This document shows, one piece after another, positions 1 to 64,000 of a DNA stretch of 64,000 nt (positions within the stretch are counted from its first letter, which is position 1; each line of letters starts with the position of its first letter). The translations under genes and the position numbers were made by a program. This DNA is from Candidatus Woesearchaeota archaeon. GTDB lineage: Archaea > Nanobdellota > Nanobdellia > Pacearchaeales > GW2011-AR1. Under the pieces are notes generated by a model. That model saw only the letters and a list, made by a program, of their open reading frames with translations. It had not been told where the DNA came from and did not search any database. The DNA is taken from assembly GCA_964533515.1 (NCBI GenBank), contig CAZHMB010000001.1:8640-72639 (forward strand), in the 5' to 3' direction.

Positions 1-19
1 GTTAGAGGAGTTTATAAAA

Positions 20-751
20 TTAGGGTTTCGCTTTCTTCCACATCCAGTTGAAATATTTTCTATAAGACTCAGCTATTTCTTTGTTTTTTATTAGGATAAT
101 TGTGGGAATTTGTGTGGAAACATGAATGCTTACATAATCTCCGAAGATAGATGTTGTGGATTGTGTTGGAAAATCTACATACCTTGTTTTTATTGCTTTG
201 ATTTTTGTCATTGGATGGCCTTTGAATTTTTCAGCAGTTAACATTCTCCCGCGCATTCCTCTTTTTGTCATTAATTCCGCAAGTGCAGGTGCTTCATATA
301 ATAAATCATAAGCACGCCCAGTTGCACCGAAAGTTAAAAATTCATCATTTAATTTTTCAGCATAAAAATGCATGATATTTCTAAACCCTTCTTTCCCTTC
401 ATAGACATTTATCTCCACGGGGGAATTTTTTTGTTTTTTGATCTTTGAAATGTCTTTGATTAAATCCCCAATCAAAACTTCTTTCGCTTTTACATCGTTT
501 AGAAGATTGTCTGGAGTTGATGCTTTGAAGAATTTTTTGTTTTCTTTTACAACATAACTTACTTGGCCCTTTTCTATTAGATGATTTAGAACAGTATATG
601 TTAAAGTTCTGTCTATAGAGATATTTTTAGCAATTTGGTTTGCAGTTAATTCTCCTTTTTTTACTAGCTCTAAGTAAACCTTGGATTCATTTCCAGTAAG
701 TCCTGCTTGTTGTAGTTTTTCTTGTATGTCCATCTTGTTGTTATCAAACAT
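20..751 (-). CDS. TrmB-family winged-helix transcriptional regulator
   Basis: 243-aa ORF. N-terminal HTH segment LTANQIAKNISIDRTLTYTVLNHLIEKGQVSYV followed by a C-terminal ligand-binding-like domain typical of the TrmB sugar-regulator family. Confidence 0.5.
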   Translation of the reverse strand: MFDNNKMDIQEKLQQAGLTGNESKVYLELVKKGELTANQIAKNISIDRTLTYTVLNHLIEKGQVSYVVKENKKFFKASTPDNLLNDVKAKEVLIGDLIKDISKIKKQKNSPVEINVYEGKEGFRNIMHFYAEKLNDEFLTFGATGRAYDLLYEAPALAELMTKRGMRGRMLTAEKFKGHPMTKIKAIKTRYVDFPTQSTTSIFGDYVSIHVSTQIPTIILIKNKEIAESYRKYFNWMWKKAKP

Positions 752-831
752 AACAACTTAAGTTTATAAGAGTTTCTGAGAGTTGCTATTTGTAGGTGGT
801 TGACTGCAGAGAATAGTTCTGGAAAAATAAG

Positions 832-1221
832 ATGGAAAAATTAGAATACAAATTGACCCCTGAATACCTAAGAGGAGCGTTAGAGAAGGCAAGAAAAGTT
901 CCTTTAGAAGATTGGACATTTTTAAAGACAGAAGAAGAACCATATGGAAAAGGAGAGCCGGTAGTAGAAGAAACAATAGTCACCAAACTGAATGGGGGAA
1001 CTGATTTAAGCATTATAGATAGGAAGTATTTCAGACGTATACTCTGTGATAAATCTTGTAGGGTAATTTTGGAAGGAGAGGACTTTAGGGCTGAATATAG
1101 GGGATCGAAAAATATTGATGAAGGATATGAACAAGTACACTCAGTTTACAATGGAATACAAGAAAGAATAAAGAATTGGAAAATGGCTGAGTTAAAGACA
1201 GAGTTAGGAATGACAAAATGA
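832..1221 (+). CDS. hypothetical protein
   Basis: 129-aa ORF with no recognisable motif. GC content is locally higher than the surroundings. Followed 20 nt later by the next ORF. Confidence 0.35.
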   Translation: MEKLEYKLTPEYLRGALEKARKVPLEDWTFLKTEEEPYGKGEPVVEETIVTKLNGGTDLSIIDRKYFRRILCDKSCRVILEGEDFRAEYRGSKNIDEGYEQVHSVYNGIQERIKNWKMAELKTELGMTK

Positions 1222-1240
1222 TAAAAAAATTAATGGAGAA

Positions 1241-1933
1241 ATGAAAATGATAAACCAAGAAGAAGAATCTAAACCAATTGAAATAGAAGGCTTTCCTTCA
1301 AGAGAACCAAATGTAGAATACGTTGGGGTCGTGCATGATGCGCGTGTTCCTACTGAAAGAATTATTGCTGGAAAGAGAATTAACTCTTGGAAGAGAACTT
1401 GCTGGCCACCTGTAATGGGTTGTGGAAGCAGAGCCCGAACAATTTCTGGGAGTCTTGCTTATATGGATTTTAAGGAAATTTCATTGAGCTACCTTACTAA
1501 ATATGGACATAACGAAGGGGATAGGGACCCTCTTGAATTTCCCCATCTCGGAGAAGATGCGTTAATGATTGAAATGTTTGGTATTGAGCCTGCTGAAGTA
1601 GAAAGATTTAGTGAAGCCCCTAACTGGATTGATCCCCCTCAAAAAAAAGTTTTGGGGGCATTGCTTAATAAATTGTCAGGGATAGCAATCAAAAGAGATA
1701 TTTTTCTTTTGGCAATAGCAACTGGAGGAATATATAATTTTTATTATGGTGGAAGAGTCGCTGAAACTCACGCAAGTTTGGTTTCTCAAATCTATAATAA
1801 TCAAAATACAGGAATCAATTTTAAACGATTTGCCAAAAAAAGTGGAAACCCGCTGAACTTTGTTTATGCTCCAAGGAAAAACGAACATTTGTGTTTGTAT
1901 GGAACAATTCCTAAAGAATCTGAGGAAGAATAA
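1241..1933 (+). CDS. hypothetical protein
   Basis: 230-aa ORF, not low-complexity. Contains the Cys-containing segment CWPPVMGCGS. No family recognised. Confidence 0.4.
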   Translation: MKMINQEEESKPIEIEGFPSREPNVEYVGVVHDARVPTERIIAGKRINSWKRTCWPPVMGCGSRARTISGSLAYMDFKEISLSYLTKYGHNEGDRDPLEFPHLGEDALMIEMFGIEPAEVERFSEAPNWIDPPQKKVLGALLNKLSGIAIKRDIFLLAIATGGIYNFYYGGRVAETHASLVSQIYNNQNTGINFKRFAKKSGNPLNFVYAPRKNEHLCLYGTIPKESEEE

Positions 1934-1934
1934 A

Positions 1935-2228
1935 ATGAAACAAGAAAATAAACCTCAAAGAGAAAGTGGAAAAAGCAAATTGATTAGATTCCTCAAAGAA
2001 GAATTAGAAGATACTCCTTTGAATAGCTTACTTGGAATTCCTACCGGTTTTCTTCTAGGTCTTGGTCTTGGGGCTACTGGAAAACATACGGGCCATTGGG
2101 AAATTCCTTGTATTTTGCCTGCTATAAATTTTGTCACAGTTGGTTTTCCTACAAATACGGGGGACCTCGCATACATTTTAGGCGTTGCTACAAATTATTT
2201 TCCAGAAATTATCCAGATGTACTCTTAA
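1935..2228 (+). CDS. small membrane protein, hypothetical
   Basis: ATG at 1935 is 2 nt after the stop of the preceding ORF. Gly-rich hydrophobic stretch GFLLGLGLGATG. Confidence 0.3.
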   Translation: MKQENKPQRESGKSKLIRFLKEELEDTPLNSLLGIPTGFLLGLGLGATGKHTGHWEIPCILPAINFVTVGFPTNTGDLAYILGVATNYFPEIIQMYS

Positions 2229-2233
2229 TTCTT

Positions 2234-4714
2234 TTACTCCAAATAAACGCCAACCATGCCGGGCCTTGCTTTTTTTGATTTGTTTTCTGGATCGTGTTTG
2301 TCTTTTTGGTTTGTCGCAAAGACATCAACTAACTTTCCTATTGTCTTACTAATCTTTTTCGCGTTTATCTTTTCAATTTCGGAAGGGATCGCATAAAGAT
2401 AAATCTTCTCTTTGTCCGCAAACTTTTCAACGATCGGTTTTATCTGGTTTATTATTTTTTCAGTTAGATCTTCTTTCGAAGCCGACTTCTTTTTTATTTT
2501 TGACTTGCCGGCTTCTGGCCATTTTGATTTTGAGATAAAATTTTTTCCTGTTTTATTGTTCCCAATCTTTTCCCAAAGCTCTTCAGCAATATGTGGGCAG
2601 AACGGGGAAAGAAGTTTCAAAGAGGATTCTAAAGTTTTCTTTGAAACTTGTTTTTGCTCGGCAATTAAATCAAATAATTCTCTTAGTTGGATTGTTGCTC
2701 TACGATATTCATAGATTCCCTCTATATCTTGAGTGATATCTTTAATTGATTGGTTAATCTTTACTATCATCTCCTCGCTGTCTTTTCCGATTTTTATCTT
2801 TTGAATGGTTTCAATAACTTTTTTTAAAAATTTTAGGCTACCCTGAATACCTGATTCAGACCAATCCCTTGGTTTATCTGGTGAAGCTAAAGAAAGAAGG
2901 AAGAATCTTGCAGTGTCCATCCCGTAACTTTCAGAGACAGTATCTGGATTTATTACATTTCCTTTTGATTTTGACATCTTTTCTCCGTCAGGACCATGTA
3001 ACATTCCCTGATTGAATAAAGACAAGAAGGGTTCATCAAAATTAAGAAAACCCAGGTCTCTCAAAACTTTCGTGAAGAATCGTGCATAAATCAAATGCAA
3101 GCAAGCATGTTCTGCCCCACCAATGTATTGGTCTACTGGTAGCCATTCTTTTATCTTTTTCTTATCAAAAGGTTCTTTATTATTTTTATTGTCGGGATAT
3201 CTCAAGAAATACCAAGAAGAATCAAAGAAAGTGTCCATTGTTTCTGTTTCTCTTTTTGCGTTCCCTTTACATTTTGGACATTTCGCATTTATCCATTCTT
3301 TGTTTGTTTCTAATGGATTTCCTTTACCGAATTTGACTTTCTCTGGAAGTTTAACAGGTAAATCTTTTTCAGGGACAGGAACGGCGCCACATTTTTCACA
3401 ATTAATTATCGGTATTGGAGTTCCCCAATATCTCTGTCGAGAGAATCCCCAATCTCTTAATTTATAATTAATTACTTTTCTCGCCAGCTCTTTTCTTTCA
3501 AGATCTTTAGTGATTATATCTTTTGCAAGTTCATTGTCACATGTCAGCTTTCCAGAATTAACCATCTGGCCTTCTCCAGTATAAGCCCTCGTTAAAGTTT
3601 CTCCTTTTAAATTTGTATGAATCTCCGGATCTGGATTAATAACAATCTTAATAGGAATTCCATATTTCTTAGCAAATTCGAAATCTCTTTGGTCATGTGC
3701 TGGAACTGCCATAACCATCCCGCTTCCATAATCAGCGACGACAAAGTTTCCTGCATAAACAGGGACTTTTTCATTTGTCGCAGGATTAATCGCATAACTC
3801 CCTGTGAAAACTCCTTCTTTTTCTAAAGTCTCTAATTCTTTTTCTGAGACAGAACCTATTTTCTTGAGAAATTTTTCAACTTTCTTTTTCTGTTCTTTTG
3901 TAACGAGAGTCATTAACTCCGGATGCTGTGCAGCAACTACCATAAATGTTACTCCAAAAATTGTATCTGGCCTTGTTGTGAATATCGGCCAGGTTTTTCC
4001 ATTAATCTCAAAGTCAATTTCAGTTCCGTGAGATTTTCCTATCCAATTTTTTTGCATTGACTTTATCTTTTCTGGCCAATTTAAATCTTTCAAGCCAGAC
4101 AATAATTCATCTGCATATTTTGTTGTTTTCAAATACCATTCATCAAGATGCTTTATCTCAATCTTGCTTTCACACCTTTCACAAATCCCTCCCTGAGACT
4201 GTTCGTTTGATATAACCGTTTTACAAGAAGGACACCAATTCACAGCTGCCTTTTTTCTATAAACTAATCCTGCTTCTAAAAACTTCAAGAAGAAATATTG
4301 ATTCCATTTATAATATTCTGGGGCCATAGTAGAAATTGTCTTTGACCAATCATAACTTACTCCTAATTCCTTCATTTGTCGAATATAATTCTTTATCGCT
4401 TTTTCTATGAACGGCCTTGGGTGTTCGCCTGCTTTTATTGCTGCATTTTCTGCTGGTAGACCAAGAGCGTCAAAGCCCATCGGATATAAAACATTAAAAT
4501 CATTCATTCTTTTGAATCTTGCAAAGACATCTCCAATAGAATAATTAAGAGCATGGCCCATATGCAAACCTGCAGAAGAGGGATAGGGGAACATTTCAAG
4601 AACATAATACTTCTTCTTTTTTGAATTTTCAGAAACTTCAAAAGCCTTCTCTTTCTCCCAAGCCTTTTGCCACTTCTTTTCAATCTTGCTGAAATTTATT
4701 TCTTTTTCTTCCAT
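2234..4714 (-). CDS. leuS: leucyl-tRNA synthetase (class I aaRS)
   Basis: 826 aa. N-terminal EMFPYPSSAGLHMGH (HIGH-type motif) and C-terminal KMSKS. CP1/editing-domain-like insertion. Cys clusters WCPSCKT and CERCES typical of archaeal LeuRS. Confidence 0.8.
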   Translation of the reverse strand: MEEKEINFSKIEKKWQKAWEKEKAFEVSENSKKKKYYVLEMFPYPSSAGLHMGHALNYSIGDVFARFKRMNDFNVLYPMGFDALGLPAENAAIKAGEHPRPFIEKAIKNYIRQMKELGVSYDWSKTISTMAPEYYKWNQYFFLKFLEAGLVYRKKAAVNWCPSCKTVISNEQSQGGICERCESKIEIKHLDEWYLKTTKYADELLSGLKDLNWPEKIKSMQKNWIGKSHGTEIDFEINGKTWPIFTTRPDTIFGVTFMVVAAQHPELMTLVTKEQKKKVEKFLKKIGSVSEKELETLEKEGVFTGSYAINPATNEKVPVYAGNFVVADYGSGMVMAVPAHDQRDFEFAKKYGIPIKIVINPDPEIHTNLKGETLTRAYTGEGQMVNSGKLTCDNELAKDIITKDLERKELARKVINYKLRDWGFSRQRYWGTPIPIINCEKCGAVPVPEKDLPVKLPEKVKFGKGNPLETNKEWINAKCPKCKGNAKRETETMDTFFDSSWYFLRYPDNKNNKEPFDKKKIKEWLPVDQYIGGAEHACLHLIYARFFTKVLRDLGFLNFDEPFLSLFNQGMLHGPDGEKMSKSKGNVINPDTVSESYGMDTARFFLLSLASPDKPRDWSESGIQGSLKFLKKVIETIQKIKIGKDSEEMIVKINQSIKDITQDIEGIYEYRRATIQLRELFDLIAEQKQVSKKTLESSLKLLSPFCPHIAEELWEKIGNNKTGKNFISKSKWPEAGKSKIKKKSASKEDLTEKIINQIKPIVEKFADKEKIYLYAIPSEIEKINAKKISKTIGKLVDVFATNQKDKHDPENKSKKARPGMVGVYLE

Positions 4715-4744
4715 GTTCTTTTATGAATAAGCTAGTTTTTAAAA

Positions 4745-5023
4745 TTAATCACAAACAAATTTCCTAAATGCCTCCCTTGTTTCTTCAGTTTTTTCTTTTG
4801 TGGTGAGAAAACAGGGATCGAAGTCTAAAACTTCTATGTCGAATTCTTCGCCGATAGGGGGCCTGTGTTCTGTTCTAATATATACTGCATTCTTTGCAAC
4901 GAGGCAATTGGGACCAGCCATAAAGGAGTATTTTTCGCAGGATCCATTTCGTCTAAGAGTAGCATAAAAAAATCCGGGATAAAATCTTGATTTTTCAATC
5001 TCTGCGGATTCTATAACTTTCAT
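4745..5023 (-). CDS. hypothetical protein
   Basis: 92-aa ORF with no recognised motif. Confidence 0.3.
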   Translation of the reverse strand: MKVIESAEIEKSRFYPGFFYATLRRNGSCEKYSFMAGPNCLVAKNAVYIRTEHRPPIGEEFDIEVLDFDPCFLTTKEKTEETREAFRKFVCD

Positions 5024-5225
5024 CGTCTAGACTTATAAAAACCGCCTGCAAATTTAATTAGGATATATTTTTTGTAAGTCATTTTTCTTGAAAGAAGTTA
5101 GAAAAATAACTCTCTATAAAATTAAGAGAGTTAAGACTAGCACGACTAGAATTGTCAAATTCATCTTGTTGAATTTTTGTGCCAGTTTCATACTGTTAAT
5201 TCAAGTAAACCCATATTTTTAAATA

Positions 5226-5777
5226 TTGTTGTTTTGTAGGTTATATATGCTTAAAGGAAAATTCCCGATTAATTTGACTAAAGAGGTTCTTACTAGCAAT
5301 AGCTCGGAGGCTTTTTCGCTGTATGATAAAAGTTGTTTTGGTGAACCCTCTAAAGGCAAAGATAAAATTTCTTATGGGTATTCAGAGGCTGTTTATTTAG
5401 TGGAGACTAAGAAAGCGGAAGTTTTTTCTGGTAAAAAGAAAATTGATGTAAAAGAACTGATGAAGAAACTTTCAAGGGTTGATAAGAAAATTTATATTAA
5501 ATATCCTGTATATAGCGACTTGAGGGAAAAGGGTTACATTGTTAAAACGGCTTTGAAGTTTGGTGCGGACTTTAGAGTTTATCCGAAAGGGAAACGTCCG
5601 GGGAATGCTCATGCGAAATGGGTTGTTTTTGTTGATCACGAAGCCGCTAAGACGAACTGGCAAGAATTTTCTGCGAAGAACAGGGTCGCACATAGCACAA
5701 AGAAAAAACTTTTATTGGGAATAGTAGATTCGGAGGAGGATGTTACATATTACGAGGTGGGGTGGGTGAGGCCGTAA
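5226..5777 (+). CDS. endA: tRNA-splicing endonuclease (homotetramer-type EndA)
   Basis: 183 aa. C-terminal catalytic signature YSDLREKGYIVKTALKFGADFRVYPKG...HAKWVVFV matches the EndA catalytic domain (Tyr, His and Lys triad context). Confidence 0.75.
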   Translation: MLFCRLYMLKGKFPINLTKEVLTSNSSEAFSLYDKSCFGEPSKGKDKISYGYSEAVYLVETKKAEVFSGKKKIDVKELMKKLSRVDKKIYIKYPVYSDLREKGYIVKTALKFGADFRVYPKGKRPGNAHAKWVVFVDHEAAKTNWQEFSAKNRVAHSTKKKLLLGIVDSEEDVTYYEVGWVRP

Positions 5778-5778
5778 A

Positions 5779-5991
5779 ATGTTCGGGAAAATAAAATCCA
5801 TGAAACCTTGGAAACAAATTTCTTTTGCTATTCTAATTGCTTTTGCAGTCATATCTTTTTGGAGAGGGATTTGGGGTTTGCTTGACGAATATCTTTTTCC
5901 TTCAAGTATGGAATTAAGTTTATGGATATCTGTTTTGATTGGGTTGGTAATTCTTATTGTTACACATTATACTACTAAAGAATTGATGTGA
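5779..5991 (+). CDS. small two-TM membrane protein, hypothetical
   Basis: Translationally coupled to endA: ATG is 2 nt after its stop. Two hydrophobic helices. Confidence 0.3.
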   Translation: MFGKIKSMKPWKQISFAILIAFAVISFWRGIWGLLDEYLFPSSMELSLWISVLIGLVILIVTHYTTKELM

Positions 5992-6036
5992 GTTAGTTTC
6001 ATTTTATCTCCACAATCTTTATAACTTTGACATCTC

Positions 6037-6927
6037 TTGAAATTTTGTAAAATGCCTCAACGAGATACATTGCCTACAAAAGAAAAGATTTTGGAAATTC
6101 TCAGATTAAAAGGTCCTAGCTTGCCGGTCAGAATAGCGAGGGAAATAAATACAGATGGTTTATTCGCTTCTGCATTTTTATCCGAATTGATTTCAAATAA
6201 GAAAGTTAAAATAAGTAATATGCGGGTTGGAAATTCTCCGCTTTATTTTTTGCCCGGTCAAGAAGACCAACTTGAAAATTTTTCGGAGCATATTAAAGGA
6301 AGAGAAAGAGAGGCATTTGATTTATTGAAAGAGAAAAGTTTTTTGAAGGATGATGAACAGCACCCCGCAATCCGTGTCGCCCTTAGATCAATTCGTGATT
6401 TTGCTATTCCATTTAGAGATAGTGAGGAGAATATCATTTGGAGATTTTTTAAAGTTAGTCAAGAAGATTTTGGGAGAGTGGTTGAAGAGAAAAAGTCTGA
6501 AAAAGACTTGGGAATTTTTGAGGGCCGGGGAGATATGGAAGAAGAGATTCCTAAAAAAGTCGAGAAGCCAAAAATTATTGATGGGCCAAAAGTGAAAAAA
6601 TCCGTTAAGAAAAAAGTCTCAACAAAGAGCGACAAGTTCTTTAACATAGTTAAGGAATTTCTCGAGAAAAGAAACATGGGGATAGTTGGTATCGAAGGTA
6701 TGAGCAAAACAGATTTAATTTTGAAAATAAAGTCTGGTGGGGAGGAGAAAACCCTTGTGGCATTTAACAAAAAAAGGATTAATGATGCTGATTTGATTAA
6801 AGCTTACAAGAAGGCGTCTGAATATAAGAGAAAATTTTTGGTTCTTAGCAAAGGCGGGGCATTGAAGAAACTCGAGGAACTTATTGAAGCTGCTAAGGGT
6901 CTTGAAAGCCTTGAGAAAATAGAATAG
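6037..6927 (+). CDS. winged-helix domain protein (possible TFE/TFIIE-alpha-like) with K/E-rich linker
   Basis: N-terminal ~110 aa looks like a winged helix followed by a beta-hairpin wing (RVGNSPLYFLPG). No zinc ribbon. The C-terminal half is a K/E-rich low-complexity linker plus a small domain. Confidence 0.35.
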   Translation: MKFCKMPQRDTLPTKEKILEILRLKGPSLPVRIAREINTDGLFASAFLSELISNKKVKISNMRVGNSPLYFLPGQEDQLENFSEHIKGREREAFDLLKEKSFLKDDEQHPAIRVALRSIRDFAIPFRDSEENIIWRFFKVSQEDFGRVVEEKKSEKDLGIFEGRGDMEEEIPKKVEKPKIIDGPKVKKSVKKKVSTKSDKFFNIVKEFLEKRNMGIVGIEGMSKTDLILKIKSGGEEKTLVAFNKKRINDADLIKAYKKASEYKRKFLVLSKGGALKKLEELIEAAKGLESLEKIE

Positions 6928-6961
6928 TAACTTTTAAAAAGCCTCGGCAAGAGATTAAAAT

Positions 6962-7171
6962 ATGGGAAAGATAAAAACGCGTTTAGTGAAGAGAACTGCA
7001 AGAACTCTATTTGGAAAAGACTTTCCGTTTACAGAGGATTTCGCAGAGAATAAAAAGATTCTTGGAATGGACATGCCAAGTAAGAAAATTAGAAATCAAA
7101 TTGCAGGATATTTGTCTAGATTGAAAAGGCAAGATAATGCTAGACTTAAATCTTTAAGTGTTGAAGAATAA
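6962..7171 (+). CDS. rps17e: 30S ribosomal protein S17e
   Basis: 69 aa. MGKIKTRLVKRTARTLFGKDFPFTEDFAENKKIL matches the conserved eS17 N-terminus. Confidence 0.8.
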   Translation: MGKIKTRLVKRTARTLFGKDFPFTEDFAENKKILGMDMPSKKIRNQIAGYLSRLKRQDNARLKSLSVEE

Positions 7172-7174
7172 AAA

Positions 7175-7426
7175 TTATTTTTTCTTGTTTGAGTTTTTCA
7201 GAAGTTTATCAATTTTTTTCTCAACCCTTTGCAAATCTCCACGTATTGTGTAAAGTGCTTTCCTTTTTTTTCTGTTGACTATTAAATTTATCACTTGAAA
7301 GACTATCCAGAGGAATATTATTACTCCTGCCGCGCTTAGCCAGAGGGCTATTCTTCCAAGATTCCCTATTAGCCATAGCGGAACCTCTACTACGTTGCTG
7401 GCGTTTATCACCTCACCTACTACCAT
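7175..7426 (-). CDS. small membrane protein with basic C-terminal tail
   Basis: 83 aa. One or two TM helices followed by KKRK and K-rich tail. Confidence 0.3.
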   Translation of the reverse strand: MVVGEVINASNVVEVPLWLIGNLGRIALWLSAAGVIIFLWIVFQVINLIVNRKKRKALYTIRGDLQRVEKKIDKLLKNSNKKK

Positions 7427-7467
7427 GGCTTAGTTAATATAATGAGATTTATAAAACTTGGGGAAAC

Positions 7468-7480
7468 CCAAAACTTTTAA
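7468..7480 (+). promoter_or_regulatory. BRE/TATA element for tRNA-Met
   Basis: aaacttttaaact lies 26-38 nt upstream of the tRNA 5' end, which is archaeal promoter spacing. Confidence 0.5.
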
Positions 7481-7505
7481 ACTGTTCAAATCTGTGAAAT
7501 GTTAT

Positions 7506-7578
7506 GGCTCTGTAGCTCAGTGTTTAGAGCGCTGCTCTCATGAGGCAGAGGCCGGGAGTTAAAATCTCCCCAGAGCCA
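7506..7578 (+). tRNA. tRNA-Met (CAU), elongator type
   Basis: Cloverleaf read by hand: acceptor GGCTCTG/CAGAGCC, D arm GCTC..GAGC, anticodon stem CTGCT/GGCAG, loop CTCATGA (anticodon CAT), T arm GGGAG-TTAAAAT-CTCCC, discriminator A. Lacks the three consecutive G:C pairs in the anticodon stem that an initiator tRNA carries. Confidence 0.85.
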
Positions 7579-7592
7579 TATTTATCTAAATA

Positions 7593-8078
7593 TCATTCTA
7601 AATTCTTTTTTATCTTTTCTGTAATTTCTTTCATTTCTTCGTCAGAAAGTTTTGGAATAGGATTTGTTATCTTTGTGAAACCTTCTTTTGATAGGGGACA
7701 TACTTTAATGTGAACATGCTCAAATTCTAAACCTTCAACAAGCAAACCCGTCTTCAGAGGTTTCATTGTTTTGTCCACCGCTTTTGCGATCTTCTTTGAG
7801 ACAATCATTAAACTCGAATAAATTTTATCGTCCAAATCAAATAGCCAGGGAGCAAGATGTTGTTTAGGAATAACTAATGTTTGACCCTTTGAAAATGGAA
7901 ATGCGTCCAGAAACGCTATAGAAAAGTCATCCTCATATATTTTGTAACATGAAATCTCCCCTTTGACAATTTTGCAAAAAATACAATCTTCTTTTTGTCC
8001 CATGTCCAAATAACCTCTCTGAACTTTAAATACTTTTTTATAAAAAAATAAAAAAAGAATCAACGCCTTCTCTTTCAA
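7593..8078 (-). CDS. HIT-family (histidine triad-like) hydrolase
   Basis: 161 aa. CIFCKIVKGE...YEDD..AFLDAFP..KGQTLVIPKQH followed by a degenerate triad EHVHIKVCP. Confidence 0.55.
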   Translation of the reverse strand: MKEKALILFLFFYKKVFKVQRGYLDMGQKEDCIFCKIVKGEISCYKIYEDDFSIAFLDAFPFSKGQTLVIPKQHLAPWLFDLDDKIYSSLMIVSKKIAKAVDKTMKPLKTGLLVEGLEFEHVHIKVCPLSKEGFTKITNPIPKLSDEEMKEITEKIKKNLE

Positions 8079-8118
8079 TAAGTCCCTAATAAATAAAAAA
8101 TAAAAATCTTGCTAAGAC

Positions 8119-8296
8119 TTATCTTCTTTTTTTCTTAGCTTTCTTCTTAGCTTTCTTCTTAGCTTTCTTCTTAGCTTTCTTCTTAGCTTTCTTCTTAGCT
8201 TTCTTTTTCACAGCTTTCTTTTTCACAGCTTTCTTTTTCACAGCTTTCTTTTTCACAGCTTTCTTCTTAACTGCTTTTTTCTTTTTTGCGGCCATT
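8119..8296 (-). CDS. 59-aa lysine/alanine-rich basic protein, (AVKKK)4(AKKK)7, histone H1-tail-like
   Basis: Minus-strand ORF just under the 60-aa cut-off of the ORF track. Translates to MAAKKKKAVKKKAVKKKAVKKKAVKKKAKKKAKKK...KKRR*. GAGGTG Shine-Dalgarno-like motif lies 7-12 nt upstream of the ATG. Encoded entirely by the tandem repeat. Confidence 0.45.
8134..8266. repeat. tandem micro-repeat: 12-mer cttagctttctt x~6 then 15-mer tttcacagctttctt x4
   Basis: Direct perfect tandem copies visible in the sequence. They encode the AKKK and AVKKK units of the small basic ORF. Confidence 0.9.
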
Positions 8297-8420
8297 ATAA
8301 AAACACCTCTTTTTAATTAGTTATACTAAGAATTAATTGTTTAAAAACTCTTCGGTGAAATTGAAATTGAAATTTTTCAAAAATAAAAAGATAACTTTGC
8401 CGACGGAAAAATTAAGAATA

Positions 8421-10163
8421 TTATTTTACAATTTTCCCTGCGTTTTCTAATTTTATTTCAGAATTTATTAATTTTCTCAAAATTTCTTTTAATTCAGAAA
8501 TTTTTACACGAATTTGTTTTTCAGAATCGCGATCTCTTAAGGTGACGTCGCTGTTTTTTAAGGAATCAAAATCTATTGTTATTGCGAAAGGCGTCCCTGC
8601 AATTGCAGATCTTAAGTATCTCTTACCAATAGAACCAGATTCATCATAATCAACAACCACTTCATTCTCAAGATTTTCTTTTATCTTCTTTGCAACTTTA
8701 ATCAACTCTGGTTTTTTCATCAAAGGAAAAATAGAAACCGCTATAGGTGCCATTGAATATGGGACCCTAAAGATTGTTTTTCCTTCTCCTTCAGATTTTC
8801 GGTCATAAAAAAGATCAATCAGCGTGTAAGTTGGCCTATCAGTACCAAAAGCAATTTCTAATACGTGGGGGACAAACTTTTCTCCATTTTCTCTTGTGGC
8901 TTCTAATTTTTTCCCAGAAAATTTTGCATGTTGCTTTAGATCATAATCCGTTCTATCATGAACCCCACAACACTCTGTCCATCCAAAACTATTTAATTTT
9001 ATTTCTATATCCCATGCGTCGTCAGCATAAAATGCTTTTTCGTCGGGATGGTGTTGTCTTAATCTAATTCTCTCTTTTGGAATTCCAAAACCTAAAAATT
9101 GTTGGTAGGCTAACCAAATGCACCACCCATATGCTTGACTCTTAATGAATTTCTTTTTCAACGCTTCTTCGAGAGTAATCGTAATCGGTTCTTTTTCTGC
9201 GTCTTGAGATTTGTGATCCCAGAATGGAAGCTTCTCCTTTTTTATTTCCTGAAATTGTTCCCAATCATTTTTTGTCTTCGGATCAACAAATATCTGGCCT
9301 TCTGCCTGAGTAAATTCCCTTCCCCTTAATACATTCTGTCTTGGAGAGATCTCATTTCTATAGGCCTTACCTATTTGGAAAACTCCAAGAGGTAATTTTT
9401 TCCTGAAATAATTATAAAATCTTAAATAGGGAAGATAAGTGACCGTTGCAGTTTCTGGTCTCAGCGAGGCTTCCACTCCAGCAACTTTGGTCTTCATCAT
9501 CAAACTTTGTGTTTCAATCGCTTTTTCGAAATTTCCTTTGCAAGAAGGACACTTAATATCCTTTTGATTAATAAAATTAATTAATTTTTCGTTGCTCCAT
9601 GCGTCTGCCGCCACATCAAATTTCTCTTCAATGATTTTATCCGCTCTGAAAACAGCCTTACACTTTGAACATTTAATTGTTCTATCTTTGAAGGTTTCTA
9701 AATGTCCTGAAGCTTTCCAAACAACATCCGGTAAAACTGTTGGCCCTTCCAATTCTCGCAAACCGTTTGCATTAAAAATTTTTCTTACAGAATTCTCCAC
9801 TTTATTTTTTAATAATTTCCCTAAGGGACCATATGTATAAAAACCCGCTAGCCCCCCATAAATTTCTGGTTCTGGGCCCCAAATAAAACCCGATTCACTT
9901 ACGAAGCTAGCAAACTCTTTTTCATCATCGGTTGAATTGCTTGTTTTTTCTACTGCATTATCTTCTTTTTGTTCTTCCATGTTTTGTTGTTTATTTTTTT
10001 GCTTATTTAAATCTTTCATAATTTTTTTAGATTTCTCCTCGGCTTGTTTCTTGTTTGCCCCCAGATAAGCGAGGGTTATTGCTTTTACTTTGCCATCTAT
10101 CCTTTTTGATTCTCTTAAATAAAAGTAATCTTTATCGTTGATCTTCTTTTTTACTACAAACAT
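8421..10163 (-). CDS. glyS: glycyl-tRNA synthetase (archaeal/eukaryal-type dimeric class II)
   Basis: 580 aa. GFIWGPEPEIYGGLAGFYTYGPLG is the class II motif-1 region typical of archaeal GlyRS. Anticodon-binding C-terminal domain. ~80-aa K/E/Q-rich N-terminal extension. Confidence 0.85.
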   Translation of the reverse strand: MFVVKKKINDKDYFYLRESKRIDGKVKAITLAYLGANKKQAEEKSKKIMKDLNKQKNKQQNMEEQKEDNAVEKTSNSTDDEKEFASFVSESGFIWGPEPEIYGGLAGFYTYGPLGKLLKNKVENSVRKIFNANGLRELEGPTVLPDVVWKASGHLETFKDRTIKCSKCKAVFRADKIIEEKFDVAADAWSNEKLINFINQKDIKCPSCKGNFEKAIETQSLMMKTKVAGVEASLRPETATVTYLPYLRFYNYFRKKLPLGVFQIGKAYRNEISPRQNVLRGREFTQAEGQIFVDPKTKNDWEQFQEIKKEKLPFWDHKSQDAEKEPITITLEEALKKKFIKSQAYGWCIWLAYQQFLGFGIPKERIRLRQHHPDEKAFYADDAWDIEIKLNSFGWTECCGVHDRTDYDLKQHAKFSGKKLEATRENGEKFVPHVLEIAFGTDRPTYTLIDLFYDRKSEGEGKTIFRVPYSMAPIAVSIFPLMKKPELIKVAKKIKENLENEVVVDYDESGSIGKRYLRSAIAGTPFAITIDFDSLKNSDVTLRDRDSEKQIRVKISELKEILRKLINSEIKLENAGKIVK

Positions 10164-10248
10164 GTTATAGGCACTACAAATAAGTTTATAAATTTTGGGG
10201 TGTGGTGGGTAATGTAGTGGTTAAGGGGGGTTTAGGTACTACAAAAAA

Positions 10249-10899
10249 CTATTTACGTGAAAATTTCCCATTAATAATAAAACTCTTTATCTGCTCAAAA
10301 ACTTCGGGGCTTGAAACCAGTTCTCTATGGGCCAAGTTTAACTTTATAAAATCTCTTGAATTTATCAGCTTTGTTTCTTCTAAAAAAACCTTGCTATCAG
10401 AACCTTTATTATTAACAAAAAAAGGTAAGAGATAAGAATCTGGATTGAAAAAATGGAATCTTTTTGTTCCAGCTATTATTCCTATTTCTCCTTTAAACTT
10501 CATCTTGAATATCTCTTGCTTATTCTCTAAAAAATCTTCAACAACACTTCCTATCCGGGTCTTTTTTATTAATTTGTATTCAGACATTTTTTGGAGAATC
10601 TTTGCCCCGCTATTGATCGGCGCTGTCTGAACAATCCTCTCCTTTTTGGTATTGAATCTATTTAAAAAAAGTCTCAGGATAATTGCTCCAAAACTGTGGG
10701 TTACAAAATTAGGTTTATTGATATTATTCCTCCTGATGAAATCCTTTAATTCATTGATTATTTCATTAAATTTAGATTCGCTAGACCAATTGAAGAAATA
10801 AACATTAAAATATTTTGAGAGATAATCAATCATCTTCTGAAAATCTCTCTTCTTTCTTTTATCAATACCAAGCCCGGGAATAATTATTACATTTTTCAT
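10249..10899 (-). CDS. alpha/beta-hydrolase fold esterase/lipase-like protein
   Basis: The ORF-track start at 10986 overlaps tRNA-Cys. Trimmed to the Met of MKNVIIIPGLG. THSFGA nucleophile-elbow-like motif. Confidence 0.5.
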   Translation of the reverse strand: MKNVIIIPGLGIDKRKKRDFQKMIDYLSKYFNVYFFNWSSESKFNEIINELKDFIRRNNINKPNFVTHSFGAIILRLFLNRFNTKKERIVQTAPINSGAKILQKMSEYKLIKKTRIGSVVEDFLENKQEIFKMKFKGEIGIIAGTKRFHFFNPDSYLLPFFVNNKGSDSKVFLEETKLINSRDFIKLNLAHRELVSSPEVFEQIKSFIINGKFSRK

Positions 10900-10911
10900 C
10901 TTGAATATAAA

Positions 10912-10984
10912 AGCGCAGGCTGGGACTCGAACCCAGGAATTTCCGGGCTGCAACCGAAAGCAGTAGCCGCTGTGCCACCTGCGC
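10912..10984 (-). tRNA. tRNA-Cys (GCA)
   Basis: Reverse complement folds as acceptor GCGCAGG/CCTGCGC, anticodon stem TTCGG/CCGGA, loop TTGCAGC (anticodon GCA), T arm CTGGG-TTCGAGT-CCCAG, discriminator T. Confidence 0.8.
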
Positions 10985-10987
10985 AAA

Positions 10988-11062
10988 CGCCCGGGACAGG
11001 ATTCGAACCTGCGACCTACTGCTTAGAAGGCAGTCGCTCTATCCAGGCTGAGCTACCCGGGC
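10988..11062 (-). tRNA. tRNA-Arg (UCU)
   Basis: Reverse complement: acceptor GCCCGGG/CCCGGGC, D arm GCTC/GAGC, anticodon stem ACTGC/GCAGT, loop CTTCTAA (anticodon TCT), T arm GCAGG-TTCGAAT-CCTGT, discriminator G. Only 3 nt separate it from tRNA-Cys. Confidence 0.85.
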
Positions 11063-11085
11063 ATGAAAATATCACCAATGAATTG

Positions 11086-11094
11086 TATTTAAAG
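11086..11094 (-). promoter_or_regulatory. TATA box for the tRNA-Arg/tRNA-Cys transcript
   Basis: CTTTAAATA on the minus strand, 24-32 nt upstream of the tRNA-Arg 5' end. Confidence 0.45.
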
Positions 11095-11134
11095 TTTCCG
11101 ACAAGCATAAAAACCCTTCTCGCCTCTACCAATT

Positions 11135-12043
11135 ATGACTGAAAAAGTTAAAATAACCTTCTTAGGAACGGCGGGAAGCATGCCCAGTGCGAACAGGAAT
11201 CCGACGAGTATCTTGCTTTCATATAACCAAGAGAATATCCTTATTGATTGCGGAGAGGGAACGCAAAGACAAATGAGAAAAGCGAAAATTAATCCTTGTA
11301 AGATAAACAAGGTTTTGATAACTCATTGGCACGGCGACCATATTTTTGGATTGCCCGGACTTTTTCAAACTCTTGTTTTAAGTGGATACAACAGAGAAAT
11401 GCAAATATTTGGACCCCCTGGAACTAAAGACTTTCTTAAAAACTTTATAGGGATCTTTGTTCCGGTTTTCAAATTTTCTGCTGATTCAAAAGAAGTTTCA
11501 TCTGGGAAGTTCTTTGAGGATAAGGATTTTTATCTCGAAGCAGAGAAAATGACCCACGGCGGTACTAAATGTAATGCATATTCTTTTGTTATAAAAGACA
11601 AGATCAGAATTGATAAAAAGAAATTAAAGAAATCTAAAATTCCTGCGGGGCCTTTATTGCAGAAAATTTCGCAAGGAAAGGACGTTGTTTACAAAGGTAA
11701 AAAGTTCAAGTCAAAGAACTTGACTTATGTTGAAAAAGGTAGGAAGATCTCTTTTGTTTTGGATACAAGTATCAATTCGAAGATTTCAAAATTTGTTAAA
11801 GACGCTGATTTATTAATTATTGAATCAACTTTAGAAGAAAGTTTAGAAAAGCTAGCTAAAGAACACGGGCACCTAACTTCAAAGCAAGCTTCTGAGATTG
11901 CGAAGAAAGCAAAAGTGAAAAGATTGATTATTACACATTTGAGCCCGAGATATGAAAAATCTTCGGAGAAGATTTTGGCAGAGGCAAAAAAGGTTTTTAA
12001 GAAAACAGAATTGGTTAGGGACTTTGATGTTTTGGAATTGTAA
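11135..12043 (+). CDS. rnz: ribonuclease Z (tRNA 3'-processing endonuclease, metallo-beta-lactamase fold)
   Basis: 302 aa. ITFLGTAGSMPS...LIDCGEGTQRQM...ITHWHGDHIFGLPGL (HxHxDH motif), typical short-form RNase Z. Directly downstream of the tRNA pair. Confidence 0.8.
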   Translation: MTEKVKITFLGTAGSMPSANRNPTSILLSYNQENILIDCGEGTQRQMRKAKINPCKINKVLITHWHGDHIFGLPGLFQTLVLSGYNREMQIFGPPGTKDFLKNFIGIFVPVFKFSADSKEVSSGKFFEDKDFYLEAEKMTHGGTKCNAYSFVIKDKIRIDKKKLKKSKIPAGPLLQKISQGKDVVYKGKKFKSKNLTYVEKGRKISFVLDTSINSKISKFVKDADLLIIESTLEESLEKLAKEHGHLTSKQASEIAKKAKVKRLIITHLSPRYEKSSEKILAEAKKVFKKTELVRDFDVLEL

Positions 12044-12058
12044 GAATAGAATTGGGAA

Positions 12059-12472
12059 TCAAGAAGTTGAGGCATAATCTAATCTCGCTAGTAAAGGGTT
12101 TCTATGTAAAAATCCTTTTCTTTGTAACCTTCTTGCCATTGCTTCGTCTTGTTTTTGCCTTTTAATTTCATCTTGTGCTCTGACTTCTGTAATTTCTTCT
12201 TCACTTAACCTCCTCAAATCAAATTTCTGATTATGTATCCATAATTGCCTTGGGCGCGGATTTGTGGGGGGCTGTAAATTTTGAACCGCCAACCACATAG
12301 AAGGGTCTCTTAAAGCATAACCCTCTCCAAATCCAAATCTCATAAAATCCCTATAAAGTTTCAAAGTTGTCCTGGTATTTAAAGAGGCTAAATCCAAATC
12401 TTGAGAAGTTATCTTCAAAACCAGATCATTATTGTACAAAACATTCATGCGAGCAACACCCCCATATTTCAT
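12059..12472 (-). CDS. hypothetical protein, Q/R/P-rich C-terminal half
   Basis: 137-aa ORF with locally elevated GC. C-terminal DEIKRQKQDEAMARRLQRKGF resembles a MIM1/UIM-like amphipathic helix. No family assigned. Confidence 0.4.
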   Translation of the reverse strand: MKYGGVARMNVLYNNDLVLKITSQDLDLASLNTRTTLKLYRDFMRFGFGEGYALRDPSMWLAVQNLQPPTNPRPRQLWIHNQKFDLRRLSEEEITEVRAQDEIKRQKQDEAMARRLQRKGFLHRNPLLARLDYASTS

Positions 12473-12596
12473 TTTAACTAAAATTAATCGAGGTTATTAA
12501 AGATTGTTGTAATTGAGAATATATCCCAGTCTCAACTATCCTCAATTACTTGAAGAAACCTGCCGTAGCGAAATCAATTCGACAAACGCTTTGTTA

Positions 12597-12845
12597 TTAT
12601 TCCTTTGATGCTGTTGATGCAGGAGAGATATAAATTATTGTATCTCCTCGAAGAAAAGTCAATCCGATGTTTTTTTTCACTTCACCGTCGACCATTTCTT
12701 TTGCATTGTCTAAGACAAGGTTTATATGTATATCAAAAGCCAAAAGCTTTCCTACAAATTGCCTGTCTCCTTTCAACTGAACAAGAACTTCTTTCTCTTT
12801 CGAGTTGTTCAGCAGATCCAAAGGTCTTTCAATTCCATTAACCAT
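12597..12845 (-). CDS. Sm-like archaeal protein (LSm/SmAP)
   Basis: 82 aa. Sm1/Sm2 fold signature VQLKGDRQFVGKLLAFDIHINLVLDNAKE...GLTFLRGDTIIYI. Confidence 0.7.
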   Translation of the reverse strand: MVNGIERPLDLLNNSKEKEVLVQLKGDRQFVGKLLAFDIHINLVLDNAKEMVDGEVKKNIGLTFLRGDTIIYISPASTASKE

Positions 12846-12959
12846 TTTATTTTACGCCCAATAAAGGACTAAACTTATTTTGGGCAAGGAGTTTTTAAAT
12901 CTGTTGGTGAGTTGGAAATGTTTGGAAACATTTTTAAACAACATTGAATTTTTGTTGAC

Positions 12960-13673
12960 ATGAATTTTATAAAAAAGATTTTCGATGATGTAGTCGACGA
13001 AGATACACATTTGCAATTCCAAAAATTTTCTAAAGGTGAATTCAAAAATAAAGCATTTATTCAAGCAAAGCAACAAGCAAAGAAATGGAAAATAAACACT
13101 TCTGCAGAATTTGCAAATGGGCTTGTCAGAGATGTTGCTGAAAAGTTATTTGAAGGTGAGAGAGTTCAAGTTACTGGGGCGATTGTTTATACTGGTGACT
13201 TGCCTGAGGGAGTTGAATATAAGGACAAGAAACAATTTCAAGGTGTTAAAAGATATCTTTTAGATACTGAACTTTCAAAAGAAGAAATTTTGGGCATGAT
13301 GGACACTTTGCCGAAGGCTTTTTTTGCTTTGAGTTTCAAAACTTCTGACGGGGCAACAGACTTGAAAATAAAACCTAAAGCTCCAAAATCTGGAAAGCCC
13401 GGGAAAGGAGATGAAAAACCAAAGATTAATTTTTGCAGATTGACAACAACAGATAAATCTTTTACAGAAGATTTTGTTTTCGAAAATCCTAATTTCAAAG
13501 AAGTTTTGTTGAGTCATACTTTTGTTATAGACAATCTTGAGATCCCCGAGGAATCTAAAAAATCTGGAGATTTCAAAAAAATGAGAGAAGATGCTTTTAG
13601 AGTTGGAAAATTGGTCAGAACAGGTGAGATTGACGGTCAGAAAATAGAAAAAGAAATTGAGATGAAAGTTTAA
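12960..13673 (+). CDS. hypothetical protein
   Basis: 237-aa ORF of normal composition with no recognised motif. A possible coupled 51-aa ORF follows at 13676..13831. Confidence 0.4.
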   Translation: MNFIKKIFDDVVDEDTHLQFQKFSKGEFKNKAFIQAKQQAKKWKINTSAEFANGLVRDVAEKLFEGERVQVTGAIVYTGDLPEGVEYKDKKQFQGVKRYLLDTELSKEEILGMMDTLPKAFFALSFKTSDGATDLKIKPKAPKSGKPGKGDEKPKINFCRLTTTDKSFTEDFVFENPNFKEVLLSHTFVIDNLEIPEESKKSGDFKKMREDAFRVGKLVRTGEIDGQKIEKEIEMKV

Positions 13674-14397
13674 AATGAATTTGGAGATTAAAGAGTCGGA
13701 TAATTTTGGATATGATGTTCTTTTGGACGGCGGTTTATTCAGATATTGTAAAACTTATTCTGAATTGGTGACTACTGTTGATTCTTTGGTGAAATCAAGG
13801 TTTAATGAAGATGCTGAAGGATTTGCTTGAAAAAATAGTTACTCCATAATAATTCTAAAAGGTTAAATATACATGATGCTTGGATAAAGAATGAGCCGAA
13901 TTATTAAAGAAAATGTGGACAAGGCAAGTCTTGCTAAATTTTTGACTGAAATTTGCGGTGTTTCCTTGCCTTGTGCAATGGATCCCGATGTAATCAATTT
14001 GGATGTGGCCTAGGTAGAAAGAACTTTGGAACTTGAGGGTCGAGATTACTATCAGCTCTGTTTAGAACCAACAAAAGAACATGGAAGAGTTGATTATAAA
14101 ATCCGTGGAAAACCCCGATTTCCCTATAAAAACCGCGGAAAAGCATATCTCTGTTCCAATCCCGAAAGAGTTATTGATGGGCGATTCCATAAGATGCATC
14201 CGAGATATGAACACCGAGATACCGAAGCCGTCGATTAAGATTCCCACCAAAACGCTTATAAACCTAATTTTTCTTGCAAATATATTCCAGGGTAAATAAA
14301 ATGTTAACCGCTAGTTATACAAATACAATAAGAAATGCCAACAATGAAAATAAGGAAATTTTCAAGCCGGCATTTTCAAGGACACCAGGAATAAAAA

Positions 14398-15360
14398 ATG
14401 CCAACAAGAAAATCACCAAGGAAAGGAAGTTTACAATTTTGGCCAAGAAAACGGGCTAAAAAGTTTTTACCTAGAGTTAACTGGAACCACATTAATTCTA
14501 AATTATCCTCTGAGGCAAAAGGTTTGTCGGGCTTTATATGTTATAAGGCCGGGATGAAATCTGCTTATCTAACGGACAACACCGAAAAATCGATGACCGC
14601 CGGAAGGAAGATGACAATTCCCTGCACAATTCTTTCTTGCCCGCATATGAAGATTCTCTCTGTGCGATTCTATAAAGACCAACTTCCTATTTCTGACATA
14701 TTAAACATTAATTCTCTCGACAAAGAACTTAAGAGAAAAATAAAAATTCCAAAAACTTATACTAAAAAAATTGAAGACGTGAAATCTGAAGATTACGATA
14801 ATCTTTCTATCGTTGCTTATTCTGTTGTTAAAAGTTCTGGCCTGAAAAAAACTCCAGACATCGTTGAAATTGGCTTGGCTGGAAGTAAAGAAGATAAACT
14901 TAATTTTGTTAAAGAAAATTTGGTGAAAGAGTTGAGCGTTGTTGATTTTTTCCAAGATGGTGAACTAACTGATCTTCGAGGATTGACAAAAGGTAAAGGA
15001 ACTCAGGGGCCGGTTAAGAGATTCGGTTTAAATCTAAAAGTTGCTAAATCGGAAAAAGGGCAGAGAAGGCCGGGAAGTCTTGGCCCATGGCATCCTGCAA
15101 GAGTTATTTTTAGAGTTCCAATGATGGGACAAATGGGTTTGAACACAAGAGTTATTTATAATAATAAAATAATTAATGTTGGAAAATCCGGAGAAAAAAA
15201 TATTTTAGGTCTGAAAAATTTCGGAGACGTGAAAACGGATTATGTTGTCGTTGCTGGAAGCGTTCAAGGCCCTTCAAAAAGACAACTTGTTTTGACAAGA
15301 GCGATGAGACCGACTAAAGCCCAATTAAAAAAGAATTACGACTTTGTGGAGTTAAGATAA
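14398..15360 (+). CDS. rpl3: 50S ribosomal protein L3
   Basis: 320 aa. MPTRKSPRKGSLQFWPRKRAKK is the uL3 N-terminus. First gene of the conserved archaeal ribosomal cluster. Confidence 0.9.
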   Translation: MPTRKSPRKGSLQFWPRKRAKKFLPRVNWNHINSKLSSEAKGLSGFICYKAGMKSAYLTDNTEKSMTAGRKMTIPCTILSCPHMKILSVRFYKDQLPISDILNINSLDKELKRKIKIPKTYTKKIEDVKSEDYDNLSIVAYSVVKSSGLKKTPDIVEIGLAGSKEDKLNFVKENLVKELSVVDFFQDGELTDLRGLTKGKGTQGPVKRFGLNLKVAKSEKGQRRPGSLGPWHPARVIFRVPMMGQMGLNTRVIYNNKIINVGKSGEKNILGLKNFGDVKTDYVVVAGSVQGPSKRQLVLTRAMRPTKAQLKKNYDFVELR

Positions 15361-15848
15361 TGACAGAAGATACATTAAAAGATTTGAAAGAAAAATTTGA
15401 AGCTGAGAAAAAGAAACTTGGTTTTAGTTCAAGCTTTGAAGAACTGGATGAAATATTCTACGTGAAAGATGCAATTATGGAAAAAGGTTTTGTTAGTGAA
15501 GAATTTTCTAGGCAACTTTGTGGAAGAATTGTTGAAACTTACCAGGGATGGGCAGCTTATTTACATAGTTTGATCATGCCGAATCCACAAAACTTGTTGA
15601 ATATGGGCGAGAGTAAGATATTCAACAATGATGAGAAAACAAAAATTACAAACTTGATGAAAATCGCAATGGAAATTAGTAGCAGAAATAGCTGGATTGG
15701 TCTAGCTAAGGATGTTGGAGAAGAGAAAAATTTTATTGACGATTCTGTTAACGTATGGAAAGAAAAATTCGGGGAAGAATTAACAGAAATAATGAAAAAA
15801 GTTAACAAAGAATGGAAAGAAGAAGCGGACGAGGAGGTCGCAGAATAA
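15360..15848 (+). CDS. acidic hypothetical protein inserted between rpl3 and rpl4
   Basis: 162 aa. The start overlaps the L3 stop (TAATG), and its stop abuts the L4 start. E/K-rich with no ribosomal-protein similarity. Confidence 0.5.
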   Translation: MTEDTLKDLKEKFEAEKKKLGFSSSFEELDEIFYVKDAIMEKGFVSEEFSRQLCGRIVETYQGWAAYLHSLIMPNPQNLLNMGESKIFNNDEKTKITNLMKIAMEISSRNSWIGLAKDVGEEKNFIDDSVNVWKEKFGEELTEIMKKVNKEWKEEADEEVAE

Positions 15849-15849
15849 A

Positions 15850-16644
15850 ATGACAAAAATAGAAGTTTATGATTTGAATGGGAAAAAGAAATCTCAGGCA
15901 GAATTGCCTAAAGTCTTCTCTGCTCCTATAAAAGAAGAAATTGTTGCTAAGGTTCTTGAGACAATGAAAATTCAACAGCCCTATGGTCCGAATCCAATGG
16001 CAGGAAAAAACACAAGTGCAAGTGGACAACTTGTTCGTAGAAGACATGTTTGGAAAAGTGGTTATGGAAGAGGGGCAAGCAGAGTCCCGAGAAAAATAAC
16101 CTCGAGAAAAGGTAGCCAATTTATATGGGAAGGTGCACAATCACCGAATACAAAAGGCGGTAGAAGAGCGCATCCTCCGATTCCAATCTCTCACATCAAT
16201 ATTAAAAGAATAAATAAAAAGGAAAAGGTACTTGCTCTTAAAAGTGCCTTGAGTGCAACTGCAGATTCGAAGATGGTGCAAGAAAAATATTCTTGTCTTG
16301 CAGATAAAAAAGTCGAGGGCGTTCCTTTTGTTATTGAGATGAAAAATTCTGTGAAGACTAAACAACTTGCTTCTGGAATGAAGAGTATGTTGGGAGATTT
16401 GTATTGCGTTGCTGAAAGGAAAAAATCTATCCGAGGGACAAAAGGAAAATCTAGGGGAAGGAAATACAAGAGATCGGCGGGAATGTTGATAGTTATTGGT
16501 AATGAGGAAATTTTGAAAACGAAATTATTCGAAGTTAAAAAAGCAAGGGAGCTTAATTTAACTGACTTGGCTTCTGGCGGGTTGGGAAGATTGGTTGTTT
16601 ATACTGAAAAAGCAATTAAAGAGATAGGGGAGAATTTCAAATAA
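15850..16644 (+). CDS. rpl4: 50S ribosomal protein L4 (uL4)
   Basis: 264 aa. MTKIEVYDLNGKK...ELPKVF is the uL4 N-terminus. Operon position. Confidence 0.85.
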   Translation: MTKIEVYDLNGKKKSQAELPKVFSAPIKEEIVAKVLETMKIQQPYGPNPMAGKNTSASGQLVRRRHVWKSGYGRGASRVPRKITSRKGSQFIWEGAQSPNTKGGRRAHPPIPISHINIKRINKKEKVLALKSALSATADSKMVQEKYSCLADKKVEGVPFVIEMKNSVKTKQLASGMKSMLGDLYCVAERKKSIRGTKGKSRGRKYKRSAGMLIVIGNEEILKTKLFEVKKARELNLTDLASGGLGRLVVYTEKAIKEIGENFK

Positions 16645-16645
16645 A

Positions 16646-16960
16646 ATGGCTGAGAAAAAAGAAAAACCAAAAGTGAAGGAAAAGGTTGTAGAGAAAAAAC
16701 CTGCGAGAAAAAAATTCATCCAGCTAAAACCCAGAGTAACTGAAAAAGCAATCATGATGCTTGAGTCTCAAAATACTCTTGGATTTGAAATTCCTAAAAT
16801 TGTTAGTAAGGATGAATTGAAGGAAAAAGTTGAGGAAACTTTTGAAGTTAAAGTTGAAAATGTTCGGACACACATTCAGAAAGGAAAGAAATATGCTTAC
16901 GTTAAATTAAAACCAGAGAACTTGGCTATTGATATTGCAACCAAGTTGGGAATGATATAA
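16646..16960 (+). CDS. rpl23: 50S ribosomal protein L23 (uL23)
   Basis: 104 aa. KPRVTEKAIMMLESQNTLGFEI. Operon position. Confidence 0.85.
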   Translation: MAEKKEKPKVKEKVVEKKPARKKFIQLKPRVTEKAIMMLESQNTLGFEIPKIVSKDELKEKVEETFEVKVENVRTHIQKGKKYAYVKLKPENLAIDIATKLGMI

Positions 16961-16961
16961 G

Positions 16962-17657
16962 ATGGGAAAGAGAATAATCCAACAGGCTCGTGGAAAAGGA
17001 AGTTTTAGTTATAGAGTTCCTAAGAAATCTTTTATTTACAAAATGCAATTCCCAAGAAATCTTTCTGGGAAAGGAAAAATTGTTTTGTTATTGAATTCAA
17101 AGGCACATAGTGCTCCTTTGGCTAAGATCAAAGATTCCTCTGGAAATCTTTTTTACGTTCCTGCTGTTGAAGGAATCTATGAGGGACAAGAGATTGAATT
17201 TGGTGGGAAAAACAAAGGGGATATAACTGCTCTGAAAGATATCCCTGTGAAAACAAAGGTTTCAATGATTGAATCTCGTCCGGGCGATGGCGGAAAGTTT
17301 ATAAAAACTGCTGGAAGTTTTTCAACGGTGAATAGAATTATCGAGGGAGATATTTTCCTTGTTATGCCCTCGAAAAAGGAGAAGAAATTCAAAGGAGTTT
17401 GCAGGGCAGTGATAGGAGAAATTGCTGGCGCGGGAAGATTGGACAAACCACTTATGAAAGCGGGGAAGCAACATCACATTAAAAAAGCTAAAAACAAACT
17501 ATGGCCTAGGACGTCTGCATTGAAATTCAATGCGATTGATCACCCTTTCGGTTCTGGTCGTGGAAAGAATCCTAAACCAAAAATCGCGAAGAGAAATGCT
17601 CCTCCGGGGGCTAAAGTTGGCCTATTGAGACCAAGGAGGACCGGTAAGAAAAGATAA
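16962..17657 (+). CDS. rpl2: 50S ribosomal protein L2 (uL2)
   Basis: 231 aa. MGKRIIQQARGKG...GDGGKFIKTAGSF...HPFGSGRGK are uL2 signatures. Confidence 0.9.
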   Translation: MGKRIIQQARGKGSFSYRVPKKSFIYKMQFPRNLSGKGKIVLLLNSKAHSAPLAKIKDSSGNLFYVPAVEGIYEGQEIEFGGKNKGDITALKDIPVKTKVSMIESRPGDGGKFIKTAGSFSTVNRIIEGDIFLVMPSKKEKKFKGVCRAVIGEIAGAGRLDKPLMKAGKQHHIKKAKNKLWPRTSALKFNAIDHPFGSGRGKNPKPKIAKRNAPPGAKVGLLRPRRTGKKR

Positions 17658-17716
17658 AATGGCAATTAATAAAATTAAAAATTTTAAATCCCCCATTTTC
17701 AGGGGAACGAAATAAA

Positions 17717-18130
17717 ATGGCGGAATCAAAAAAAATAAAATCCGGAAAGAAAGAATTCGAATACAGAGGAATCTCTCTTGAAGAATTGAAAAAGTTAGAT
17801 GTACGAGAATTTGCAAAGTATGTTAAGTCGAGAAAAAGAAGAACTCTTTTGAGACAATTCAGCGAGATCGAGGATTTTCTTACTAGAGCAAGAAAAAAGA
17901 TCGAAAAGAATAAACCGATTAGAACACATAAAAGACACATCATTATCGTCCCTGAGATGGTTGGAATGAAACTACACGTTCACAATGGAAGAAAATTCGA
18001 GCCTTTCGAGGTTGTTGTTGAAATGCTCGGGCATCGATTTGGAGAATTTTCACTTACAAGATCATTAGTAAAGCACGGCGCTGCAGGTGTTGGTGCAACT
18101 AAAGGAAGTAAAGCTTTGAGTAAAGCATAA
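17717..18130 (+). CDS. rps19: 30S ribosomal protein S19 (uS19)
   Basis: 137 aa. HIIIVPEMVGMKLHVHNGRKFEPFEV..GHRFGEFSLTRS. Confidence 0.9.
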   Translation: MAESKKIKSGKKEFEYRGISLEELKKLDVREFAKYVKSRKRRTLLRQFSEIEDFLTRARKKIEKNKPIRTHKRHIIIVPEMVGMKLHVHNGRKFEPFEVVVEMLGHRFGEFSLTRSLVKHGAAGVGATKGSKALSKA

Positions 18131-18137
18131 AAACAAA

Positions 18138-18737
18138 ATGCCGAATACAGAAAAACCACAAGGAAAAACTGAACAGAAGAAAAATGCAGTTGGACCTGGA
18201 AAAGAAAAGAAAAAAATGCCGACGCCAAAGGCAGGGGATGCTCCTAAAGACAAAAAGGAAGATAAGAAAGTTGAAGAAAAAGATAAAAAGAAAGTTATTA
18301 CCAAACCTAAAGTTCAAAAAACATCTGCTATAGTTGATGCTAAAAGTATTCCGATTTCAAACAAGACCGGAAAGGGAATTTGTAAATTCATAAAAGGCAA
18401 ATCAATTGAGAAAGCTATTGCAGATCTTGAGCAAGTTATATTGTTAAAAAAACCGGTTCCTTTGACTGGAGAAATTCCCCATCGGCACGGGAAAGGAATC
18501 TCAAGTGGGAGATTTCCAATTAACGCAAGCAAGGAGTTCATAGTCTTATTGAAAGGTTTAAGAGGCAATGTTGCAGTTAATGAATTGCAAGACCCAGTAA
18601 TTATCTCGGAAGCGATAATCAATAAAGCTCAAAGACCTTTCGGAAAATTCGGAAGAGTGAAAAGAAAAAGGGCGCACGTGAAATTAATTGCAAGATCAAA
18701 ACTAAATAAAAAGAAAAGCAGTGAGGAGAAAAAATAA
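18138..18737 (+). CDS. rpl22: 50S ribosomal protein L22 (uL22) with ~65-aa K-rich N-terminal extension
   Basis: 199 aa. Core uL22 runs from ISNKTGKGICKFIKGKSIEKAIADLE to the C-terminus. Confidence 0.85.
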   Translation: MPNTEKPQGKTEQKKNAVGPGKEKKKMPTPKAGDAPKDKKEDKKVEEKDKKKVITKPKVQKTSAIVDAKSIPISNKTGKGICKFIKGKSIEKAIADLEQVILLKKPVPLTGEIPHRHGKGISSGRFPINASKEFIVLLKGLRGNVAVNELQDPVIISEAIINKAQRPFGKFGRVKRKRAHVKLIARSKLNKKKSSEEKK

Positions 18738-18738
18738 T

Positions 18739-19428
18739 ATGGAAGAAAGAAATGTTGTAAAATTTAAGAAAGAAGAATTCGCTATGAAGAATTATATCAA
18801 AACTAATTTGGGAAAGGGTAAAGTTAGCAGGGTAAGAATAGAATACACTCCTGTTGGAGAAAAAGTTATTATATCTACAGCAAAACCCGGATTGGTTATC
18901 GGCCGAGGCGGAGAAACAATCAATGAACTAACTCAAGTTTTGAAAAGAGTTTTCCATTTCGAAAATGTTCACATAGAAATCGATGAGATAAAAGTTCAAG
19001 AATTGGATGCGCAGCTCATGGCAGATGAAATTGCCCTGAGTCTTGAGAGATTTGGCCCAATTAGATTTAAAGTTATTGCATATAAAACTTTGCAAAGAAT
19101 CGTTGAAGCTGGAGCTTTGGGAGTAGAACTTCGATTGAATGGAAAACTTCCTAGTTCAAGAGCAAAGTCGTGGAGATTCGCTCAAGGATACCTAAAGAAA
19201 ACTGGGGAAAGCGCGAATGTTGTTGATGTTGCACATTCTACGGCTCAAACAAAACCGGGAACTGTCGGAATCAAAGTTAGTATATTAAGGCCAGATGCAA
19301 AATTGAAGGATAGAATCCCTCTTGATGACGAACTTTTTGAGAAACTTAATAAAAATGTTGAAGGGATGAAAAATGAAGAAACTCCTGCAAAGAAAAAGAA
19401 GAAAACAAAAAGGAAGGCTGAAAAATGA
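18739..19428 (+). CDS. rps3: 30S ribosomal protein S3 (uS3), KH domain, K-rich C-terminal tail
   Basis: KH motif VIGRGGETINEL. The start was moved to MEERN (18739), 2 nt after the L22 stop. Confidence 0.85.
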   Translation: MEERNVVKFKKEEFAMKNYIKTNLGKGKVSRVRIEYTPVGEKVIISTAKPGLVIGRGGETINELTQVLKRVFHFENVHIEIDEIKVQELDAQLMADEIALSLERFGPIRFKVIAYKTLQRIVEAGALGVELRLNGKLPSSRAKSWRFAQGYLKKTGESANVVDVAHSTAQTKPGTVGIKVSILRPDAKLKDRIPLDDELFEKLNKNVEGMKNEETPAKKKKKTKRKAEK

Positions 19429-19595
19429 AAATCGCAGATATAAAAAAAATGGACGCAAAGGAAAGGGAAAAGAAATTTAAAGAATTAGAAATGGAATTGA
19501 TTAAGTCCAATGTAAGTTCAGCTAAAGGTAGCGGAAGTGGGAAGACAAAAGAAATTAAAAAAACTATCGCAAAGATACTCACATTCAATAAATGA
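19425..19595 (+). CDS. rpl29: 50S ribosomal protein L29 (uL29)
   Basis: 56 aa, below the ORF-track cut-off. ATGA overlap with the S3 stop. MKIADIKKMDAKEREKKFKELEMELIK is a typical uL29 helix. Confidence 0.75.
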   Translation: MKIADIKKMDAKEREKKFKELEMELIKSNVSSAKGSGSGKTKEIKKTIAKILTFNK

Positions 19596-19903
19596 ATATG
19601 GAAATATGCCCAAAGTGTGGCTTGCCACAGCAAGCATGTGTTTGTGAACAAATCGCAAAAGGTTCACAAAAGATACAAGTGACAACAGACCGTAAGCGAT
19701 ACGGTAAGATAGTTACTGTTGTTACAGGCTTCGACCAAGGAGTCGACATCAAGCAAACAGCTAAGGACCTGAAAAACAAGCTGGCTTGTGGAGGGACTTT
19801 CTACCCCGAAGGCGGGAAGATTGAACTTCAAGGAGACCACAAAGGAAAGATAAAAGGTCTCTTGGTCGAGATGGGATTCGGCGAAGAATCTATCGAAGCA
19901 TGA
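19592..19903 (+). CDS. sui1: translation initiation factor aSUI1 (eIF1 homologue) with N-terminal CxxC..CxC zinc ribbon
   Basis: 103 aa. CPKCG...CVCEQ, then SUI1 fold KIVTVVTGF...LACGGTF..IELQGDH. Sits at its conserved position after L29. Confidence 0.8.
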   Translation: MNMEICPKCGLPQQACVCEQIAKGSQKIQVTTDRKRYGKIVTVVTGFDQGVDIKQTAKDLKNKLACGGTFYPEGGKIELQGDHKGKIKGLLVEMGFGEESIEA

Positions 19904-19988
19904 AAAGAATTTCCTTCAGGAAATTCTTATACATTACCCCCTTCGCCGCACCCAGGCTCAGAGGGTAATAAACACACACAAAAACAAA

Positions 19989-20381
19989 ATGGAAAAGAAA
20001 AAAACAGGAGCAAAAGTGGAAAAGAAAGAAAACACAAAGGTAGCTAAAGCTGAAATGAAAAAATGCGAAGATCCTAAATGTCCTTTCCACGGAAATTTGA
20101 AAGCGCGAGGAAGAATCTTCCAAGGAAAAGTTATTAGAAAACATCCAAAGAAAATAACAATTGAATTTGATAGAGATGTTTACGTGAAAAAATATGAAAG
20201 ATTCTCAAAATCAAGGACCAAAATTCACGCAAGACTTCCAGACTGTATGGCAGACCAGATTAATATTGGAGACCACATCAAGATACAAGAATGTCGTCCA
20301 TTAAGTAAGATTATACATTTTGTAGTTATTGAAAAAGTTAAAGACGCTGAAAAAGTAAATACTGGCGAGGATAAACAATGA
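19989..20381 (+). CDS. rps17: 30S ribosomal protein S17 (uS17)
   Basis: 130 aa. CEDPKCPFHGNLKARGRIFQGKVIRKHPKKITIEFDR is the uS17 OB fold. K-rich N-terminal extension. Confidence 0.85.
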   Translation: MEKKKTGAKVEKKENTKVAKAEMKKCEDPKCPFHGNLKARGRIFQGKVIRKHPKKITIEFDRDVYVKKYERFSKSRTKIHARLPDCMADQINIGDHIKIQECRPLSKIIHFVVIEKVKDAEKVNTGEDKQ

Positions 20382-20779
20382 AAGCAGTAAGTGCAAGAAC
20401 AACAGCTGGATTAAATATCGGGGCTAAGATGGTCTCAAGTGATAATAGTGGGGCTAAGATAGTAAAAATAACTGGAATTAAAAAAGGTAAGGGAAAGAAA
20501 GGCCAACAAAATCGTGCGAAGATTGGCGATTGGGTTAAAGTCTCTGTGAAGAAAGGAATTCCAGATATGAAAGGGAAAGTTTTTGATGCGGTTGTTATAA
20601 GACAGAAAAAATCTTTCAGAAGATTGACTGGAGAAAGAATAGCCTTCCAGGATAATGCTGTGGCTATATTGAAAGACGAAAAAGGTAATCCGAAAGGAAC
20701 ACAAATTAAAGGAGCAATCGCGAGAGAGATCATGGAAAGATGGCCTCAAGTTGCAAAGATTGCATCAATAGTATACTAA
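20378..20779 (+). CDS. rpl14: 50S ribosomal protein L14 (uL14)
   Basis: 133 aa. AKMVSSDNSGAKIVKITGIKKG...GDWVKVSVKKG. ATGA overlap with S17. Confidence 0.9.
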   Translation: MKAVSARTTAGLNIGAKMVSSDNSGAKIVKITGIKKGKGKKGQQNRAKIGDWVKVSVKKGIPDMKGKVFDAVVIRQKKSFRRLTGERIAFQDNAVAILKDEKGNPKGTQIKGAIAREIMERWPQVAKIASIVY

Positions 20780-20780
20780 A

Positions 20781-20966
20781 ATGAATAGAGCATATCAACT
20801 ACTAAAATTGGCAGGGTCCGCTTTAAATAGGGAAGCTTATGGATTAGCAAGAAAGTTATTTTTAGAATCTCGGGAACTGGATACGCTCGGGGTTTCTCGT
20901 CTTGCAACAACCCAAGGATTAGAGTGGGTTGAAAATGAATTAAAACAACGATCATCCACAGCATAA
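20781..20966 (+). CDS. 61-aa R/L-rich hypothetical ORF inserted between rpl14 and rpl24
   Basis: Fills a 188-nt gap between genes that are normally adjacent. Composition is atypical for the region: GC-richer and Arg- rather than Lys-rich. Confidence 0.3.
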   Translation: MNRAYQLLKLAGSALNREAYGLARKLFLESRELDTLGVSRLATTQGLEWVENELKQRSSTA

Positions 20967-20967
20967 A

Positions 20968-21396
20968 ATGAAAAAGAAATTTTCAAAACACTGGAAAGCG
21001 AGTAAACAACCTCGGAAACAGAGGAAATATCTAGCTAATGCCCCATTACATATTAAAAGAAAGTTCCTTAGTGTGAACCTTGTAAAAACTCTCAGAGAAA
21101 AACACAAAACGAGAAACGTTCCAGTTAGAAAAGGTGACAAGGTTAAAGTTATGCGTGGAAGTTACAAAGGAAAATCTGGAAAGGTTGTTGAAGTTAAAAT
21201 AAAGCTGGGGAAAATTTATATGGAAAATGTTCAAAGGAAAAAACTTGATGGTTCAAGTGTGAATGTTCCTATTAAAGCTTCAAACTTGCAGATACTAGAA
21301 CTGAACACTGAGGATAAAAAAAGAAAATTGGGGAAAAGGGAAGAAGTTAAAAAGGAAACCCAAAAGGAATTAAATAAGGAAATTAAGAAGAAATAA
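20968..21396 (+). CDS. rpl24: 50S ribosomal protein L24 (uL24, KOW)
   Basis: 142 aa. VRKGDKVKVMRGSYKGKSGKVVEV is the KOW motif. K-rich C-terminal tail. Confidence 0.85.
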   Translation: MKKKFSKHWKASKQPRKQRKYLANAPLHIKRKFLSVNLVKTLREKHKTRNVPVRKGDKVKVMRGSYKGKSGKVVEVKIKLGKIYMENVQRKKLDGSSVNVPIKASNLQILELNTEDKKRKLGKREEVKKETQKELNKEIKKK

Positions 21397-21397
21397 A

Positions 21398-22054
21398 ATG
21401 GCACATTTAAAAAGACAAAAAGTTCCGAAAATCTGGCCGCTTCATAGAAAGGGTAATACTTTTGTAGTTAGGCCCAAAGGGAGCATCGAGAAAGGAATTC
21501 CTTTGCTTGTTGGTTTAAGAGATATGCTGGTGGTTGCGAAGACTAAAAAGGAAGTTAAGAAAGCGATTTCTGAAGGAAATATTTTGATAAATAAAAGAAA
21601 AGCAAGAGACGTGCGGGAAGCTCTAACTCTCTTCGATAATGTCAGTTTGGTTCCTGTGAAAAAATCATATAAATTAGTTATTTTAGAATCTGGAAGATTT
21701 GGTTTTGAAGAGATCAAAGATGCCGAGGCCGGTAAAAAGATTGCTAAGGTCATTGATAAAAAGATCTTGAAAGGGAAAAAAATCCAGATTAATTTGGAAG
21801 ATGGAAGAAACTATCTCCTGGATTCAAAAGAAAAATATAACATCGGAGATTCTGCTGTGATTGATGTTGAAAAAAAGAAAATTGAAGAATATCTTCCTAT
21901 GGATAAAGGCTCAAAAGTCTTGGTCTTTGAGGGAAAACATACCGGCAAAACAGGAGAGATAAAAGCCATAGAAAAAGATAGAAAAATGGTAATGGTAAAA
22001 ATAGCAGAAAAGGAAGTTGAAGTCTTAATTAAACAGGTTATAGTTATAAAATAA
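21398..22054 (+). CDS. rps4e: 30S ribosomal protein S4e
   Basis: 218 aa. MAHLKRQKVPKIWPLHRKGNTFVVRPKG is the eS4 N-terminus. Confidence 0.85.
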   Translation: MAHLKRQKVPKIWPLHRKGNTFVVRPKGSIEKGIPLLVGLRDMLVVAKTKKEVKKAISEGNILINKRKARDVREALTLFDNVSLVPVKKSYKLVILESGRFGFEEIKDAEAGKKIAKVIDKKILKGKKIQINLEDGRNYLLDSKEKYNIGDSAVIDVEKKKIEEYLPMDKGSKVLVFEGKHTGKTGEIKAIEKDRKMVMVKIAEKEVEVLIKQVIVIK

Positions 22055-22055
22055 A

Positions 22056-22589
22056 ATGGCTGAAGAAATAAAGAAATCCGCAAAAGAAATCAAAGAAAAT
22101 ATTATGAGAACAATAAAGATAGATAAAGTTGTATTAAGCATGGGTGCTAACGGAGAAGAGTTGGACAAGGCTGTTGCCTTACTTAAATTGATAACAAATA
22201 GGACTCCGATGAAAACGAGATCAACAAAAAGGATTCCTTCTCTTGGAGTTAGGCCAGGGCTTGAAATTGGGGCTGTTGTAACAATAAGGAAGGATCCCGA
22301 GGATATTTTGCGTAAATTGTTAGGTGCTAAAGATAATCTCCTGAAAGAAAAGCAAATTGTTGCAGACCATTTTTCATTTGGAATCGCAGAGTATATCGAG
22401 ATTGCCGGAATGGAATATCAAAGAGATATTGGAATCATGGGATTAGATGTAACAGTCGTTTTCAAAAGAAGTGGGAGAAGAGTAAAACTCAAAAAGATAA
22501 AGCGTGGGAAATTTTCAAAGAGGCAATCTGTCTCTAAAGAAGAAATAATTAAATTTATGGAAGACAATTTCGAAACGGAGTTCGCTTAA
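22056..22589 (+). CDS. rpl5: 50S ribosomal protein L5 (uL5)
   Basis: 177 aa. RTIKIDKVVLSMGANGE...GMEYQRDIGIMGLDVTV. Confidence 0.85.
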   Translation: MAEEIKKSAKEIKENIMRTIKIDKVVLSMGANGEELDKAVALLKLITNRTPMKTRSTKRIPSLGVRPGLEIGAVVTIRKDPEDILRKLLGAKDNLLKEKQIVADHFSFGIAEYIEIAGMEYQRDIGIMGLDVTVVFKRSGRRVKLKKIKRGKFSKRQSVSKEEIIKFMEDNFETEFA

Positions 22590-22590
22590 A

Positions 22591-22821
22591 ATGACTGCAA
22601 GTGATTGGAAAAAGATTTTGAAGCAACTTGGGAAGAAGCCAGCGATAAGAGAGAAGTTTTTGAAGCATTGCAGACCAAAGAAAAGAAAGTTCGGTGTGGC
22701 TGCTCAAAAATGCGAACGGTGCGGAAGATTCGGGGCGCGTGTTTCAAGTTACGGATTAAATTTATGCCGTCATTGTTTCAGAGAAATCGCTGAAGAGATT
22801 GGATTTAAAAAATATTCATAA
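22591..22821 (+). CDS. rps14: 30S ribosomal protein S14 type Z (zinc-binding)
   Basis: 76 aa. CERCGRFGARVSSYGLNLCRHCFRE (Cx2C...Cx2C). Confidence 0.85.
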   Translation: MTASDWKKILKQLGKKPAIREKFLKHCRPKKRKFGVAAQKCERCGRFGARVSSYGLNLCRHCFREIAEEIGFKKYS

Positions 22822-22844
22822 TTAAATAAGGAGAAAAAATAAAA

Positions 22845-23225
22845 ATGTCACATGATGTCGTTGCTGATGGGTTGAATATGATAAAAAATGCCAACAGAGC
22901 TAGAAAGGAATCTGTAAAAATTACCCTCATCTCAAACTTACTTATAGAAGTCTTGAAGATTATGAAACAGAAAGGTGCTGTTAAAAGATATAAAATAAAT
23001 CCCCAGGAAAAATCTGTAGAAGTTGTAATCGGTGATTTGAAAGATTGTAAATCGGTGAAACCAAGATTTAAAGTTAGCAAAGAACAAATTGAAAATTACA
23101 GAAGAAGATATCTTCCTGCAAGAAACCTTGGGACTTTGGTAGTCTCAACAAGTAAAGGTTTGATGACGCACGAAGAAGCTCAACAAGAAAATATCGGGGG
23201 ATGCTTAATAGCTTACTTTTACTGA
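22845..23225 (+). CDS. rps8: 30S ribosomal protein S8 (uS8)
   Basis: 126 aa. MSHDVVADGLNMIKNANRARKESVKI. Confidence 0.85.
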   Translation: MSHDVVADGLNMIKNANRARKESVKITLISNLLIEVLKIMKQKGAVKRYKINPQEKSVEVVIGDLKDCKSVKPRFKVSKEQIENYRRRYLPARNLGTLVVSTSKGLMTHEEAQQENIGGCLIAYFY

Positions 23226-23276
23226 TGAAAAAATTAAAAATTTTATGCATTTTCCAAAAGGGAGATTTTTTATAAA

Positions 23277-23819
23277 ATGAAACAGAAATTATTCACAGAA
23301 GTTGAAATTCCTGGAGGCGTTGAAGTTTCTATAGAAGGAAATCTTGTAAGTGTTAAAGGCCCTGAAGGGGAAAACAAGAAAGAATTTAATTTCGGAAAGT
23401 TAAAGATTGAGAAAAAAGATTCAAAAATAGAAATTGGCTGTGATAGGGCCACAAAACGAGAAAAGAAAATGATGAATACTATTATTGCACACCTAAAAAA
23501 TATGTTTGGAGGGGTTCAGGAAAAGTATGAATACAAATTGAAAATATGCTTCAACCATTTTCCTATTACCGTAAAAGCCGAGGGCAAAAAAATTGGTATA
23601 AGCAATTTCTTGGGAGAGAAAGTCGCGAGAGAATCAACAATTAATGAGAATGCTGAAGTTGACATTCAAAAAGAAATCATAATCGTCACCTCTGTTGATA
23701 AAGAGGCCGCAGGCCAAACAGCTGCAAATTTGGAGATTGCCACTAAAATCCGCGGTAAAGATAGAAGGGTCTTTCAGGATGGTATTTTCATAACACACAA
23801 ACCTTCGGGGGAAATATAA
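23277..23819 (+). CDS. rpl6: 50S ribosomal protein L6 (uL6)
   Basis: 180 aa with the two-domain uL6 pattern. VEVSIEGNLVSVKGPEGE. Confidence 0.85.
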   Translation: MKQKLFTEVEIPGGVEVSIEGNLVSVKGPEGENKKEFNFGKLKIEKKDSKIEIGCDRATKREKKMMNTIIAHLKNMFGGVQEKYEYKLKICFNHFPITVKAEGKKIGISNFLGEKVARESTINENAEVDIQKEIIIVTSVDKEAAGQTAANLEIATKIRGKDRRVFQDGIFITHKPSGEI

Positions 23820-23820
23820 A

Positions 23821-24216
23821 ATGGCTAGAATAAAATTTTTACGTAGAGATATTAAATTGAAGAAATTCAAGAGAAAGAAAAATCAGAAATGGAATGCACC
23901 GAAAGGAAGACATAACAAAATGAAGGACAAGCAAAAAGGTAAACCAAGAGTTGTAAGTATTGGATATGGTAATTCAAAAGATAAACGTGGAAAGGTTGAT
24001 GGAAAAGAACTTTTTATGATTAAGAATGTTTCTGATCTGGGAAAGATTGGAACAGGGCAAGTTGGATTCATCGGGAAAGTTGGTGGAAAGAAAAAATTAG
24101 AGATTGTTAAAGAAGCGGAGAAGCAAGGAATAAAATTGAAGAACTCAAAGATAAATAAAAACTTGAAAATTCCGGAAGTGAAAAAGGAAGAAAAAGTTAA
24201 AGGAGATAAAAAATGA
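23821..24216 (+). CDS. rpl32e: 50S ribosomal protein L32e
   Basis: 131 aa. RRDIKLKKFKRKKNQKWNAPKGRHNKMKDKQKG. K-rich tail. Confidence 0.8.
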   Translation: MARIKFLRRDIKLKKFKRKKNQKWNAPKGRHNKMKDKQKGKPRVVSIGYGNSKDKRGKVDGKELFMIKNVSDLGKIGTGQVGFIGKVGGKKKLEIVKEAEKQGIKLKNSKINKNLKIPEVKKEEKVKGDKK

Positions 24217-24623
24217 ATTTGCGTAAAAAACGAGAACTAGCTGCAAGAACTCTTGGTGTTGGAAAAGAAAAACTTGTTTTTACTAGATCGAGACTTGAAG
24301 AAATTAAAGAAGCTATTACGAAACAGGACATAAAAGATCTTGTCCAGGAAGGGGCTATAAGAATTAAGCCGCCTAAGGGCCGTAGAAAAACTGTGAAGAG
24401 AAAGAGAAGAAGGGGACCCGGAAAGATTAAAAAGACAGTAAGGAACAGAAAAAAAGGGTATGTTATAATAACGAGAAAATTAAGAAGTTATGCTAAAGAA
24501 ATGGAAAACCAGGGACTTGTGTCAAGAGAACAAGTTAGAGAAATTCGGAAAAATATTCGGAACAGGGGATTCAAGACTAAAGCACATTTGAAAGAACACA
24601 TAGGCGGATTGAATAAACAATGA
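24213..24623 (+). CDS. rpl19e: 50S ribosomal protein L19e
   Basis: 136 aa. MNLRKKRELAARTLGVGKEKLVF...IRIKPPKGRRK. Confidence 0.85.
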   Translation: MNLRKKRELAARTLGVGKEKLVFTRSRLEEIKEAITKQDIKDLVQEGAIRIKPPKGRRKTVKRKRRRGPGKIKKTVRNRKKGYVIITRKLRSYAKEMENQGLVSREQVREIRKNIRNRGFKTKAHLKEHIGGLNKQ

Positions 24624-24675
24624 AAAGCAATAAAATTGAAAATTTTGGGCTTTCCATTTTAAAACACAAAAGAAA

Positions 24676-25170
24676 ATGAAAAGAATACAAAAACGAAGAA
24701 GACGAGAAAATAGGACCGGCTATAAGAAAAGATTAGATCTTTTGAAGAGCGAGAGGCCTAGAGTAGTTTTTAGGCTTACAAACAAGCAAGCTATTTCGCA
24801 GTATGTGACAAGTTCTAATGCGCAAGATAAAGTTGAGATTTCTTTAAACTCTCAAGAGCTTATGAAGTATGGGTGGCCAAAAGAATTTGCAGGTAGTTTG
24901 AAATCAATTACTGCTTGCTATCTAACAGGATACTTGATGGGAAAGAAGATATTGAAAGAAAATCCTATTTTGGATTTCGGGATGTTGAGAATGTTGCACA
25001 AGGCAAGGCCGTATGCTTTTATTAAAGGTTTAATAGATGCTGGAGTAAAGATCCCCTGTAAAGAAGAAGCTTTTCCTGAAGAAGAAAGAATAAAAGGTAA
25101 AAGTATGAAAAAAGATTTTTCGGCGGAGTTTGAAAAAATTAAATCAGAGATAGATTCAAAAGAAAAATAA
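24676..25170 (+). CDS. rpl18: 50S ribosomal protein L18 (uL18)
   Basis: 164 aa. RRRRENRTGYKKRLDLLKSERPRVVFRLTNKQ. Confidence 0.8.
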   Translation: MKRIQKRRRRENRTGYKKRLDLLKSERPRVVFRLTNKQAISQYVTSSNAQDKVEISLNSQELMKYGWPKEFAGSLKSITACYLTGYLMGKKILKENPILDFGMLRMLHKARPYAFIKGLIDAGVKIPCKEEAFPEEERIKGKSMKKDFSAEFEKIKSEIDSKEK

Positions 25171-25171
25171 A

Positions 25172-26131
25172 ATGACAGAAAAAACAAATAAACCTGAAGA
25201 AGAATTAAAGAAAACTGTAGAAGCTCAAGGAACTGTTTCTGAAAAAGCTGTAGCTGAAAAAGCGAAAGATGCTGAGAAGGTAAGTGAGGAAATGATCAAA
25301 ACTGAGAACGAGAAAGAAGAAGTTGAAACTGAAGCAGAAAAGAAAAAGAAGATTGCAGAAAAAGAAGTGAAGGAAAAAGTTGATGAGAAATCAGATAATG
25401 TTAGAGGGAAACCTTTCAAAAGAAAAAGCAGAGAAGAGCGGGACGCTGAAGATCGTCAACAGCATTTATTGAAATGGGATCCGAAAACAAAACTTGGAAG
25501 AGACGTGAAAGAAGGAAAGGTAAAAGATTTTGATCAAATTTTGGAAGAGAAGAAAAAGATTCTTGAGGATGAAGTTATTGATCTTTTATTGAATGTTAAA
25601 TCTGATTTAATCTCTGTTGGACAATCGAAAGGAAAGTTCGGCGGCGGTAAAAGAAGGGCTTGGAGACAAACCCAGAAAAAAACTAAAGAGGGAAATGTTC
25701 CAACTTTTTCAGCTTATGCTGTTGCAGGCGATGGTGAAGGGCATATTGGGGTTGGACAAGGAGAAGCCCAAGAAACTCTCCCCGCCAGAGATAAAGCAAT
25801 AAGAAAAGCTAAGCTAAATATTAAAAAAATAAATCGGGGATGCGCATCTTTTGATTGTTCATGTTCAGAGCCGCACACTGTTCCTTTTAAAGTTACAGGA
25901 AAATGTGGAAGTGTTAAGCTTACATTAATTCCGGCACCGCAAGGAACAGGGTTGGTTGTTGGTGGAGAGTTAAAAAAGATTTTGCAACTTGCAGGAATAA
26001 AAGATATTTATTCTAAGTCCGAGGGTAAAACAAGAACAACCTTTAATTTGATTAAGGCATGTATGAATGCTCTTGAGAAAACGAATGACGACAATTTAAA
26101 GATTAAAAAGGTAGATGGGGGCGAAGAATAA
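25172..26131 (+). CDS. rps5: 30S ribosomal protein S5 (uS5) with ~85-aa acidic/K-rich N-terminal extension
   Basis: 319 aa. The core starts at WDPKTKLGRDVKEGKV. dsRBD-like and S5 C-terminal domain motifs GVGQGEAQE...VPFKVTGKCGSVKL. Confidence 0.85.
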   Translation: MTEKTNKPEEELKKTVEAQGTVSEKAVAEKAKDAEKVSEEMIKTENEKEEVETEAEKKKKIAEKEVKEKVDEKSDNVRGKPFKRKSREERDAEDRQQHLLKWDPKTKLGRDVKEGKVKDFDQILEEKKKILEDEVIDLLLNVKSDLISVGQSKGKFGGGKRRAWRQTQKKTKEGNVPTFSAYAVAGDGEGHIGVGQGEAQETLPARDKAIRKAKLNIKKINRGCASFDCSCSEPHTVPFKVTGKCGSVKLTLIPAPQGTGLVVGGELKKILQLAGIKDIYSKSEGKTRTTFNLIKACMNALEKTNDDNLKIKKVDGGEE

Positions 26132-26132
26132 A

Positions 26133-26504
26133 ATGGTTGACAAAATTGCAGTAATAAGAATCGCTGGGCAAGTGAATTTGAGGGATGAGACTAAAGAAAC
26201 TCTCAAAAGATTGAGATTAAAAAAGAAATATACCTGTTTGATTATTCCGGGGGATCACGATGAGCTTTTAGGAATGATAAAAAATGTAAAAGACAGAGTT
26301 GCGTTTGGAAGAATTAATGAAGAAACATTGAAAAAACTTGAGGAAGCTCGAGGGAATACTAAAACGCAGAATAAGACTAAGACCCTTTCTGTTTACAGAT
26401 TGCACCCTCCAAGAGGCGGAATCGAAACAAAGCATCATTTTCCCAAAGGAGTTCTAGGAAACAACAAGGAAGAGATAAATAAATTGATCGAGAGGATGTT
26501 GTAG
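26133..26504 (+). CDS. rpl30: 50S ribosomal protein L30 (uL30)
   Basis: Start moved to MVDKIAVIRIAG (26133), 2 nt after the S5 stop. uL30 fold. Confidence 0.8.
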   Translation: MVDKIAVIRIAGQVNLRDETKETLKRLRLKKKYTCLIIPGDHDELLGMIKNVKDRVAFGRINEETLKKLEEARGNTKTQNKTKTLSVYRLHPPRGGIETKHHFPKGVLGNNKEEINKLIERML

Positions 26505-26505
26505 G

Positions 26506-27123
26506 ATGCCCTTAAAAAAATCTAAGAAAACAAAGAAAGTGAAAAAAATGCATGGGAAAGGAAGAGGAACTCATGGAACAGGTTCAAGAAAGAATAAAAG
26601 GAAATCTGGGAACCGTGGCGGATGTGGAATGGCTGGAACTGGAAAACGAGCAGACCATAGAAAAACATGGGTTACAATGATGTATGGACATGATTATTTT
26701 GGAAAAGCAGGAATAACTTCACGAGGGACAAAGAGAGATAAAAGAAACAGAATCAATTTGATGGCGATAAAAGAAAAGTTTTTCAAGAAAGACGGGGACA
26801 AAATAGAATTGAAGAGCTTTAAGATTCTTTCAGAAGGCGAAGGTTTCAAAGCAACTATCATTGCTCAAGCAGCTTCTAAAAACGCTATCGAGAAAATGAA
26901 AAAAGCTGGTGGCGAGATTCAAGTTCCTAAGATTGTTGCACCGCTCGGTGTACCCCAAAGTACGGAATTCGGGGGCAAGAAAGAAGTGAAGGGCGAAGGT
27001 GGAAAGAATTCTAAGGAGAAGAAGGATTCTAAGGAAAAGCCGAGTGAGGTTAAAGTTGAGAAGAAGGAAGTTAAGGCCAAGGTTGTCAAAAAGATAAAAC
27101 CTGAAGAAGCTAAAAAAGAATAA
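26506..27123 (+). CDS. rpl15: 50S ribosomal protein L15 (uL15) with K/E-rich C-terminal extension
   Basis: 205 aa. HGKGRGTHGTGSRKNKRKSGNRGGCGMAGTGKRADH is the Gly-rich uL15 N-terminus. Confidence 0.85.
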   Translation: MPLKKSKKTKKVKKMHGKGRGTHGTGSRKNKRKSGNRGGCGMAGTGKRADHRKTWVTMMYGHDYFGKAGITSRGTKRDKRNRINLMAIKEKFFKKDGDKIELKSFKILSEGEGFKATIIAQAASKNAIEKMKKAGGEIQVPKIVAPLGVPQSTEFGGKKEVKGEGGKNSKEKKDSKEKPSEVKVEKKEVKAKVVKKIKPEEAKKE

Positions 27124-27167
27124 TCACCCCGCATAAACTTTAAAAACCAATTTCTTCTCAATAAAAC

Positions 27168-28661
27168 ATGTCATTAAGAAGCATATTCAATTTTATCCCC
27201 GAGGTGCGGAAACCCGAGGAAAAGAAAGTTAGTTTTAACGTTAAACTTAAATGGACAATTATAATCCTTGCTTCTTTTTTTATACTAGCCAACATCCCTC
27301 TTTTCGGTTTGTCTAACAACGCTCTTGAGCGATTCAAATATCTTGCGATCATACTTGGTACTCAATTCGGAAGTATTATCTCATTGGGTATTGGGCCGAT
27401 CGTAATGGCTTCGATTATTCTGCAATTATTGACGGGAAGTGGGATTATTAATATTGATCAGTCAACAGCAGAAGGAAAGAAATTTTTTCAGGGGATCCAA
27501 AAGTTATTAGTTTTCTTTTTCATCATATTCGAGGCAATTATTTACGTTATGCTTCAAGGGCTTCAGGCATTGCCTGGCTTGGGCTGGCTTGTTATAATTC
27601 AACTTATCTTGGGTGGTCTGGCTATTTTCTATATGGACGATCTTGTGCAAAAATGGGGTTTCGGTTCGGGAGTTAGTTTGTTCATCGCGGCAGGTGTTTC
27701 ATGGAGATTAATAACCCAGGCGTTCCAATTTGTGAACCAGCAAGGACAAAATTGTTTATTGAATTTCTCTGGAACTGGTGCTGTTGCTTGTCCGGGTAGG
27801 GTTTTATCTTTAATGCAAGAACTGATCTTGCAACATCCTATAGAAGTTGTTTCAGCAGCAGCAGCAATTGTTGCAACGATTGTCATCTTTTTGGCTGTTG
27901 TTTGGGCACAATCATTGAAGGTTGAAATCCCCTTGAGTTTTGGAAGTGGAATGTATAGTAATAGGGGAATTAGAAAAGGTTATGGTGTTAAATGGCCCTT
28001 GTCATTTTTCTATGCTGGAGTTATTCCGGTTATTTTAACGGCCGCCTTAATCGCAAATGTTCAATTGTTTGGGGGGATGGTAGAAAATGCGGCTGCACCT
28101 TGTATCAATCCGGTTGTTAATTCAACGCTTGTAGAAAGCGCTTGTACTGGCGGAGCGAGAGTTGCTTCATGGTTTACTTTCTTAGGGAGTTTTTCTCAAG
28201 GGCAGGCAGTTTCAGGACTTGCGTTTTGGATGGGCTCGACAAATCTTCTTGAGCTGATAATTCGTGGGGGCGTTCTTCCCAAATTTATTTTCCAGGGGCT
28301 GACGCACATATTGTTTTTTATGATCTTATCTACAATTTTTGCTGTGTTCTGGGTGAAAACTTCGGGACAAGATTCAAAAAGCCAGGCAGAAAAAATTGCG
28401 GCTTCGGGATTGCAAGTTGCAGGCTTTAGACAAGACATAAGGATTTTAGAAAGTATATTGGATAGGTATGTAATGCCCTTGACGATTATGGGTGGTGCTA
28501 CCATTGGTTTGCTCGCAGCCTCTACAGATTTGCTTGGAGCATTGGTATCTGGAACAGCCATCCTATTAGTAATTATGATTATGTTCCAGCTCTATCAAAG
28601 TATTGCGCAACAACACATGACCGATATGAATCCTGCGTTCAGGAAATTTATGGGTGGTTAA
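27168..28661 (+). CDS. secY: preprotein translocase subunit SecY
   Basis: 497 aa with 10 TM helices. Conserved position after L15. Plug and TM2 regions GIGPIVMASIILQLL. Confidence 0.85.
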   Translation: MSLRSIFNFIPEVRKPEEKKVSFNVKLKWTIIILASFFILANIPLFGLSNNALERFKYLAIILGTQFGSIISLGIGPIVMASIILQLLTGSGIINIDQSTAEGKKFFQGIQKLLVFFFIIFEAIIYVMLQGLQALPGLGWLVIIQLILGGLAIFYMDDLVQKWGFGSGVSLFIAAGVSWRLITQAFQFVNQQGQNCLLNFSGTGAVACPGRVLSLMQELILQHPIEVVSAAAAIVATIVIFLAVVWAQSLKVEIPLSFGSGMYSNRGIRKGYGVKWPLSFFYAGVIPVILTAALIANVQLFGGMVENAAAPCINPVVNSTLVESACTGGARVASWFTFLGSFSQGQAVSGLAFWMGSTNLLELIIRGGVLPKFIFQGLTHILFFMILSTIFAVFWVKTSGQDSKSQAEKIAASGLQVAGFRQDIRILESILDRYVMPLTIMGGATIGLLAASTDLLGALVSGTAILLVIMIMFQLYQSIAQQHMTDMNPAFRKFMGG

Positions 28662-28708
28662 TCATTTATCACATAAATCCTTAAATAGTCTTCAAAATTA
28701 ATTTTCTC

Positions 28709-28894
28709 ATGGCATACGGAATTAGATGTAAAAATTGTGGATTACAAGAAACTCCACACGTAGAGAGCGTGGATCCAGGTTTAGTAAATGATGATGACTT
28801 CAAGGACTTAGATCATTGTATTGAAAAGTTGGGGGGATATGAACCAGAAGACCCTGTTTCTGAAGCGATTGCTTATTTAGATGAATATGGTTAG
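28709..28894 (+). CDS. small hypothetical protein (single CxxC)
   Basis: 61-aa acidic ORF after secY, in the slot usually occupied by adk. No motif. Confidence 0.25.
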   Translation: MAYGIRCKNCGLQETPHVESVDPGLVNDDDFKDLDHCIEKLGGYEPEDPVSEAIAYLDEYG

Positions 28895-29093
28895 AGGAAA
28901 AGTTGGTCGGAGCTGGGTAGTAAATGAAGAAGGGGACTCAATCTCAACAAGTCTTGAACTCCCAGGAGAAGGGAGAATAAAAGGATATATTCAAGACCAC
29001 CGGGAAAAGGTTGGAGAGGAGATTAGAAAAACAAAGGATTCGGAATTATTAAGAGCACTAGAGAGCGTTTGTCCTTCAAAAGTTCCTGCTTAA
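28881..29093 (+). CDS. small hypothetical protein
   Basis: 70-aa ORF overlapping the previous one by 14 nt. Confidence 0.25.
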   Translation: MNMVRGKVGRSWVVNEEGDSISTSLELPGEGRIKGYIQDHREKVGEEIRKTKDSELLRALESVCPSKVPA

Positions 29094-29138
29094 TCTCAAA
29101 AAAGTTACCTTTAAAAACTTCCCTAATCTTTTTTCCGT

Positions 29139-29687
29139 ATGGAAAAAGAAGGCAGTATGCATAAATTTATGTTTTGGATGGTGGGTTTTTCTTTAGTTGG
29201 TTTTGCAATTATTGGGTTGTGGAATAACATTCCTATAATCAAATCTTCAGTCCATTCTGTTTTAGATCCCAGCCTTGGAACCTTGCTTAACTGGAATGTT
29301 ACTTTAGGTATGTTAATTGTTGTTTTAGGATTGACAATTATTATGACTCTTGTTCAAAAATATGGGACGGACCAAGAAACAATTAGGGAGCTGAAAAAAG
29401 ATCAGAAAGAAGTTCAGAAAGAGATGCAGAAATATAAAGAAGATCCTCAGAAAATGATGGAGATTCAGAAATCTCTTATGCCAACGACGTTTAAGTTGAT
29501 GGAACTTTCAATGAGGGGAACAATTATTACTCTAATTCCGTTTATTCTTTTATTCAGATGGTTCTGGGATTATTTTGAAGTTATTCCGGAGTTTAGATTC
29601 TTCGGATTTCTGAGTTGGTTCTGGTTTTATCTAATCTTCTCAATTGTGTTTTCAAGTATATTGAGAAAGGTTATGGATGTTGCTTGA
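29139..29687 (+). CDS. DUF106-like membrane protein (archaeal YidC/Oxa1/EMC3-type insertase candidate)
   Basis: 182 aa. TM1, then a charged coiled-coil hairpin (KKDQKEVQKEMQKYKEDPQKMMEIQKS), then TM2 and TM3. Both the topology and the location next to secY are characteristic of the Mj0480-type family. Confidence 0.5.
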   Translation: MEKEGSMHKFMFWMVGFSLVGFAIIGLWNNIPIIKSSVHSVLDPSLGTLLNWNVTLGMLIVVLGLTIIMTLVQKYGTDQETIRELKKDQKEVQKEMQKYKEDPQKMMEIQKSLMPTTFKLMELSMRGTIITLIPFILLFRWFWDYFEVIPEFRFFGFLSWFWFYLIFSIVFSSILRKVMDVA

Positions 29688-29822
29688 AAAGGCTCTGACT
29701 TGCTTCGCAAGAATTAACTGATAAAGCCTGTGAGATTTGTTCTAGAATTTTGTAATGAAGAAACTATTCTGGAAAATTTTGATTTCCAAAACTCTTAAAA
29801 ACCTATTAATTCTCAAATTTTC

Positions 29823-30227
29823 ATGGCTGAAGAGAAACAAATAGATCAACAAGAACTTATGATGAAGTTTGCGATGTTCGAGCAAGAGATTAAACAGTTA
29901 CAAGAACAACAACAAGCTGTTGAACAAGGCATGCAGGAAATTATGGCAGTAAATTTTGGTCTTGATGACTTGGTTGGAAAGAAGGGAAAAGAAATTCTTG
30001 CTCCGATTGGCCGTGGGATTTATGCTAAGGCAGAATTGAAATCTGAAGACTTGCTTGTCGACATTGGAGAAAAGAAATTTGTTTCCAAATCTATTCCAGA
30101 TGCTAAAAAATTGATTGAAAGCCAGATTAAAAAGTTGCAAGATGTTAAAAAGCAACTTGATGAAACTCTTGAAGAAAAAAGTCAAGAAGTTCAGAAAATG
30201 ATTGAAGGTGTGCAAGGTTCTGCGTGA
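29823..30227 (+). CDS. pfdA: prefoldin alpha subunit
   Basis: 134 aa. Coiled coil, then a beta-hairpin region KEILAPIGRGIYAKAELKSEDLLVDIGEKKFVSKS, then a second coiled coil. Confidence 0.65.
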   Translation: MAEEKQIDQQELMMKFAMFEQEIKQLQEQQQAVEQGMQEIMAVNFGLDDLVGKKGKEILAPIGRGIYAKAELKSEDLLVDIGEKKFVSKSIPDAKKLIESQIKKLQDVKKQLDETLEEKSQEVQKMIEGVQGSA

Positions 30228-30230
30228 TTA

Positions 30231-31064
30231 TCACTTTCCAACTTTATTCAAAAAATTGTCATAACTTTGTAAACCAAATTCTGTTACAATTCCTTTTAGG
30301 TATTTTTTTGGAACAAATTCAAAAGCCGGATTTTGGATCTTAATATCCTTGGGGGCCTGGTCCCAAACCTCGTTTAGTTCCCTATTTTCCATCGGAATGT
30401 TTTTCTTTTTTGAATGTTTCCAGCTATCGGCAATTATGTAAACGGGGATTTTGTTTTGTTTTGCAAGAATTGCAATTGTTTCACTTCCTACTTTGTTTAT
30501 TATTCCTTTGCTCGTTAAAGCGTCGGCTCCGAGGAAGACTTTGTCGACGGCTTTTGTTCCTTGTTCCTTGCTTAAAGCAATCCCGACGGCAGAGTCAACA
30601 AATTGCGTCACTGAAATCCCTGCGTTCTTCAATTCTTTTGCGGTCTTTCTTCCCTGAAACAGGGGCCGGGTTTCGGTATTATAGACTGAGAATTTTTTCT
30701 TTTTTCTTTTTGCATTGATTAACGCATTAACGACATTTGTCGAATGGCAATGTGTGAAGAGAATGTCTTCTGATTTTATTAGTTTTAAAACTGAAAGGTT
30801 TATTTTTTCTTGGCTAGAAGAGAAATGTTTTAATATTTCATTTTTTGTCTTTCCTTTTTCTGCCAAATCCAAAACATTTTCCATCATCGGTTCTGTCGGA
30901 CGAAGCTTCAAGAGTTTTTTCTTGGATTTTTTTTTCGGGATTAAACAATATGCTTTCAAGGCAGCGAGAGCGATGTTTCTGGCGCCCTGGATTTTCACTT
31001 TCTTTATGTCCTTAGAGATTCTTTTGAATTCCCTCTTCTTTTTTAACGAACTAAAAACACTCAT
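30231..31064 (-). CDS. eIF-2B alpha/beta/delta-family protein (aIF-2B subunit or ribose-1,5-bisphosphate/MTR-1-P isomerase-like)
   Basis: 277 aa. ILFTHCHSTNVVNAL...GADALTSKGIINKVGSETIAILAKQNKIPVYII is the IF-2B fold signature. Confidence 0.65.
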   Translation of the reverse strand: MSVFSSLKKKREFKRISKDIKKVKIQGARNIALAALKAYCLIPKKKSKKKLLKLRPTEPMMENVLDLAEKGKTKNEILKHFSSSQEKINLSVLKLIKSEDILFTHCHSTNVVNALINAKRKKKKFSVYNTETRPLFQGRKTAKELKNAGISVTQFVDSAVGIALSKEQGTKAVDKVFLGADALTSKGIINKVGSETIAILAKQNKIPVYIIADSWKHSKKKNIPMENRELNEVWDQAPKDIKIQNPAFEFVPKKYLKGIVTEFGLQSYDNFLNKVGK

Positions 31065-31114
31065 AGGTATATTAGATTAAGAAGGTTTAAAAAATCTATT
31101 TTTTTAGTAATTTC

Positions 31115-31978
31115 ATGTTAGAGATGTTGATTAAGCCTAAATCTGGTGAGAAGCGGCCGTGGAAGATGTTTTTTATTGGTTTGCTTTATGCGTCGTTGGC
31201 GATTATCCTTGTGCATTTCTTATTCTCAAATGATCCTGCGCTTTCAAAAGCCTCTGGTATGACTGTTATTGCGTTCTGTATAATGTTCACTTTGCCGTTC
31301 ATGTATTATATTATTAAGATTGAAGAAAAAGAAGACGAGGAGATAGAGGGAGTTTTTAGGGTTTGGCAAGCGCATAAAGATGCTTTGTTTGCATTTATGT
31401 GGTTATTCTTGGGATTTGTTGTTGCTTTTGCTTTCTGGAATATCTTTCTACAAAATCCAGATCTACTAAACTTCCAGGTTGAGACCTATTGTTATATTAA
31501 TCAGCCCGGCAATGTCCAAGGTTGCGTTAATGAATATAGTATTGGAAGTGATATAACAAGAGTTACTGGGGGTGCTGCAGGAAGCGTCGCAAGGTTTTTG
31601 TCTATCCTTGAGAATAATGTTTATGTGATGATATTTACTTTAGTCTTCTCTTTAATCTTTGGGGCGGGGGCAATCTTTATCTTGGCCTGGAATGCTTCTG
31701 TTATCGCGGCTGCCATCGGCATATTTACCCAACATCGGCTCTCAGAGATTCCTTTGGGAATTGCTAGATATATGATTCATGGTTTTCCAGAAATTGCGGC
31801 CTATTTTATAACTGCTTTAGCTGGGGGCATGTTCGGCGTTGGTTTCATAAGACACGGATTTAGGGATCAAAAATTCTTGAAGGTTGTTCAAAATGTCATA
31901 ATCCTCCTTTTTATTTCGATAGTTATTTTAGTCATAGCAGCCCTTATAGAAGTGTATATAACCCCAAGATTATTCTAG
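31115..31978 (+). CDS. polytopic membrane protein, hypothetical
   Basis: 287 aa with about 6 TM helices. No motif. Confidence 0.35.
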   Translation: MLEMLIKPKSGEKRPWKMFFIGLLYASLAIILVHFLFSNDPALSKASGMTVIAFCIMFTLPFMYYIIKIEEKEDEEIEGVFRVWQAHKDALFAFMWLFLGFVVAFAFWNIFLQNPDLLNFQVETYCYINQPGNVQGCVNEYSIGSDITRVTGGAAGSVARFLSILENNVYVMIFTLVFSLIFGAGAIFILAWNASVIAAAIGIFTQHRLSEIPLGIARYMIHGFPEIAAYFITALAGGMFGVGFIRHGFRDQKFLKVVQNVIILLFISIVILVIAALIEVYITPRLF

Positions 31979-32005
31979 AGGAATATTTAAATATCTCTCA
32001 TTCGG

Positions 32006-33058
32006 GTGAATCTTATGGTATTTCAACAACCTTTGATAATATTAAGTTTCGTTATTAGTTTTTTAGTTGCATTAGTTGGAACTTTCTTTTGGATTAAAAA
32101 AATGAAGGAAAGGGATTTTTTGTGGGAAGATATGAACAAGCCAGGATATCCTCGAGAAGTTCCGGGTTCGGGAGGGATGGTCGTAATACTTGGTTTCTTG
32201 TTAGGGGTGTTGTATTATGTTGCTATCAGAAGTTTTATCTTCAATGTGAATGACGGAATTTCTGTTAAAATATTTGCCTTGCTTAATGTTCTTCTCATTT
32301 TGGCATTGGTTGGTTTAGTTGACGATTTTTTCCAGATTAAAAAGGCTTTTGGGGGGACAGTCCATGTGGAGGGTTTATCTACTCGATTTAGAATTATTGC
32401 TGCACTACTTGCTGCGATTCCCTTGATTGTTATTAATGCGGGAGTCTCAACCCTTGCAATCCCTTTTTTAGGGAATGTTAACTTTGGGGGGGTGTATCCT
32501 TTAATTTTAATTCCTATAGGAATCGCGGGTTCGACAATTGTTTATAATTTCTTGGCAGGGTTTGACGGATTGGAAGCGGGACAGGGAATCTTGATTTTGG
32601 GCTTTTTGAGTTATATTGCATATTCATCTGGAAATAGCTGGTTAGCTATTGTTGGGTTGTCGATGGTTGCTTCTCTTTTTGGGTTTTGGCTTTTTAATAA
32701 ATTCCCAACAACAATTCTTCCGGGGGACTCTCTTACATGGGGAGTTGGCGCTTTAATTGCATGTATGGCCATTTTGGGAAACTTTGAAAAAATTGCTTTA
32801 ATTGTTTTTATCCCATATATTATTGAATTTTATTTAAAGGCTATTCGTGGCAAGTTTAAATATTATTCATTCGGTTTACCGAATGAAGATGGAAGTTTAG
32901 AAGTCCCTTATGAAAAAATCTACGGATTAACTCACTTTGCTATTTTTTGTTTGAAAAAAATAAAACCTTCGAAAAAAGTCTATAAACAAGATGTTGTCTG
33001 GTTTATACATGGAATACAGCTTATTTTCATATTGATTGCTTGGGCCGTATTTTTATAA
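32006..33058 (+). CDS. aglH: polyprenyl-phosphate HexNAc-1-phosphate transferase (MraY/WecA/AglH family)
   Basis: 350 aa, polytopic. LVGLVDDFFQIKK (DD motif) and NFLAGFDGLEAG (NxxNxxDGxDGL-type motif). Confidence 0.65.
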   Translation: MNLMVFQQPLIILSFVISFLVALVGTFFWIKKMKERDFLWEDMNKPGYPREVPGSGGMVVILGFLLGVLYYVAIRSFIFNVNDGISVKIFALLNVLLILALVGLVDDFFQIKKAFGGTVHVEGLSTRFRIIAALLAAIPLIVINAGVSTLAIPFLGNVNFGGVYPLILIPIGIAGSTIVYNFLAGFDGLEAGQGILILGFLSYIAYSSGNSWLAIVGLSMVASLFGFWLFNKFPTTILPGDSLTWGVGALIACMAILGNFEKIALIVFIPYIIEFYLKAIRGKFKYYSFGLPNEDGSLEVPYEKIYGLTHFAIFCLKKIKPSKKVYKQDVVWFIHGIQLIFILIAWAVFL

Positions 33059-33112
33059 GACCTTCTGCCTGAAAATAAAACATTTTTTAAATGCCTAATA
33101 CCAAAATAGAAC

Positions 33113-34642
33113 ATGGCCAATATACAAAAAACTGTTGAAAGTTTAAGCCCTAATGAGAGAAAGATCTTGCCTTATCTGGAAGACTCCTTACAAAATATCT
33201 GCAAGAAATCCAATCTGGATAAAATTTCTGTTTTAAGATCTTTAGAATATCTTCAGAATAAAAAAATAATCTTTTTAGGGGCTGAAAAAAAGAAAATAAT
33301 AAGGCTTGATGTGAATGGGATCCTGTACAAAAAAAAGGGTCTTCCTGAAAGACGCTTGTTAAATTTGCTTGAGGATAAAAGAGTCTTGAGCTTACAGGAT
33401 GCCAGAAGTCTTTCAAAATTGAGTGACAATGAATTCAAAGCTTCTCTTGGAGTTTTAAAATCTAAGGCTATGGCTGAGCTTAAAAACGGAAAACTAATCT
33501 TAAATGCAAATCCCAAAGAGATTGGAAAAAAGAACCTTGAAGAAGTTTTGATCGAACAACTCCCTCTCGAGATTGAGAAATTGCTCCCAGAACAAGAATT
33601 TGCTTTGAAGTCTCTACAAAAACGGAAAAAGATTATAGAACTAATCGAGCAAACAAGCCACAATATTGAAATCACGGAAATGGGAAAACAATTAATAGAT
33701 TATTTCGGAAAAACGAAACAAACAGAAATGCTAGAACAGATAACTCCTGAACTTTTGAAATCTGAAAAGAATTGGAAAAATAAAAAATTCCGTCGATATG
33801 ACCTGACTAGCCCTGTCCCGGAAGTTTCCGGAGGAAAAAGACATTTTGTTAATCAATCTCTTGATTATGCTAGGAAAATTTGGACCGAACTTGGTTTTCA
33901 AGAAATGCCTGGGCCAATTGTTCAAAGTAGCTTCTGGGTTTTTGATGCACTTTTTACTGCACAAGATCACCCTGTTCGAGAGATGCAAGATACTTTTTTT
34001 CTTGATCATGTAAGTGAACTTCCAGATAAAAAACTTGTTGAAACTGTAAAGTCAACTCATGAAGAAGGTGTTGATGGGAGCAAAGGTTGGCAATATTCTT
34101 GGGATGAAGAAGAGTCAAAAAAATCTGTTTTGAGAACCCATACAACTTGCCTGTCGGCTATGAAACTTTTCGAGCTTTCAAAACTTAAGGATGAAGAAAA
34201 ACGAGGGAAATTTTTCTCATTAGGAAGAAATTTTAGAAATGAAACTATTGATTGGAGCCATGGTTTTGAATTTTATCAAACAGAAGGGATGGTTGTCGAC
34301 GAAAATGTTAACTTTCAACATCTATTGGGCTATCTAAAACAATTTTACAAAAAAATGGGTTTTGAAAAGATAAGATTTTCTCCGGCCTACTTTCCTTATA
34401 CTGAACCAAGTGTTGAAATTTCTGTTTGGCATCCTGAAAAGAAGGTCTGGCTTGAATTGGGTGGGGCCGGAATATTTCGCCCGGAGATTACAATTCCTCT
34501 TTTAGGAAAGAAGATTCCGGTTTTAGCATGGGGACAAGGTTTTGATAGAATCATAATGGATTACTACAAAACGCAAGACCTAAGAGAACTTTACAAAAAC
34601 AATATAACTAAATTGCGAGAGAAAAAGTTTTGGATAAAATAA
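33113..34642 (+). CDS. pheS: phenylalanyl-tRNA synthetase alpha subunit
   Basis: 509 aa. Class II core FSPAYFPYTEPSVEISVWHPEKKVWLELGGAGIFRPEI and motif 3 AWGQGFDRIIM. Confidence 0.85.
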   Translation: MANIQKTVESLSPNERKILPYLEDSLQNICKKSNLDKISVLRSLEYLQNKKIIFLGAEKKKIIRLDVNGILYKKKGLPERRLLNLLEDKRVLSLQDARSLSKLSDNEFKASLGVLKSKAMAELKNGKLILNANPKEIGKKNLEEVLIEQLPLEIEKLLPEQEFALKSLQKRKKIIELIEQTSHNIEITEMGKQLIDYFGKTKQTEMLEQITPELLKSEKNWKNKKFRRYDLTSPVPEVSGGKRHFVNQSLDYARKIWTELGFQEMPGPIVQSSFWVFDALFTAQDHPVREMQDTFFLDHVSELPDKKLVETVKSTHEEGVDGSKGWQYSWDEEESKKSVLRTHTTCLSAMKLFELSKLKDEEKRGKFFSLGRNFRNETIDWSHGFEFYQTEGMVVDENVNFQHLLGYLKQFYKKMGFEKIRFSPAYFPYTEPSVEISVWHPEKKVWLELGGAGIFRPEITIPLLGKKIPVLAWGQGFDRIIMDYYKTQDLRELYKNNITKLREKKFWIK

Positions 34643-34643
34643 A

Positions 34644-36341
34644 ATGGCAAACATAAAATTTTCAAAAAGTCAATTTGAAAGAGAAGTCGGAAAACTAAAC
34701 AAAGAGATGGAAGAAAAGATAGCTTTGTTTGGAACCCCTCTTGAATTTGTTACAGATGAAGAAATAGAATTAGAAATTTTCCCTAACCGCCCAGATTTAC
34801 TCTCATATCAAGGATTTAAAAGATCTTTTTTAAATTTTATAGGAAAATCAAAGGGGATAAAGAATTACAAAATCAATAAGCCTGAAAAAGATTACGAAGT
34901 GAAAGTTGATTCTTCGTTGAAAGATATTCGGCCTTTCACTGCTTGCGCAATTGTGAAGAATCTTAAACTTGATGATGAAAAGATAAAGGAAATGGTTGAT
35001 CTCCAAGAAAAACTCCATGGGACCCTTGGAAGAAATAGAAAGAAAGTTGCGATTGGGATTTATCCCTTGGAGAAAATAGAAATGCCAATCGTCTTTAAAG
35101 CCCTTGAACCGGATAAGATTAAATTTCAACCACTAGAATCTGAAAGAGAAATGACTGGGTTGCAAATATTACAAAGGCATCCTGCTGGAAGGGAATATGC
35201 CCATCTGCTTGCGGGTAAATCCAAGTTTCCAGTTTTTGTAGATGCAAAACAAAACGTTCTGAGTATGCCCCCAATAATAAATTCCCATCTTACTGGAAAG
35301 ATTACAGAAAAGACAAAAGAAGTTTTTATCGAATGCTCTGGTTTTGACTTTAATACTCTGCAAAAATGCTTGAATATAATTATCACCACTCTCGCTGACC
35401 TTGGAGGAAAAATATATCAAATAAACCTGAAACTCCCTGGACAAAGTATCGGAAACCAAGTGACTCCTAATTTAGATACTGAAAAAAATAAAATCTCTCT
35501 TGAAGCTACCAATAAACTTCTCGGATTAGATCTGAATGAAAAGCAACTCAAACAACTTCTTGAAAAGGCGGGTCATGAGTATGATACTAAAACTAAGACC
35601 GTTGAAAGTCCGGCTTGGAGAACTGATCTTTTACACGAAGTAGATTTAATTGAAGATGTAGCAATTTCTTATGGCTATCAGAATTTTGTTCCGGAGATAC
35701 CAGAAATTTCTGCAATAGGAACAGAAGATCAAAAAGAGACTGTTAAGAGAAAAATTTCTGATATCCTCGCTGGTTTAGGAATGCTTGAAACTTTAAATTA
35801 TTTTTTAACCACCCGGTCGGATCAACTTGAAAAGAATTTCTCTATATCAGAACAAGAAGTAAAAAAAGATTCTTTAATAGAAATTCAAAGTTCAAAAACC
35901 GACTATAGTTTTTTACGGAATGATTTAACACATTATGCTTTAAAAAATTTATCTGAAAATAGTGATTCGGAATATCCTCAGAAGATATTCGAAACGGGCA
36001 GAGTTTTTGAAATAGACAATCAAACTAAAAAAATTGATGAAAGTGAGAGTCTTGCTGTGGCAATGGCCCCGGGAAATTATACCGATATCAAACAAACGCT
36101 GGAATACTTATTCAAAATGTTGGGATTAGAAGAAACTTTGAAGATTGAAGATGTTCAAGATTCTAGTCCGGTCCCAGGGTATTTTGTTAAGGAGAGGGTT
36201 GCGGGGATTCTTTTTAAGAAAAAGCTAATTGGTTATATCGGAGAAATTCACCCCAAGATATTGAGAAAGTGGAAAATAAAAATGCCCGTTGCACTTTTTG
36301 AACTTTCTCTCGAGGATATTTTTGAAAACCTTGGAACATAA
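34644..36341 (+). CDS. pheT: phenylalanyl-tRNA synthetase beta subunit (archaeal type)
   Basis: 565 aa. Translationally coupled to pheS. B3/B4 and B5-like domain layout of archaeal PheT. Confidence 0.8.
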   Translation: MANIKFSKSQFEREVGKLNKEMEEKIALFGTPLEFVTDEEIELEIFPNRPDLLSYQGFKRSFLNFIGKSKGIKNYKINKPEKDYEVKVDSSLKDIRPFTACAIVKNLKLDDEKIKEMVDLQEKLHGTLGRNRKKVAIGIYPLEKIEMPIVFKALEPDKIKFQPLESEREMTGLQILQRHPAGREYAHLLAGKSKFPVFVDAKQNVLSMPPIINSHLTGKITEKTKEVFIECSGFDFNTLQKCLNIIITTLADLGGKIYQINLKLPGQSIGNQVTPNLDTEKNKISLEATNKLLGLDLNEKQLKQLLEKAGHEYDTKTKTVESPAWRTDLLHEVDLIEDVAISYGYQNFVPEIPEISAIGTEDQKETVKRKISDILAGLGMLETLNYFLTTRSDQLEKNFSISEQEVKKDSLIEIQSSKTDYSFLRNDLTHYALKNLSENSDSEYPQKIFETGRVFEIDNQTKKIDESESLAVAMAPGNYTDIKQTLEYLFKMLGLEETLKIEDVQDSSPVPGYFVKERVAGILFKKKLIGYIGEIHPKILRKWKIKMPVALFELSLEDIFENLGT

Positions 36342-36371
36342 TTTTATATATCAATTTTATTTAGTTCCATC

Positions 36372-36578
36372 ATGAAAAACAACAGCCGTTCTAATGACTG
36401 TGGATGTGATCCCAGCAATATTGCGCCAAACAAGATGTGTCAATTGACAAAACAAGCGCATAAATTTGATGTCGAGAAGGTCAAAAAGTTAACTTCAAAT
36501 CCGAAGTTTATTTGCAAGTGTTGCGGAAGGACCGCAAATGACAAAGAAAATTTGTGCAGCCCTGTTTATTTAAATTGA
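36372..36578 (+). CDS. small Cys-rich protein (8 Cys, CGCD...CKCCG)
   Basis: 68-aa ORF with CGC and CKCC clusters. Possible metal-binding mini-protein. Confidence 0.3.
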   Translation: MKNNSRSNDCGCDPSNIAPNKMCQLTKQAHKFDVEKVKKLTSNPKFICKCCGRTANDKENLCSPVYLN

Positions 36579-36579
36579 A

Positions 36580-36691
36580 AGCCTGCGCTGAGGATTGAAC
36601 TCAGGATAACCTAAAGGTCACGAGAACCCCTTCTGACGAAGAGGGCCTCTTCGTTACCAACGAAACGCTCTACCAACTGAGCTACACGGCC
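36580..36691 (-). tRNA. aberrant tRNA-Thr (GGU)-like gene with ~39-nt insertion in the variable-loop region and mismatched acceptor stem
   Basis: 5' part is canonical: GGCCGUG-UA-GCUC-AGUUGGUA-GAGC-G-UUUCG-UUGGUAA-CGAAG, anticodon GGU. 3' end has a canonical T arm CUGAG-UUCAAUC-CUCAG followed by CGCAGGC-U. Between them is an insertion that contains a 7-bp hairpin, CCUCUUC-GUCA-GAAGGGG. An intron at 46/47 would leave variable loop AGGUC. Only 5 of 7 acceptor pairs form. TATA ttttttatag lies 22-31 nt upstream. Confidence 0.45.
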
Positions 36692-36730
36692 TAAGAGATA
36701 AAGAAAATTAACACTATAAAAAACTTACAC

Positions 36731-37060
36731 TTATTTGTTGGCAAGTTTCATTATGAATAAAACCAATAAAACAATCAAGAAAGCCAGATCTATAACCCCG
36801 AAGATTATTACCAAAAGCATAAATATGTTTGACAAGAGAACATTGGCGATTGCCATCGATATTAAATAAGAGACTAAAGAAAGAACCAAAAATAGAATAA
36901 AATTTTTGAGAGCTATTTTTAGTTTTCTTGGGGTTGATCTCGCATAAACTTTTTTAGATTTTTTCGGAGACTTCTTTACTTTTTTTGAAGCCAGTTTGCT
37001 CTTTGATTTTTTCACAACCTTCTTGGAAACTTTCTTTTTTGTCACCTTCTTTTTTGCCAT
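36731..37060 (-). CDS. membrane protein with K-rich N-terminal tail (KKKVTKKKVSKK...)
   Basis: 109 aa. ~45-aa poly-Lys/Ser basic N-terminus followed by 2 TM helices. Confidence 0.4.
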   Translation of the reverse strand: MAKKKVTKKKVSKKVVKKSKSKLASKKVKKSPKKSKKVYARSTPRKLKIALKNFILFLVLSLVSYLISMAIANVLLSNIFMLLVIIFGVIDLAFLIVLLVLFIMKLANK

Positions 37061-37101
37061 CTTATGTAATTAGATAGTAGCTCTCTTTTTTAAATGTTTC
37101 T

Positions 37102-37434
37102 TTATTCGTTATCGGAAGTGAAATTTTCTCCGTCATCCTTCCAATCTAATTTAACTGCGTGGGAGGTTATTGATTTGAAATTTCCGAAAAGCGCCCCGAC
37201 CCAAACGAAGTATAATCTTCCTGCCTCTGTTAAACCTTCTACAGACTTTAAATCAACCTCATGAGTGTTAATTATCGCAGAAAAACTAAAATAAGTAAAT
37301 AATATTAGGCAGATTAAGAAGATAGCGAAAATTTTATGTTTTAATCTCTTTAACTCGATGATTGTCCAGATCGCTACCACTAATACCCCCACAACTAAAA
37401 GAGTCACCCCGATTACCATGTTTGGATAATACAA
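37102..37434 (-). CDS. small membrane protein, hypothetical
   Basis: 110 aa with 3 TM helices. Confidence 0.35.
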   Translation of the reverse strand: MYYPNMVIGVTLLVVGVLVVAIWTIIELKRLKHKIFAIFLICLILFTYFSFSAIINTHEVDLKSVEGLTEAGRLYFVWVGALFGNFKSITSHAVKLDWKDDGENFTSDNE

Positions 37435-37602
37435 AGAAGATTTATAAATTTATTGCAAGGCATAGCCCACCAGTTCTCGCACTTGACTAAGCAGTTATCA
37501 CAATACTAATTTGTCTCTTAGCCAAATGCTCGTCGAACCTTCAGGTTCTCATTCCTAGAATATTTGGTGATACTATTTCGCCTTCGCTCAATAGCATTCG
37601 AA

Positions 37603-37737
37603 TAGCCCCACCAGGATTCGAACCTGGGTCAACAGGTATTCCCAAGCTCGCTCGCGTTATCAACGCACGCAAATTTAATCGTGCTCGCGAACTTGCTCAC
37701 CAGAACCTGTCATACTTGACCGCTGTACTATGGGGCT
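37603..37737 (-). tRNA. tRNA-Gln (CUG) with 62-nt intron after position 37
   Basis: Exon 1 (37737..37700): AGCCCCA-UA-GUAC-AGCGGUCAA-GUAU-G-ACAGG-UUCUGG. Exon 2 (37637..37603): A-CCUGU-UGAC-CCAGG-UUCGAAU-CCUGG-UGGGGCU-A. Perfect acceptor and anticodon stems. TATA attttttaaa lies 24-33 nt upstream. Confidence 0.7.
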
Positions 37738-37779
37738 CTAAAAATTATAAAAAGCGCTTGTTTAAAAAATCTTCTAAAA

Positions 37780-39273
37780 CTAAAAACTGCTAAATCCTGT
37801 GGCTTCCTGAAATCTATAAAGGAGATACTTTCCTCTTGAAGAATCTTCGTATTTTGAAAAATCCGCGGTGAAATCCCCTAACTTATTTTCCCAGAGCATT
37901 TCAAAATAATCTTCTATCTCTTTTGATAAAATTGTCTCTTCAGGAGAAGATACTTTTACGTTCATCTCAAGATTAAAGTTTCCGATGTTTCTTTTTGTTA
38001 AATTTGCGCTGCCCAAATATACAATTATTGAACCATCTGATTTTCTTAAAATGATCATCTTGCTGTGAAACTGTTCTCCCTGAGTGTCATACCACCGGAT
38101 CTTTATTTTTCCTTTCGATTTTTTTACCAGCTCAAAAGCCGCCGGCCGATTTGGCACTCCGTTTTTCTCTCTCGCAAAAGCATCTTTGTTGGGATCCAAG
38201 ATTAATCTAACTTCAACACCCCTCTCTGACGCACCCAATATTGAACGAATTATTTTTCTGTCTGAGAAGTAAAACATTGCGATCTCTAATTCTTCTCCAG
38301 CTTCAAGAGAATCTATATCCTTAACCAAATTTTCTCTTATTTTTCCTTCAGTGAATAATTGAACTTGTATGTTTCCGGAATTATTTTCTTCTGAAAATTT
38401 AGAAACGTCAAAATCTATTTTACTTCCAGAAAATTCGGCTACAGCTTTTTCAGTATCTAGGACATCTTTCCAAATTCCTTTTTTTATTAAAATTCCTATA
38501 TTGCTATGTTTACTGCTTGCTTCATGAGGGTTGGCAGAAGTCACTATCGTATAAACCTCTGATCCCTTTTCAGCGTCGGCTATTATCACTTTTCTGTGAT
38601 TCGCTTTTGTATTCATCAATTTAAGGACAGATCTTAATGTAACTTTTCTTTCTGAATTTCCTAAAAGATGATTTATCCAACCTTTTCCTGAAGTTCCAAA
38701 CCATTGAAAATATGCCCGATATAATCCTGCGTAAACAAAGTTTAAATCCCGCATTTTGTTTAAATCTGTTATGACCACCTCAATGCCTGCATCTTTCATT
38801 TCTTTGAGTTCATCTGAAGTATAAGAACCATAAAAATTATTTATTGGGTCTGTTATAAAAAAGACTTTCAGTTCCGGGTTAGATTTTTTTTGCTTTATCA
38901 AAAGGTTTTTCATATCAGTTGTTAGATTTTTATAACGAACGTTCTCAGAATAATCTGTATTGAATAAAAACATGTCTATAACAATAAATTTTTCCGCTTT
39001 ACGAATCATCTCAAAGACGTTGTCAAATATTTCTTGTTCTATTACTGTTTGATTGTCTTTTAAATAATTGAGATCGTGGAGAAATTCGATTTCGCCCTCT
39101 GAAACATTGTAGATCTGTCCTTCTACATTTATCCCTTTTGGAAGAGGGTAGAATCTAGAATATATTGAAACTAGAATCCAGATTATCAGCAAACCTAAAA
39201 GTATATATCCAATCATCTTCCTTTTTGAAACTCTTTTTCCATTTTTTTTATCTGAACTCATTTTCAAATTCAA
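37780..39273 (-). CDS. phospholipase D-family protein (two HKD motifs, cardiolipin/phosphatidyl-transferase-like), N-terminal TM anchor
   Basis: 497 aa. HKD motifs HRKVIIADAEKGSEVYTIVTSANPHEASS and HSKMIILRKSDGSIIVYLGSANLTKRN. Confidence 0.7.
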   Translation of the reverse strand: MNLKMSSDKKNGKRVSKRKMIGYILLGLLIIWILVSIYSRFYPLPKGINVEGQIYNVSEGEIEFLHDLNYLKDNQTVIEQEIFDNVFEMIRKAEKFIVIDMFLFNTDYSENVRYKNLTTDMKNLLIKQKKSNPELKVFFITDPINNFYGSYTSDELKEMKDAGIEVVITDLNKMRDLNFVYAGLYRAYFQWFGTSGKGWINHLLGNSERKVTLRSVLKLMNTKANHRKVIIADAEKGSEVYTIVTSANPHEASSKHSNIGILIKKGIWKDVLDTEKAVAEFSGSKIDFDVSKFSEENNSGNIQVQLFTEGKIRENLVKDIDSLEAGEELEIAMFYFSDRKIIRSILGASERGVEVRLILDPNKDAFAREKNGVPNRPAAFELVKKSKGKIKIRWYDTQGEQFHSKMIILRKSDGSIIVYLGSANLTKRNIGNFNLEMNVKVSSPEETILSKEIEDYFEMLWENKLGDFTADFSKYEDSSRGKYLLYRFQEATGFSSF

Positions 39274-40303
39274 TTATATTTCTGATTGCCTCCTCTTTTT
39301 CGTAATCACTTAATAGAACATAGTTTGATATTTTAAAGATAACTAATTCCTTTTTATCGCTTGAGACCTTTTCATAAACCAGCTTGGAGCTTTTTACATC
39401 TACAGTATCGTCGTTTTTTGATTGTTGGATTAAAATTGGATTTGAAATCTTATTTAGGTTAGCTTCAACTAATTTTATGTCTTTGAAGGAATTCTTTAGT
39501 GATTGCCAAGGTAAGTTTTTGTATCCAATAAAACTTTTTAGTCCTTCTGGAGAATTTATTTGCGCGGGATCTCCTTTCTTTTTGAAAACGATTATATCTG
39601 CAAAAATATTTATTATTGTCTCTTTCTTCAGGACATTCCACCACTTGTATCTTAATCGGATAAACGGGGAGATTAAATAAATTCTTTGAATTTTATCTTC
39701 TCCAGAATGTTCTTCTGCAAGTTTTAAAGCCAGTGCACCTCCAAAACTAAAGCCCACCAGATTAATCTTTGAACATTCCTGATCAAGAGACTTGTAATCT
39801 CCTTCTGCTTGGGCGTACCAATCTGAAAAACTTAAACCTAATAGTTTGCTTGGGATTTCTCCATGCCCTTTTAACCTTGGAACAGAAACATAATCTCCAA
39901 ATTCTGAATTAATCTCCTTGCTTAGTCCTTTGAAATCATTTGGTGTAGAGCCATATCCATGAATCATTAACCAACAGGTTTCTTTGTCTCCAGGAAGATA
40001 AAATTCCTCCGCACCGGCAATTGTCCCAGCCATCGAATAGTCCCAATATTCTAAATCCCTTTCATCAATTTTTTCAGATTGCAAAAATCCTGTTTTGAGA
40101 TACAATGAAAAAAAGATTATGCCGATTAAGAAAACTACTGCTACAAGAAAAAAGGTAATCTTCTTTTTTCTAGAACTCCGTTCCTTTTTCCCTCTTTTTT
40201 TCATAGAATCATCAAAGAAGAAGAGTTTAAAATTGTTTTGAAAAGAAAGGTTTTTAAGTTGTGCGGGTTTGATTTTGGCATGCCCTCGTAGTACAGAGGC
40301 CAA
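39248..40303 (-). CDS. membrane-anchored alpha/beta hydrolase
   Basis: 351 aa. N-terminal TM. Nucleophile elbow GFSFGGALA (GxSxG) and Asp/His later in the sequence. Confidence 0.6.
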   Translation of the reverse strand: MASVLRGHAKIKPAQLKNLSFQNNFKLFFFDDSMKKRGKKERSSRKKKITFFLVAVVFLIGIIFFSLYLKTGFLQSEKIDERDLEYWDYSMAGTIAGAEEFYLPGDKETCWLMIHGYGSTPNDFKGLSKEINSEFGDYVSVPRLKGHGEIPSKLLGLSFSDWYAQAEGDYKSLDQECSKINLVGFSFGGALALKLAEEHSGEDKIQRIYLISPFIRLRYKWWNVLKKETIINIFADIIVFKKKGDPAQINSPEGLKSFIGYKNLPWQSLKNSFKDIKLVEANLNKISNPILIQQSKNDDTVDVKSSKLVYEKVSSDKKELVIFKISNYVLLSDYEKEEAIRNIIEFENEFR

Positions 40304-40451
40304 GTATGCCGCCCTCTCAAATTGCCGGAGTTTTAATCGATGAGATAAAAATTCCTATCCTCTCAAGGAAAGGCATTTTGTTTTAGCTCCAAAGAATTTT
40401 TCGGGAGCACGGAGAACGGCGGTGACCCGAGTTCGAATCTCGGCGAGGGCG
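40282..40451 (+). tRNA. tRNA-Glu (CUC) with 97-nt intron after position 37
   Basis: Exon 1 (40282..40319): GCCCUCG-UA-GUAC-AGAGGCCAA-GUAU-G-CCGCC-CUCUCA. Exon 2 (40417..40451): C-GGCGG-UGAC-CCGAG-UUCGAAU-CUCGG-CGAGGGC-G. D arm almost identical to tRNA-Gln. TATA tttttaag lies about 27 nt upstream. Confidence 0.7.
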
Positions 40452-40461
40452 TTTTAATCAA

Positions 40462-41130
40462 ATGAAAAATTCTTATGAAAAAAATATCCCTAAGGTCATG
40501 GGTGTTCTAGAAAAACATTTTAATGCATATGAAAGGACAACTTTGAATCGGATGCGAAAACATAAAACTAAATCTCCATTCAAGATTCTTATTTCATGTT
40601 TGTTGAGCTTGAGATCTCGAGACGAAAATACTGAAAAAGTTTCCAAGCAATTATTTCGCATTGCTGACACTCCTAAAAAGATTATTAAACTCCCATTGAA
40701 AAAACTTGAAAAATTAATTTTCAGTTCGGGGCATTATCATAAAAAAGCTTTGACTTTGAAATCTGTTTCAAAAGATTTGATAAAAATTTTCAAAGGAAAA
40801 GTTCCGCAGACACGAGAGGAACTTTTGTCTATGAGAGGAATTGGTCCGAAAACAGCTAATATCGTCTTGAATTTTGCATTTGGCCAATCAGTAATTCCTG
40901 TCGATGTTCATTGCCATAGAATTCCAAATCGTTTGGGCTGGGTTAAAACAAAAACCGCCGAAAAAACAGAGGGAGAACTTGTTAAAACTATTCCTAAAAA
41001 ATATTGGAAAGAGTTCAATGGTGTTTTTGTTCTATTTGGAAGAACAATATGCCAACCCGTTTCTCCCTGGTGTAGCAAATGTCCTGTAAGGAAATATTGT
41101 CCAAGAATCGGTGTTGGAAGAAGTAGGTGA
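40462..41130 (+). CDS. nth: endonuclease III / HhH-GPD DNA glycosylase with [4Fe-4S] cluster loop
   Basis: 222 aa. HhH-GPD region LLSMRGIGPKTANIV plus CQPVSPWCSKCPVRKYC (Cx6Cx2Cx5C). Confidence 0.75.
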   Translation: MKNSYEKNIPKVMGVLEKHFNAYERTTLNRMRKHKTKSPFKILISCLLSLRSRDENTEKVSKQLFRIADTPKKIIKLPLKKLEKLIFSSGHYHKKALTLKSVSKDLIKIFKGKVPQTREELLSMRGIGPKTANIVLNFAFGQSVIPVDVHCHRIPNRLGWVKTKTAEKTEGELVKTIPKKYWKEFNGVFVLFGRTICQPVSPWCSKCPVRKYCPRIGVGRSR

Positions 41131-41147
41131 ATATATATTTTACTAAA

Positions 41148-41876
41148 CTATCTTGCCAAACCTGCCTCGGATAAACTCAATAATCCAATAAAGCTTCTCC
41201 AAACCTTTTTTCTAGAATGTTTAAAATCCGTTGCCAAGCGGTATACCCACTCCAGACCAATGGCCTGAATTAAACCGCTTTGTTCTTTCTTTTTCTCAAG
41301 AAAAAAATCTAATGCTGCCCCGACATTGAGGAACGATGCCCTTCCGGTTCTTTTGAATAGGGCTGATGTTAAAATGTTCTGCTTTGGACAACCGACACCG
41401 ACCCAAACATAATCTATCTTTTTGCTGCGGATTAACCCCACCATCTTATCTATTTCCCCCTCAGAGAACTCTATTCCATTAATAAACGGGGGATTGTAAC
41501 TCCAGATGTTCTGCCTAGATAAATGTGGAAATTTCTTGCTCATTCTCTCCAAATCTTCTTTTTCTAGGCCAATGAATAAATGTTTTTTCCCTCCAGAATA
41601 CTCTGGATTACTTAAAAAGAGCTTTGTAAAAACAGGCCCCCTAAATCGATTAACAGCCCGGAGGTACCTTAAGCCTAAAAATAAAGATACTAAAAATCCA
41701 TCTATAAAATTTATATTTTGCTTCTCTAAAAGAGATTTTCTAAACTGAGGTTCTTTATTAAACCAATATAGATCATGATTATTTAAGAAGTTTAGAGAGC
41801 GTCTTTTTTTCTCTTTCCCTAAACTACTCATAACTCTTTCCCCCCCTTTACTGGTTACAAAAATTAATTTGGGCAT
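41148..41876 (-). CDS. WecB/TagA/CpsF-family glycosyltransferase (GT26)
   Basis: 242 aa. VWVGVGCPKQNIL matches the GLGSPKQE signature of N-acetylmannosaminyl/UDP-ManNAcA transferases. Confidence 0.65.
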   Translation of the reverse strand: MPKLIFVTSKGGERVMSSLGKEKKRRSLNFLNNHDLYWFNKEPQFRKSLLEKQNINFIDGFLVSLFLGLRYLRAVNRFRGPVFTKLFLSNPEYSGGKKHLFIGLEKEDLERMSKKFPHLSRQNIWSYNPPFINGIEFSEGEIDKMVGLIRSKKIDYVWVGVGCPKQNILTSALFKRTGRASFLNVGAALDFFLEKKKEQSGLIQAIGLEWVYRLATDFKHSRKKVWRSFIGLLSLSEAGLAR

Positions 41877-41899
41877 GTTTTTACTGATTAACTAAGGAA

Positions 41900-42886
41900 T
41901 TAATCTTTATTATTCTTTTCTACCTGTTCCTTAATCCAAGCATAAGTTTTTTCCATCCCATTTCTTAAAGGATAGTCTGGGGCCCAGCCAAGTTTTTCCT
42001 TTATTAAAGAATTTTCTGAATTTCTTCCCCTTACTCCTAAGGGACCTTCGATATGCTTTATTAAAATTTTCTTTCCTGCAATTTCTGCAGCCATCTCAGC
42101 TAATCTATTAATAGAAACTTTTTCATCAGAGCCTATATTAACTGGGCCTATGAGGCCAGAGTCCATTAACCTTCTTATACCTTCAAGGCATTCGTCAATA
42201 TATAAAAATGAACGTGTCTGTTCACCATCTCCCCACATCTCCAGTACCCCTCCTTCTGCAGGGGCCATTGCAACCTTTCGGCACATCGCGGCTGGTGCTT
42301 TCTCCCTTCCATCGTTCCAAGAACCTTCTGGACCAAAAATGTTATGAAATCTTGCTATTCTTACTTGTATTCCCTTATTTCTGTAGTAGGAAAGGAACAG
42401 ATGCTCGCTAAATAATTTCTCCCAACCGTATTCGCTGTCGGGATCGGCAGGATAGGCAGCAGATTCTTTTAGGCCAGTTATCCCCGGATCCTCTTGAGCA
42501 TATTCGGGATATACGCACGCAGAAGAAGAATAAAATATTTTTTTTACATTTCTTTTATAAGATTCATCAAGAACGTTTAAATTTATCGTTGCTGAATTGT
42601 GCATTATTTCTGCATCATTCTCTCCAGTAAATACAAATCCTGCCCCCCCCATGTCTGCTGCTAATTGATAAACTTCGTCGAATCCTTGATCGATAACTCT
42701 TTGAACAACATTTAAATCCCTTAAGTCCCCTACAATAAAATCGTCTGCTTCCGTCTTTGCATATCTCGGAAATTTCAAATCTACTCCCCTCACCCAAAAA
42801 CCTTTTTTCTTTAGAAATTTCACTAGGTGACTTCCAATGAAACCTCCAGCTCCACAAACCAACGCTGTTTTTTGTTGTGTTTCCAT
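41900..42886 (-). CDS. NAD-dependent sugar-nucleotide epimerase, GDP-mannose 3,5-epimerase-like (SDR extended family)
   Basis: 328 aa. Rossmann motif GAGGFIGSHL. LAADMGGAGFV and SSACVYPE closely match the GME signatures LAADMGGMGFI and SSACIYPE. Confidence 0.55.
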   Translation of the reverse strand: METQQKTALVCGAGGFIGSHLVKFLKKKGFWVRGVDLKFPRYAKTEADDFIVGDLRDLNVVQRVIDQGFDEVYQLAADMGGAGFVFTGENDAEIMHNSATINLNVLDESYKRNVKKIFYSSSACVYPEYAQEDPGITGLKESAAYPADPDSEYGWEKLFSEHLFLSYYRNKGIQVRIARFHNIFGPEGSWNDGREKAPAAMCRKVAMAPAEGGVLEMWGDGEQTRSFLYIDECLEGIRRLMDSGLIGPVNIGSDEKVSINRLAEMAAEIAGKKILIKHIEGPLGVRGRNSENSLIKEKLGWAPDYPLRNGMEKTYAWIKEQVEKNNKD

Positions 42887-42980
42887 GCTTTAATCAAAAT
42901 AATTCTGTTTATAAAGATTCTGAACTAAAAATATATAGTTAAACTACTTTTATCAAATGAGCAAAGCTTAAATAATTGAA

Positions 42981-43682
42981 TTGGTTTCTGAAAGAATGTT
43001 AGTTGAATGGATACTTGCTAATAGGGAATTGTTGCAGATAGTTTATGCTCTCGTCATCGGTTTTGTGTGCTCGATGATTGTCCTAGAGACTGATAGGATG
43101 TTTAAGATTAGTGATTATCAGGGGCTAAGATATTTTAGAAATTCCTTTTTCTTCTATGGGCTAGCTTTTATAGTTAGATTTATTCTGGGGAATTCTCTTT
43201 TTGTAAATCTGTCTTCTAATTATTTTCTAGGAACAAATTTCTTTTTTGAGTTTTTTATAAATCTTGCAGGTTTATTTTTGCTTTATAGTCTAATATGGAA
43301 AAAGATGGAAACTGAGAAAAAACACCATTCACTTTTGAACATCAATGCGGCAGTTTTGTATCTGGTTGCTTTTCTGATAGCGATGTTGGACCTCATGCTA
43401 GGCACTAATTTGTACCTTTATTCATCTCAAGTAATTCTCTTCTTGATAATGGGAATAATCAGCTATAGAAATTATTCAAAAAACAAAGGTCCGAATAATC
43501 TTTCTAAACTTCATTTTTTTACAATCAGCGTTGGTCTTCTTGTTTGGATTGCTAATTTTGTTGTAAATTATTTCCTCCCCCAAAATAATCCGTTAAAAAT
43601 TGTTGCATACTTTATCAACCTTGTTTTCTTTTTATTATTTCTATATGGAACAATTAAATTGATCCGGAAGAAAAATGGCTAG
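42981..43682 (+). CDS. polytopic membrane protein, hypothetical
   Basis: 233 aa with about 6 TM helices. Confidence 0.35.
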   Translation: MVSERMLVEWILANRELLQIVYALVIGFVCSMIVLETDRMFKISDYQGLRYFRNSFFFYGLAFIVRFILGNSLFVNLSSNYFLGTNFFFEFFINLAGLFLLYSLIWKKMETEKKHHSLLNINAAVLYLVAFLIAMLDLMLGTNLYLYSSQVILFLIMGIISYRNYSKNKGPNNLSKLHFFTISVGLLVWIANFVVNYFLPQNNPLKIVAYFINLVFFLLFLYGTIKLIRKKNG

Positions 43683-43944
43683 AAAGCGAAATCGTTTAGA
43701 GATTATTAGAGACATATTAAAGATAACTAACGAGAAAGGGAGAATTCCTCCCACACGACTAATCCACTCAACAAATTTATCCCCTCAAATGTTCAAAGAG
43801 TATATCTTAGAATTGACAGCCAAGGGACTTATCTTAGAGAAACATGAAAAAAATAAAAGATATTTTGCTTTGACAAAAAAGGGTGTTACTTATTTGGAAG
43901 AGTATCGAGCTTTCTCTAATCTTATCGAGAATTTCGGTTTATAG
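43675..43944 (+). CDS. small winged-helix DNA-binding protein
   Basis: 89 aa with HTH and wing layout. Overlaps the previous ORF by 8 nt. Confidence 0.4.
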   Translation: MARKRNRLEIIRDILKITNEKGRIPPTRLIHSTNLSPQMFKEYILELTAKGLILEKHEKNKRYFALTKKGVTYLEEYRAFSNLIENFGL

Positions 43945-43999
43945 ATTCGTGGAGATGGCCGACCGAAGGGTTTTAAAATAAAAACATTCATATTCTAAC

Positions 44000-46744
44000 A
44001 TGGAAGAAAGTTCAAATCAGATTTTTAATTTTATGAAATCGAAAAAAGGGCAATGGTTATTGGTTGGGATTTTACTTTTAGTTATACTTATCGCAAGTTC
44101 TGCTATAAGGTTACAAAATCTTCCCCTGTTAGTTGATCAGACAACCGGAGAAAATATTCCCCTTGCATTAGATCCTTTTTATTTTTTGAGAATCGCAGAA
44201 ACGCTTGATGCGAACAATGGTCAGCTTCCTGCTATTGATGAAATGAGATATCCTGCTGAATCTCCAACGTTTTTAAAAGAACTCCATCCTTATGCTGTTT
44301 ATTACATCTTCAAAGTAACCAAGATATTTAATCCAGAAATAACTCTCAGGTATATCAATGTTATATCCCCGGTGATATTTTTTGCCTTAGGAATAATTGT
44401 ATTTTTCTTTCTTATCTTAGTATTGACAAAATCTAAAATTACGGCATTGGTCTCCTCCCTACTCCTTTCGTTGATTCCGTCTTATCTCTATAGGACAACG
44501 GCGGGTTTCTCTGATCACGAAGCCTCTGGGATAATTGCTTTTTTTTTGGTTCTTTTGGTTCTCACATTGGGAATGAAATCTTTAGATAAACAAAAAAACG
44601 AGCAAAACTCAAAAAGGAAAATATATTGGAGTTCCTTTTGGGGAATTCTCTTAGGTTTTGTTACTGCTCTGACAATAGCGAGTTGGGGAGGAATTGCAAA
44701 TTATGCCTTCATGATTGTTCCTTTAGCCTTTCTGTTGTTTTGGGTTTTGAAGACTCGGGAAACTGAGCAAACTTCATTTTCCCAGCTTCTTAACTATATT
44801 CTGTTTTATGTCTTGTGGTTGGTCTCTGGAATTTTCCTCTCTTCTCTGTTTGGATTTTCTCCTATAGAAATATTAAATCGGGCTGTATTTGGAACTCAAG
44901 GCCTGCTCACCCTATTTGCGTTGGGTTTTGTTGTTGTTGATGCTTTCTTTATATACTTATTAAGCAAGAAAAGAAGCGTCTGTCCAGAGATAATTAAGAA
45001 GAATGAAAAATTCAGAGTGATCTTTGTTTTGGGAATTGTATTAATTCTCGGTTTGATTGGCTTGCAGATCTTAAAAGGAAGTTTGATAACAGCAATTCAA
45101 GACATCATTAACCTTCTATTGAGGCCTGCTGGAACTGGAAGGCTTTCTGCAACTGTTGCTGAAAATGCTGCCCCTTATTTAAATGATTGGATTTCGCAAG
45201 CGGGCAAATTCTTTTTCTGGGTCTCGTTGATAGGGATTGTCTTTATTGGGTTTAATCTATCTAAAGGGGTTGAGAGTAAAAAAAGTAAAATTCTATTTAA
45301 CTTGCTCTGGATTACACTTATCGTGGGGATATTATTCAGTAGGATCTCTGCTAGTTCTGCTTTGGATGGAGATAACTTTTTGAGCCATTTAGTTTACTTT
45401 GGCAGCATCCTTATCTTTCTTGCGGGGATAATGAAAATTTATTTTAGTTCTCGGATAAAGATTAGACCAGAACTTTTGGTTGTCTCTTCGTGGACCCTTC
45501 TTATGCTAATCTCTGGAAGATCAACAATCAGGGTTTTATTTATAATGACCCCGTTTTTTTGTTTTGCTGGTGCTTACACTTTAATAAACTTTTATTCTCT
45601 CTTTAAGAAGAATAAAGATGAACTGGTAAAAATCTTTTCGATTATTGGAATTATCGTAATTGCAATTATGCTTGTTATAAGCATCGGAAGATTTTATTCA
45701 ACATCGAGTGAACAGGCAAAATACACTGGACCTTCTGCGAATGCTCAATGGCAACAGGCAATGAAATGGGTGAGAGAAAATGCAGGGGAAGACTCTATAT
45801 TTTTACATTGGTGGGATTATGGTTATTGGGTACAAACTCTTGGGGAGAGAAAGACTGTGGCTGATGGGGGTCACACCGAGGGTGAATTTCAAGACCACCT
45901 TATTGGAAGATATGTCCTTACAACCCCCAATCCTAATTCTGCTTTAAGCTATATGAAATCGCACAAGGTTTCTCATTTATTAATTGATCAAACAGATTTA
46001 GGAAAATACGGGGCGTATTCTAGAATTGGCAGCGATGAAACCTTGGAAGATCGGGTAAGTGCTATTCCACTAATGTCCTTAGACCCTAAACAGACTCAAG
46101 AAACTTCAAACGAAACTATTAATGTTTATGTTGGAGCAATGACTGTTGATGAAGACATTATTTACACGCCGGATAATGGGACCCAGATATTTCTACCGGA
46201 CAATCGGGCACTTGTTGTGGGGGTTATAACCAGAACAAAACAAGATTCAGATTCCGGAACTTTGCTTCAGCCAGAAGCTGTTTATATTTATAATAATAAG
46301 CAGTATAGAATTCCTGTTAGATACATCTATTTTCAAGGACAGATAATGGACTTTGGTTCTGGTATCGAGGCTACTTTTATGATTGTCACTTCAGCCCAGC
46401 CCACTGGCCAGAGTGTTAGTATTAACCCTGTTGGAGTTGGAATCTACTTGTCTCCGATGGTCTCTAAATCTCTCTTTGCAAGATTATATTTAATGGACGA
46501 TCCTTTCGAACAATACTCTTCTTTAAAACTCGTCCATGAAGAAAATGACTTTGTCGTTGAAAGTCTGCAACAGCAAGGAGTTATTGAAAATGATCAGGAG
46601 TTTGTATATTACCAAGGTTTTAGGGGACCCATAAAAATATGGGATACGGCAGAGATTCCGGAGAATATTATTGCTTATGAAGAATTAACGGATAGATACT
46701 CTGAAGAATGGGCTAAATTTGACAACTGGGGGTTTATTGAGTAA
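44000..46744 (+). CDS. aglB: archaeal oligosaccharyltransferase AglB (STT3 homologue)
   Basis: 914 aa. 13-TM N-terminal domain. WWDYGYW catalytic motif at HWWDYGYWVQTL. Large C-terminal soluble domain. Confidence 0.85.
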   Translation: MEESSNQIFNFMKSKKGQWLLVGILLLVILIASSAIRLQNLPLLVDQTTGENIPLALDPFYFLRIAETLDANNGQLPAIDEMRYPAESPTFLKELHPYAVYYIFKVTKIFNPEITLRYINVISPVIFFALGIIVFFFLILVLTKSKITALVSSLLLSLIPSYLYRTTAGFSDHEASGIIAFFLVLLVLTLGMKSLDKQKNEQNSKRKIYWSSFWGILLGFVTALTIASWGGIANYAFMIVPLAFLLFWVLKTRETEQTSFSQLLNYILFYVLWLVSGIFLSSLFGFSPIEILNRAVFGTQGLLTLFALGFVVVDAFFIYLLSKKRSVCPEIIKKNEKFRVIFVLGIVLILGLIGLQILKGSLITAIQDIINLLLRPAGTGRLSATVAENAAPYLNDWISQAGKFFFWVSLIGIVFIGFNLSKGVESKKSKILFNLLWITLIVGILFSRISASSALDGDNFLSHLVYFGSILIFLAGIMKIYFSSRIKIRPELLVVSSWTLLMLISGRSTIRVLFIMTPFFCFAGAYTLINFYSLFKKNKDELVKIFSIIGIIVIAIMLVISIGRFYSTSSEQAKYTGPSANAQWQQAMKWVRENAGEDSIFLHWWDYGYWVQTLGERKTVADGGHTEGEFQDHLIGRYVLTTPNPNSALSYMKSHKVSHLLIDQTDLGKYGAYSRIGSDETLEDRVSAIPLMSLDPKQTQETSNETINVYVGAMTVDEDIIYTPDNGTQIFLPDNRALVVGVITRTKQDSDSGTLLQPEAVYIYNNKQYRIPVRYIYFQGQIMDFGSGIEATFMIVTSAQPTGQSVSINPVGVGIYLSPMVSKSLFARLYLMDDPFEQYSSLKLVHEENDFVVESLQQQGVIENDQEFVYYQGFRGPIKIWDTAEIPENIIAYEELTDRYSEEWAKFDNWGFIE

Positions 46745-47088
46745 TGGAAACCTCGATATACATAATTCTAATTGTCTTAATATGCGCGCTTCTTGGTGCG
46801 ACGGGGCAAATTATGTTTAAGCTCTCGGCAGACAAATTTTCGTTTAATCCGCTGACCTGGCTCAAAAACTGGCATTTTCTTGTAGGGGTTTTACTTTATG
46901 GTTCCTCAGCAATTTTATTTGTTTGGAGTTTGAAACACGGAGATCTATCAATATTATATCCTATAATAGCAACAAGTTATATCTGGGTTGTTTTGCTTGC
47001 CACATTTATATTAAAAGAGGATTTTCCAATAGTTAAGTGGCTTGGAGTTATTCTTATTCTATTGGGAATTGTGGTGATAACGAAATAA
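46744..47088 (+). CDS. SMR/EamA-like 4-TM small membrane protein (ArnE/ArnF-like flippase subunit candidate)
   Basis: 114 aa with four TM helices. ATGA overlap with the aglB stop. Confidence 0.5.
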   Translation: METSIYIILIVLICALLGATGQIMFKLSADKFSFNPLTWLKNWHFLVGVLLYGSSAILFVWSLKHGDLSILYPIIATSYIWVVLLATFILKEDFPIVKWLGVILILLGIVVITK

Positions 47089-47798
47089 TGCAAAAGGAAA
47101 AATTATCTCTTATAATCCCTGTGTATAACGAAGAAGAGAGTCTTAGGAATCTTATAAAAAAAGTTTTGGAAGTTAAGCTTCCCTTAGAAAGAGAGATTAT
47201 TATCGTCGACGATTGTTCGAAAGACGATAGTTATAAAATTGCTTTGGAACTTTCGGAGAAAAATAAAAGAATTAAATTAATAAAACATGGAAAAAATATT
47301 GGGAAAGGCGGGGCAATAAGAACCGGTTTGAAAAATGTCGGGGGAACAATAATTGGAATTCAGGACGCCGATTTAGAATACAATCCGAAGGAGTATTCAA
47401 AACTTATAAAGCCGATTTTGGAAAATAAAACAAAAATCGTTTATGGATCTAGATTTCTAGGAAAGAAAGGGTCACAAGGTTCCTTTATATTTTATATGGG
47501 AAATAGAGCTCTTTCTTGGACTACTGGCTTGTTGTATGGGCAAAAAATAACAGATATGGAAACCTGCTACAAATTTTATAGGAGAGAACTCTTGAAAAAA
47601 ATAAAGTTAAAATCCGATGGTTTTGATATCGAGCCGGAGATAACCGCGAAATTTTTAAAGTGTGGATATAAAATATTGGAAGTTCCAATAACTTATCTGC
47701 CCCGTACGAAAAAAGATGGCAAAAAGATTAAGGTAAAGGATGGTTTTGTTGCACTTTGGGTTTTATTGAAACAGAAGTTTGAGAGAATTAATTATTAA
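47088..47798 (+). CDS. GT2 polyprenyl-phosphate glycosyltransferase (DPM1/ArnC/AglD-like)
   Basis: Start moved to MQKEKLSLIIPVYNEE (TAATG overlap). IIVDDCSKDDS, GKGGAIRTG and IQDADLEY are GT2 DxD and acceptor motifs. Confidence 0.7.
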   Translation: MQKEKLSLIIPVYNEEESLRNLIKKVLEVKLPLEREIIIVDDCSKDDSYKIALELSEKNKRIKLIKHGKNIGKGGAIRTGLKNVGGTIIGIQDADLEYNPKEYSKLIKPILENKTKIVYGSRFLGKKGSQGSFIFYMGNRALSWTTGLLYGQKITDMETCYKFYRRELLKKIKLKSDGFDIEPEITAKFLKCGYKILEVPITYLPRTKKDGKKIKVKDGFVALWVLLKQKFERINY

Positions 47799-49320
47799 GA
47801 TATTGTGCAGTAATATCTTTTACTCCAAAAATAAGTGCGGTGGAATTTTCATAATCTTCACTTCCTAGCCCAAATTTTGGACTTTGCTCCTTATTAATTA
47901 GATTTACTAAAATAGTTATCCCTATTGGTCTTCCTTGAGGGGTTCTTGAATTGATAATAATTTTTCCGGATTCCCCCTGCATATATGGGCCGGTTAACCA
48001 GGGGTGCAAATTGTCGGCAAAGATAAAAATATTTTCCTTGGAGAGGGATTCTTGCAAAAGCCAATTTACCCCTTCACTATAATACATAAGATCTTTATTG
48101 TTTGAATAAAGAGAATATACTGCAACGTCAGGAACTACGTAAATGGAACCTTTAGGTAGATTTACATCGGCCCATGATACGGCATCTCTTACAGAATCAT
48201 ATCTGCTTATTGTCTTAATTGTTGTTTCTTGATTAATAATTCCGGAGAAAAGTATAACCATCTGAATAACTAGGATAACCAAAAGGATGATTACTATTAA
48301 TTTATTTTTTGTTTTTGTTTTTCTAGTAAATCTTTCAGTGAAGAAGACAATGCCAAAAGAACAGAAAAGAGAGATTACTGGAAGGATGCTTGCATAAAAC
48401 CTGAAGATTCCACCCCCCCACCAAATAGAATGAATAATAAAATAAACAAAAAGCCAGACTAGAAACATTTTTGCAAGATTATTTTTTGACTTTATCAGAG
48501 ATAAAATCCCCATTAAAGAGAATGTGGAAAATAGGGGGCCCAAATAAAAGAAAAGTTTTGAAAAAGAGACTAACCCCTTGAAAAAGCCAACATTAAATTG
48601 ATTTGAATAAGAAGTATAAAATGGATTATGGAAGGCCATAAAGTTTCTAATCAACCAAGGACTCACAACTAAAATCCCAAGAAAGATTCCAATCAGAAAT
48701 TTATCTGAGAGGATAATCTCTTTTGTTCTCTTAAAATTTCTTAACAAAAGATATAACATTGGAAGTATCAGGAATGCCCCCGGATAACGAATTAAAATGC
48801 AATACGCCAAGGTGGGAAATGCTAGAAGGAAATATTTGGTGTTTTCAAATCCTTTTGCAAAGAGAAATAGGCCCAATAACGAAAAGAACATGAAGGGCAT
48901 CTCAGTCATGACTGATACTGAATTGAATAAAAAAAGATTGTGGGCCGCGAGTAAAAAGGCTGCAATTAATCCCACTTCCTTAGAGAAAGATTTTCCTACG
49001 TTGTAAGTCAAAACAATTGTAAGAAGCGCCAAGATTCCCATTAAGATTAATCCTGCAAGTTGAACATTCCCTAGCAACAGGTAAAAAGGCAGAATCAAAA
49101 CCGGTAACCCTGGGGGGTATTGGGAATGGGGATAAACTCCTTCAAGAGTATAGCCATTTCCGTCCGCAAGATTTTTTGCTAAAGACATTTGCCAATGGGA
49201 ATCTTGTGCCCATTGAGTTCCTGTTTGAGAGGCTAAATAAACCCAAACCAAGAGAAAAATAATGCAGATCCCTAACAAGAGTAAGTTCTCTCGAGATTTA
49301 TACTTTGAAAAATTAAACAT
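47788..49320 (-). CDS. GT-C fold glycosyltransferase, PMT/ArnT-like (PMT_2 family)
   Basis: 510 aa with about 12 TM helices. N-terminal loop WQMSLAKNLADGNGYTLEGVYPHSQYPPGLPVLI resembles the ArnT/PMT first periplasmic loop. Confidence 0.45.
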   Translation of the reverse strand: MFNFSKYKSRENLLLLGICIIFLLVWVYLASQTGTQWAQDSHWQMSLAKNLADGNGYTLEGVYPHSQYPPGLPVLILPFYLLLGNVQLAGLILMGILALLTIVLTYNVGKSFSKEVGLIAAFLLAAHNLFLFNSVSVMTEMPFMFFSLLGLFLFAKGFENTKYFLLAFPTLAYCILIRYPGAFLILPMLYLLLRNFKRTKEIILSDKFLIGIFLGILVVSPWLIRNFMAFHNPFYTSYSNQFNVGFFKGLVSFSKLFFYLGPLFSTFSLMGILSLIKSKNNLAKMFLVWLFVYFIIHSIWWGGGIFRFYASILPVISLFCSFGIVFFTERFTRKTKTKNKLIVIILLVILVIQMVILFSGIINQETTIKTISRYDSVRDAVSWADVNLPKGSIYVVPDVAVYSLYSNNKDLMYYSEGVNWLLQESLSKENIFIFADNLHPWLTGPYMQGESGKIIINSRTPQGRPIGITILVNLINKEQSPKFGLGSEDYENSTALIFGVKDITAQYLNN

Positions 49321-49376
49321 AAATGTAATAGATTCAAAACATATATAAAGTTTATTGTAAAAGATAAATTATCAAA

Positions 49377-49889
49377 ATGGGACTAAAATTAAACCTTGGA
49401 GGTGGGCCAAACAAATTAAAGGGGTACGTCAATTGTGATTGGTGCAAAGATATTGGAGTAGATAAAGTCTTTGACATGAATAAAATGCCTTGGGCATTCG
49501 ATGATAACTCAGTTAGTGAGATTGTGATGTGCCATGTTTTGGAACATTTTCATGAGCCAATAAAAATACTAAAAGAAATTTATAGAATTTGTGAGAATGG
49601 AGCGATTATTAAAATAAATGTCCCTTATTTTTCACACGAAAGTGCCTATTCCATGCTGGATCATTACCACCAATTTACTTGGACGAGTTTTGATGCTTTG
49701 GATCCTAAACACCCTTGCCATTGGCAATCTATCGGAAAATTTAAAACAATAAAGAAAAAATTGTTGTGGAGAAAACAGATGAAATTTTGTGAGCTAATTT
49801 TTAATAGAATGCCTCGAATTTATCAAGAAGTTTTCTGCTGGATTTTCCCTGCAAAAGATCTATACATTGAACTTGGAGTGGTGAAATGA
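49377..49889 (+). CDS. class I SAM-dependent methyltransferase (small, paralog set A)
   Basis: 170 aa. Motif I LNLGGGPN..GYVNCD, post-I acidic residue, VLEHF. Confidence 0.6.
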   Translation: MGLKLNLGGGPNKLKGYVNCDWCKDIGVDKVFDMNKMPWAFDDNSVSEIVMCHVLEHFHEPIKILKEIYRICENGAIIKINVPYFSHESAYSMLDHYHQFTWTSFDALDPKHPCHWQSIGKFKTIKKKLLWRKQMKFCELIFNRMPRIYQEVFCWIFPAKDLYIELGVVK

Positions 49890-49943
49890 AGGCTATGAAG
49901 ATTCATCCGCAAAAGGTAAAAGGAATTATTCATAGTGAATTTT

Positions 49944-50087
49944 TTATTTAAAGATAATCCAGTCGGTTCCATATCCCCATACTACCTTTTTACCTATAGA
50001 TTCACCAAATTGATTTACGGCATTGATAACATCTCTAAAAAATTCTACATAATCATGCCCAGAGATAATGCCACCTTTTTTAATGTT
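49944..50087 (-). pseudogene. C-terminal remnant of a class I methyltransferase (…KGGIISGHDYVEFF…), no start codon
   Basis: Minus-strand frame gives NIKKGGIISGHDYVEFFRDVINAVNQFGESIGKKVVWGYGTDWIIFK*, directly preceded by an in-frame stop. The GG-I-I-x-x-D-Y segment is the typical C-terminal beta-strand of TylF/class-I methyltransferases. Confidence 0.4.
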
Positions 50088-51183
50088 TCAAATAGGTCTT
50101 TGTGAAGAATCGTCCAAAGATGTTTACAAAAGACCTCTTGATAATCTTTAGTGTCCTTATTCTTACCAATCTCTCCATTGTCCTCGTTTTTATATCCTTT
50201 ACAGAATACCTTTTCCTGCACAATTCACAAGAATCGCATAGTCCCTTTATTCCTCCGCTCTCTATACTTTTTAATGCCCTCTCATGATTCTCTTTGAACA
50301 AGGAAGCGTAATCATCTTTAAGAAGATTACCCAAAATGCCTTTCAATCCGTAATCCATACAACACACAGTCACATCTCCAGATGGTAGCAATATATTTCG
50401 TTGAAGAAGTGGACTATCTGCACAATAATATTCTCCACTTCTTTTCTCAAACTCGGTGAACTCTTTTACATTTGACCTATTTTCTATTATGCCTTTTACC
50501 ACTTTTACTTTACATCTTTTTAGAATATTTATAATATCCTTGTGTATGGTGTCAAAATAAACTAGACTAAACTTATCCTTATCTACCCTATTTGTGGGCT
50601 GATTCTTTAGAATAAACTCTAATAACTCTAGATAATCATTGTCTACATTAATCCTTGTTTTATCCTCATTGTCTGGGATATGAATAGTAAAAAAGAAGAA
50701 TGGCAAGTCTTTTAGACGAAGATAGTCTTTCTTCGTTAATCCCACTAGTGTTGTATATATAGATACATTGTCATGTCCTTCAGAAAAAGTATGTAATATC
50801 ATTTCTGTGCAATCCGGATTTAAGAATGGTTCCGCCATTCCTGCGAAGTTGATTGTAATATCTTTGGGTATTTTGGATAGACATGTTTTAAAATTATCTA
50901 AAGTAAGAACCATTTCATTTGATCTTTTTAAATAATTATTAATAAGTAATTTTTGTGGACAATAGGAACAATTATTTCTACATCCAATTCTTGTTGTAAT
51001 GTCCATTCCTTTTTTACTATCTGGTTTTGCTTTCGTCTTCTTGGCTGTCTCGCTTTGCAAGCCACCGGTTCCACCCCGACGATTTTCGTGTTTATGAGAA
51101 CTATCCCCACTTATTACACTACCCCTTTTCGCACCAAAGCCCTCTAGCCCTCCAGCTTGCAACACTTCTTCGTTTCCTTCCAT
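50080..51183 (-). CDS. radical SAM protein with C-terminal SPASM/twitch-like Cys cluster
   Basis: CX3CX2C at GCRNNCSYCP. C-terminal CCMDYG...CDSCELC. The first 60 aa, up to MDITTRIG, form a GC-rich Gly/Arg-rich extension. The true start may be Met60, near 51006. Confidence 0.65.
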   Translation of the reverse strand: MEGNEEVLQAGGLEGFGAKRGSVISGDSSHKHENRRGGTGGLQSETAKKTKAKPDSKKGMDITTRIGCRNNCSYCPQKLLINNYLKRSNEMVLTLDNFKTCLSKIPKDITINFAGMAEPFLNPDCTEMILHTFSEGHDNVSIYTTLVGLTKKDYLRLKDLPFFFFTIHIPDNEDKTRINVDNDYLELLEFILKNQPTNRVDKDKFSLVYFDTIHKDIINILKRCKVKVVKGIIENRSNVKEFTEFEKRSGEYYCADSPLLQRNILLPSGDVTVCCMDYGLKGILGNLLKDDYASLFKENHERALKSIESGGIKGLCDSCELCRKRYSVKDIKTRTMERLVRIRTLKIIKRSFVNIFGRFFTKTYLKH

Positions 51184-51306
51184 AAAATAATTGTCTAAAT
51201 AAACTTTATAAATCTAACTTTTTCATCTATTCTCCTGTAGCCCCTTTTTGACATTTCATAATTTTAAAAAGGTAATGGGATGCAACTATTTTTCAGTTTT
51301 AATTAA

Positions 51307-52248
51307 TTACCAGGCAGAGTAGAAAGATTGCCGGATACCAGATTCAAATTTTCCACTGGCCGACCCATGTTCAAAAAAAGGGGGGTGCGCATGCCTGCAA
51401 TCAGTGGTGATATTTTCAGCTAATTGCATAATAAACAACTTGTTAAGAAGCCAGTCAGAACCAAGATATCTCAGAGATGGATTTTTTGTTAAGAAGTGAT
51501 TAAATATCATCAACTGTTTTTTATTCAGAAGATAGCAACAAGTGGTATTAGTGGCCGGTCTTGAGTAATGTCTGAATTCAGCAGACCTTCGAGTCTCTAA
51601 CTCGCCAAGCCCCAAAGAGTCTAAGTCAAAGCCCCCACCTAAATCCATATACAAAGGACTTTTTGTGGTGTTCTTAAGTTGTAACAATAGATTATGCAAT
51701 TTTATAACAGAGTCCTTTTTGAAGATAGCGTCATCTTCAAAAACCAACAGGTAGTCAGTATTTCCATATAAAGAATTATCTATGGCACTCAGATGTTTAT
51801 TCGATAGTATCATTTCTATTGCACAAGATTTTAACCACCCACGTAAACGTCTAGGATGAGAATATTTGATAATTGATTTAATAACAAACTTCGCGAAATG
51901 AAAGGGCAAAAAGGGATTTCTAACCTTTCTATATCTCGCCCATTCTCTGTCTAGTTTCCAGTACATAATGTCTCTAAAGATGCCCATCTTTAAACTCACC
52001 GGCCTTATTTTGGGTTGGTATCCGATTTCATCTATTGTTGTTTCTATATTAGGAGTAAGTTTTTTGGAAAGAGAGGCTATGTTGGGCCTTATTTTATTCA
52101 GCCGGGCCTTATCATTATTATGGATTAGTGCAATCGTCAGTTTTATTTTTCTAAAAGACTCCCGGTCATTATTCAGATGGCCCATACAAATCAGGCAATT
52201 TACCCCTTTATATATTTTAGGGTCAATCACCTTTACTGTACAATCCAC
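51307..52248 (-). CDS. putative GT-A-like glycosyltransferase / hypothetical
   Basis: 313 aa. DxD-like LLVFEDDAIF. Sits inside the glycan cluster. Confidence 0.35.
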   Translation of the reverse strand: MDCTVKVIDPKIYKGVNCLICMGHLNNDRESFRKIKLTIALIHNNDKARLNKIRPNIASLSKKLTPNIETTIDEIGYQPKIRPVSLKMGIFRDIMYWKLDREWARYRKVRNPFLPFHFAKFVIKSIIKYSHPRRLRGWLKSCAIEMILSNKHLSAIDNSLYGNTDYLLVFEDDAIFKKDSVIKLHNLLLQLKNTTKSPLYMDLGGGFDLDSLGLGELETRRSAEFRHYSRPATNTTCCYLLNKKQLMIFNHFLTKNPSLRYLGSDWLLNKLFIMQLAENITTDCRHAHPPFFEHGSASGKFESGIRQSFYSAW

Positions 52249-52313
52249 GGGCAGATGTCCCTTGCCTCTACAGTAAAAAAAAGATTTATAAATATGTTTA
52301 AATTTGAGAGTCT

Positions 52314-53369
52314 ATGAAAATCAGAGAAGTATTTAATTCAGATAAACTTCTTGCAATAGCCCCCTTTGTTGCAAAATATACATCTAAATATGGAACAATA
52401 TTATATGATCTAAAAAGTTTAATACATTCCCATATCCTAAAAACAAAGATTACTAAAGAACCAAATATGAAAGATGTTATTAAAAATGGGCTCCTAATAG
52501 GAACGACAACAATATGTAATGGTAATTGTACCTTTTGCCCATATAGATATTTTGAAGATAAGAAAGAGTCTATGGATTTTAATACATTTAAAAAAATAAT
52601 TGATGATTACTATTCATGTGGAGGGAGAAAAGTAGAATTAACTCCAACCCAGGGAGAGCCATTGCTTGATAGGGGATTTTTCGAAAAAATAAAATACCTA
52701 AACAAAAAAGGTATTTCTTGTACATTTTGCACAAACGGCATCTTGTTAGAAAGAAACATAGAAAAACTTATAAAATTAAAAGTGAAAGATATAGCGATAG
52801 ATATTGGGGACATAATACCCGAAAATGACTCTAAGGTTTTTCAAATACCAATAGAATTGTCTAAAAAGAAAATTAATTCAATTCTAAAGTTACTAGAGAG
52901 AGCAAAAGAAACTGGGTGGGATGCTAGAATTTCCATCTTTTTTAGACCACTAAGAAGCCCATCAAAAGTTTTTAAAGATTTAAAGAAGTCTAAATTTTGG
53001 AAGTATTATAAAGAAGGATTATTATATTTTCAATTTTTGCAAGTATACGATAACTGGGGTGGAAGTATTACAAAAAAAGATTTGATAGGAAATCAGGAGC
53101 TTAAAAGACCAACAGGTATAAGAAAATTTCCCTGTGCTAATTTCTATAAATTGGCTTTTCTTCCCAATGGCGACGCTAGGGTCTGTGGATGTCGTTGTGA
53201 TAAAACACTTAAAGATGATTTGGTTGTTGGAAACATAAATGAAATAAGTCTAAAGGATATTATAAAATCAAAGAGATGGAAAGACATTATCAAAAACAGT
53301 AAAGGGGGGGAACTTCCAAGCGTATGCAAAAAGTGTAGCTTTTTTGAACCAATATTTAAAAATGATTAA
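52314..53369 (+). CDS. radical SAM protein with SPASM/twitch-like C-terminal Cys cluster (paralog of 50080..51183)
   Basis: 351 aa. CX3CX2C at CNGNCTFCPY. C-terminal CGCRCD...CKKCSFF. Confidence 0.65.
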   Translation: MKIREVFNSDKLLAIAPFVAKYTSKYGTILYDLKSLIHSHILKTKITKEPNMKDVIKNGLLIGTTTICNGNCTFCPYRYFEDKKESMDFNTFKKIIDDYYSCGGRKVELTPTQGEPLLDRGFFEKIKYLNKKGISCTFCTNGILLERNIEKLIKLKVKDIAIDIGDIIPENDSKVFQIPIELSKKKINSILKLLERAKETGWDARISIFFRPLRSPSKVFKDLKKSKFWKYYKEGLLYFQFLQVYDNWGGSITKKDLIGNQELKRPTGIRKFPCANFYKLAFLPNGDARVCGCRCDKTLKDDLVVGNINEISLKDIIKSKRWKDIIKNSKGGELPSVCKKCSFFEPIFKND

Positions 53370-53458
53370 ATTGTCAAAACGTTTAGAAAAAAATAGAACT
53401 AATAATAAAAAATGGGGAAAATCAGAGTTTCTCTGATTAGGAATAAAAAGGAAATTAC

Positions 53459-54568
53459 TTGACAATGAAGAAGATAAAAATTTATTTGCAAAAACCTTGG
53501 AGATTTTCTGAAGATTCACAATATTATGAATCTCTTTGTGGGGAACCTCCAAAAGGAATTGAATATGTTTCTCAAAATAAAACTCAGCTACTTCAAAAGG
53601 GTAGTCGGGTGGCGATATTTGATTTAGTAAAAATATTAATAAGAAAATTGGTTGATAAATTTTATCCTTCTATGCCCAATGCACATTATGACAAAGATGC
53701 AGGCAAGTACGATCTTATCCACTGCATTAGGTGTATTCCTAAGACAAAGAAACCATGGGTTTGCGATCTTGAATTTGCGGGAAGCTTGTGGATCAAGGGC
53801 TATGGAACCTTAAAAGATAAAAAAAAGGTTCTTGGATATCTAAAGAGCCCTTATTGCAAAAAAATTCTTCCGTGGACAAAATGGTGTGCGAGGGAGATAC
53901 AAAGAATTTTTCCAGAGATAAGTGATAAGGTGGAAGTTGTTTATCCGGCTATTAGAGAAAGAAAATTTAAGAAGTTGAAAACAGGAAAGACCATTCTGCT
54001 TTATGTTTCAAGAAGATTTTATTTCAAAGGAGGTTTATATGCTTTAGAGACCATGGATAAAATAACTAAAAAAAATAAAAATGTTGAGGGGTGGGTTGTT
54101 TCAGATGTGCCAAAAGAGATCTATGATAAATACCGGGCAAACCCCCAGATAAAATTTATTGGAACAAAATCACATGCAGAACTTTTCGAAGAGATTTATC
54201 CTAAAGCAGATATTTTTTTATATCCTAGTTTCACAGATACTTTTGGCTATGTAATTTTAGAGGCGATGAGTTTTGGATTACCAGTTATAAGTGCCAGCGG
54301 ACAATCGCGAAAAGAGTTAATAGAAGATAATGTCACCGGGAGGATAATTGAGTCGGGGTTGGGTCCAAATCCAGATCCCAGAGATTTGGAAAAGCTAGAT
54401 GAAAAGATAGTAAATAAATTAGTTAATGCCACGTTTAAACTCATTAAAAATAAGGGTTTAAGAGACAAAATGTCTAAGAAGTGCATAGCTGAAACGACCA
54501 TTGGTAAATTTTCTATTGAGAGAAGAAATAAAAAATTAAAAAAGATAATTTCGGAGGCGTTAAGATGA
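53459..54568 (+). CDS. GT4 glycosyltransferase
   Basis: 369 aa. C-terminal GT-B domain with ILEAMSFGLPVISASGQSRKELIEDNVTG (EX7E motif). Confidence 0.7.
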   Translation: MTMKKIKIYLQKPWRFSEDSQYYESLCGEPPKGIEYVSQNKTQLLQKGSRVAIFDLVKILIRKLVDKFYPSMPNAHYDKDAGKYDLIHCIRCIPKTKKPWVCDLEFAGSLWIKGYGTLKDKKKVLGYLKSPYCKKILPWTKWCAREIQRIFPEISDKVEVVYPAIRERKFKKLKTGKTILLYVSRRFYFKGGLYALETMDKITKKNKNVEGWVVSDVPKEIYDKYRANPQIKFIGTKSHAELFEEIYPKADIFLYPSFTDTFGYVILEAMSFGLPVISASGQSRKELIEDNVTGRIIESGLGPNPDPRDLEKLDEKIVNKLVNATFKLIKNKGLRDKMSKKCIAETTIGKFSIERRNKKLKKIISEALR

Positions 54569-55431
54569 AAGATGGAAATGAGAAATTTGACTTGCTTTTT
54601 CTTTGCCATGAAAAAGATGTTGATGCCCTAAGGAGAAACCTAGATTATGCTCGAAAGAATGTTGGGGGGTATCGAAAAATTTTTGTTCTTAGCAAGGAGA
54701 ATTTCTTTAAAGAAGACAAGGACTTGATTTTTATAGATGAGAAAATATTTCCATTCAATAAGGAAGAGATTGCTAAGTACGCCCCAGAAGGTCGGGCGGG
54801 GTGGTATTTTCAACAGTTCCTTAAACTCTATTTTATTGAGGCGATGGGCAAGAAGTGTTTAGACAATGTCTTAATCATAGATGCAGACTGCGCGTTTATA
54901 AGAAAAACAAGTTTTTTCAGGGGTAAGAAACCGCTGTATAATTTTGAAATAGGGTATCATGACCCCTACTATAAAATCTTGGAGAAAGTATTTGGATTTG
55001 GTAAACAAGATTCCAATTTGTCTGGAACAGTGCACCATCTGATGTATCAAAGAAAATACATGTCTGAAATCTTAAATTTTGTGCGTAAAAGAAGTGGAAA
55101 TGAACTTTGGAAGGAGATCATGGACAAAGCAAATAAGAACACGATTTCAGGATTCTCAGAACAGGACCTCTATTTTAACTACATTCTTAAATTTCACAAG
55201 GATAAGATAAAAATAAGAAGGATAAAATTCATTGATTTCCCCTACAATAGTAGATTTTGGGTTTGGCTATTTAAGCATCTGGGCTATAGTTATATTGCAT
55301 CCCACGATTATCTTCAAAAAAAAAGATTTTCTGCAACAAGAAGTCTTTTAATTGAATTTCTAAAAGTACTTGGAATAAAAGTTTTGATAAAAAGAATACT
55401 TATAAAGCTAAGAATCTTGAGGGTTAAATAA
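54565..55431 (+). CDS. hypothetical protein, possible nucleotide-sugar transferase
   Basis: 288 aa. GWYFQQFLKLYFIEA...LIIDADCAFI suggests a GT-A-like DxD pocket. ATGA overlap with the upstream GT4. Confidence 0.3.
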   Translation: MKDGNEKFDLLFLCHEKDVDALRRNLDYARKNVGGYRKIFVLSKENFFKEDKDLIFIDEKIFPFNKEEIAKYAPEGRAGWYFQQFLKLYFIEAMGKKCLDNVLIIDADCAFIRKTSFFRGKKPLYNFEIGYHDPYYKILEKVFGFGKQDSNLSGTVHHLMYQRKYMSEILNFVRKRSGNELWKEIMDKANKNTISGFSEQDLYFNYILKFHKDKIKIRRIKFIDFPYNSRFWVWLFKHLGYSYIASHDYLQKKRFSATRSLLIEFLKVLGIKVLIKRILIKLRILRVK

Positions 55432-55432
55432 G

Positions 55433-55981
55433 ATGAAATTGAATTTGGGTTGTGGAAGGGAAACGATAAGAGGGTATGTTAATTGCGATATCTCCAAGGA
55501 CGTAAATCCCGACAAGGTTGTTGACTTAGAAAAAAAGTTACCTTTCAAAGATAATTCTGTGGAGGAAGTAGTAATTAACCACGTACTTGAACATATAATA
55601 AACTTTATTCCATTAATGCATGAGCTTCGGAGAATATGCGGGCCCGGTGCAAGAATTTATGCAAGGGTTCCATTTTATAGCTCATGGTCCCAGTTTACCG
55701 ATCCTACCCATGTTAGATTTTTTACTCCAAGAACATTTGACTATTTTAAGAAAGGGGAGCTGGGTCATGAGGCAGGTGCAAATGAAGATTTGTTTATAGT
55801 TAAAAAGGTTAAGATTAATTTTTTCTTTGGGAAGATGGCCATACTGAATCCCATAATAAATCCCCTAATCAATCTTAGTCAAAGAGCTTACTGTAGACTT
55901 TTTGCTTGGACTTTTCCAGCATCAGAGATTTGTTACGAATTAGAGGTTGTTAAAAATAAATCCATAAAAGAAAAAGATTAA
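55433..55981 (+). CDS. class I SAM-dependent methyltransferase (paralog set A)
   Basis: 182 aa. MKLNLGCGRETIRGYVNCD...VLEHI. Clear paralog of 49377..49889 and 58367..58864. Confidence 0.6.
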   Translation: MKLNLGCGRETIRGYVNCDISKDVNPDKVVDLEKKLPFKDNSVEEVVINHVLEHIINFIPLMHELRRICGPGARIYARVPFYSSWSQFTDPTHVRFFTPRTFDYFKKGELGHEAGANEDLFIVKKVKINFFFGKMAILNPIINPLINLSQRAYCRLFAWTFPASEICYELEVVKNKSIKEKD

Positions 55982-55982
55982 G

Positions 55983-56705
55983 ATGGGATTATATCAATTG
56001 CAAATTAAGGTGAATCAGTTTTTGAACGGGGTTGGAAGAAAGAGAGTTTATCATCTTAAAAGGAAAGAAGTGGGAATTAATATTGGTAGTGACATAGAAA
56101 CTACCCCAGCATTTGTTGGAATTGATGGAAGCTTTCTAATCTCTTTTATGGGGAACAGATTTTTTCCCAGATTCTTTAAGAAGATTCTGTACAAGAGAAC
56201 ATGTTCTAGTAGAAATTATCCCTTTGAGACAGTTATGAAAAAGATTAGCAATGTTCGGATAATACATCATAATTTGGTATATGGAGTGCCATTTAAAAAA
56301 GAATCTGCGCAATTTATTTTTACATCACATTTCTTAGAACATCTTACTGATGCAAATGCCAAGAAATTGTTAAAGGATTGTTTTAGAGTTCTTAAGAAGA
56401 ATGGAATAATAAGAATAACGATACCCGATTTAGATGAGGAAGTGGGTAAGATCAAAAAAGATATATTAAATTACAAGAGTAATAGAAAAATAGAGCCTAT
56501 TCAGAAATATTTAACCCCGATATTCGCCCCTGAGGGGGAGTTTGCTACTCATAAAATAATCTATAATTTTGAAACTTTAAAAAAGGTTCTTGAATCTGTG
56601 AAGTTTAAAGGCGTAAAGAAAATGAATCGCTTTGAAGGAAATCTCCCTGGATTAAACAAGTTAGATACAAGAGAAGGTGGCCTTATTGTTGAAGCTAGAA
56701 AATGA
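55983..56705 (+). CDS. class I SAM-dependent methyltransferase
   Basis: 240 aa. FIFTSHFLEHLTDANAKKLLKDCFRVLKKNGIIRITIPD (motifs II and III). Confidence 0.55.
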   Translation: MGLYQLQIKVNQFLNGVGRKRVYHLKRKEVGINIGSDIETTPAFVGIDGSFLISFMGNRFFPRFFKKILYKRTCSSRNYPFETVMKKISNVRIIHHNLVYGVPFKKESAQFIFTSHFLEHLTDANAKKLLKDCFRVLKKNGIIRITIPDLDEEVGKIKKDILNYKSNRKIEPIQKYLTPIFAPEGEFATHKIIYNFETLKKVLESVKFKGVKKMNRFEGNLPGLNKLDTREGGLIVEARK

Positions 56706-57446
56706 CTAATTTGGCAAATTCTTTCCTGGAAGTATTGCGCAAATCAGATGATTTCCGTTGCTTCCGGGGATAAAAGACAAAAGCCATCCTAACAAATTAA
56801 AGAATTTTACTAATGAAGGAAATTTACCATTGAACCGATTGCTCATCCAGCAACTAGAAAAATTAACTTTATAATCCGATTCCAAATAATAGCTATTCAG
56901 CAACTTTACAATTTCTTTTTTTCTCCAACGGTAAACAAAGTTATCCCTAAATTTTTGATTGCCAAACTGATTTTTTTCGTATTTACTAGTTAAATTAAAA
57001 AGGTTTAAGATATTTCCGAACCAAGATTCTTGTGGCTCTATGAAAATAATTGCTTTTTTGGCAACTCTAAGCATCTCGTAGAATGCAAGAATTGGGCGGG
57101 AAACATGATGCAATGCTTCTTTCGCGAAGATCAAATCAAATGATTTGGGGGGTAGTGAAACTTTTTCCATATTCAACTTTACGTAAGAGACTCTTCGGTC
57201 TATATTCATTATCTCTTTTGTTTTTTCATCTGGAGGAGATATGCCACTTAAGACTATTTTTTTAAAGGGATATTTTATAAATCCTTCTGCTTCAACATGA
57301 TTTGCACCCAATACCAATACGGTATTGATTTTTCTTTTCATAAGATTGTCTAGCGACGTCTTAATAAAAAACTCATGAAAGTTTTTTGTATTTGTTACAG
57401 AAAGTATTTCTTTGAGTATTGGTCTAGATAAGATAACCTTATTCAT
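56706..57446 (-). CDS. class I SAM-dependent methyltransferase
   Basis: 246 aa. VLVLGANHVEAEG...DLIFAKEALHHVSRP...LRVAKKAIIFIEP. Confidence 0.55.
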   Translation of the reverse strand: MNKVILSRPILKEILSVTNTKNFHEFFIKTSLDNLMKRKINTVLVLGANHVEAEGFIKYPFKKIVLSGISPPDEKTKEIMNIDRRVSYVKLNMEKVSLPPKSFDLIFAKEALHHVSRPILAFYEMLRVAKKAIIFIEPQESWFGNILNLFNLTSKYEKNQFGNQKFRDNFVYRWRKKEIVKLLNSYYLESDYKVNFSSCWMSNRFNGKFPSLVKFFNLLGWLLSFIPGSNGNHLICAILPGKNLPN

Positions 57447-57487
57447 TCGATCATAAAAAAGGTAGAGTTTATAAATTAATCTCTGTT

Positions 57488-58375
57488 TTGTGCATTATGG
57501 CCAATCTAAAAACCCCTATTCTCTACCTAGTATTTAATAGACCCGAACTCGTTAAAAGAACGTTTGTGGAGATACAAAAAGCGAAACCCGTGCGGCTTTT
57601 TATTGCTGCAGATGGTCCAAGAGATGAAGAAGAAAAGAAGAAAACGGACGAAGTCAGACAATACATTCTAAAAAATATAAATTGGAAATGTGAAGTAAAA
57701 ACTCTTTTTAGAAAAAAGAACCTCGGGTGTAAGAATGCGGTTAGTTCGGCTATAACATGGTTTTTCGAGAATGTGGAAGGTGGTATCATACTTGAGGACG
57801 ATTGCCTTCCTGACCGTAGTTTTTTTAGATATTGCCAGGAGTTATTAATAAAATATAAAAATAATAAAAATATTATGCATATTGGTGGGAGTAATTTTTG
57901 TGGATGTGGGTGGAATAATAATTCTTATTACTTCTCTAAATATCCTCATATTTGGGGGTGGGCTACATGGAGGGGGGCATGGGAAGGATACGATAAGAAT
58001 GTTTCTACTCTGACTAATGATAAAATTAAAAGACAATATCCTTCTTTGATAGAACAAAAATTTATGCTAAAGAGATTTGAGAGAATTAAGCTTGGGATTT
58101 CTGACACTTGGGATTACCAATGGATGTGGAATATAAAAATAAATAATGGAATATGTATAACTCCTACTCAAAATATGGTAGGAAACATTGGGTTTTCTGA
58201 TGAGGCATCTTCTCACACCTCAAAAAACTTTTGGGACAACTTTTTTGTTGTTAAAAAAGTTAGGGCTACATCTTTTCCATTAAAACATCCAAAAAAAATA
58301 AAACTATCTTCTTATCAGGATAAAAAAGAACTCTGCGCAGATGCAATAAGGGTAATCCTTAAGAAATTATTTTAA
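57488..58375 (+). CDS. putative glycosyltransferase (GT-A-like, EDD motif) / hypothetical
   Basis: 295 aa. ILYLVFNRPELVKRT...LFIAADGP...IILEDDCLPD. Confidence 0.35.
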   Translation: MCIMANLKTPILYLVFNRPELVKRTFVEIQKAKPVRLFIAADGPRDEEEKKKTDEVRQYILKNINWKCEVKTLFRKKNLGCKNAVSSAITWFFENVEGGIILEDDCLPDRSFFRYCQELLIKYKNNKNIMHIGGSNFCGCGWNNNSYYFSKYPHIWGWATWRGAWEGYDKNVSTLTNDKIKRQYPSLIEQKFMLKRFERIKLGISDTWDYQWMWNIKINNGICITPTQNMVGNIGFSDEASSHTSKNFWDNFFVVKKVRATSFPLKHPKKIKLSSYQDKKELCADAIRVILKKLF

Positions 58376-58864
58376 AACTTTAACTTCTGTATCTAATATA
58401 ACTACCACATTTCCAAATAATTTTTTTAAAACATTCAAAATAGATTTTGGTAAAATTTTTAAATATCTCTGTGGAACTGCTTTCATTTTTAATATCTCAA
58501 ATTGTTCTTTTTGTTTTTTATGGAGGTATCCTGACTGCCCTAATGCTTGCTGGAGAGACCACTCATTAAAAAAATTCACGTGAGTGTGATCTCCGTAGGC
58601 TATGTAACTGTTATAATACGGGACTATAATCCTTATAATTGCGCCCTTTTTACTAATTCTCCAAAGTTCCTTCATTACTTCTTGGGGATTGGAGATATGT
58701 TCCAAGACATTATCCAATAGAATCTCTTCAAAAGTGTTATCTTTGAAAGGATAAGGATATTTTGTAAAATTGAAAGATTTATCGATGCCCCTTCCTTTCT
58801 GAAGATCCACATTTGTCCATCCTTTTTTTATTACTTTTCCACAACCCAAGTTTAATTTTTTCAT
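58367..58864 (-). CDS. class I SAM-dependent methyltransferase (paralog set A)
   Basis: 165 aa. MKKLNLGCGKVIKKGWTNVD...VLEHIS...GAIIRIIVPYY. Confidence 0.6.
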   Translation of the reverse strand: MKKLNLGCGKVIKKGWTNVDLQKGRGIDKSFNFTKYPYPFKDNTFEEILLDNVLEHISNPQEVMKELWRISKKGAIIRIIVPYYNSYIAYGDHTHVNFFNEWSLQQALGQSGYLHKKQKEQFEILKMKAVPQRYLKILPKSILNVLKKLFGNVVVILDTEVKVLK

Positions 58865-59161
58865 AATAATAGTTGTGTGTCAGCTTTTTTAAAAGTTAGG
58901 GTTTGTTCAATCCTTTAGTTATATCTTCTACGCATTTCTTCCAATTATATTTTATTATAGTTTTGGTTAAATTTAGGGTTTATAGCATTCTGTATGGAAT
59001 ATATCTAAAACCTTTAAACAAGTTTTGTATTCTTTTATGATTGGTAAAAAATGTCTTAACCAAAGGAAATCCTCCCATGGTGGAAAGGTTACTTATCTTA
59101 TCCATGCATTCTAGGTATTCTTTATCTTAATAATGTCTTCGTATTGTAGCTTGGGATTGAA

Positions 59162-59959
59162 TTAGTTTCTAATTATAAAAGTTTTAATTTTTCCTTCTTC
59201 TTTTGAAATGTTTGTAACCAATATCTCTTTTATGTTTTTTACATCAAATGGAGACTTATCTAGGTAAACTGCAGAATTTTCTGCTAAACGTATATCTTGC
59301 CCGTGAGACTTATCTTTATTAGGCCATGAGTTTTCTTCGCTGAATGGGTAATGTTCTACAATGAAGATATATTTGTATTTTGATAATTTTTTGAGAATTT
59401 TTTGAATTTGATTATTTGATAGGTGCTGAAAAACTTGCCGTATTATACATATATCCCCATCTGGAAGTTTGTTTTCTATTATATCTAAACACTCAAACTT
59501 TATATTTTTTGCGGAGAATTCAAAACGGTTTTTTTGTATTAACTCTGGTACAACATCTATCCCTACGTAATCTATATTTTCAGAGATTAAGTTTCTGCTT
59601 ACTCTAAAATCCCCACAGCCTAAATCTATAATTTTTAATTTTAATTTCTTTAATTTTAATTTCTTGATATAATCTTTGACGACCTCTATATATTCCTTAC
59701 TTGCTGCCTCATCTGATCCTGATCCTGAATAGAATTCTCCAGCTTTCCCCCCCCATTTATTTTTAGAGTATGTTTCTTGAAATACCTGCTTAACGGATTT
59801 CCGAGAATTTTGTTTTCTAACCCTTTTAATGTTTAAATCTCTACAAATCTCTACAAATCTTTTTGGGATTAGTTTTTTTATTTTTGCTTTACTCATAAAT
59901 TTTATTATTGATTTGTGTATATAAAGTTTATTATCTCTTTTTGTTTTGCGCAGGGTCAC
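59162..59959 (-). CDS. class I SAM-dependent methyltransferase
   Basis: 265 aa. IIDLGCGDFRVSRNL...IDYVGIDVVPELI (motifs I and II). Confidence 0.55.
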   Translation of the reverse strand: MTLRKTKRDNKLYIHKSIIKFMSKAKIKKLIPKRFVEICRDLNIKRVRKQNSRKSVKQVFQETYSKNKWGGKAGEFYSGSGSDEAASKEYIEVVKDYIKKLKLKKLKLKIIDLGCGDFRVSRNLISENIDYVGIDVVPELIQKNRFEFSAKNIKFECLDIIENKLPDGDICIIRQVFQHLSNNQIQKILKKLSKYKYIFIVEHYPFSEENSWPNKDKSHGQDIRLAENSAVYLDKSPFDVKNIKEILVTNISKEEGKIKTFIIRN

Positions 59960-60087
59960 GATAGGGAAGATATATCCAAAACCCTTTAAATGAATTTTGA
60001 ATTTTGTTTTCAGGGTTGGTAAAAAAATGTCTTGATTTTATAAATACTTTAACCTATTATATTCTCTATATTCCCTTTTTCAGAAAG

Positions 60088-61182
60088 TTAGAATTTCACA
60101 ATTTCTTTAGTTATATCCTCCACGCATTTTTTCCAATTATATTTTTTTAATAACATACTTCTCGATGCTTGAATATCTTTCTTTTTCAAATCTAAAACTT
60201 CATTTATTGCATTAAATACGCTCTGATCATCTTCTACATTACACTTTCCTGGTAAAGATTTTCCCAATTCTGCTAAAGAAGTTGCATTATTAAAGACTAC
60301 TGGGGTTTCATAAAAATATGATTCTATTAAGGGTAATCCAAAACCTTCTATTGATGAGAGAAACATTGTGAATTTTGCATTTTTGTAATAGCCTGCAAGC
60401 TCTTCTTCCGACAAACTTCCATCAGGATAATATGGCTCGTAATTTGTTCCGTATTTTTTATTATATTTCTTTATTAAATCTAACGTCCTCCCCATATTCT
60501 TATGGGGAGCCCCGCTCCCAGCTATAAAAATATATTCATTCTTTTTAGGTTTAATTTTTCCTACGGGGACTTGATTACACCCTTCGGGAACAACCAATAT
60601 CTTATTTTTTGTGAATTTTTTAACTACCTTCTTGGTATAGTTTGAATTTACTAAAACTATATCTGAAAACTTTAGAGAAAATAAAAGGAGTGCTGTTGTT
60701 ATGGCTAAATCCAAGCGCCCTTTTTTTAAATAATATAACGGGATAAGGTCGTGCACGAAGGAAACATATTTTGTTTTTTTAACTTTAACTAATGACATAT
60801 GTCCTTTAGGGAAAAATAAAAAATCCAGTTTTTCTTTTTTTGCTATTTTATTTGCCGCTCCTGGATAGAAAAATATCTTTCTTAAAAGGTATGGGGCATT
60901 TGATTTAACTACTACTTTCTTAGACTTAAACTCTTTGAAATATTTTTTATTTTTTTTTGTTAAGATAATTACCACTTCAAACTTATCTTGTTTCTCTAAC
61001 TCTCTAAGGATTTCTAAGGTTGTCTTATAAATTCCTATAGATCCTGTTTTCTGAGGGTTTACATCCGCACAATAATAACCAAGTTTAACTTTCTTCATTA
61101 TAAATTTAAATAAAATCCCGTATAAAAAACTATTTGTTGTGGTTATCTTTTCCCCCAAAAACCAACAATCCCAAATAGGCAA
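60088..61182 (-). CDS. GT4 glycosyltransferase
   Basis: 364 aa. EGFGLPLIESYFYETPVVFNNATSLAELG (EX7E region). Confidence 0.65.
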   Translation of the reverse strand: MPIWDCWFLGEKITTTNSFLYGILFKFIMKKVKLGYYCADVNPQKTGSIGIYKTTLEILRELEKQDKFEVVIILTKKNKKYFKEFKSKKVVVKSNAPYLLRKIFFYPGAANKIAKKEKLDFLFFPKGHMSLVKVKKTKYVSFVHDLIPLYYLKKGRLDLAITTALLLFSLKFSDIVLVNSNYTKKVVKKFTKNKILVVPEGCNQVPVGKIKPKKNEYIFIAGSGAPHKNMGRTLDLIKKYNKKYGTNYEPYYPDGSLSEEELAGYYKNAKFTMFLSSIEGFGLPLIESYFYETPVVFNNATSLAELGKSLPGKCNVEDDQSVFNAINEVLDLKKKDIQASRSMLLKKYNWKKCVEDITKEIVKF

Positions 61183-62476
61183 ATCTTGAAATTATAGTGG
61201 CTATTCCTGCCCCTATAACTGCAGGGTACATCTCCCCCGTTATTGCCAAGGCCCAGGTAATTAATAAATAATTTAAAAGTATATTTAGGGCAGTTGAAAT
61301 AACTACTGCAAATGCTATCTTTTTTGTTTTTCCTTGGGCTCCCCAGTAACCGCTGAAAATTCCTAAAAGAGGGTCTGTAAAAAGTACCAATGAAAGAATT
61401 CTTAATAAAAATACCGAATTTGAATAATCCCTTCCTGTGACAAAATTTACAAAATTAAAAATATACGGGGCAAGCACCCAGATACCTATAATCGCTAATA
61501 TTGAAAGAGGGATGGTTGCGATTAAGGATTTTTTTAATCCTAACTTTAGTCTTGATTTTTTTAATTTAGCAAAGATAGGAAATAAAACTGCTGAAAAAGA
61601 AATAAGCCCCAGGACTGCGACAACTAAGTAAAATGCTGCCTGGTAATGGGCAATAAATTCTGGAGCTACAAACCTTCCCAGCATTATAGTATCAATCTGG
61701 CCGAAGAAAACTCCTGCAAAGGCGGTAACTGAAAGTGGAAAAATGAAACTTCTTATCCCCATTTTCTTCGAAGAAGATATTTTCTTTCCGACATATTTCG
61801 GAATTTTGAACAATAAAAAAGTTGAGATAATAAGATAAGAAAAACCTAAACAAAGGAATAGGGTAAATAAAATTATCCTGCTTGAAGAAGATGCCGTCAA
61901 AAAAAGTGCCAGCCCGATCAAGACTATCCTTGAGATTTGGAAGAGTATCTCTTTATGGAAGGGTGTTTTAAAGTCATTTTTTGATTGGAATAATGAAGAT
62001 AAAAAAGCAGATAAATTAAGAAAAATTATATAGAAAATTCCAGCTAATAAAGCAAGGAAAAGAGGTTTTTGATAATAATAATTAGCTATAAAATATGCTG
62101 AAAAAAATAAAACCAAAGAGACTGTGATAGTTAATAAAAACTTTAACTTTGCTAAATACTCTACATATCCTTTCGAATTTTTTTGATATTTGGAGGCATA
62201 TCTAATCAGAGCGGTTCCAATCCCCAGATCACAGAAACCTGCAAAAACTAAAATCGTGGAAAGTGCTAAAGAGTAAAGCCCAAAAAGTTCTTCAGACAAA
62301 ACCCTCATTAATATCAAGTAGATAAATATTAAACTTCCAAATTTTGCCACCAGATTAGTTGAAAATTGATAAATTGAATTTTTCACAGCCATTCCAGCAT
62401 TCCCGGAAAAGTCTCTTTTTAAGAGTCTTCTTGTTATTCCGAAAGCCTCTTTTTCAAAAATTTTTAGTTTTCCCAT
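61130..62476 (-). CDS. Wzx-type oligosaccharide flippase (MOP/polysaccharide biosynthesis protein family)
   Basis: 448 aa with about 14 TM helices. Length and hydropathy fit PST-family flippases. Overlaps the GT4 by 53 nt. Confidence 0.55.
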   Translation of the reverse strand: MGKLKIFEKEAFGITRRLLKRDFSGNAGMAVKNSIYQFSTNLVAKFGSLIFIYLILMRVLSEELFGLYSLALSTILVFAGFCDLGIGTALIRYASKYQKNSKGYVEYLAKLKFLLTITVSLVLFFSAYFIANYYYQKPLFLALLAGIFYIIFLNLSAFLSSLFQSKNDFKTPFHKEILFQISRIVLIGLALFLTASSSSRIILFTLFLCLGFSYLIISTFLLFKIPKYVGKKISSSKKMGIRSFIFPLSVTAFAGVFFGQIDTIMLGRFVAPEFIAHYQAAFYLVVAVLGLISFSAVLFPIFAKLKKSRLKLGLKKSLIATIPLSILAIIGIWVLAPYIFNFVNFVTGRDYSNSVFLLRILSLVLFTDPLLGIFSGYWGAQGKTKKIAFAVVISTALNILLNYLLITWALAITGEMYPAVIGAGIATIISRFAYLGLLVFGGKDNHNK

Positions 62477-62482
62477 CCCTTT

Positions 62483-62941
62483 TTATCCCTCAATAAACAT
62501 TAACTTCCTCAACTTTAAAAAATCATGTATTATAGAAATTTTATGTATTCTTGCTTTTAATTTTATTGTTGCAATAAAATCTAAGATTAAATGAATGCTA
62601 AACCCCAGAAGAATGTAGAAAAAATATTTTGAAAAGAAAGCGAGAAATCCCAGAACAATCAAAACCTCAATTCCGTGAAGAAAGTAAAACCCCTTGTAAA
62701 ACTTTTTTCTATTTTCCCTTGAGTAACCCATAGCCAACCTCTGATTGGCAAAGCACCTCTTTGTTACCTTGATTGGATTGGTCTCTCCCCTCTTGAAAAC
62801 ATAATAAATATAATGGTCTACATCAATCAAGAAACTTGAAAGGAAAACTATCGTCGCTCCTATTAATCCAATCTGTGGAAAAAATAGAAAAAGAAGGGCA
62901 GAAAAAATTGCTCCCAGAATAAGGTGTGTTTTTGGAAGCAT
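62483..62941 (-). CDS. membrane-bound metal-dependent hydrolase-like protein (DUF457/YdjM-like)
   Basis: 152 aa. 4 TM with conserved His/Asp (IDVDHYIYY, HGIE). Confidence 0.35.
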   Translation of the reverse strand: MLPKTHLILGAIFSALLFLFFPQIGLIGATIVFLSSFLIDVDHYIYYVFKRGETNPIKVTKRCFANQRLAMGYSRENRKKFYKGFYFLHGIEVLIVLGFLAFFSKYFFYILLGFSIHLILDFIATIKLKARIHKISIIHDFLKLRKLMFIEG

Positions 62942-62942
62942 C

Positions 62943-64000
62943 TTATTCCTCTATCTTCTTTATGATATCTGTGAATGCCGGACGAGTTATCAAAACCCCA
63001 ATTGAAATTCCTATTATTGTTGTTATCGCAAAACCTTTTAATAAGCCTGCGCCTGCCCAGATTAAAGGGAGTAGGGCAACTAGTGCTGTGAAATATGCTC
63101 CGAGAATTATTTTGAAGGCCCTTTTTATTTTCTGCTTTATGCTCAGTTGAACCTTAGAATGTGTTTCATCTAAAACAATTATCTGACTATCTATTCCTGT
63201 TCCGATTGTCGCTAAAACTCCCGCAATTGCTGGAAGATCAAAATTAACGTTAAACAGCGAGGAGATTCCAAGGATGATAATTATTTCAGAAATGCTTGTC
63301 AATAATAATGCCAGAACAGATTTGATATTCCTATATCTGAAAAATATTACTAGTGAAATTGCAAACAGTGCTGCAACACCCGCGATTAAGATGCTTCTGA
63401 TGAATTCTTTTCCAAGCGTCGGAGAAATTGTGTCGAGTTTTACTATCTCTAATTTGTAAGGTAAGCTTCCAGTCTTCAAAATTGTTTGCAGATGCTTCAT
63501 ATCTTTTTCGGTATTTGTTATCGCATCCTCTCTCGTCTCCCCTTGACCGGATCCGGAAATTGAAATTTGTGTTGTGACTTGTCCTTTAAGACCCTCGCTG
63601 ATTAATAAGCTATCTAAAAGCGTGCCATCAACATAAAGGTCTAATTTTTCGCTTAGATAATTTCCTTGTTGAGTTCTGTTCACTTCTAATTCAGAAGTTA
63701 TTCTTGCGTGCCTTTCTGCTGCTTGTTGAGTTAAATAAATTGTAAATTGGAAATTACAATAATGTGTTCCGTCTTGAGCTTGATCGCATTCCCTGATTCC
63801 TGCTTGTTGTCCACTTGTTCCAACAGAGGCTATTCCATTATCTGCTCCGCCCACGAAAACAGTTTCGTTCCCTATTTTTGCTTCGAATTTTCCTTGCTGC
63901 CCGATTAAATCTCTTAAATCATCCGGAGTTGTTCCTGCAATTTCTACAAGCATGAAATTTTCTCCAGACAAGTCTGAAACTGGCGCAATGGCCATGTCTG
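62943..64000 (-). CDS. SecD/SecF-family protein-export membrane protein (partial; 5' end beyond the window)
   Basis: ~230-aa periplasmic-type domain followed by TM segments with SecDF signature SILIAGVAALFAISLVIFFRY...LPAIAGVLATIGTGIDSQIIVLDE. No N-terminal TM is visible, so the gene probably continues past position 64000. Confidence 0.55.
   Translation of the reverse strand, partial: DMAIAPVSDLSGENFMLVEIAGTTPDDLRDLIGQQGKFEAKIGNETVFVGGADNGIASVGTSGQQAGIRECDQAQDGTHYCNFQFTIYLTQQAAERHARITSELEVNRTQQGNYLSEKLDLYVDGTLLDSLLISEGLKGQVTTQISISGSGQGETREDAITNTEKDMKHLQTILKTGSLPYKLEIVKLDTISPTLGKEFIRSILIAGVAALFAISLVIFFRYRNIKSVLALLLTSISEIIIILGISSLFNVNFDLPAIAGVLATIGTGIDSQIIVLDETHSKVQLSIKQKIKRAFKIILGAYFTALVALLPLIWAGAGLLKGFAITTIIGISIGVLITRPAFTDIIKKIEE

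Follow-up and report, generated by a model that had tools for sequence, protein, structure and literature searches.

The window analysed here, the whole 64,000-nt stretch of archaeal DNA, carries an aberrant tRNA-Thr(GGU) gene on its minus strand. This feature is very probably a resident tRNA-Thr(GGU) gene that has undergone two recent indel-type lesions, and not a gene with a BHB intron, a split gene or an artefact. Of the fates considered for it, the analysis leans slightly towards a tolerated insertion over a recent pseudogene. In this tentatively preferred reading, the insertion may be kept as an oversized variable region of a tRNA that is still in use. The observations in hand are the identity of the gene, its orthology, its reproducibility, the missing BHB, an inverted repeat that spans the insertion junction and the compatibility of the insert with a cloverleaf. 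The features of the gene are as follows.

36580-36691, minus strand: aberrant tRNA-Thr(GGU) gene, 112 nt, from the Rfam RF00005 full model and positional orthology to L122, L124 and L126
36579, minus strand: gene end, giving 113 nt, if the shifted acceptor register described below applies (sequence)
36646-36691, minus strand: 5' body, tRNA positions 1-46, with GGCCGUG (36685-36691), the D arm, the anticodon arm and A44 G45 G46 (sequence and Rfam alignment)
36656-36658, minus strand: anticodon GGU (sequence and Rfam alignment)
36607-36645, minus strand: 39-nt insert between G46 and U47, absent from three orthologues
36580-36606, minus strand: 3' body with U47 C48, T arm, acceptor 3' strand and discriminator U (sequence; seen in L128, L135 and L134)
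36588-36604, minus strand: T arm CUGAG-UUCAAUC-CUCAG (sequence)
36581-36587, minus strand: acceptor 3' strand CGCAGGC (sequence)
36584, minus strand: A69 (RNA position 108), mispaired with C4 or bulged (marked by Rfam; bulged in the MFE structure)
36715-36720, minus strand: TATA-like box TTTATA at -29..-24, matching the boxes of other tRNA genes in position and type
36567-36579, minus strand: 3' trailer UUUCAAUUUAAAU, rich in U and plausibly an oligo-T terminator (sequence)

Read from 36691 to 36580, the gene begins with GGCCGUG, U8 and A9, followed by the D arm GCUC-AGUUGGUA-GAGC, G26, the anticodon arm UUUCG-UUGGUAA-CGAAG and A44 G45 G46. The 39-nt insert CCCUCUUCGUCAGAAGGGGUUCUCGUGACCUUUAGGUUA comes next, and the gene closes with U47 C48, the T arm, CGCAGGC and U. 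Its halves are in order and share one promoter. Rfam RF00005 matches the gene over model positions 1-71 at 41.2 bits (E = 2.6e-5), above the gathering score of 29, and the alignment places an insert of ~40 nt in the variable region and treats 2-71 and 4-69 as non-standard pairs. Pairing is perfect in the D, anticodon and T stems, and the conserved U8, A14, G18 G19, U33, G53 U54 U55 C56 A58 and C61 are all kept in the sequence and the Rfam alignment. The promoter and core nucleotides, whose loss marks a pseudogene, are likewise retained, and the TTTATA box resembles those that precede the orthologues and the window's five other tRNA genes. The oligo-T reading of the U-rich trailer follows the usual pattern of termination in archaea. 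The original prediction had described an aberrant tRNA-Thr(GGU)-like gene with a canonical 5' half and T arm, a good upstream TATA and a variable-region insertion of ~39 nt, and on each of these points the gene is as described. An ARAGORN run did not call it at 36580-36691, and other Rfam families gave only noise over the insert (E above 4).

The flanking genes encode archaeal PheRS alpha and beta. The nearest relatives of the PheRS-beta are 66-67% identical and are labelled Nanoarchaeota, Nanobdellota or Woesearchaeota. A normal tRNA-Thr(GGU) gene lies convergent to pheT in L122, L124 (=L125) and L126 (=L127), and L122, L124 and L126 share the gene order of the window, with tRNA-Thr(GGU), small membrane-protein genes and tRNA-Gln. 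These three orthologues are ordinary, being 73-76 nt long with the variable loop AGGUC, perfect acceptor stems and scores of 65-69 bits. Alignment to them puts the insert at position 46/47, precisely between AGG and UC, and the T arm of the window gene is that of the L122 orthologue. Because the orthologues in L122, L124 and L126 are normal, the insert and the acceptor defect are lineage-specific. A pattern scan of contigs found no close relatives with the insert, returning mostly tandem bacterial tRNAs and archaeal canonical introns, and a metagenome scan for insert-bearing relatives gave one unrelated normal tRNA.

The window contains six tRNA genes, for Met, Arg, Cys, Gln (62-nt intron), Glu (97-nt intron) and Thr(GGU), and there is no second tRNA-Thr among these six within the 64 kb. 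In the long ORFs of the window ACC and ACU make up 50% of Thr codons (308/622), compared with 43-49% in relatives; an ACY decoder is therefore still required. The tRNA-Gln(CUG) gene (37603-37737, minus strand) has a 62-nt canonical intron with a strict hBHBh' motif. This intron has a homologue in L126 and none in the L122 and L124 orthologues, so its presence varies within the group. The tRNA-Glu(CUC) gene (40282-40451, plus strand) has a 97-nt canonical BHB intron and scores 44 bits; it was missed by ARAGORN and by a whole-window Rfam search with default filters.

Between pheT and tRNA-Thr(GGU) lies ORF68 (36372-36578, plus strand), which encodes a Cys-rich protein of 68 aa. It is a conserved small protein with 61 homologues at up to 85% identity and no Pfam family, found mostly on Woesearchaeota-type contigs. 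In L129 it is again convergent with tRNA-Thr(GGU), there with a 49-nt canonical intron, and its neighbourhoods in L130, L131 and L133 are without this tRNA. The idea that ORF68 and the tRNA 3' end form a foreign cassette was rejected, as ORF68 is widespread and adjoins tRNA-Thr(GGU) in L129 as well. Positions 1040-1505 of L131 hold a tRNA-Val(UAC) gene together with additional copies, on its sides, of its 5' end (ACGACTCCTTAGGCTA) and its 3' end (GATTCTTGGAGGAGTCAT); the locus looks rearranged, with tRNA fragments duplicated.

The sequence of the gene is reproduced in other assemblies. The JGI contig L134 (Ga0208904_1013718) is 100% identical over window positions 35231-38228 and the Logan contig L135 (SRR5581654_154245) over 36577-37627, each covering the whole gene, while the Logan contig L128, also 100% identical, supports the 3' strand up to 36605. 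This identity in one JGI and two Logan contigs shows that the gene is not an assembler artefact. L128 and L135, both from SRR5581654, end inside the 3' part of the tRNA with a mutual overlap of 29 nt (36577-36605), and L128 terminates exactly at the boundary between insert and T arm. These ends could be due to low coverage or to a graph branch from an alternative allele. An assembly or sequencing error would be in keeping with the metagenome-derived source and with two Logan contigs stopping within the tRNA 3' part, but the entire gene is identical in the window, L134 and L135 and the flanks on either side are syntenic with relatives, making such an error extremely improbable.

The original prediction had considered the insert a non-canonical intron at 46/47. 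Non-canonical archaeal tRNA introns, including those at 45/46, are well known and are BHB-dependent (PMC4090602). The insert was searched for a BHB with a scanner requiring a 4-bp central helix and a 3-nt bulge 3' of each strand, with cleavage after the second bulge base. A BHB was defined by two 3-nt bulges, a 4-bp helix between them, at least one flanking helix and an excision that gives a canonical tRNA; the relaxed rule accepted at least 3/4 pairs in H and at least 3 in h or h'. For the tRNA-Gln of the window the scanner returned the canonical 37/38 junction. The control set comprised 17 genes, namely 16 tRNA-Thr genes from the contig scan and L129 together with the tRNA-Glu of the window. 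The correct junction was found for 13/17 under the strict rule and for 16/17 with one central-helix mismatch allowed. Among the recovered controls is the variable-loop intron of L076 at 44/45. This L076 gene (4285-4373, plus strand) is a tRNA-Thr with the unusual anticodon AGU, and its 37-nt intron has a clean HBh' motif.

Neither the strict nor the relaxed scan of tRNA-Thr(GGU) found a junction pair that gives a variable loop of 4-5 nt. The BHB-like motifs that are present (cuts at 46/72 or 47/72, 45/81, 45/82 and 47/82) would result in variable regions of 8-10 nt, or of ~20 nt with a hairpin arm. The insert thus falls outside the BHB-intron family, and the proposed intron at 46/47 has to be given up since no BHB restores a normal tRNA while the same scan finds 16/17 controls. 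Nor did a standard tool fold the gene into a normal single-intron tRNA with a paired acceptor, an outcome that the original prediction had allowed for. The canonical 37/38 site does show a strong fold resembling a BHB (H 32-35/56-59, h' 39-45/49-55), which was dismissed as a by-product of a 9-nt palindrome; a cut there would delete the 3' strand of the anticodon stem, and no replacement strand lies downstream.

A looser form of splicing was also weighed, in which the splicing endonuclease would cut one or more non-canonical introns at a relaxed motif and leave a long or enlarged variable region. The first candidate is HBh'-like, with cuts at 46/47 and 71/72, and would keep UGACCUUUAGGUUA, a hairpin of 14 nt, as a variable arm like that of class II. 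The second is hBH-like, with cuts at 45/46 and 80/81, and would leave a variable loop of 9 nt. One motif combines 3/4 pairs in H with a 7-bp h' and places the 5' cut exactly between G46 and C47, and another has a 6-bp outer helix (GGUAAC/GUUAUC) with 3/4 pairs in H. Variable-loop introns do exist, as at 44/45 in L076 and at position 45/46 elsewhere (PMC4090602), and in DPANN an association has been described between endonucleases that have the L3 loop and disruption of tRNA genes (PMC5829648). However, 3/4 motifs often arise by chance in 112 nt, and neither candidate restores a loop of 4-5 nt under criteria that place 16/17 control introns at the correct junction. The BHB-like conformers are also disfavoured energetically, at -22 to -28 kcal/mol compared with -32.8 kcal/mol for the cloverleaf with two insert hairpins and an MFE of -41.1 kcal/mol. 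Finally, no splice cures the acceptor defect. Relaxed splicing is accordingly improbable.

The mismatched appearance of the two halves had also suggested a two-half arrangement like that of split tRNAs. Nanoarchaeota are the classic home of split tRNAs, which counts in favour of a split, trans-spliced or hybrid gene whose halves come from different tRNAs, or whose 3' half was replaced via a mobile element. CGCAGGC would pair perfectly with a typical GCCUGYG, as in L031 (GCCUGCA/UGCAGGC), and Caldiarchaeum offers a documented case of a tRNA-Thr(GGU) locus that a mobile element has disrupted (PMC3293823). Here, though, a single promoter precedes two contiguous and correctly ordered halves, the T arm is the one found in the L122 orthologue, and the neighbouring ORF68 is an ordinary conserved small protein. 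The marks of split tRNAs, which are separate halves, complementary trailer and leader sequences and partners, are lacking within the 64-kb window. The matching halves that the original prediction proposed to look for were not there, as GCCUGCG and CACGGCC sites elsewhere in the window have no tRNA-like context, and the 3' part of the tRNA is not repeated in it. With one promoter, no partner halves in the window and a contiguous gene in relatives, the split arrangement does not hold up. There is no integrase among the genes neighbouring tRNA-Thr(GGU), and an IMG/VR search gave no match for the tRNA 3' half or the hairpin-B region. An 18-mer of hairpin A does match IMG/VR, in a single homologous region of viral coding sequence, and this was set aside as chance. 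That a virus or mobile element had integrated was rejected given that no integrase is nearby and no IMG/VR match is meaningful. Overall, an origin from two different tRNAs or by mobile-element replacement is very hard to credit.

The second lesion lies in the acceptor stem. Direct reading agrees with the 5/7 pairs given in the original prediction. In the fixed register GGCCGUG pairs with CGCAGGC at five of seven positions, with G2xG71 and C4xA69 failing. In a shifted register, which is the one chosen by RNAfold, all seven pairs form (G1.U, G2-C, C3-G, C4-G, G5-C, U6.G and G7-C) with A69 bulged, and the role of discriminator passes to the following U (36579). The 7-pair bulged register has a chance probability of about 0.004, compared with 0.09 for the fixed 5/7 register. 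The prediction had further pointed to an internal CGUGACC (6/7) as a partner for the acceptor. An equal or better partner occurs in 78% of shuffled inserts, and this sequence was rejected as the true acceptor 3' strand and put down to a chance match.

Comparison with other tRNA-Thr genes places the defect on the 5' strand. All 21 comparison archaeal tRNA-Thr genes start with G-C-Y and end with GGC-U, while the window gene starts with G-G-C-C; its 3' strand CGCAGGC-U is typical of this set and its 5' strand GGCCGUG is atypical. If the ancestral strand was GCCUGUG, loss of its U4 together with recruitment of the G just upstream gives exactly GGCCGUG. From these sequences, a single 1-nt deletion (U4) appears to be the most economical account of the acceptor defect, and would leave A69 partnerless. 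A G-G-C-C start would disturb acceptor pairs that probably matter for recognition by ThrRS.

The insert itself has the following internal structure.

36627-36645, minus strand: insert hairpin A, CC(C)UCUUC-GUCA-GAAGGGG (RNAfold)
36606-36621, minus strand: insert hairpin B, (G)UGACC-UUUA-GGUUA(U) (RNAfold)
36636-36654, no strand assigned: inverted repeat of two perfect 9-nt arms set 1 nt apart, ACGAAGAGG then CCUCUUCGU (repeat finder, 100% complementary)

On its own the insert folds into these two hairpins at -12.9 kcal/mol (z = -1.8, RNAfold). The first arm of the inverted repeat, ACGAAGAGG, corresponds to exon positions 38-46 and the second, CCUCUUCGU, to the first bases of the insert; its BLAST self-match has E = 0.008 against 64 kb. 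The GAAGGGG that follows the inverted copy pairs back to form hairpin A, resulting in the layout X-X'-X''. Since the first 9 nt of the insert are an inverted copy of the adjacent exon, the insert most likely arose by a fold-back or template-switch error during replication. A fold-back covers hairpin A, and the remaining ~20 nt with hairpin B lie outside that account. Tandem duplication was rejected as the origin because the repeat search found no direct repeat, only the inverted one. Homology to other tRNA-Thr introns was also rejected; the best match was to L129 (UUUAGGUUCUC vs UUUAGGUUAUC), and its p = 0.0125, uncorrected over 13 comparisons, is not convincing.

In the context of the whole RNA, the MFE structure is a cloverleaf with two extra hairpins (z = -2.5). 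With the real insert, pair probabilities in the four cloverleaf arms are 0.72-0.96; among shuffled inserts only 2-3% do equally well. This insulated fold need not reflect selection because a fold-back hairpin is automatically self-contained.

These data have to be set against two possible fates of the gene. The first is that recent inactivation by the insertion and the acceptor indel left a pseudogene, with ACC and ACU being read by another copy or decoder outside the window. This is a serious possibility. The gene carries two independent lesions, no BHB restores a normal tRNA, its score has fallen to 41 bits compared with 65-69 bits in the orthologues, and the insert bears the signature of a mutational accident. 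The lesions are lineage-specific and hence recent, and such an age would explain why the gene is otherwise perfect. Against this, the locus is syntenic and apparently the original one, the promoter is intact, the insertion sits at one of the few structurally tolerant sites and the acceptor still closes with 7 pairs. The use of ACY codons is also undiminished, with no second copy within 64 kb. DPANN genomes usually have single-copy tRNA sets, which speaks for function and against a pseudogene. Of the interpretations first offered for the gene, the sequence description thus stands and a decaying gene is still viable, while the 46/47 intron fails for want of a BHB and the split gene is unsupported, with no partners in the window and a contiguous gene in relatives.

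The second fate, a tolerated insertion, draws on much of the same evidence. The gene occupies its syntenic original locus, where L126 also has the tRNA-Gln intron of the window, and outside the acceptor its stems and conserved bases are intact, as is its promoter box. The site 46/47, which is solvent-exposed in class I tRNA structures, adjoins the exit of the class II arm and presumably favours tolerance. The arm probabilities of 0.72-0.96, equalled by only 2-3% of shuffles, and the MFE z of -2.5 suggest that the insert does not disturb the fold, and the 7-bp acceptor with one bulge (p = 0.004) suggests that the stem still closes. The fold-back origin, with a 9-nt inverted repeat exactly at the junction, also fits, as do the 50% share of ACC and ACU among Thr codons and the lack of a second tRNA-Thr in 64 kb. 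However, two structural lesions in a 73-nt gene have the look of a dying gene, as does the drop from the 65-69 bits of the orthologues to 41 bits in Rfam. The G-G-C-C start, compared with G-C-Y in 21 tRNA-Thr genes, disturbs pairs 1-3/70-72, and the non-interfering fold can be explained by the fold-back origin alone. The best PheRS-beta relatives, at 66-67% identity, are too distant to show covariation or conservation of the insert, and the tRNA-Thr census spans only ~64 kb, beyond which a second intact copy may lie. A variable region of 43 nt with two hairpins is not known from any natural tRNA.

If the insertion is tolerated, the course of events may be reconstructed as follows. A resident gene at its ancestral locus would have been hit by two lineage-specific indel-type changes, a 39-nt insertion from a fold-back or template-switch error and the loss of U4 from GCCUGUG. 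Transcription would continue from the intact TATA promoter, and the RNA would be expected to fold as a normal cloverleaf. The insert would stay in the mature tRNA, wholly or in part, as a two-hairpin variable region projecting where long variable arms normally emerge. The acceptor is predicted to close with 7 bp and a bulged A69. Such a tRNA could still be aminoacylated and keep reading ACC and ACU, probably less efficiently.

Several known systems resemble this gene in part. As with archaeal BHB introns, a short insert of 39 nt lies in the variable region of a DPANN tRNA, and the neighbouring tRNA-Gln and tRNA-Glu genes carry BHB introns. Unlike these, the insert has no BHB that would rebuild a class I tRNA, its BHB-like folds are energetically disfavoured, and it begins with an inverted exon copy instead of the sequence of a central 4-bp helix. 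Split and tri-split tRNAs, as in Nanoarchaeum equitans and Caldivirga maquilingensis, share the phylum and the look of mismatched halves, but in the window the halves are contiguous behind one promoter, with no leader/trailer pair or partners. The tRNA pseudogenes are similar in their acceptor mispairing, insertion and lowered covariance-model score. They differ in that the window gene keeps its promoter, conserved bases, three arms and original syntenic locus.

The tRNA-Thr(GGU) locus of Caldiarchaeum subterraneum has been rapidly disrupted by BHB introns and by a fragment tied to a mobile element that bears a recombinase (Sugahara et al. 2012, PMC3293823). It involves the same isoacceptor and likewise a recent disruption of an ordinary gene at the lineage or population level. 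However, the window locus has no mobile element, fragment or BHB, and adds a shift in acceptor register.

Class II tRNAs (Leu, Ser) have one variable stem-loop of 10-24 nt and a 3-bp D stem, and nematode nev-tRNAs and bacterial allo-tRNAs are further oddities that bear a V arm. All of these resemble the window gene in that an extra stem-loop emerges from the variable region, with 46/47 adjoining the exit of the long arm. In contrast, the window gene has 43 nt between the anticodon stem and the T stem, well outside the 4-5 nt of a class I variable loop, and these 43 nt hold two hairpins instead of one in 10-24 nt. Its 4-bp D stem is of class I, its anticodon is GGU for Thr and its discriminator is U73, and the insert appears to be a recent, unconserved accident. 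By these features it is not a class II tRNA. A class-II-shaped tRNA of 87 nt was observed between pheS and pheT of the Nanoarchaeota relative L122 (5893-5979, plus strand). It has a 3-bp D stem, a 16-nt variable arm, discriminator G and the anticodon GAU (Ile), scores 59 bits in Rfam and is called 'tRNA-Ile gat' by ARAGORN. Either an Ile anticodon on a body of Ser type or a mini-intron in the variable region could account for it, and its presence is a hint that the group may have more than one unusual variable arm.

Some tRNAs frequently seem to be missing from DPANN genomes, and some DPANN tRNA sets are still incomplete; undetected disrupted genes are the suspected reason, and in DPANN such disruption correlates with endonucleases that carry an extra loop (PMC5829648). 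The locus described here is a concrete and reproducible disruption that BHB-based tools fail to resolve. It is also a warning for annotation, as ARAGORN misses tRNA-Thr(GGU) and the default filters of Rfam miss an intron-bearing neighbour. If the gene is dead, it would show a symbiont with a streamlined genome at the very start of losing a tRNA gene, and would imply a replacement decoder. A working tRNA-Thr(GGU) with one or two extra variable arms and a bulged acceptor, or one whose insert is removed without a BHB, is possible but rather doubtful. An architecture with extra arms and a bulged acceptor would fall outside class I and class II. If functional, the gene would mean that tRNAs, and with them ThrRS, RNase P and the ribosome, tolerate a wider range of structures than is known, and would mean that a new extra arm or proto-intron can come from a simple fold-back mutation.

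What the first reader, a model, noticed from the sequence alone, without database searches (positions are those of the whole stretch)
44000..49320. Arn-like triad next to AglB: SMR-type 4-TM protein, GT2 polyprenyl-phosphate sugar synthase and a GT-C PMT/ArnT-like transferase
Directly downstream of the oligosaccharyltransferase aglB, and translationally coupled to it (ATGA and TAATG overlaps), lie a 114-aa SMR/EamA-like membrane protein and a DPM1/ArnC-like GT2. A 510-aa 12-TM GT-C enzyme converges on them. This mirrors the bacterial ArnC-ArnE/F-ArnT logic: make a lipid-P-sugar, flip it, then transfer it to an acceptor. It also mirrors eukaryotic DPM1-PMT O-mannosylation. Pairing it with AglB suggests a second, AglB-independent glycosylation route in this archaeon, for example O-glycosylation of surface proteins or lipid head-group glycosylation.
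Basis: partly seen in the sequence, partly recalled or inferred. Interest (0 to 1): 0.7.

Follow-up and report, generated by a model that had tools for sequence, protein, structure and literature searches.

The report
Archaeal lipid-sugar glycosylation trio beside AglB
Next to the N-glycosylation enzyme AglB, this DPANN archaeon carries a conserved three-gene set predicted to make a lipid-linked sugar, flip it across the membrane and attach it outside the cell; this is an archaeal version of a known bacterial scheme, and it offers a concrete candidate for the still-unidentified archaeal lipid-sugar flippase.

Summary
aglB (44000-46744), a 114-aa 4-helix EamA/ArnE-F-like protein (46744-47088) and a membrane-anchor-less DPM1/GtrB/ArnC-like GT2 (47088-47798) are joined by two TAATG overlaps. 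A 510-aa GT-C enzyme (47788-49320, minus strand) converges on them with an 11-nt overlap.

Family scans, structure models and fold searches confirm all four assignments. The EamA-GT2-GT-C trio recurs in Woese-/Pacearchaeota, Bathyarchaeia and Aenigmarchaeota. In 34 metagenome loci of this EamA subfamily, a GT2 lies within 150 nt in 27 and aglB is adjacent in only 6. A natural GT2::GT-C fusion also exists.

It is therefore an autonomous three-component, extracytoplasmic glycosylation module. Its logic matches bacterial Gtr/Arn-type systems and Haloferax AglD/AglR/AglS, and in this lineage it is hooked onto the aglB operon.

The sugar and the acceptor are unknown. Post-transfer decoration of AglB-installed N-glycans, which has a Haloferax precedent, is at least as likely.

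This is a new variant of a known kind and of moderate interest. Its main value is the small EamA/TMEM234-family protein as a testable dolichol-phosphate-sugar flippase candidate.

The parts
44000..46744 (+). aglB, the archaeal oligosaccharyltransferase (914 aa) and first gene of the co-directional run
   Evidence: Pfam STT3 1.5e-19 and STT3-PglB_core 6e-7. NCBIfam archaeo_STT3 1.2e-30, below its cutoff. WWDYG at residue 604. Its stop overlaps the next start as TAATG.
46744..47088 (+). 114-aa, 4-helix EamA/ArnE-F-like membrane protein; candidate dolichol-phosphate-sugar flippase (probably a dimer)
47088..47798 (+). 236-aa GT2 with no TM segment; candidate dolichol-phosphate monosaccharide synthase
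   Evidence: Glycos_transf_2 1.6e-34. Best solved relatives are P. furiosus Dol-P-Man synthase 5mlz at 1.2e-22, GtrB sll0501 at 7.8e-15 and ArnC at 1e-14. Best NCBIfam hit is AglJ at 2.6e-32, below its cutoff. D93xD95, G120xR122 and D156 are invariant in orthologues. No hydrophobic segment.
47788..49320 (-). 510-aa GT-C glycosyltransferase of the PMT_2 type with a 150-aa C-terminal outside domain; the transferase step
49377..49889 (+). 170-aa class-I methyltransferase, divergent neighbour of the GT-C gene; a conserved accessory gene of uncertain role
   Evidence: Methyltransf_11 1.4e-6. An orthologue sits in the same position in L002/L004 (60% identity), L006 (73%) and L008 (54%) and in the JGI contig.
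32006..33058 (+). aglH-like Glycos_transf_4 phosphosugar transferase; the likely initiating enzyme of the AglB pathway (context, not part of the trio)
   Evidence: Pfam PF00953 1.9e-25. It is 52% identical to the gene that sits immediately upstream of aglB in L002.

Best explanation
The three genes after aglB form a three-component, extracytoplasmic glycosylation module. I put about 0.75 on this module logic.

Step 1 (inferred from homology): the soluble GT2 transfers one sugar from a nucleotide sugar to dolichol phosphate at the inner face of the membrane.

Step 2 (inferred from homology to ArnE/ArnF and from gene linkage): the 4-helix EamA-type protein, acting as a dimer, moves the Dol-P-sugar to the outer face. 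It may also hold the anchor-less GT2 at the membrane.

Step 3 (fold shown by modelling, chemistry inferred): the GT-C enzyme uses Dol-P-sugar outside the cell, with Asp40 in its first external loop as the likely catalytic residue, to add that single sugar to a surface acceptor.

In this Woese-/Pacearchaeota lineage the module is translationally coupled to aglB. I therefore favour, at about 0.4, an N-glycan already placed on surface proteins by AglB as the acceptor, as with AglD/AglR/AglS in Haloferax volcanii. Direct O-glycosylation of Ser/Thr is the main alternative.
For: - Part identities.
- Tight coupling: two TAATG overlaps and an 11-nt convergent overlap.
- The trio is conserved with the same convergent layout in 7 relatives at 38-63% protein identity. 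It stays together where aglB has moved 5-7 kb away (L003, L005).
- The trio also occurs without aglB in Bathyarchaeia (L014) and Aenigmarchaeota (L015), and next to a true PMT-type enzyme in L019.
- Of the 80 metagenome loci, 34 belong to this EamA subfamily. A GT2 lies within 150 nt in 27 of them and within 3 kb in 30. Of the 25 with at least 2.5 kb of flank, at least 15 have a GT-C-like protein within 3 kb.
- A natural GT2::GT-C fusion (P0059, 760 aa) aligns to both window proteins.
- The EamA partner is well conserved (100-120 bits) while the GT-C partner changes subfamily. This is the pattern of conserved GtrA/GtrB plus a variable GtrC.
- All 33 EamA homologues hit ArnE/ArnF best, and only 1 of 33 hits the SMR drug-pump family.
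- An aglH-like initiating enzyme is present separately, so the GT2 is not needed to start the N-glycan.
- Precedents: bacterial three-component systems with a 4-TM EmrE/ArnE-like flippase (PMC11127046) and AglD/AglR/AglS (PMC3871713).
Against: - No activity, sugar or acceptor has been shown, and the organism is an uncultured DPANN archaeon.
- All NCBIfam hits (AglJ, ArnC, ArnE, ArnF) are far below their equivalog cutoffs.
- Two of the four Dol-P phosphate-binding residues of PfDPMS (Arg131 and Lys178) are not conserved in the phmmer alignment.
- Flippase activity has not been demonstrated directly even for ArnE/F-like or GtrA proteins in most systems.
- A more distant branch of the same small-protein family occurs as tandem pairs beside secDF, with no GT2 or GT-C. 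The family is therefore not universally tied to glycosylation.
- aglB is adjacent in only 6 of 34 metagenome loci, so the AglB link is lineage-specific. That weakens the N-glycan-acceptor preference.
- I could not obtain the AglS sequence for a direct comparison.
Confidence: 0.6

Rival explanations
1. The trio is a second, AglB-independent route in which the GT-C enzyme works like a protein O-mannosyltransferase. It puts a sugar from Dol-P-sugar directly on Ser/Thr of secreted proteins, or on a membrane lipid.
For: - The trio exists without aglB in other phyla, and aglB is adjacent in only 6 of 34 loci.
- In L014 a 1165-aa anchored surface protein lies directly upstream.
- The enzymes of archaeal O-glycosylation are unidentified (PMC6098224), so the niche is open.
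Against: - There is no MIR domain, and the protein is only 510 aa.
- The PMT 'DE' motif is 'DS' here.
- The GT-C partner is highly variable and this subfamily is tiny: 35 representatives at E<=1e-30. That is typical of acceptor-glycan-specific decorating enzymes, not of conserved protein O-mannosyltransferases.
- Translational coupling to aglB points to the same pathway.
- Archaea have no lipid A, so an ArnT-type target is unknown.
Confidence: 0.25
2. The GT2 is an AglJ/AglK-type initiating enzyme. It makes the Dol-P-linked first sugar of the N-glycan that AglB itself transfers. The small protein flips that donor for AglB, and the GT-C gene is a separate neighbour.
For: - The best NCBIfam hit of the GT2 is AglJ (2.6e-32).
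- The GT2 and the small protein are translationally coupled to aglB.
- Characterized archaeal N-glycans are assembled on dolichol monophosphate (abstract of PMC4476749, listed).
Against: - The AglJ score is 112 bits against a cutoff of 325.
- An aglH-like initiating transferase is present, and in L002 it sits right next to aglB.
- The GT2 and EamA genes travel with the GT-C gene, not with aglB, when the genes are rearranged or in other phyla.
- A GT2::GT-C fusion exists.
Confidence: 0.1
3. The 4-helix protein is not a flippase. It is the membrane anchor or activator of the anchor-less GT2, like DPM3/DPM2 for human DPM1. Flipping is done by something else or is spontaneous. This rival is not exclusive of the main model.
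For: - The GT2 has no hydrophobic segment, and its orthologues are all about 230-257 aa.
- The two genes overlap or abut in 27 of 34 loci, in either order.
- In P. furiosus the synthase carries its own 4-helix TM domain (PMC12992685).
Against: - The protein has the SMR/DMT transporter fold and is homologous to ArnE/ArnF, not to DPM2/DPM3 or the GtrA-like domain of PfDPMS.
- In L016 and L019 it sits beside a GT-C gene with no adjacent GT2.
- No EamA::GT2 fusion was seen among 62 plus 120 listed homologues.
Confidence: 0.15
4. The neighbours are functionally unrelated. The small protein is an ordinary small-molecule or drug exporter, and the gene order is inherited synteny.
For: - It has the same fold as the SMR exporter Gdx.
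- A distant branch of the family sits beside secDF with no glycosylation genes.
Against: - TM1 has no acidic residue.
- Only 1 of 33 homologues hits the SMR family.
- The linkage to GT2 and GT-C persists across phyla and gene orders.
Confidence: 0.03

Closest known systems
Bacterial three-component periplasmic glycosylation systems (GtrA/GtrB/GtrC; ArnC/ArnE-ArnF/ArnT; Citrobacter youngae ORF15/ORF14/ORF12)
   Same: The division of labour is the same: a GT2 polyprenyl-phosphate sugar synthase, a small 4-TM flippase candidate and a GT-C transferase acting outside the membrane (PMC11127046). The small protein is homologous to ArnE/ArnF, as is C. youngae ORF14. The synthase and flippase are conserved while the GT-C is variable, as with GtrA/B versus GtrC.
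   Different: - The host is archaeal, so the carrier is presumably dolichol phosphate.
- The GT2 lacks the two C-terminal TM helices of GtrB/ArnC.
- There is a single small gene, so presumably a homodimer, rather than the ArnE/ArnF pair.
- The module is fused into the aglB operon.
- The acceptor cannot be lipid A, O-antigen or teichoic acid.
Haloferax volcanii AglD / AglR / AglS (final mannose of the N-linked pentasaccharide)
   Same: In this archaeal system a Dol-P-sugar is made inside, moved across the membrane and added outside to an N-glycan that AglB has already transferred. aglR and aglS lie in the aglB gene cluster; aglD does not (PMC3871713).
   Different: AglR resembles Agl15, a proposed flippase of lipid-linked oligosaccharides. 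That it is Wzx-like rather than a 4-TM EamA protein rests on my own knowledge. The Dol-P-Man translocator there is still called unidentified (PMC12992685). AglD is membrane-anchored (my own knowledge), whereas this GT2 is not. I could not obtain the AglS sequence, so homology of the GT-C enzymes was not tested.
Eukaryotic DPM1-PMT and actinobacterial Ppm1-Pmt protein O-mannosylation
   Same: A DPM1-like GT2 is paired with a PMT/PMT_2-type GT-C enzyme. The anchor-less synthase resembles human DPM1.
   Different: There is no MIR domain, the protein is 510 aa, and 'DS' replaces the 'DE' motif. No protein acceptor is shown. The flippase of the eukaryotic pathway is unknown.
Pyrococcus furiosus type-III Dol-P-Man synthase (PDB 5MLZ)
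   Same: It is the closest solved relative of the GT2 (1.2e-22). The DAD metal motif and the SR(Y/F) arginine are conserved. In PfDPMS a 4-helix TM module attached to the synthase is proposed to translocate the product.
   Different: Here the catalytic domain stands alone, and the 4-helix partner is a separate gene of a different (EamA/DMT) family. The motif reads DADLEYNP rather than DADxQHPP, and Lys178 is replaced by Asp.

Membership tests
Three-component (Gtr/Arn-type) extracytoplasmic glycosylation system | GT2-family polyprenyl-phosphate monosaccharide synthase | tested here: met
   Met at the homology level only. The best solved relatives are PfDPMS, GtrB and ArnC. DxD and GxR are invariant. 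Enzyme activity was not testable.
Three-component (Gtr/Arn-type) extracytoplasmic glycosylation system | Small multi-TM flippase candidate encoded with the synthase | tested here: met
   It is a 4-TM protein with the SMR/DMT fold. ArnE/ArnF are the best NCBIfam hits in 33/33 homologues. A GT2 is adjacent in 27/34 loci.
Three-component (Gtr/Arn-type) extracytoplasmic glycosylation system | GT-C fold transferase with an acidic residue in the first outside loop | tested here: met
Three-component (Gtr/Arn-type) extracytoplasmic glycosylation system | Lipid-linked monosaccharide is actually flipped and transferred to a defined acceptor | not testable with these tools
   Needs biochemistry or genetics.
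ArnE/ArnF (Und-P-Ara4N flippase) equivalogs | Score above the NCBIfam equivalog cutoff; two paralogous subunits encoded in tandem | tested here: not met
   ArnE scores 36 bits against a cutoff of 92, and ArnF 33 against 99. The window has a single gene. It is related to ArnE/ArnF but is not an ArnE/ArnF orthologue.
SMR drug/cation exporters (EmrE/Gdx type) | Conserved membrane-embedded Glu in TM1 and a match to Pfam Multi_Drug_Res | tested here: not met
EamA / DMT superfamily, TMEM234 family | Pfam PF00892 / PF10639 above the gathering score | tested here: met
   EamA scores 40.5 against 28.2, and TMEM234 33.5 against 30.1. Across 33 homologues, EamA is hit by 33/33 and TMEM234 by 32/33 at E<=0.01.
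Type-III Dol-P-Man synthase (PfDPMS) | Catalytic domain fused to a 4-helix GtrA-like TM domain; DADxQHPP motif; Arg117, Arg131, Ser135, Lys178 | tested here: not met
   There is no TM segment. The motif reads DADLEYNP. The Arg117 equivalent is present, but Lys178 aligns to Asp.
Protein O-mannosyltransferase (PMT, GT39) | Pfam PMT domain, Asp-Glu motif in loop 1, MIR domain in a lumenal loop | tested here: not met
   The PMT domain is met (31.7 bits against 22.7). Loop 1 has Q-D-S, not D-E. There is no MIR hit, and the protein is only 510 aa.
Oligosaccharyltransferase (STT3/AglB/PglB) | WWDxG motif in the C-terminal domain | tested here: not met
Haloferax AglS (Dol-P-Man:N-glycan mannosyltransferase) | Sequence or structural homology to HVO_1526 | not tested
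   Neither the AglS paper (PMC3510580) nor its sequence was available in the held collections.

The most novel reading that the evidence does not exclude
The 114-aa EamA/TMEM234-family protein is the long-sought dolichol-phosphate-monosaccharide flippase of archaea, working in a complex with an anchor-less DPM1-like synthase. Its eukaryotic Pfam relatives, the orphan TMEM234 proteins, would then do the same job for Dol-P-Man or Dol-P-Glc in the ER, a step whose protein is still unidentified.
Probability: 0.1. Interest if true: 0.85.

Novelty: new variant of a known kind. Interest (0 to 1): 0.45.

Why it matters
1. It gives DPANN archaea, whose surface biology is almost unknown, a concrete and conserved outside-the-membrane glycosylation step tied to AglB.

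2. It names a specific small protein family as the candidate Dol-P-sugar translocator in archaea. A 2026 paper still describes that step as carried out by an unidentified protein (PMC12992685). The family also matches the orphan eukaryotic TMEM234 family, whose physiological role is unknown (PMC9333335). The idea can be tested with scramblase assays or knock-outs.

3. If the acceptor were Ser/Thr, this would be the first candidate enzyme for archaeal O-glycosylation. That pathway had no identified components as of 2018 (PMC6098224).

4. Otherwise this is an expected extension of a well-known bacterial scheme to archaea.

Tried and rejected
- Default hmmsearch filters missed the divergent GT-C partners. 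Running with --max, jackhmmer and hhalign recovered them.
- The afdb50 fold library was not available.
- The AglS paper was not held, and a search for HVO_1526 found no relevant paper. The AglS sequence was therefore unavailable and direct comparison was impossible.
- I considered the GT-C protein as a second, divergent AglB, because AfAglB is its best fold match. I rejected this because it has no WWDxG.
- I considered the small protein as an SMR drug pump and rejected it.
- I considered the GT2 as a type-III DPMS and rejected it because it has no TM domain.
- I considered the adjacency as mere inherited synteny near secY. I rejected this because the trio survives rearrangement (L003, L005, L015) and occurs in Bathyarchaeia and Aenigmarchaeota.
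- I looked for EamA::GT2 fusions and found none. A GT2::GT-C fusion was found instead.

Full report
**What is in the sequence**

The window is low-GC (about 35%). It carries an archaeal ribosomal-protein/secY block; SecY at 27168-28661 is 73% identical to that of a Pacearchaeota MAG. The relatives of the flagged genes come from Candidatus Pacearchaeota and Woesearchaeota genomes. The source is therefore an uncultured DPANN archaeon.

At the flagged coordinates there are four ORFs:
- 44000-46744(+), 914 aa
- 46744-47088(+), 114 aa
- 47088-47798(+), 236 aa
- 47788-49320(-), 510 aa

Both co-directional junctions read TAATG with a one-base overlap. The last two genes converge with an 11-nt overlap. 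The third gene starts at the ATG at 47088, as in its orthologues, not at the upstream GTG that the mechanical ORF list gives.

**The parts**

*AglB.* The 914-aa protein matches STT3 and the STT3/PglB core and has WWDYG at residue 604.

*The small membrane protein.* The 114-aa protein passes the Pfam gathering scores of both EamA and TMEM234.
- Its best NCBIfam models are ArnE and ArnF, but far below their equivalog cutoffs.
- The same holds for all 33 homologues tested, whereas only 1 of 33 touches the SMR drug-pump family.
- TM1 carries no acidic residue. Q22 and K26 are invariant instead. It therefore has the SMR/DMT fold without the hallmark of proton-coupled SMR exporters.

*The GT2.* The 236-aa protein is a GT2.
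- Its closest solved relatives are exactly the polyprenyl-phosphate sugar synthases: P. furiosus Dol-P-Man synthase (1.2e-22), GtrB (7.8e-15) and ArnC (1e-14).
- The DxD motif and the GxR arginine are invariant in orthologues.
- It has no hydrophobic segment, unlike GtrB, ArnC or PfDPMS.
- It keeps the DAD motif and the SR(Y/F) arginine. In the phmmer alignment it does not keep PfDPMS Lys178 or Arg131. The sugar cannot be named.

*The GT-C enzyme.* The 510-aa protein passes the gathering scores of PMT_2 and PMT.
- It lacks WWDxG, so it is not an oligosaccharyltransferase.
- In the 12 close homologues, Q39-D40 just after TM1 is invariant, as are T139-E140-x-P-F, R178-Y179 and R307-F308-Y309.
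- The K/R distribution gives N-in/C-out and hence 11 or 13 TM helices, not 12.

**Conservation**

The GT-C subfamily is small. There are 12 close relatives in the 5.8-billion-protein collection. Among the 1.84 billion cluster representatives, 35 match at E<=1e-30, against 14,077 for the wider PMT_2-like superfamily.

In every relative with enough flank (L002/L004, L003, L005, L006, L007, L009 and a JGI contig), the order EamA-GT2 with a convergent GT-C is kept, at 38-63% protein identity.
- aglB is directly upstream in the window, L002/L004, L006, L009 and the JGI contig.
- In L007 a 195-aa methyltransferase is inserted between aglB and the small gene.
- In L003 and L005 aglB has moved 5-7 kb away while the trio stays intact.

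The small protein has a much wider family: at least 1372 profile hits, all stand-alone proteins of about 112-128 aa among those listed.
- In Bathyarchaeia (L014) the order is EamA-GT2-175 aa-PMT. In Aenigmarchaeota (L015) it is GT2-EamA-525-aa multi-TM protein. Neither has aglB within 7 kb.
- L016 and L019 pair the small protein with PMT_2/PMT enzymes.

I then fetched 80 metagenome loci and scored their neighbours.
- In the 34 loci of the window's subfamily (single gene, 45-66% identity), a GT2 lies within 150 nt in 27 and within 3 kb in 30.
- Among the 25 of these with at least 2.5 kb of flank, at least 15 have a GT-C-like protein within 3 kb.
- aglB is adjacent in 6.

Of 22 multi-TM neighbours, 9 match PMT_2. 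A Pfam-less group of four is homologous to the window's GT-C family by profile-profile comparison (95% probability, E 2e-8), with the same conserved D, TE, RY and W..N positions.

The EamA partner scores 100-120 bits across these loci, while the GT-C partner changes subfamily. A natural 760-aa GT2::GT-C fusion (P0059) aligns to both window proteins. Its "DE" aligns with D40, and TE-PFMFF is conserved.

A more distant branch of the small-protein family (35-47% identity) behaves differently. It occurs as tandem pairs beside secDF without GT2 or GT-C.

**Interpretation**

The anatomy and linkage fit a three-component extracytoplasmic glycosylation module:
1. The GT2 charges dolichol phosphate with one sugar on the inside.
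2. The EamA-type dimer translocates it.
3. The GT-C enzyme transfers it outside.

These steps are inferred from homology and gene linkage; none is shown. The logic is that of bacterial GtrA/B/C, ArnC/EF/T and the C. youngae system, whose flippase candidate is also a 4-TM EmrE/ArnE-like protein (PMC11127046).

The archaeal precedent is AglD/AglR/AglS of Haloferax volcanii. [quoted passage not shown]

An aglH-like initiating transferase is present separately. It lies at 32006-33058 in the window and directly next to aglB in L002. The GT2 is therefore not needed to start the AglB donor, and it travels with the GT-C gene rather than with aglB.

**Acceptor**

The acceptor is the open point.
- Translational coupling to aglB, the location at the edge of a variable island of methyltransferases, radical-SAM enzymes and GT4s, and the fast-changing GT-C partner all favour decoration of a glycan, most simply the AglB-installed N-glycan. 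I put this at about 0.4.
The module is autonomous in other phyla, PMT-type domains are detected, and archaeal O-glycosylation enzymes are unknown (PMC6098224). However, there is no MIR domain and no DE motif.
- A role of the small protein as membrane anchor for the anchor-less GT2 is a non-exclusive alternative.

**Comparison and novelty**

All four families are known, and the three-step logic is well established in bacteria and has one archaeal example. Four things are new:
- the archaeal use of an ArnE/F-like EamA protein with an anchor-less DPM1-like synthase;
- the conserved trio across several archaeal phyla;
- its fusion to the aglB operon in Woese-/Pacearchaeota;
- a narrow new GT-C subfamily.

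My literature searches found no description of this. I rate it a new variant of a known kind, with interest 0.45.

The most novel reading not excluded concerns the small-protein family. It also matches the orphan eukaryotic TMEM234 family and could be the missing Dol-P-monosaccharide flippase (PMC12992685). I give the eukaryotic extension about 0.1.

Noticed in passing
window 49377-59959: An island of at least six small class-I methyltransferase genes, several of them paralogues of the 170-aa one. It also holds two radical-SAM/SPASM genes (50080-51183, 52314-53369), a GT4 (53459-54568; a second GT4 lies just beyond at 60088-61182) and three ORFs with no Pfam hit (51307-52248, 54565-55431, 57488-58375). 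Part of it (MT-GT4-288 aa) recurs in a JGI contig. It probably tailors the glycan.
   Followed up: partly
L002 9090-10502 (and L004): In this Pacearchaeota relative the trio's GT2 is replaced by a 470-aa methyltransferase::GT2 fusion. It is only 32% identical to the window GT2, while AglB, EamA and GT-C stay orthologous. This looks like a swap of the donor-making enzyme.
   Followed up: partly
window 33113-43944: Relative to L002, where aglH is immediately upstream of aglB, the window has about 11 kb inserted between the aglH-like gene and aglB. The insert holds PheRS alpha and beta, a PLD-like protein, an alpha/beta hydrolase, an EndoIII-like gene (not scanned), a WecG/TagA-type GT (41148-41876), an NAD epimerase (41900-42886), a 233-aa multi-TM protein with no Pfam hit and an overlapping 89-aa wHTH protein.
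   Followed up: partly
L018 6001-6734; also about 37 of the 80 metagenome loci (L052-L099): A more distant branch of the small EamA family occurs as two tandem genes (127 + 116 aa), like arnE/arnF. In L018 they lie directly downstream of secD/secF; most other such loci have multi-TM neighbours of SecD/SecF size. None has a GT-C within 3 kb and only 1 has an adjacent GT2. Function unknown.
   Followed up: partly
L014 3433-6930: In the Bathyarchaeia locus, a 1165-aa protein with an N-terminal hydrophobic (signal-like) segment, a C-terminal TM anchor and 15 N-x-S/T sites lies immediately upstream of the EamA-GT2-PMT trio. It is a possible acceptor protein.
   Followed up: no
L015 2719-4296, L022 2627-4096, L026 7294-8877, L030 7288-8826: A group of multi-TM proteins of about 490-530 aa next to the EamA gene has no Pfam match. 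It is homologous to the window's GT-C family by hhalign (95%, E 2e-8), so it is probably an undescribed GT-C family.
   Followed up: partly
window 50080-51183: The radical-SAM ORF has a 60-residue Gly/Lys-rich N-terminal extension before the CxxxCxxC region. The true start may be further downstream.
   Followed up: no
window 10249-10986 and 10912-11063: A mechanical 245-aa ORF overlaps tRNA-Cys (10912-10984), with tRNA-Arg right beside it. The upstream end of that ORF is probably not coding.
   Followed up: no

Follow-up and report, generated by a model that had tools for sequence, protein, structure and literature searches.

In archaea that have been studied, among them the Haloferax and Methanococcus systems, aglB is commonly clustered with other agl genes, and gene clusters that depend on a Wzx flippase make many types of polymer. 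Among radical-SAM proteins, the SPASM/twitch group is known above all for maturing peptides, and DesII works without an auxiliary cluster. The two-electron sugar/cyclitol dehydrogenase BtrN binds its auxiliary cluster through four Cys ligands (PMC9012708, PMC10337720).

The locus analysed here lies in a 64,000-nucleotide stretch of DNA, hereafter the window. The source genome is archaeal and Pacearchaeota-like, it contains intron-bearing tRNAs, and for AglB, the HlpA-like protein and both radical-SAM proteins the closest named relatives come from Candidatus Pacearchaeota; the host is thus predicted to be a small DPANN-type (Pacearchaeota-like) archaeon. The island at 49377-62476 starts directly downstream of aglB and an ArnC/ArnE/ArnT-like trio, in the order STT3, EamA, GT2, PMT_2 (Table 1), and its GC content (0.324 vs 0.354) is the lowest among all 13-kb stretches of the window. 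In an overall explanation that we hold, as a whole, with moderate confidence, it represents the variable, lower-GC part of an AglB-dependent N-glycosylation locus. The GT2 gene likely starts at the ATG at 47088, overlapping the upstream stop codon, and tblastn alignments with its relatives begin at residue 16-18. The aglB gene immediately upstream of the island was overlooked in the original prediction.

Table 1. Features of the island and its flanks, in window coordinates
Feature	Position	Strand	Evidence
Glycos_transf_4 (AglH/MraY-like polyprenyl-phosphate HexNAc-1-P transferase), probable initiating enzyme	32006..33058	+	Pfam PF00953, 90 bits
WecG/TagA-family glycosyltransferase	41148..41876	-	Pfam PF03808, 83.8 bits; same family near AglB in L087
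NAD-dependent sugar epimerase/dehydratase (SDR)	41900..42886	-	Pfam Epimerase, 139.9 bits
AglB/STT3 oligosaccharyltransferase	44000..46744	+	Pfam STT3 71 bits, STT3-PglB_core 30.5 bits; NCBIfam archaeo_STT3 106 bits, under cut-off
114-aa EamA-type 4-TM protein, ArnE/ArnF-like; putative flippase for lipid-phosphate monosaccharide	46744..47088	+	Pfam EamA 40.5 bits; top NCBIfam matches ArnE 36 bits, ArnF 33 bits, both under cut-off
GT2, AglJ/ArnC/DPM1-like polyprenyl-phosphate sugar synthase	47037..47798	+	Pfam Glycos_transf_2 119 bits; NCBIfam AglJ 112 bits, ArnC 67 bits, both under cut-off
PMT_2 (ArnT/AglS-like) transferase, GT-C fold; would use lipid-phosphate sugar at the outer face	47788..49320	-	Pfam PMT_2 54.5, PMT 31.7 bits
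Short class-I SAM methyltransferase, paralog 1, 170 aa	49377..49889	+	Methyltransf_11 29.3 bits
Radical-SAM A, 308 aa from M60	50080..51006 (ORF to 51183)	-	CX3CX2C (CRNNCSYC)
Divergent GT25-like GT-A glycosyltransferase, real length about 275-292 aa	51307..52248	-	PF01755 via homologs
Radical-SAM B, twitch-type, 351 aa	52314..53369	+	CX3CX2C (CNGNCTFC)
GT4 glycosyltransferase	53459..54568	+	Glycos_transf_1 75.7 bits
288-aa protein, uncertain family, possibly GT-A-like	54565..55431	+	IIDADC motif; sub-threshold DUF6492
Short class-I SAM methyltransferase, paralog 2, 182 aa	55433..55981	+	Methyltransf_11 27.3 bits
Class-I SAM methyltransferase, 240 aa	55983..56705	+	Methyltransf_11 30.5 bits
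Class-I SAM methyltransferase, 246 aa	56706..57446	-	Methyltransf_11 34.5 bits
HlpA-like protein, putative nucleotide-diphospho-sugar (GT-A) transferase	57488..58375	+	NCBI names of homologs
Short class-I SAM methyltransferase, paralog 3, 165 aa	58367..58864	-	Methyltransf_11 28.7 bits
Class-I SAM methyltransferase, 265 aa (244 aa per gene caller)	59162..59959	-	Methyltransf_31, _25, _12 at 35-37 bits
GT4 glycosyltransferase	60088..61182	-	Glyco_transf_4 37.8 bits, Glycos_transf_1 31.8 bits
MOP-family Wzx/AglR-like oligosaccharide flippase	61130..62476	-	Polysacc_synt 87.1, Polysacc_synt_3 47.3 bits
YdjM-like small membrane protein, right flank	62483..62941	-	weak YdjM match
SecF, right flank with YdjM-like protein	62943-63995		

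Modifying enzymes make up eight of the 14 adjacent genes in the island, far beyond chance. Homologous loci in related archaea have similarly many, so that the ratio of modifiers to glycosyltransferases, described as unusual in the original prediction, is the norm in this lineage; it also shrinks when the adjacent aglB, GT2, PMT_2, WecG and AglH-like genes are counted. The six class-I methyltransferases, three of them paralogs of about 170 aa, had been recognised correctly. Each of them scores above the gathering threshold of Pfam Methyltransf_11 (27.3-34.5 bits vs 21.2), and the three short proteins share 35-39% mutual identity (BLASTP E 1e-25 to 2e-31; paralog 1 is 38% identical to paralog 2 and 35% to paralog 3), with N-terminal LNLGxG and NCD motifs conserved in their alignment. 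In NCBIfam, none of the six reaches a housekeeping equivalog cut-off. An assignment to ubiquinone or tRNA methyltransferases was rejected, with MenG, UbiG, BioC and MetW scoring 15-25 bits against cut-offs of 100-420; for the 265-aa protein, UbiG, CmoA and BchM reach about 24 bits (cut-offs 103-193). Homologs of the island methyltransferases occur in the glycan loci of relatives: that of the 240-aa enzyme (45% identity) adjoins a radical-SAM B homolog in L090, that of the 246-aa enzyme (58%) lies in L004, and paralog 3, whose top PDB match is the methyltransferase 3mgg (E=2.4e-5), is 50% identical over 102 aa to an L087 methyltransferase directly after a radical-SAM A homolog. The six are therefore genuine class-I enzymes outside the housekeeping families.

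The two GT4s and the Wzx flippase of the original prediction are likewise borne out by Pfam matches (87 bits for the flippase), and the flippase is 42% identical to one that the Pacearchaeota locus L007 carries near its radical-SAM B homolog. Of three proteins proposed to be GT-A-like, one proved GT25-like and a second carries a sugar-transferase name; the third (54565-55431) has a sub-threshold DUF6492 hit as its sole Pfam match (18.1 bits vs 22.9) and found no match in a PDB search. The GT25-like protein has 468 representative homologs, and 35 of 52 homologs match PF01755 (best 2.6e-10); its family profile matches the PDB GT25 structure 8xlz at E=0.0036. Searched by itself, the window protein gives only E=0.083. 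The HlpA-like protein has no match in Pfam, NCBIfam or PDB; it has at least 8000 homologs, and NCBI names those from Pacearchaeota 'nucleotide-diphospho-sugar transferase' or 'hemolytic protein HlpA-like'. L087 (51%) and L091 (48%) also carry homologs.

The two radical-SAM proteins had been described as paralogous SPASM enzymes of about 350 aa. The CX3CX2C motifs and Cys-rich tails are present in both, and radical-SAM B has 351 aa. The radical-SAM A ORF (367 aa) begins with a 59-residue extension found in no homolog; the closest homologs are about 290-320 aa long, and lengths of up to about 500 aa occur among distant homologs. The conserved protein starts at M60 (position 51006), giving 308 aa. 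Recent paralogy did not hold up: BLASTP aligns merely 37 aa (E=0.009), and profile-profile comparison relates the two (probability 98.6%, identity 17%), which indicates kinship at profile level only. Each family keeps only five C-terminal Cys, arranged as C-X(n)-G-X4-C(C)...C-X2-C; with five rather than seven, the two are single-cluster twitch enzymes and not full SPASM proteins. Radical-SAM A falls just below the Pfam thresholds (Radical_SAM 28.8 vs 29.5; SPASM 21.2 vs 21.5), neither family reaches a curated NCBIfam cut-off, and no characterised member was found in either.

The radical-SAM A family profile matches BtrN at E=3.3e-13, with the next PDB match only at E=0.027, and BtrN is also the top Foldseek match (4m7t, E=3.9e-8) of an AF2 model with pLDDT 90.5. 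The family alignment (A3) conserves C195, G210, C215, C216, C257 and C260, of which C195, C215, C257 and C260 align with BtrN C169, C187, C232 and C235, all four auxiliary-cluster Cys; R177 aligns with BtrN R152, which we take to have a catalytic role. Radical-SAM A is therefore best described as a BtrN-like twitch enzyme. Radical-SAM B has a 58-aa all-helical N-terminal extension, an invariant DNWGG motif and, unlike BtrN, a Trp at the position of R152, and because of this Trp the two enzymes may differ in chemistry. In the overall explanation, both are single-auxiliary-cluster twitch enzymes of the BtrN type.

A possible but distinctly less probable alternative is that these enzymes act on the glycan by non-redox or other radical chemistry, such as DesII- or AprD4-like deamination or dehydration, BlsE-like decarboxylation of a uronic acid or, with the neighbouring methyltransferases, C-methylation or the formation of C-C bonds. 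Structural similarity to BtrN, as to DesII and BlsE, stays at superfamily level (TM about 0.5, 11-18% identity), a point against the overall explanation. Against the alternative, both window proteins keep the full four-Cys site, unlike DesII, the alignment of the radical-SAM A family is specific to BtrN, Pfam and NCBIfam searches found no B12-binding or other methyl-carrier domain, and the island genes include neither an aminotransferase nor a UDP-Glc dehydrogenase.

Since aglB is immediately upstream, the product is most likely an N-linked glycan. The core of STT3, EamA, GT2 and PMT_2 is kept in L088 and L090, where the genes past it differ; EamA, in the same position, is 61-64% identical and PMT_2 37-41%, while for GT2 the identity is 63% in L090 but drops to 28% in L088, whose GT2 is fused with a methyltransferase domain. 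AglB itself is 47% identical to that of L004 and L088. On the other side, SecF, the YdjM-like protein and Wzx are kept on the contig that carries P0007, in the order SecF/SecD, 153-aa protein, methyltransferase, Wzx, radical-SAM. A check for variability thus found locus content that differs between relatives inside conserved flanks. The AglH-like gene is split from aglB by inserted housekeeping genes; its homolog adjoins STT3 in L088 and L087. We think it unlikely that the cluster makes a capsule or exopolysaccharide, a glycolipid or a PMT_2-attached O-linked glycan, with its adjacency to aglB reflecting mere clustering of surface-glycan genes. The diversity of Wzx-dependent products noted above would allow this, a PMT_2 GT-C enzyme sits between aglB and the island, and the lineage is one without a known glycan structure (a 2024 review names DPANN once, as a phylogenetic group). 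Against it, the island ORFs yielded neither a Wzy polymerase nor a chain-length regulator, the same families adjoin AglB in four independent related contigs, and agl genes often cluster with aglB elsewhere.

Hundreds of relatives of each radical-SAM family occur across Archaea and Bacteria; scans confirmed at least 269 and at least 460, so that for these two families the earlier view of such enzymes as rare in sugar clusters does not hold. Most of the neighbouring genes encode glycosyltransferases, sugar epimerases or dehydratases, and methyltransferases. Among 147 neighbours of radical-SAM B in 39 genome loci there are 13 methyltransferases, nine GT4, eight GT2, eight epimerases, seven GDP-Man-dehydratase-like proteins and four UDP-Glc dehydrogenases, as well as five matches to Hsp90 (HtpG-like); the 138 neighbours of radical-SAM A in 39 metagenome loci include 17 GT2, six GT4, six GDP-Man dehydratases, six FkbM methyltransferases and five GT10. 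In archaeal relatives AglB adjoins both families. There are exceptions to the glycan association: on a verrucomicrobial-type bacterial contig the radical-SAM B relatives are flanked by RseP and IspG, the five Hsp90 matches are a further case, and rhizobial symbiosis plasmids carry radical-SAM A relatives as solitary genes in the vicinity of nodD2 and nif. No single conserved partner gene emerged, the short methyltransferase accompanying radical-SAM A in only about five of 80 loci. A glycan role of the island and of both families is nonetheless well supported, and the original prediction of a glycan-modification cluster rather than a chance grouping agrees with this context, which recurs in dozens of unrelated genomes.

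That the radical-SAM proteins mature peptides or proteins, as RiPP-type enzymes, anSME-like formylglycine generators or modifiers of the glycoprotein polypeptide, is quite improbable, even though SPASM/twitch enzymes are best known in that role. CteB, SuiB, SkfB, anSME and ChlB are among the structural matches of radical-SAM B, with peptide-modifying SPASM enzymes scoring almost as well as BtrN, DesII and BlsE; two sulfatase-family genes lie near its homolog in L005, and JGI labels some radical-SAM A homologs 'AslB'. However, anSME (TIGR03942) reaches 42.8 bits against a cut-off of 349, the C-terminal Cys number five, not seven or eight, the island has no sulfatase gene and its intergenic gaps no plausible precursor ORF, the purely helical extension of radical-SAM B lacks the beta-strands expected of an RRE domain, and across about 80 loci the neighbouring genes encode glycan enzymes rather than peptidases or ABC exporters. 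Housekeeping enzymes (QueE, PflA, MoaA or NirJ-like) present by chance are hardly credible: NCBIfam gives weak matches to MoaA (45 bits), the W-cofactor maturase (82 bits) and QueE (16-30 bits), and MoaA is the top sequence-profile PDB match of radical-SAM B, but that match is limited to the radical-SAM core (positions 50-242), every score is 3- to 15-fold under curated cut-offs, with QueE, PflA, MoaA and anSME equivalogs all far below, and the glycan-locus context recurs in unrelated phyla.

In the N-glycan pathway that we favour, the AglH-like transferase would start an oligosaccharide on polyprenyl or dolichyl phosphate, and the GT4, GT25-like, HlpA-like and WecG transferases would extend it on the cytoplasmic face. 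The six methyltransferases would then decorate it, probably by O-methylation rather than C-methylation, each at its own position or sugar, before the Wzx/AglR-like protein flips it and AglB attaches it to Asn residues in surface proteins; the ArnC-like GT2, ArnE/F-like 4-TM protein and ArnT-like PMT_2 may add an outer-face sugar from a lipid-phosphate donor. We infer that the radical-SAM enzymes act on a nucleotide sugar or lipid-linked glycan, where the 5'-deoxyadenosyl radical would abstract H from a hydroxyl-bearing sugar C-H and the auxiliary [4Fe-4S] cluster would take an electron to yield a keto-sugar, as in BtrN-like dehydrogenation; alternatively, the extra conserved Cys beside a cluster ligand may return H to the opposite face and give an epimer. 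Taken together, and on balance probably, this archaeon would carry a heavily O-methylated N-glycan, and NAD-independent radical enzymes would also oxidise or epimerise its sugars.

The island of methyltransferase and radical-SAM genes at 49377-62476, which the original prediction read as a glycan-modification cluster, starts just past a key gene, aglB, which encodes the STT3/AglB oligosaccharyltransferase. The locus contains the genes of an AglB-dependent pathway (STT3, Wzx, Glycos_transf_4 and at least seven further glycosyltransferases), and the AglB-linked arrangement is conserved in four related archaeal contigs (L004, L087, L088 and L090). This linkage, together with the glycan enzymes that neighbour both radical-SAM families (here A and B), supports the glycan reading, and an AglB-dependent N-glycan pathway is the best-supported model for the island. 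The closest named relatives of AglB, of A and B and of an HlpA-like protein are Candidatus Pacearchaeota, and the window carries intron-bearing tRNAs; together, these indicate that the genome is that of a DPANN archaeon of the Pacearchaeota kind. Rfam picks up two long tRNAs, of 112 and 135 nt, that ARAGORN misses; these are presumably archaeal tRNAs with introns.

Features of the aglB locus and the adjoining island, in window positions
Feature	Position	Strand	Remarks
AglH/MraY-like polyprenyl-phosphate transferase	32006-33058		Glycos_transf_4; further upstream of aglB
Long tRNA, 112 nt	36580-36691	-
Long tRNA, 135 nt	37603-37737	-
WecG-family transferase and SDR epimerase	41148-42886		further upstream of aglB
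STT3/AglB oligosaccharyltransferase	44000-46744
Trio after aglB	46744-49320		the three genes below
EamA-type membrane protein, 114 aa			after aglB; best NCBIfam matches ArnE, ArnF
GT2			after the EamA gene; best NCBIfam matches AglJ, ArnC, Dol-P-hexose transferases
PMT_2 GT-C enzyme			third gene after aglB
Radical-SAM A, whole ORF	50080-51183	-
Radical-SAM A, C-terminal helix	50080-50199	-	residues 269-307
Radical-SAM A, 59-codon extension	51007-51183	-
GT25-like protein	51307-52248	-	family of 468 representative sequences
Radical-SAM B	52314-53369	+
288-aa protein	54565-55431	+	only DUF6492, sub-threshold
HlpA-like protein	57488-58375	+	at least 8000 homologs
Wzx-type flippase	61130-62476		MOP family

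The conserved trio that follows aglB consists of an ArnE/F-like EamA protein, an ArnC/AglJ-like GT2 and an ArnT-like PMT_2 enzyme. In bacteria, ArnC, ArnE-ArnF and ArnT synthesize, flip and transfer undecaprenyl-phosphate-Ara4N. The same types of protein are found here, namely a GT2 polyprenyl-phosphate sugar synthase, an EamA-type protein of about 110 aa and a PMT_2 GT-C transferase, and ArnE, ArnF and ArnC are among the best NCBIfam matches, although the scores are below cut-off. In contrast to the bacterial system, there is one small membrane protein instead of a heterodimer pair, and a glycan or glycoprotein, rather than lipid A, presumably serves as acceptor. The likely GT2 start is the ATG at 47088, which overlaps the EamA stop codon; the 52-nt overlap of the EamA and GT2 ORFs recurs in L090.

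The locus also resembles the agl clusters of Haloferax volcanii, which include the methyltransferase AglP, the AglD/AglR/AglS lipid-phosphate-mannose branch and AglJ. As in those clusters, aglB adjoins glycosyltransferases, a MOP-family flippase and SAM methyltransferases, AglJ is the best match of the GT2 (112 bits), the final sugar could be attached outside the membrane by a GT-C enzyme, and gene content varies among relatives. However, there are six methyltransferases here and one there, and the two radical-SAM enzymes and the ArnE/F-like 4-TM protein are further differences; all Agl equivalog cut-offs are missed by the window proteins, so that none is orthologous to a named Agl protein. 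A variable agl-type island beside aglB is an ordinary and already known type of locus; the novelty lies in the two uncharacterised BtrN-like radical-SAM families that it contains.

The 14 genes of the island, defined by ORF listing and profile searches, are tightly packed with eight strand changes. Its GC content of 0.324 is the lowest of any 13.1-kb stretch in the window (vs 0.354, and vs a mean of 0.351), and the lowest-GC genes are a methyltransferase at 59162-59959 (0.288) followed by radical-SAM B (0.299). The six class-I SAM-dependent methyltransferases originally predicted are all present: each scores 27.3-34.5 bits on Pfam Methyltransf_11 (gathering score 21.2), and the PDB matches are methyltransferases. 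Their NCBIfam scores for UbiE/MenG, UbiG, CmoA, BioC and MetW are 15-25 bits against cut-offs of 103-420, so that no housekeeping equivalog is reached, which argues against tRNA or ubiquinone methyltransferases. The three short proteins (170, 182 and 165 aa) are true paralogs, as had been proposed, with 35-39% identity and BLASTP E-values of 1e-25 to 2e-31. They are unusually compact; the alignment places the motifs LNLG(C/G)G and (N/V)(C/V)D at the N-terminal end, with the SAM loop K-L-N-L-G-C-G at the extreme N-terminus and the acidic residue of motif II at most 10 residues past this glycine-rich loop.

The two GT4 glycosyltransferases and the Wzx flippase were likewise recovered with Pfam, while the expectation of three GT-A-like proteins held only in part. 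None of these three proteins has a significant Pfam match of its own, direct PDB sequence searches gave nothing useful, and the homolog set gave a putative assignment for the GT25-like protein only. Its own match to PF01755 is weak (E=0.083, Pfam at E<=10), yet 35 of 52 sampled homologs match this GT25 family (best E 2.6e-10), the family profile reaches PDB GT25 structures at E=0.0036, and a conserved "FEDD" motif contains invariant E137 and D139, with D138 conserved in at least 90%. The HlpA-like protein is placed among glycosyltransferases by name only, its Pacearchaeota homologs being called "nucleotide-diphospho-sugar transferase" or "HlpA-like" at NCBI, and the 288-aa protein has nothing beyond its DUF6492 match.

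Radical-SAM A and B are members of the radical SAM superfamily. The CX3CX2C motif, present as CRNNCSYC and CNGNCTFC in the two proteins, is invariant in alignments of each family, and the AF2 models (AlphaFold pLDDT 95.3 for B and 90.5 for A) match radical-SAM structures. On Pfam PF04055, B scores 65.4 bits and A 28.8 bits against a gathering score of 29.5. The two had been described as paralogs of about 350 aa. BLASTP aligns just 37 residues around the cluster motif (E=0.009), and comparison of the family profiles gives 98.6% probability at 17% identity; A and B are thus not close paralogs. The predicted length is right for B (351 aa) and too long for A. The ORF of A opens with 59 Gly/Lys/Glu-rich residues that occur in none of 195 homologs, its closest homologs have about 290-320 aa (some distant ones about 500 aa), and the conserved region starts at "EITT.IGC"; the start was therefore taken as M60 (51006), giving 308 aa. 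The 59 codons have a GC content of 0.457 (vs 0.32 for the locus) and could encode a disordered tail or a leader, or be a remnant of inserted DNA. A structured RNA in this stretch was considered and rejected, with no Rfam match at E<=1 and fold z-scores of -0.16 and -0.61.

Alignments of 42 and 44 members of the two families contain only five conserved C-terminal cysteines each, C195, C215, C216, C257 and C260 in A and C274, C291, C293, C338 and C341 in B. They share the arrangement C-X(n)-G-X4-C(C)...C-X2-C, spaced as C195-X14-G-X4-C215 and C257-X2-C260 in A and as C274-X11-G-X4-C291 and C338-X2-C341 in B. [quoted passage not shown] In A and B, the CX2CX5CX3C block of the seven- or eight-Cys SPASM domain is shrunk to CX2C, and although Pfam SPASM still matches (35.1 bits for B and 21.2 for A), the cysteine pattern assigns both proteins to the single-cluster twitch type and not to the seven-Cys SPASM type. 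Of the SPASM/twitch-like tails first proposed, the twitch alternative is thus the one retained.

Neither protein reaches any curated NCBIfam cut-off. The scores for MoaA (45 bits vs 284), QueE (16-30 vs 260), NrdG (25 vs 131) and NirJ1 (37 vs 650) place them outside the MoaA, QueE, NrdG/PflA-type activase and NirJ/AhbD equivalogs, which counts against the concern that QueE- or PflA-like housekeeping enzymes sit here by chance. They are not anSMEs either, with 42.8 bits on TIGR03942 against a cut-off of 349 and no sulfatase gene in the island.

The relationship that stands out is to BtrN, the founding twitch radical-SAM enzyme and the 2-deoxy-scyllo-inosamine dehydrogenase of the butirosin pathway (PDB 4M7T/4M7S). 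The A family profile matches BtrN at E=3.3e-13 in a search of the PDB, in which the runner-up has E=0.027, and the alignment spans both the radical-SAM core and the twitch domain; Foldseek also returns BtrN as the top match of the A model (E=3.9e-8). C169, C187, C232 and C235 of BtrN fall on four conserved cysteines of the A family, and the BtrN loop N151-R152-G-G is aligned to R177-A-G-N of A, in which R177 is conserved in at least 90%. In the BtrN structure of Goldman et al. from 2013, R152 is reportedly the proposed catalytic base. Radical-SAM B also matches BtrN (E=7.5e-12), but has Trp at the R152 position, so that full-length similarity to BtrN applies to A and only partly to B. The auxiliary cluster of BtrN has four Cys ligands, and the enzyme oxidises a cyclitol hydroxyl by two electrons (PMC9012708, PMC10337720).

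There are also clear differences. Identity between BtrN and the window families is just 14-18%, and both families, unlike BtrN, have an extra conserved Cys beside the second ligand (C216 in A and C293 in B). B further differs in an invariant DNWGG motif and in a 58-aa N-terminal extension modelled by AF2 as four helices without beta-strands, whereas A differs in its long C-terminal helix. This single, basic and amphipathic helix of 39 residues in the AF2 model is variable or absent among homologs and could be a membrane anchor. The context differs as well, being a surface-glycan/N-glycosylation locus and not an aminoglycoside antibiotic cluster; unlike a 2-deoxystreptamine cluster, it has no 2-DOI synthase or aminotransferase gene, the neighbours being AglB, glycosyltransferases, methyltransferases and a flippase. 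The other radical-SAM enzymes of sugar chemistry, DesII, BlsE, SpeY, AbmM and AprD4, come without exception from antibiotic or nucleoside natural-product pathways and show 11-15% identity to the window proteins, and the NCBIfam score for BlsE is 28 bits against a cut-off of 400.

Radical-SAM enzymes had been assumed to be rare in sugar clusters. B has at least 269 confirmed relatives in species-representative genomes, from Pacearchaeota, Micrarchaeota, Verrucomicrobiota, cyanobacteria, Planctomycetota and others, and A has at least 460 in metagenome contigs; contrary to that assumption, the neighbours of both families, in archaea as well as bacteria, are largely glycan enzymes. Pfam families were tallied for two genes on each side at about 40 loci per family. 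The 147 neighbours of B include 13 class-I methyltransferases, 9 GT4, 8 GT2, 8 SDR epimerases, 7 GDP-mannose-dehydratase-like proteins, 4 UDP-glucose dehydrogenases and 4 FkbM methyltransferases, and the 138 neighbours of A include 17 GT2, 6 GT4, 6 GDP-mannose dehydratases, 6 FkbM and 5 class-I methyltransferases, 5 GT10 fucosyltransferases and 4 RmlD-like proteins. One B clade in marine contigs is flanked by a CMP-sugar synthetase (CTP_transf_3) and NeuB. In two such contigs from Tara and JGI (L002 and L003), the relative at 10001-10981 of each has 32% identity to B; the same contigs have ORFs of 2300-2577 aa and many others that match no Pfam family, and a virus or unusual bacterium may here possess a pathway for nonulosonic acids.

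There are exceptions to this pattern. A B relative in a verrucomicrobial-type bacterial contig (L006, 10001-11152) lies between RseP, an M50 protease, and IspG, and 5 of the 147 B neighbours match Hsp90 (HtpG-like), which suggests another role of B in those clades. In rhizobia, the symbiosis plasmids of Sinorhizobium, Mesorhizobium and Bradyrhizobium carry relatives of A (about 35% identity) that stand alone, with nodD2, nif genes and the gene of a calcium-binding protein in the vicinity, as at 8938-9792 of Sinorhizobium fredii pSfreNXT3b (L092). No single partner gene is conserved with either family, and for B no window protein recurs in 80 genome loci besides generic GT2 and GT4. A fixed module of A with a short methyltransferase was rejected: they lie side by side in L087 and as convergent neighbours here, yet tblastn found them together at only about 5 of 80 A loci. 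The glycan association of both families is strong, but not absolute.

Comparison with related contigs indicates how the island is organized. An identical copy of window positions 47608-61337 is present in an independent assembly from run SRR5581654. The order of the AglB, EamA, GT2 and PMT_2 core is kept in L090 and L088, with identities of 61-64% for EamA and 37-41% for PMT_2; GT2 is 63% identical to its counterpart in L090 and only 28% to that in L088, where it is fused with a methyltransferase domain. Beyond this core, L090 encodes an epimerase, a GT92-like protein, Methyltransf_24, a radical-SAM B homolog (63%), a homolog of the 240-aa methyltransferase, GT4, asparagine synthase and heptose genes, without radical-SAM A, whereas L088 has an A homolog directly after PMT_2. 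A further contig, the one with P0007, has the same right flank as the window (SecF/SecD, a 153-aa membrane protein, then Wzx); three radical-SAM/SPASM genes, four methyltransferases, an aminotransferase and different glycosyltransferases are enclosed by its flanks. In L004 and L087, the same families adjoin AglB, along with B12-radical-SAM and FkbM methyltransferases. Since the core and flanks are kept and the genes between them differ, the locus is a variable cassette region between conserved flanks. The richness in methyltransferases and radical-SAM enzymes, first thought unusual, is shared by these loci and is hence a lineage trait and not an oddity of this genome. In L004 (9378-11044) and L090 (7901-9567), the two closest relatives among the long contigs, the B homolog is directly preceded, on its own strand, by a gene for a Methyltransf_24 protein of about 195 aa that the window lacks; the glycan locus of L004 also has two B12-binding radical-SAM genes.

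In the AglB-dependent model, an oligosaccharide would grow on a polyprenyl phosphate carrier, receive several methyl groups from the six different SAM methyltransferases, cross the membrane by way of the Wzx-like protein and then be transferred by AglB, while an Arn-like or AglD/AglS-like side branch would put a sugar on outside the membrane. The twitch architecture and the kinship with BtrN are firm, and by analogy with that enzyme A and B most plausibly take hydrogen from a sugar carbinol carbon. An electron could then pass to the auxiliary cluster, giving a keto-sugar as in BtrN, or hydrogen could be returned by the extra conserved Cys, giving an epimer. Other sugar chemistry, like that of DesII, BlsE or AprD4, or methyl transfer with a partner, may apply instead, especially to B with its Trp where BtrN has arginine. 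Peptide maturation by A and B is unlikely, as the intergenic gaps hold no plausible precursor ORF, the neighbours are glycan enzymes, and there is no RRE-like (PqqD-like) domain, the AF2 N-terminus of B being all helix and A having no N-terminal domain. The original observation was largely right, and carbinol hydrogen abstraction is a good hypothesis for the chemistry.

Literature searches combining radical SAM with polysaccharide, AglB/N-glycosylation, O-antigen, capsule and flagellin glycosylation returned no description of such enzymes, and we found no characterised member of either family. The reviews searched describe no radical-SAM step in N-glycosylation, and a 2024 review of the archaeal pathways does not mention radical enzymes. 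The sole precedent found is a 36-kb plasmid of Brachyspira hyodysenteriae, which carries several uncharacterised radical-SAM genes scattered among GT4, rfb and epimerase genes, with differences between strains (PMC4267127). The best NCBIfam match of A is TIGR04321 "spiro-SPASM" (49 bits, far under the cut-off of 250), but tblastn of the plasmid collection gave only rhizobial symbiosis plasmids for A and weak, core-only matches for B.

A broader proposition, which we put forward tentatively and consider rather doubtful at present, is that BtrN-type twitch enzymes are widespread, unrecognised NAD-independent sugar oxidoreductases or epimerases of prokaryotic surface-glycan assembly, which in DPANN archaea would act within N-glycosylation, possibly on the lipid-linked oligosaccharide, making keto, epimerised or unusual sugars that are then capped by the six methyltransferases. 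If true, it would mark the first case of radical chemistry in N-glycosylation of any kind. Once the two families were assigned a reaction, hundreds of surface-glycan clusters could be annotated, and the sugar chemistry of twitch radical-SAM enzymes would reach beyond antibiotic pathways into the primary biosynthesis of the cell surface. To our knowledge, archaeal N-glycans are the most chemically diverse known, and their pathways have been solved in few cultured species, none of them DPANN. Episymbiotic DPANN cells meet their host through the surface glycan, so that host or virus specificity could plausibly be determined by a variable, heavily methylated glycan island.
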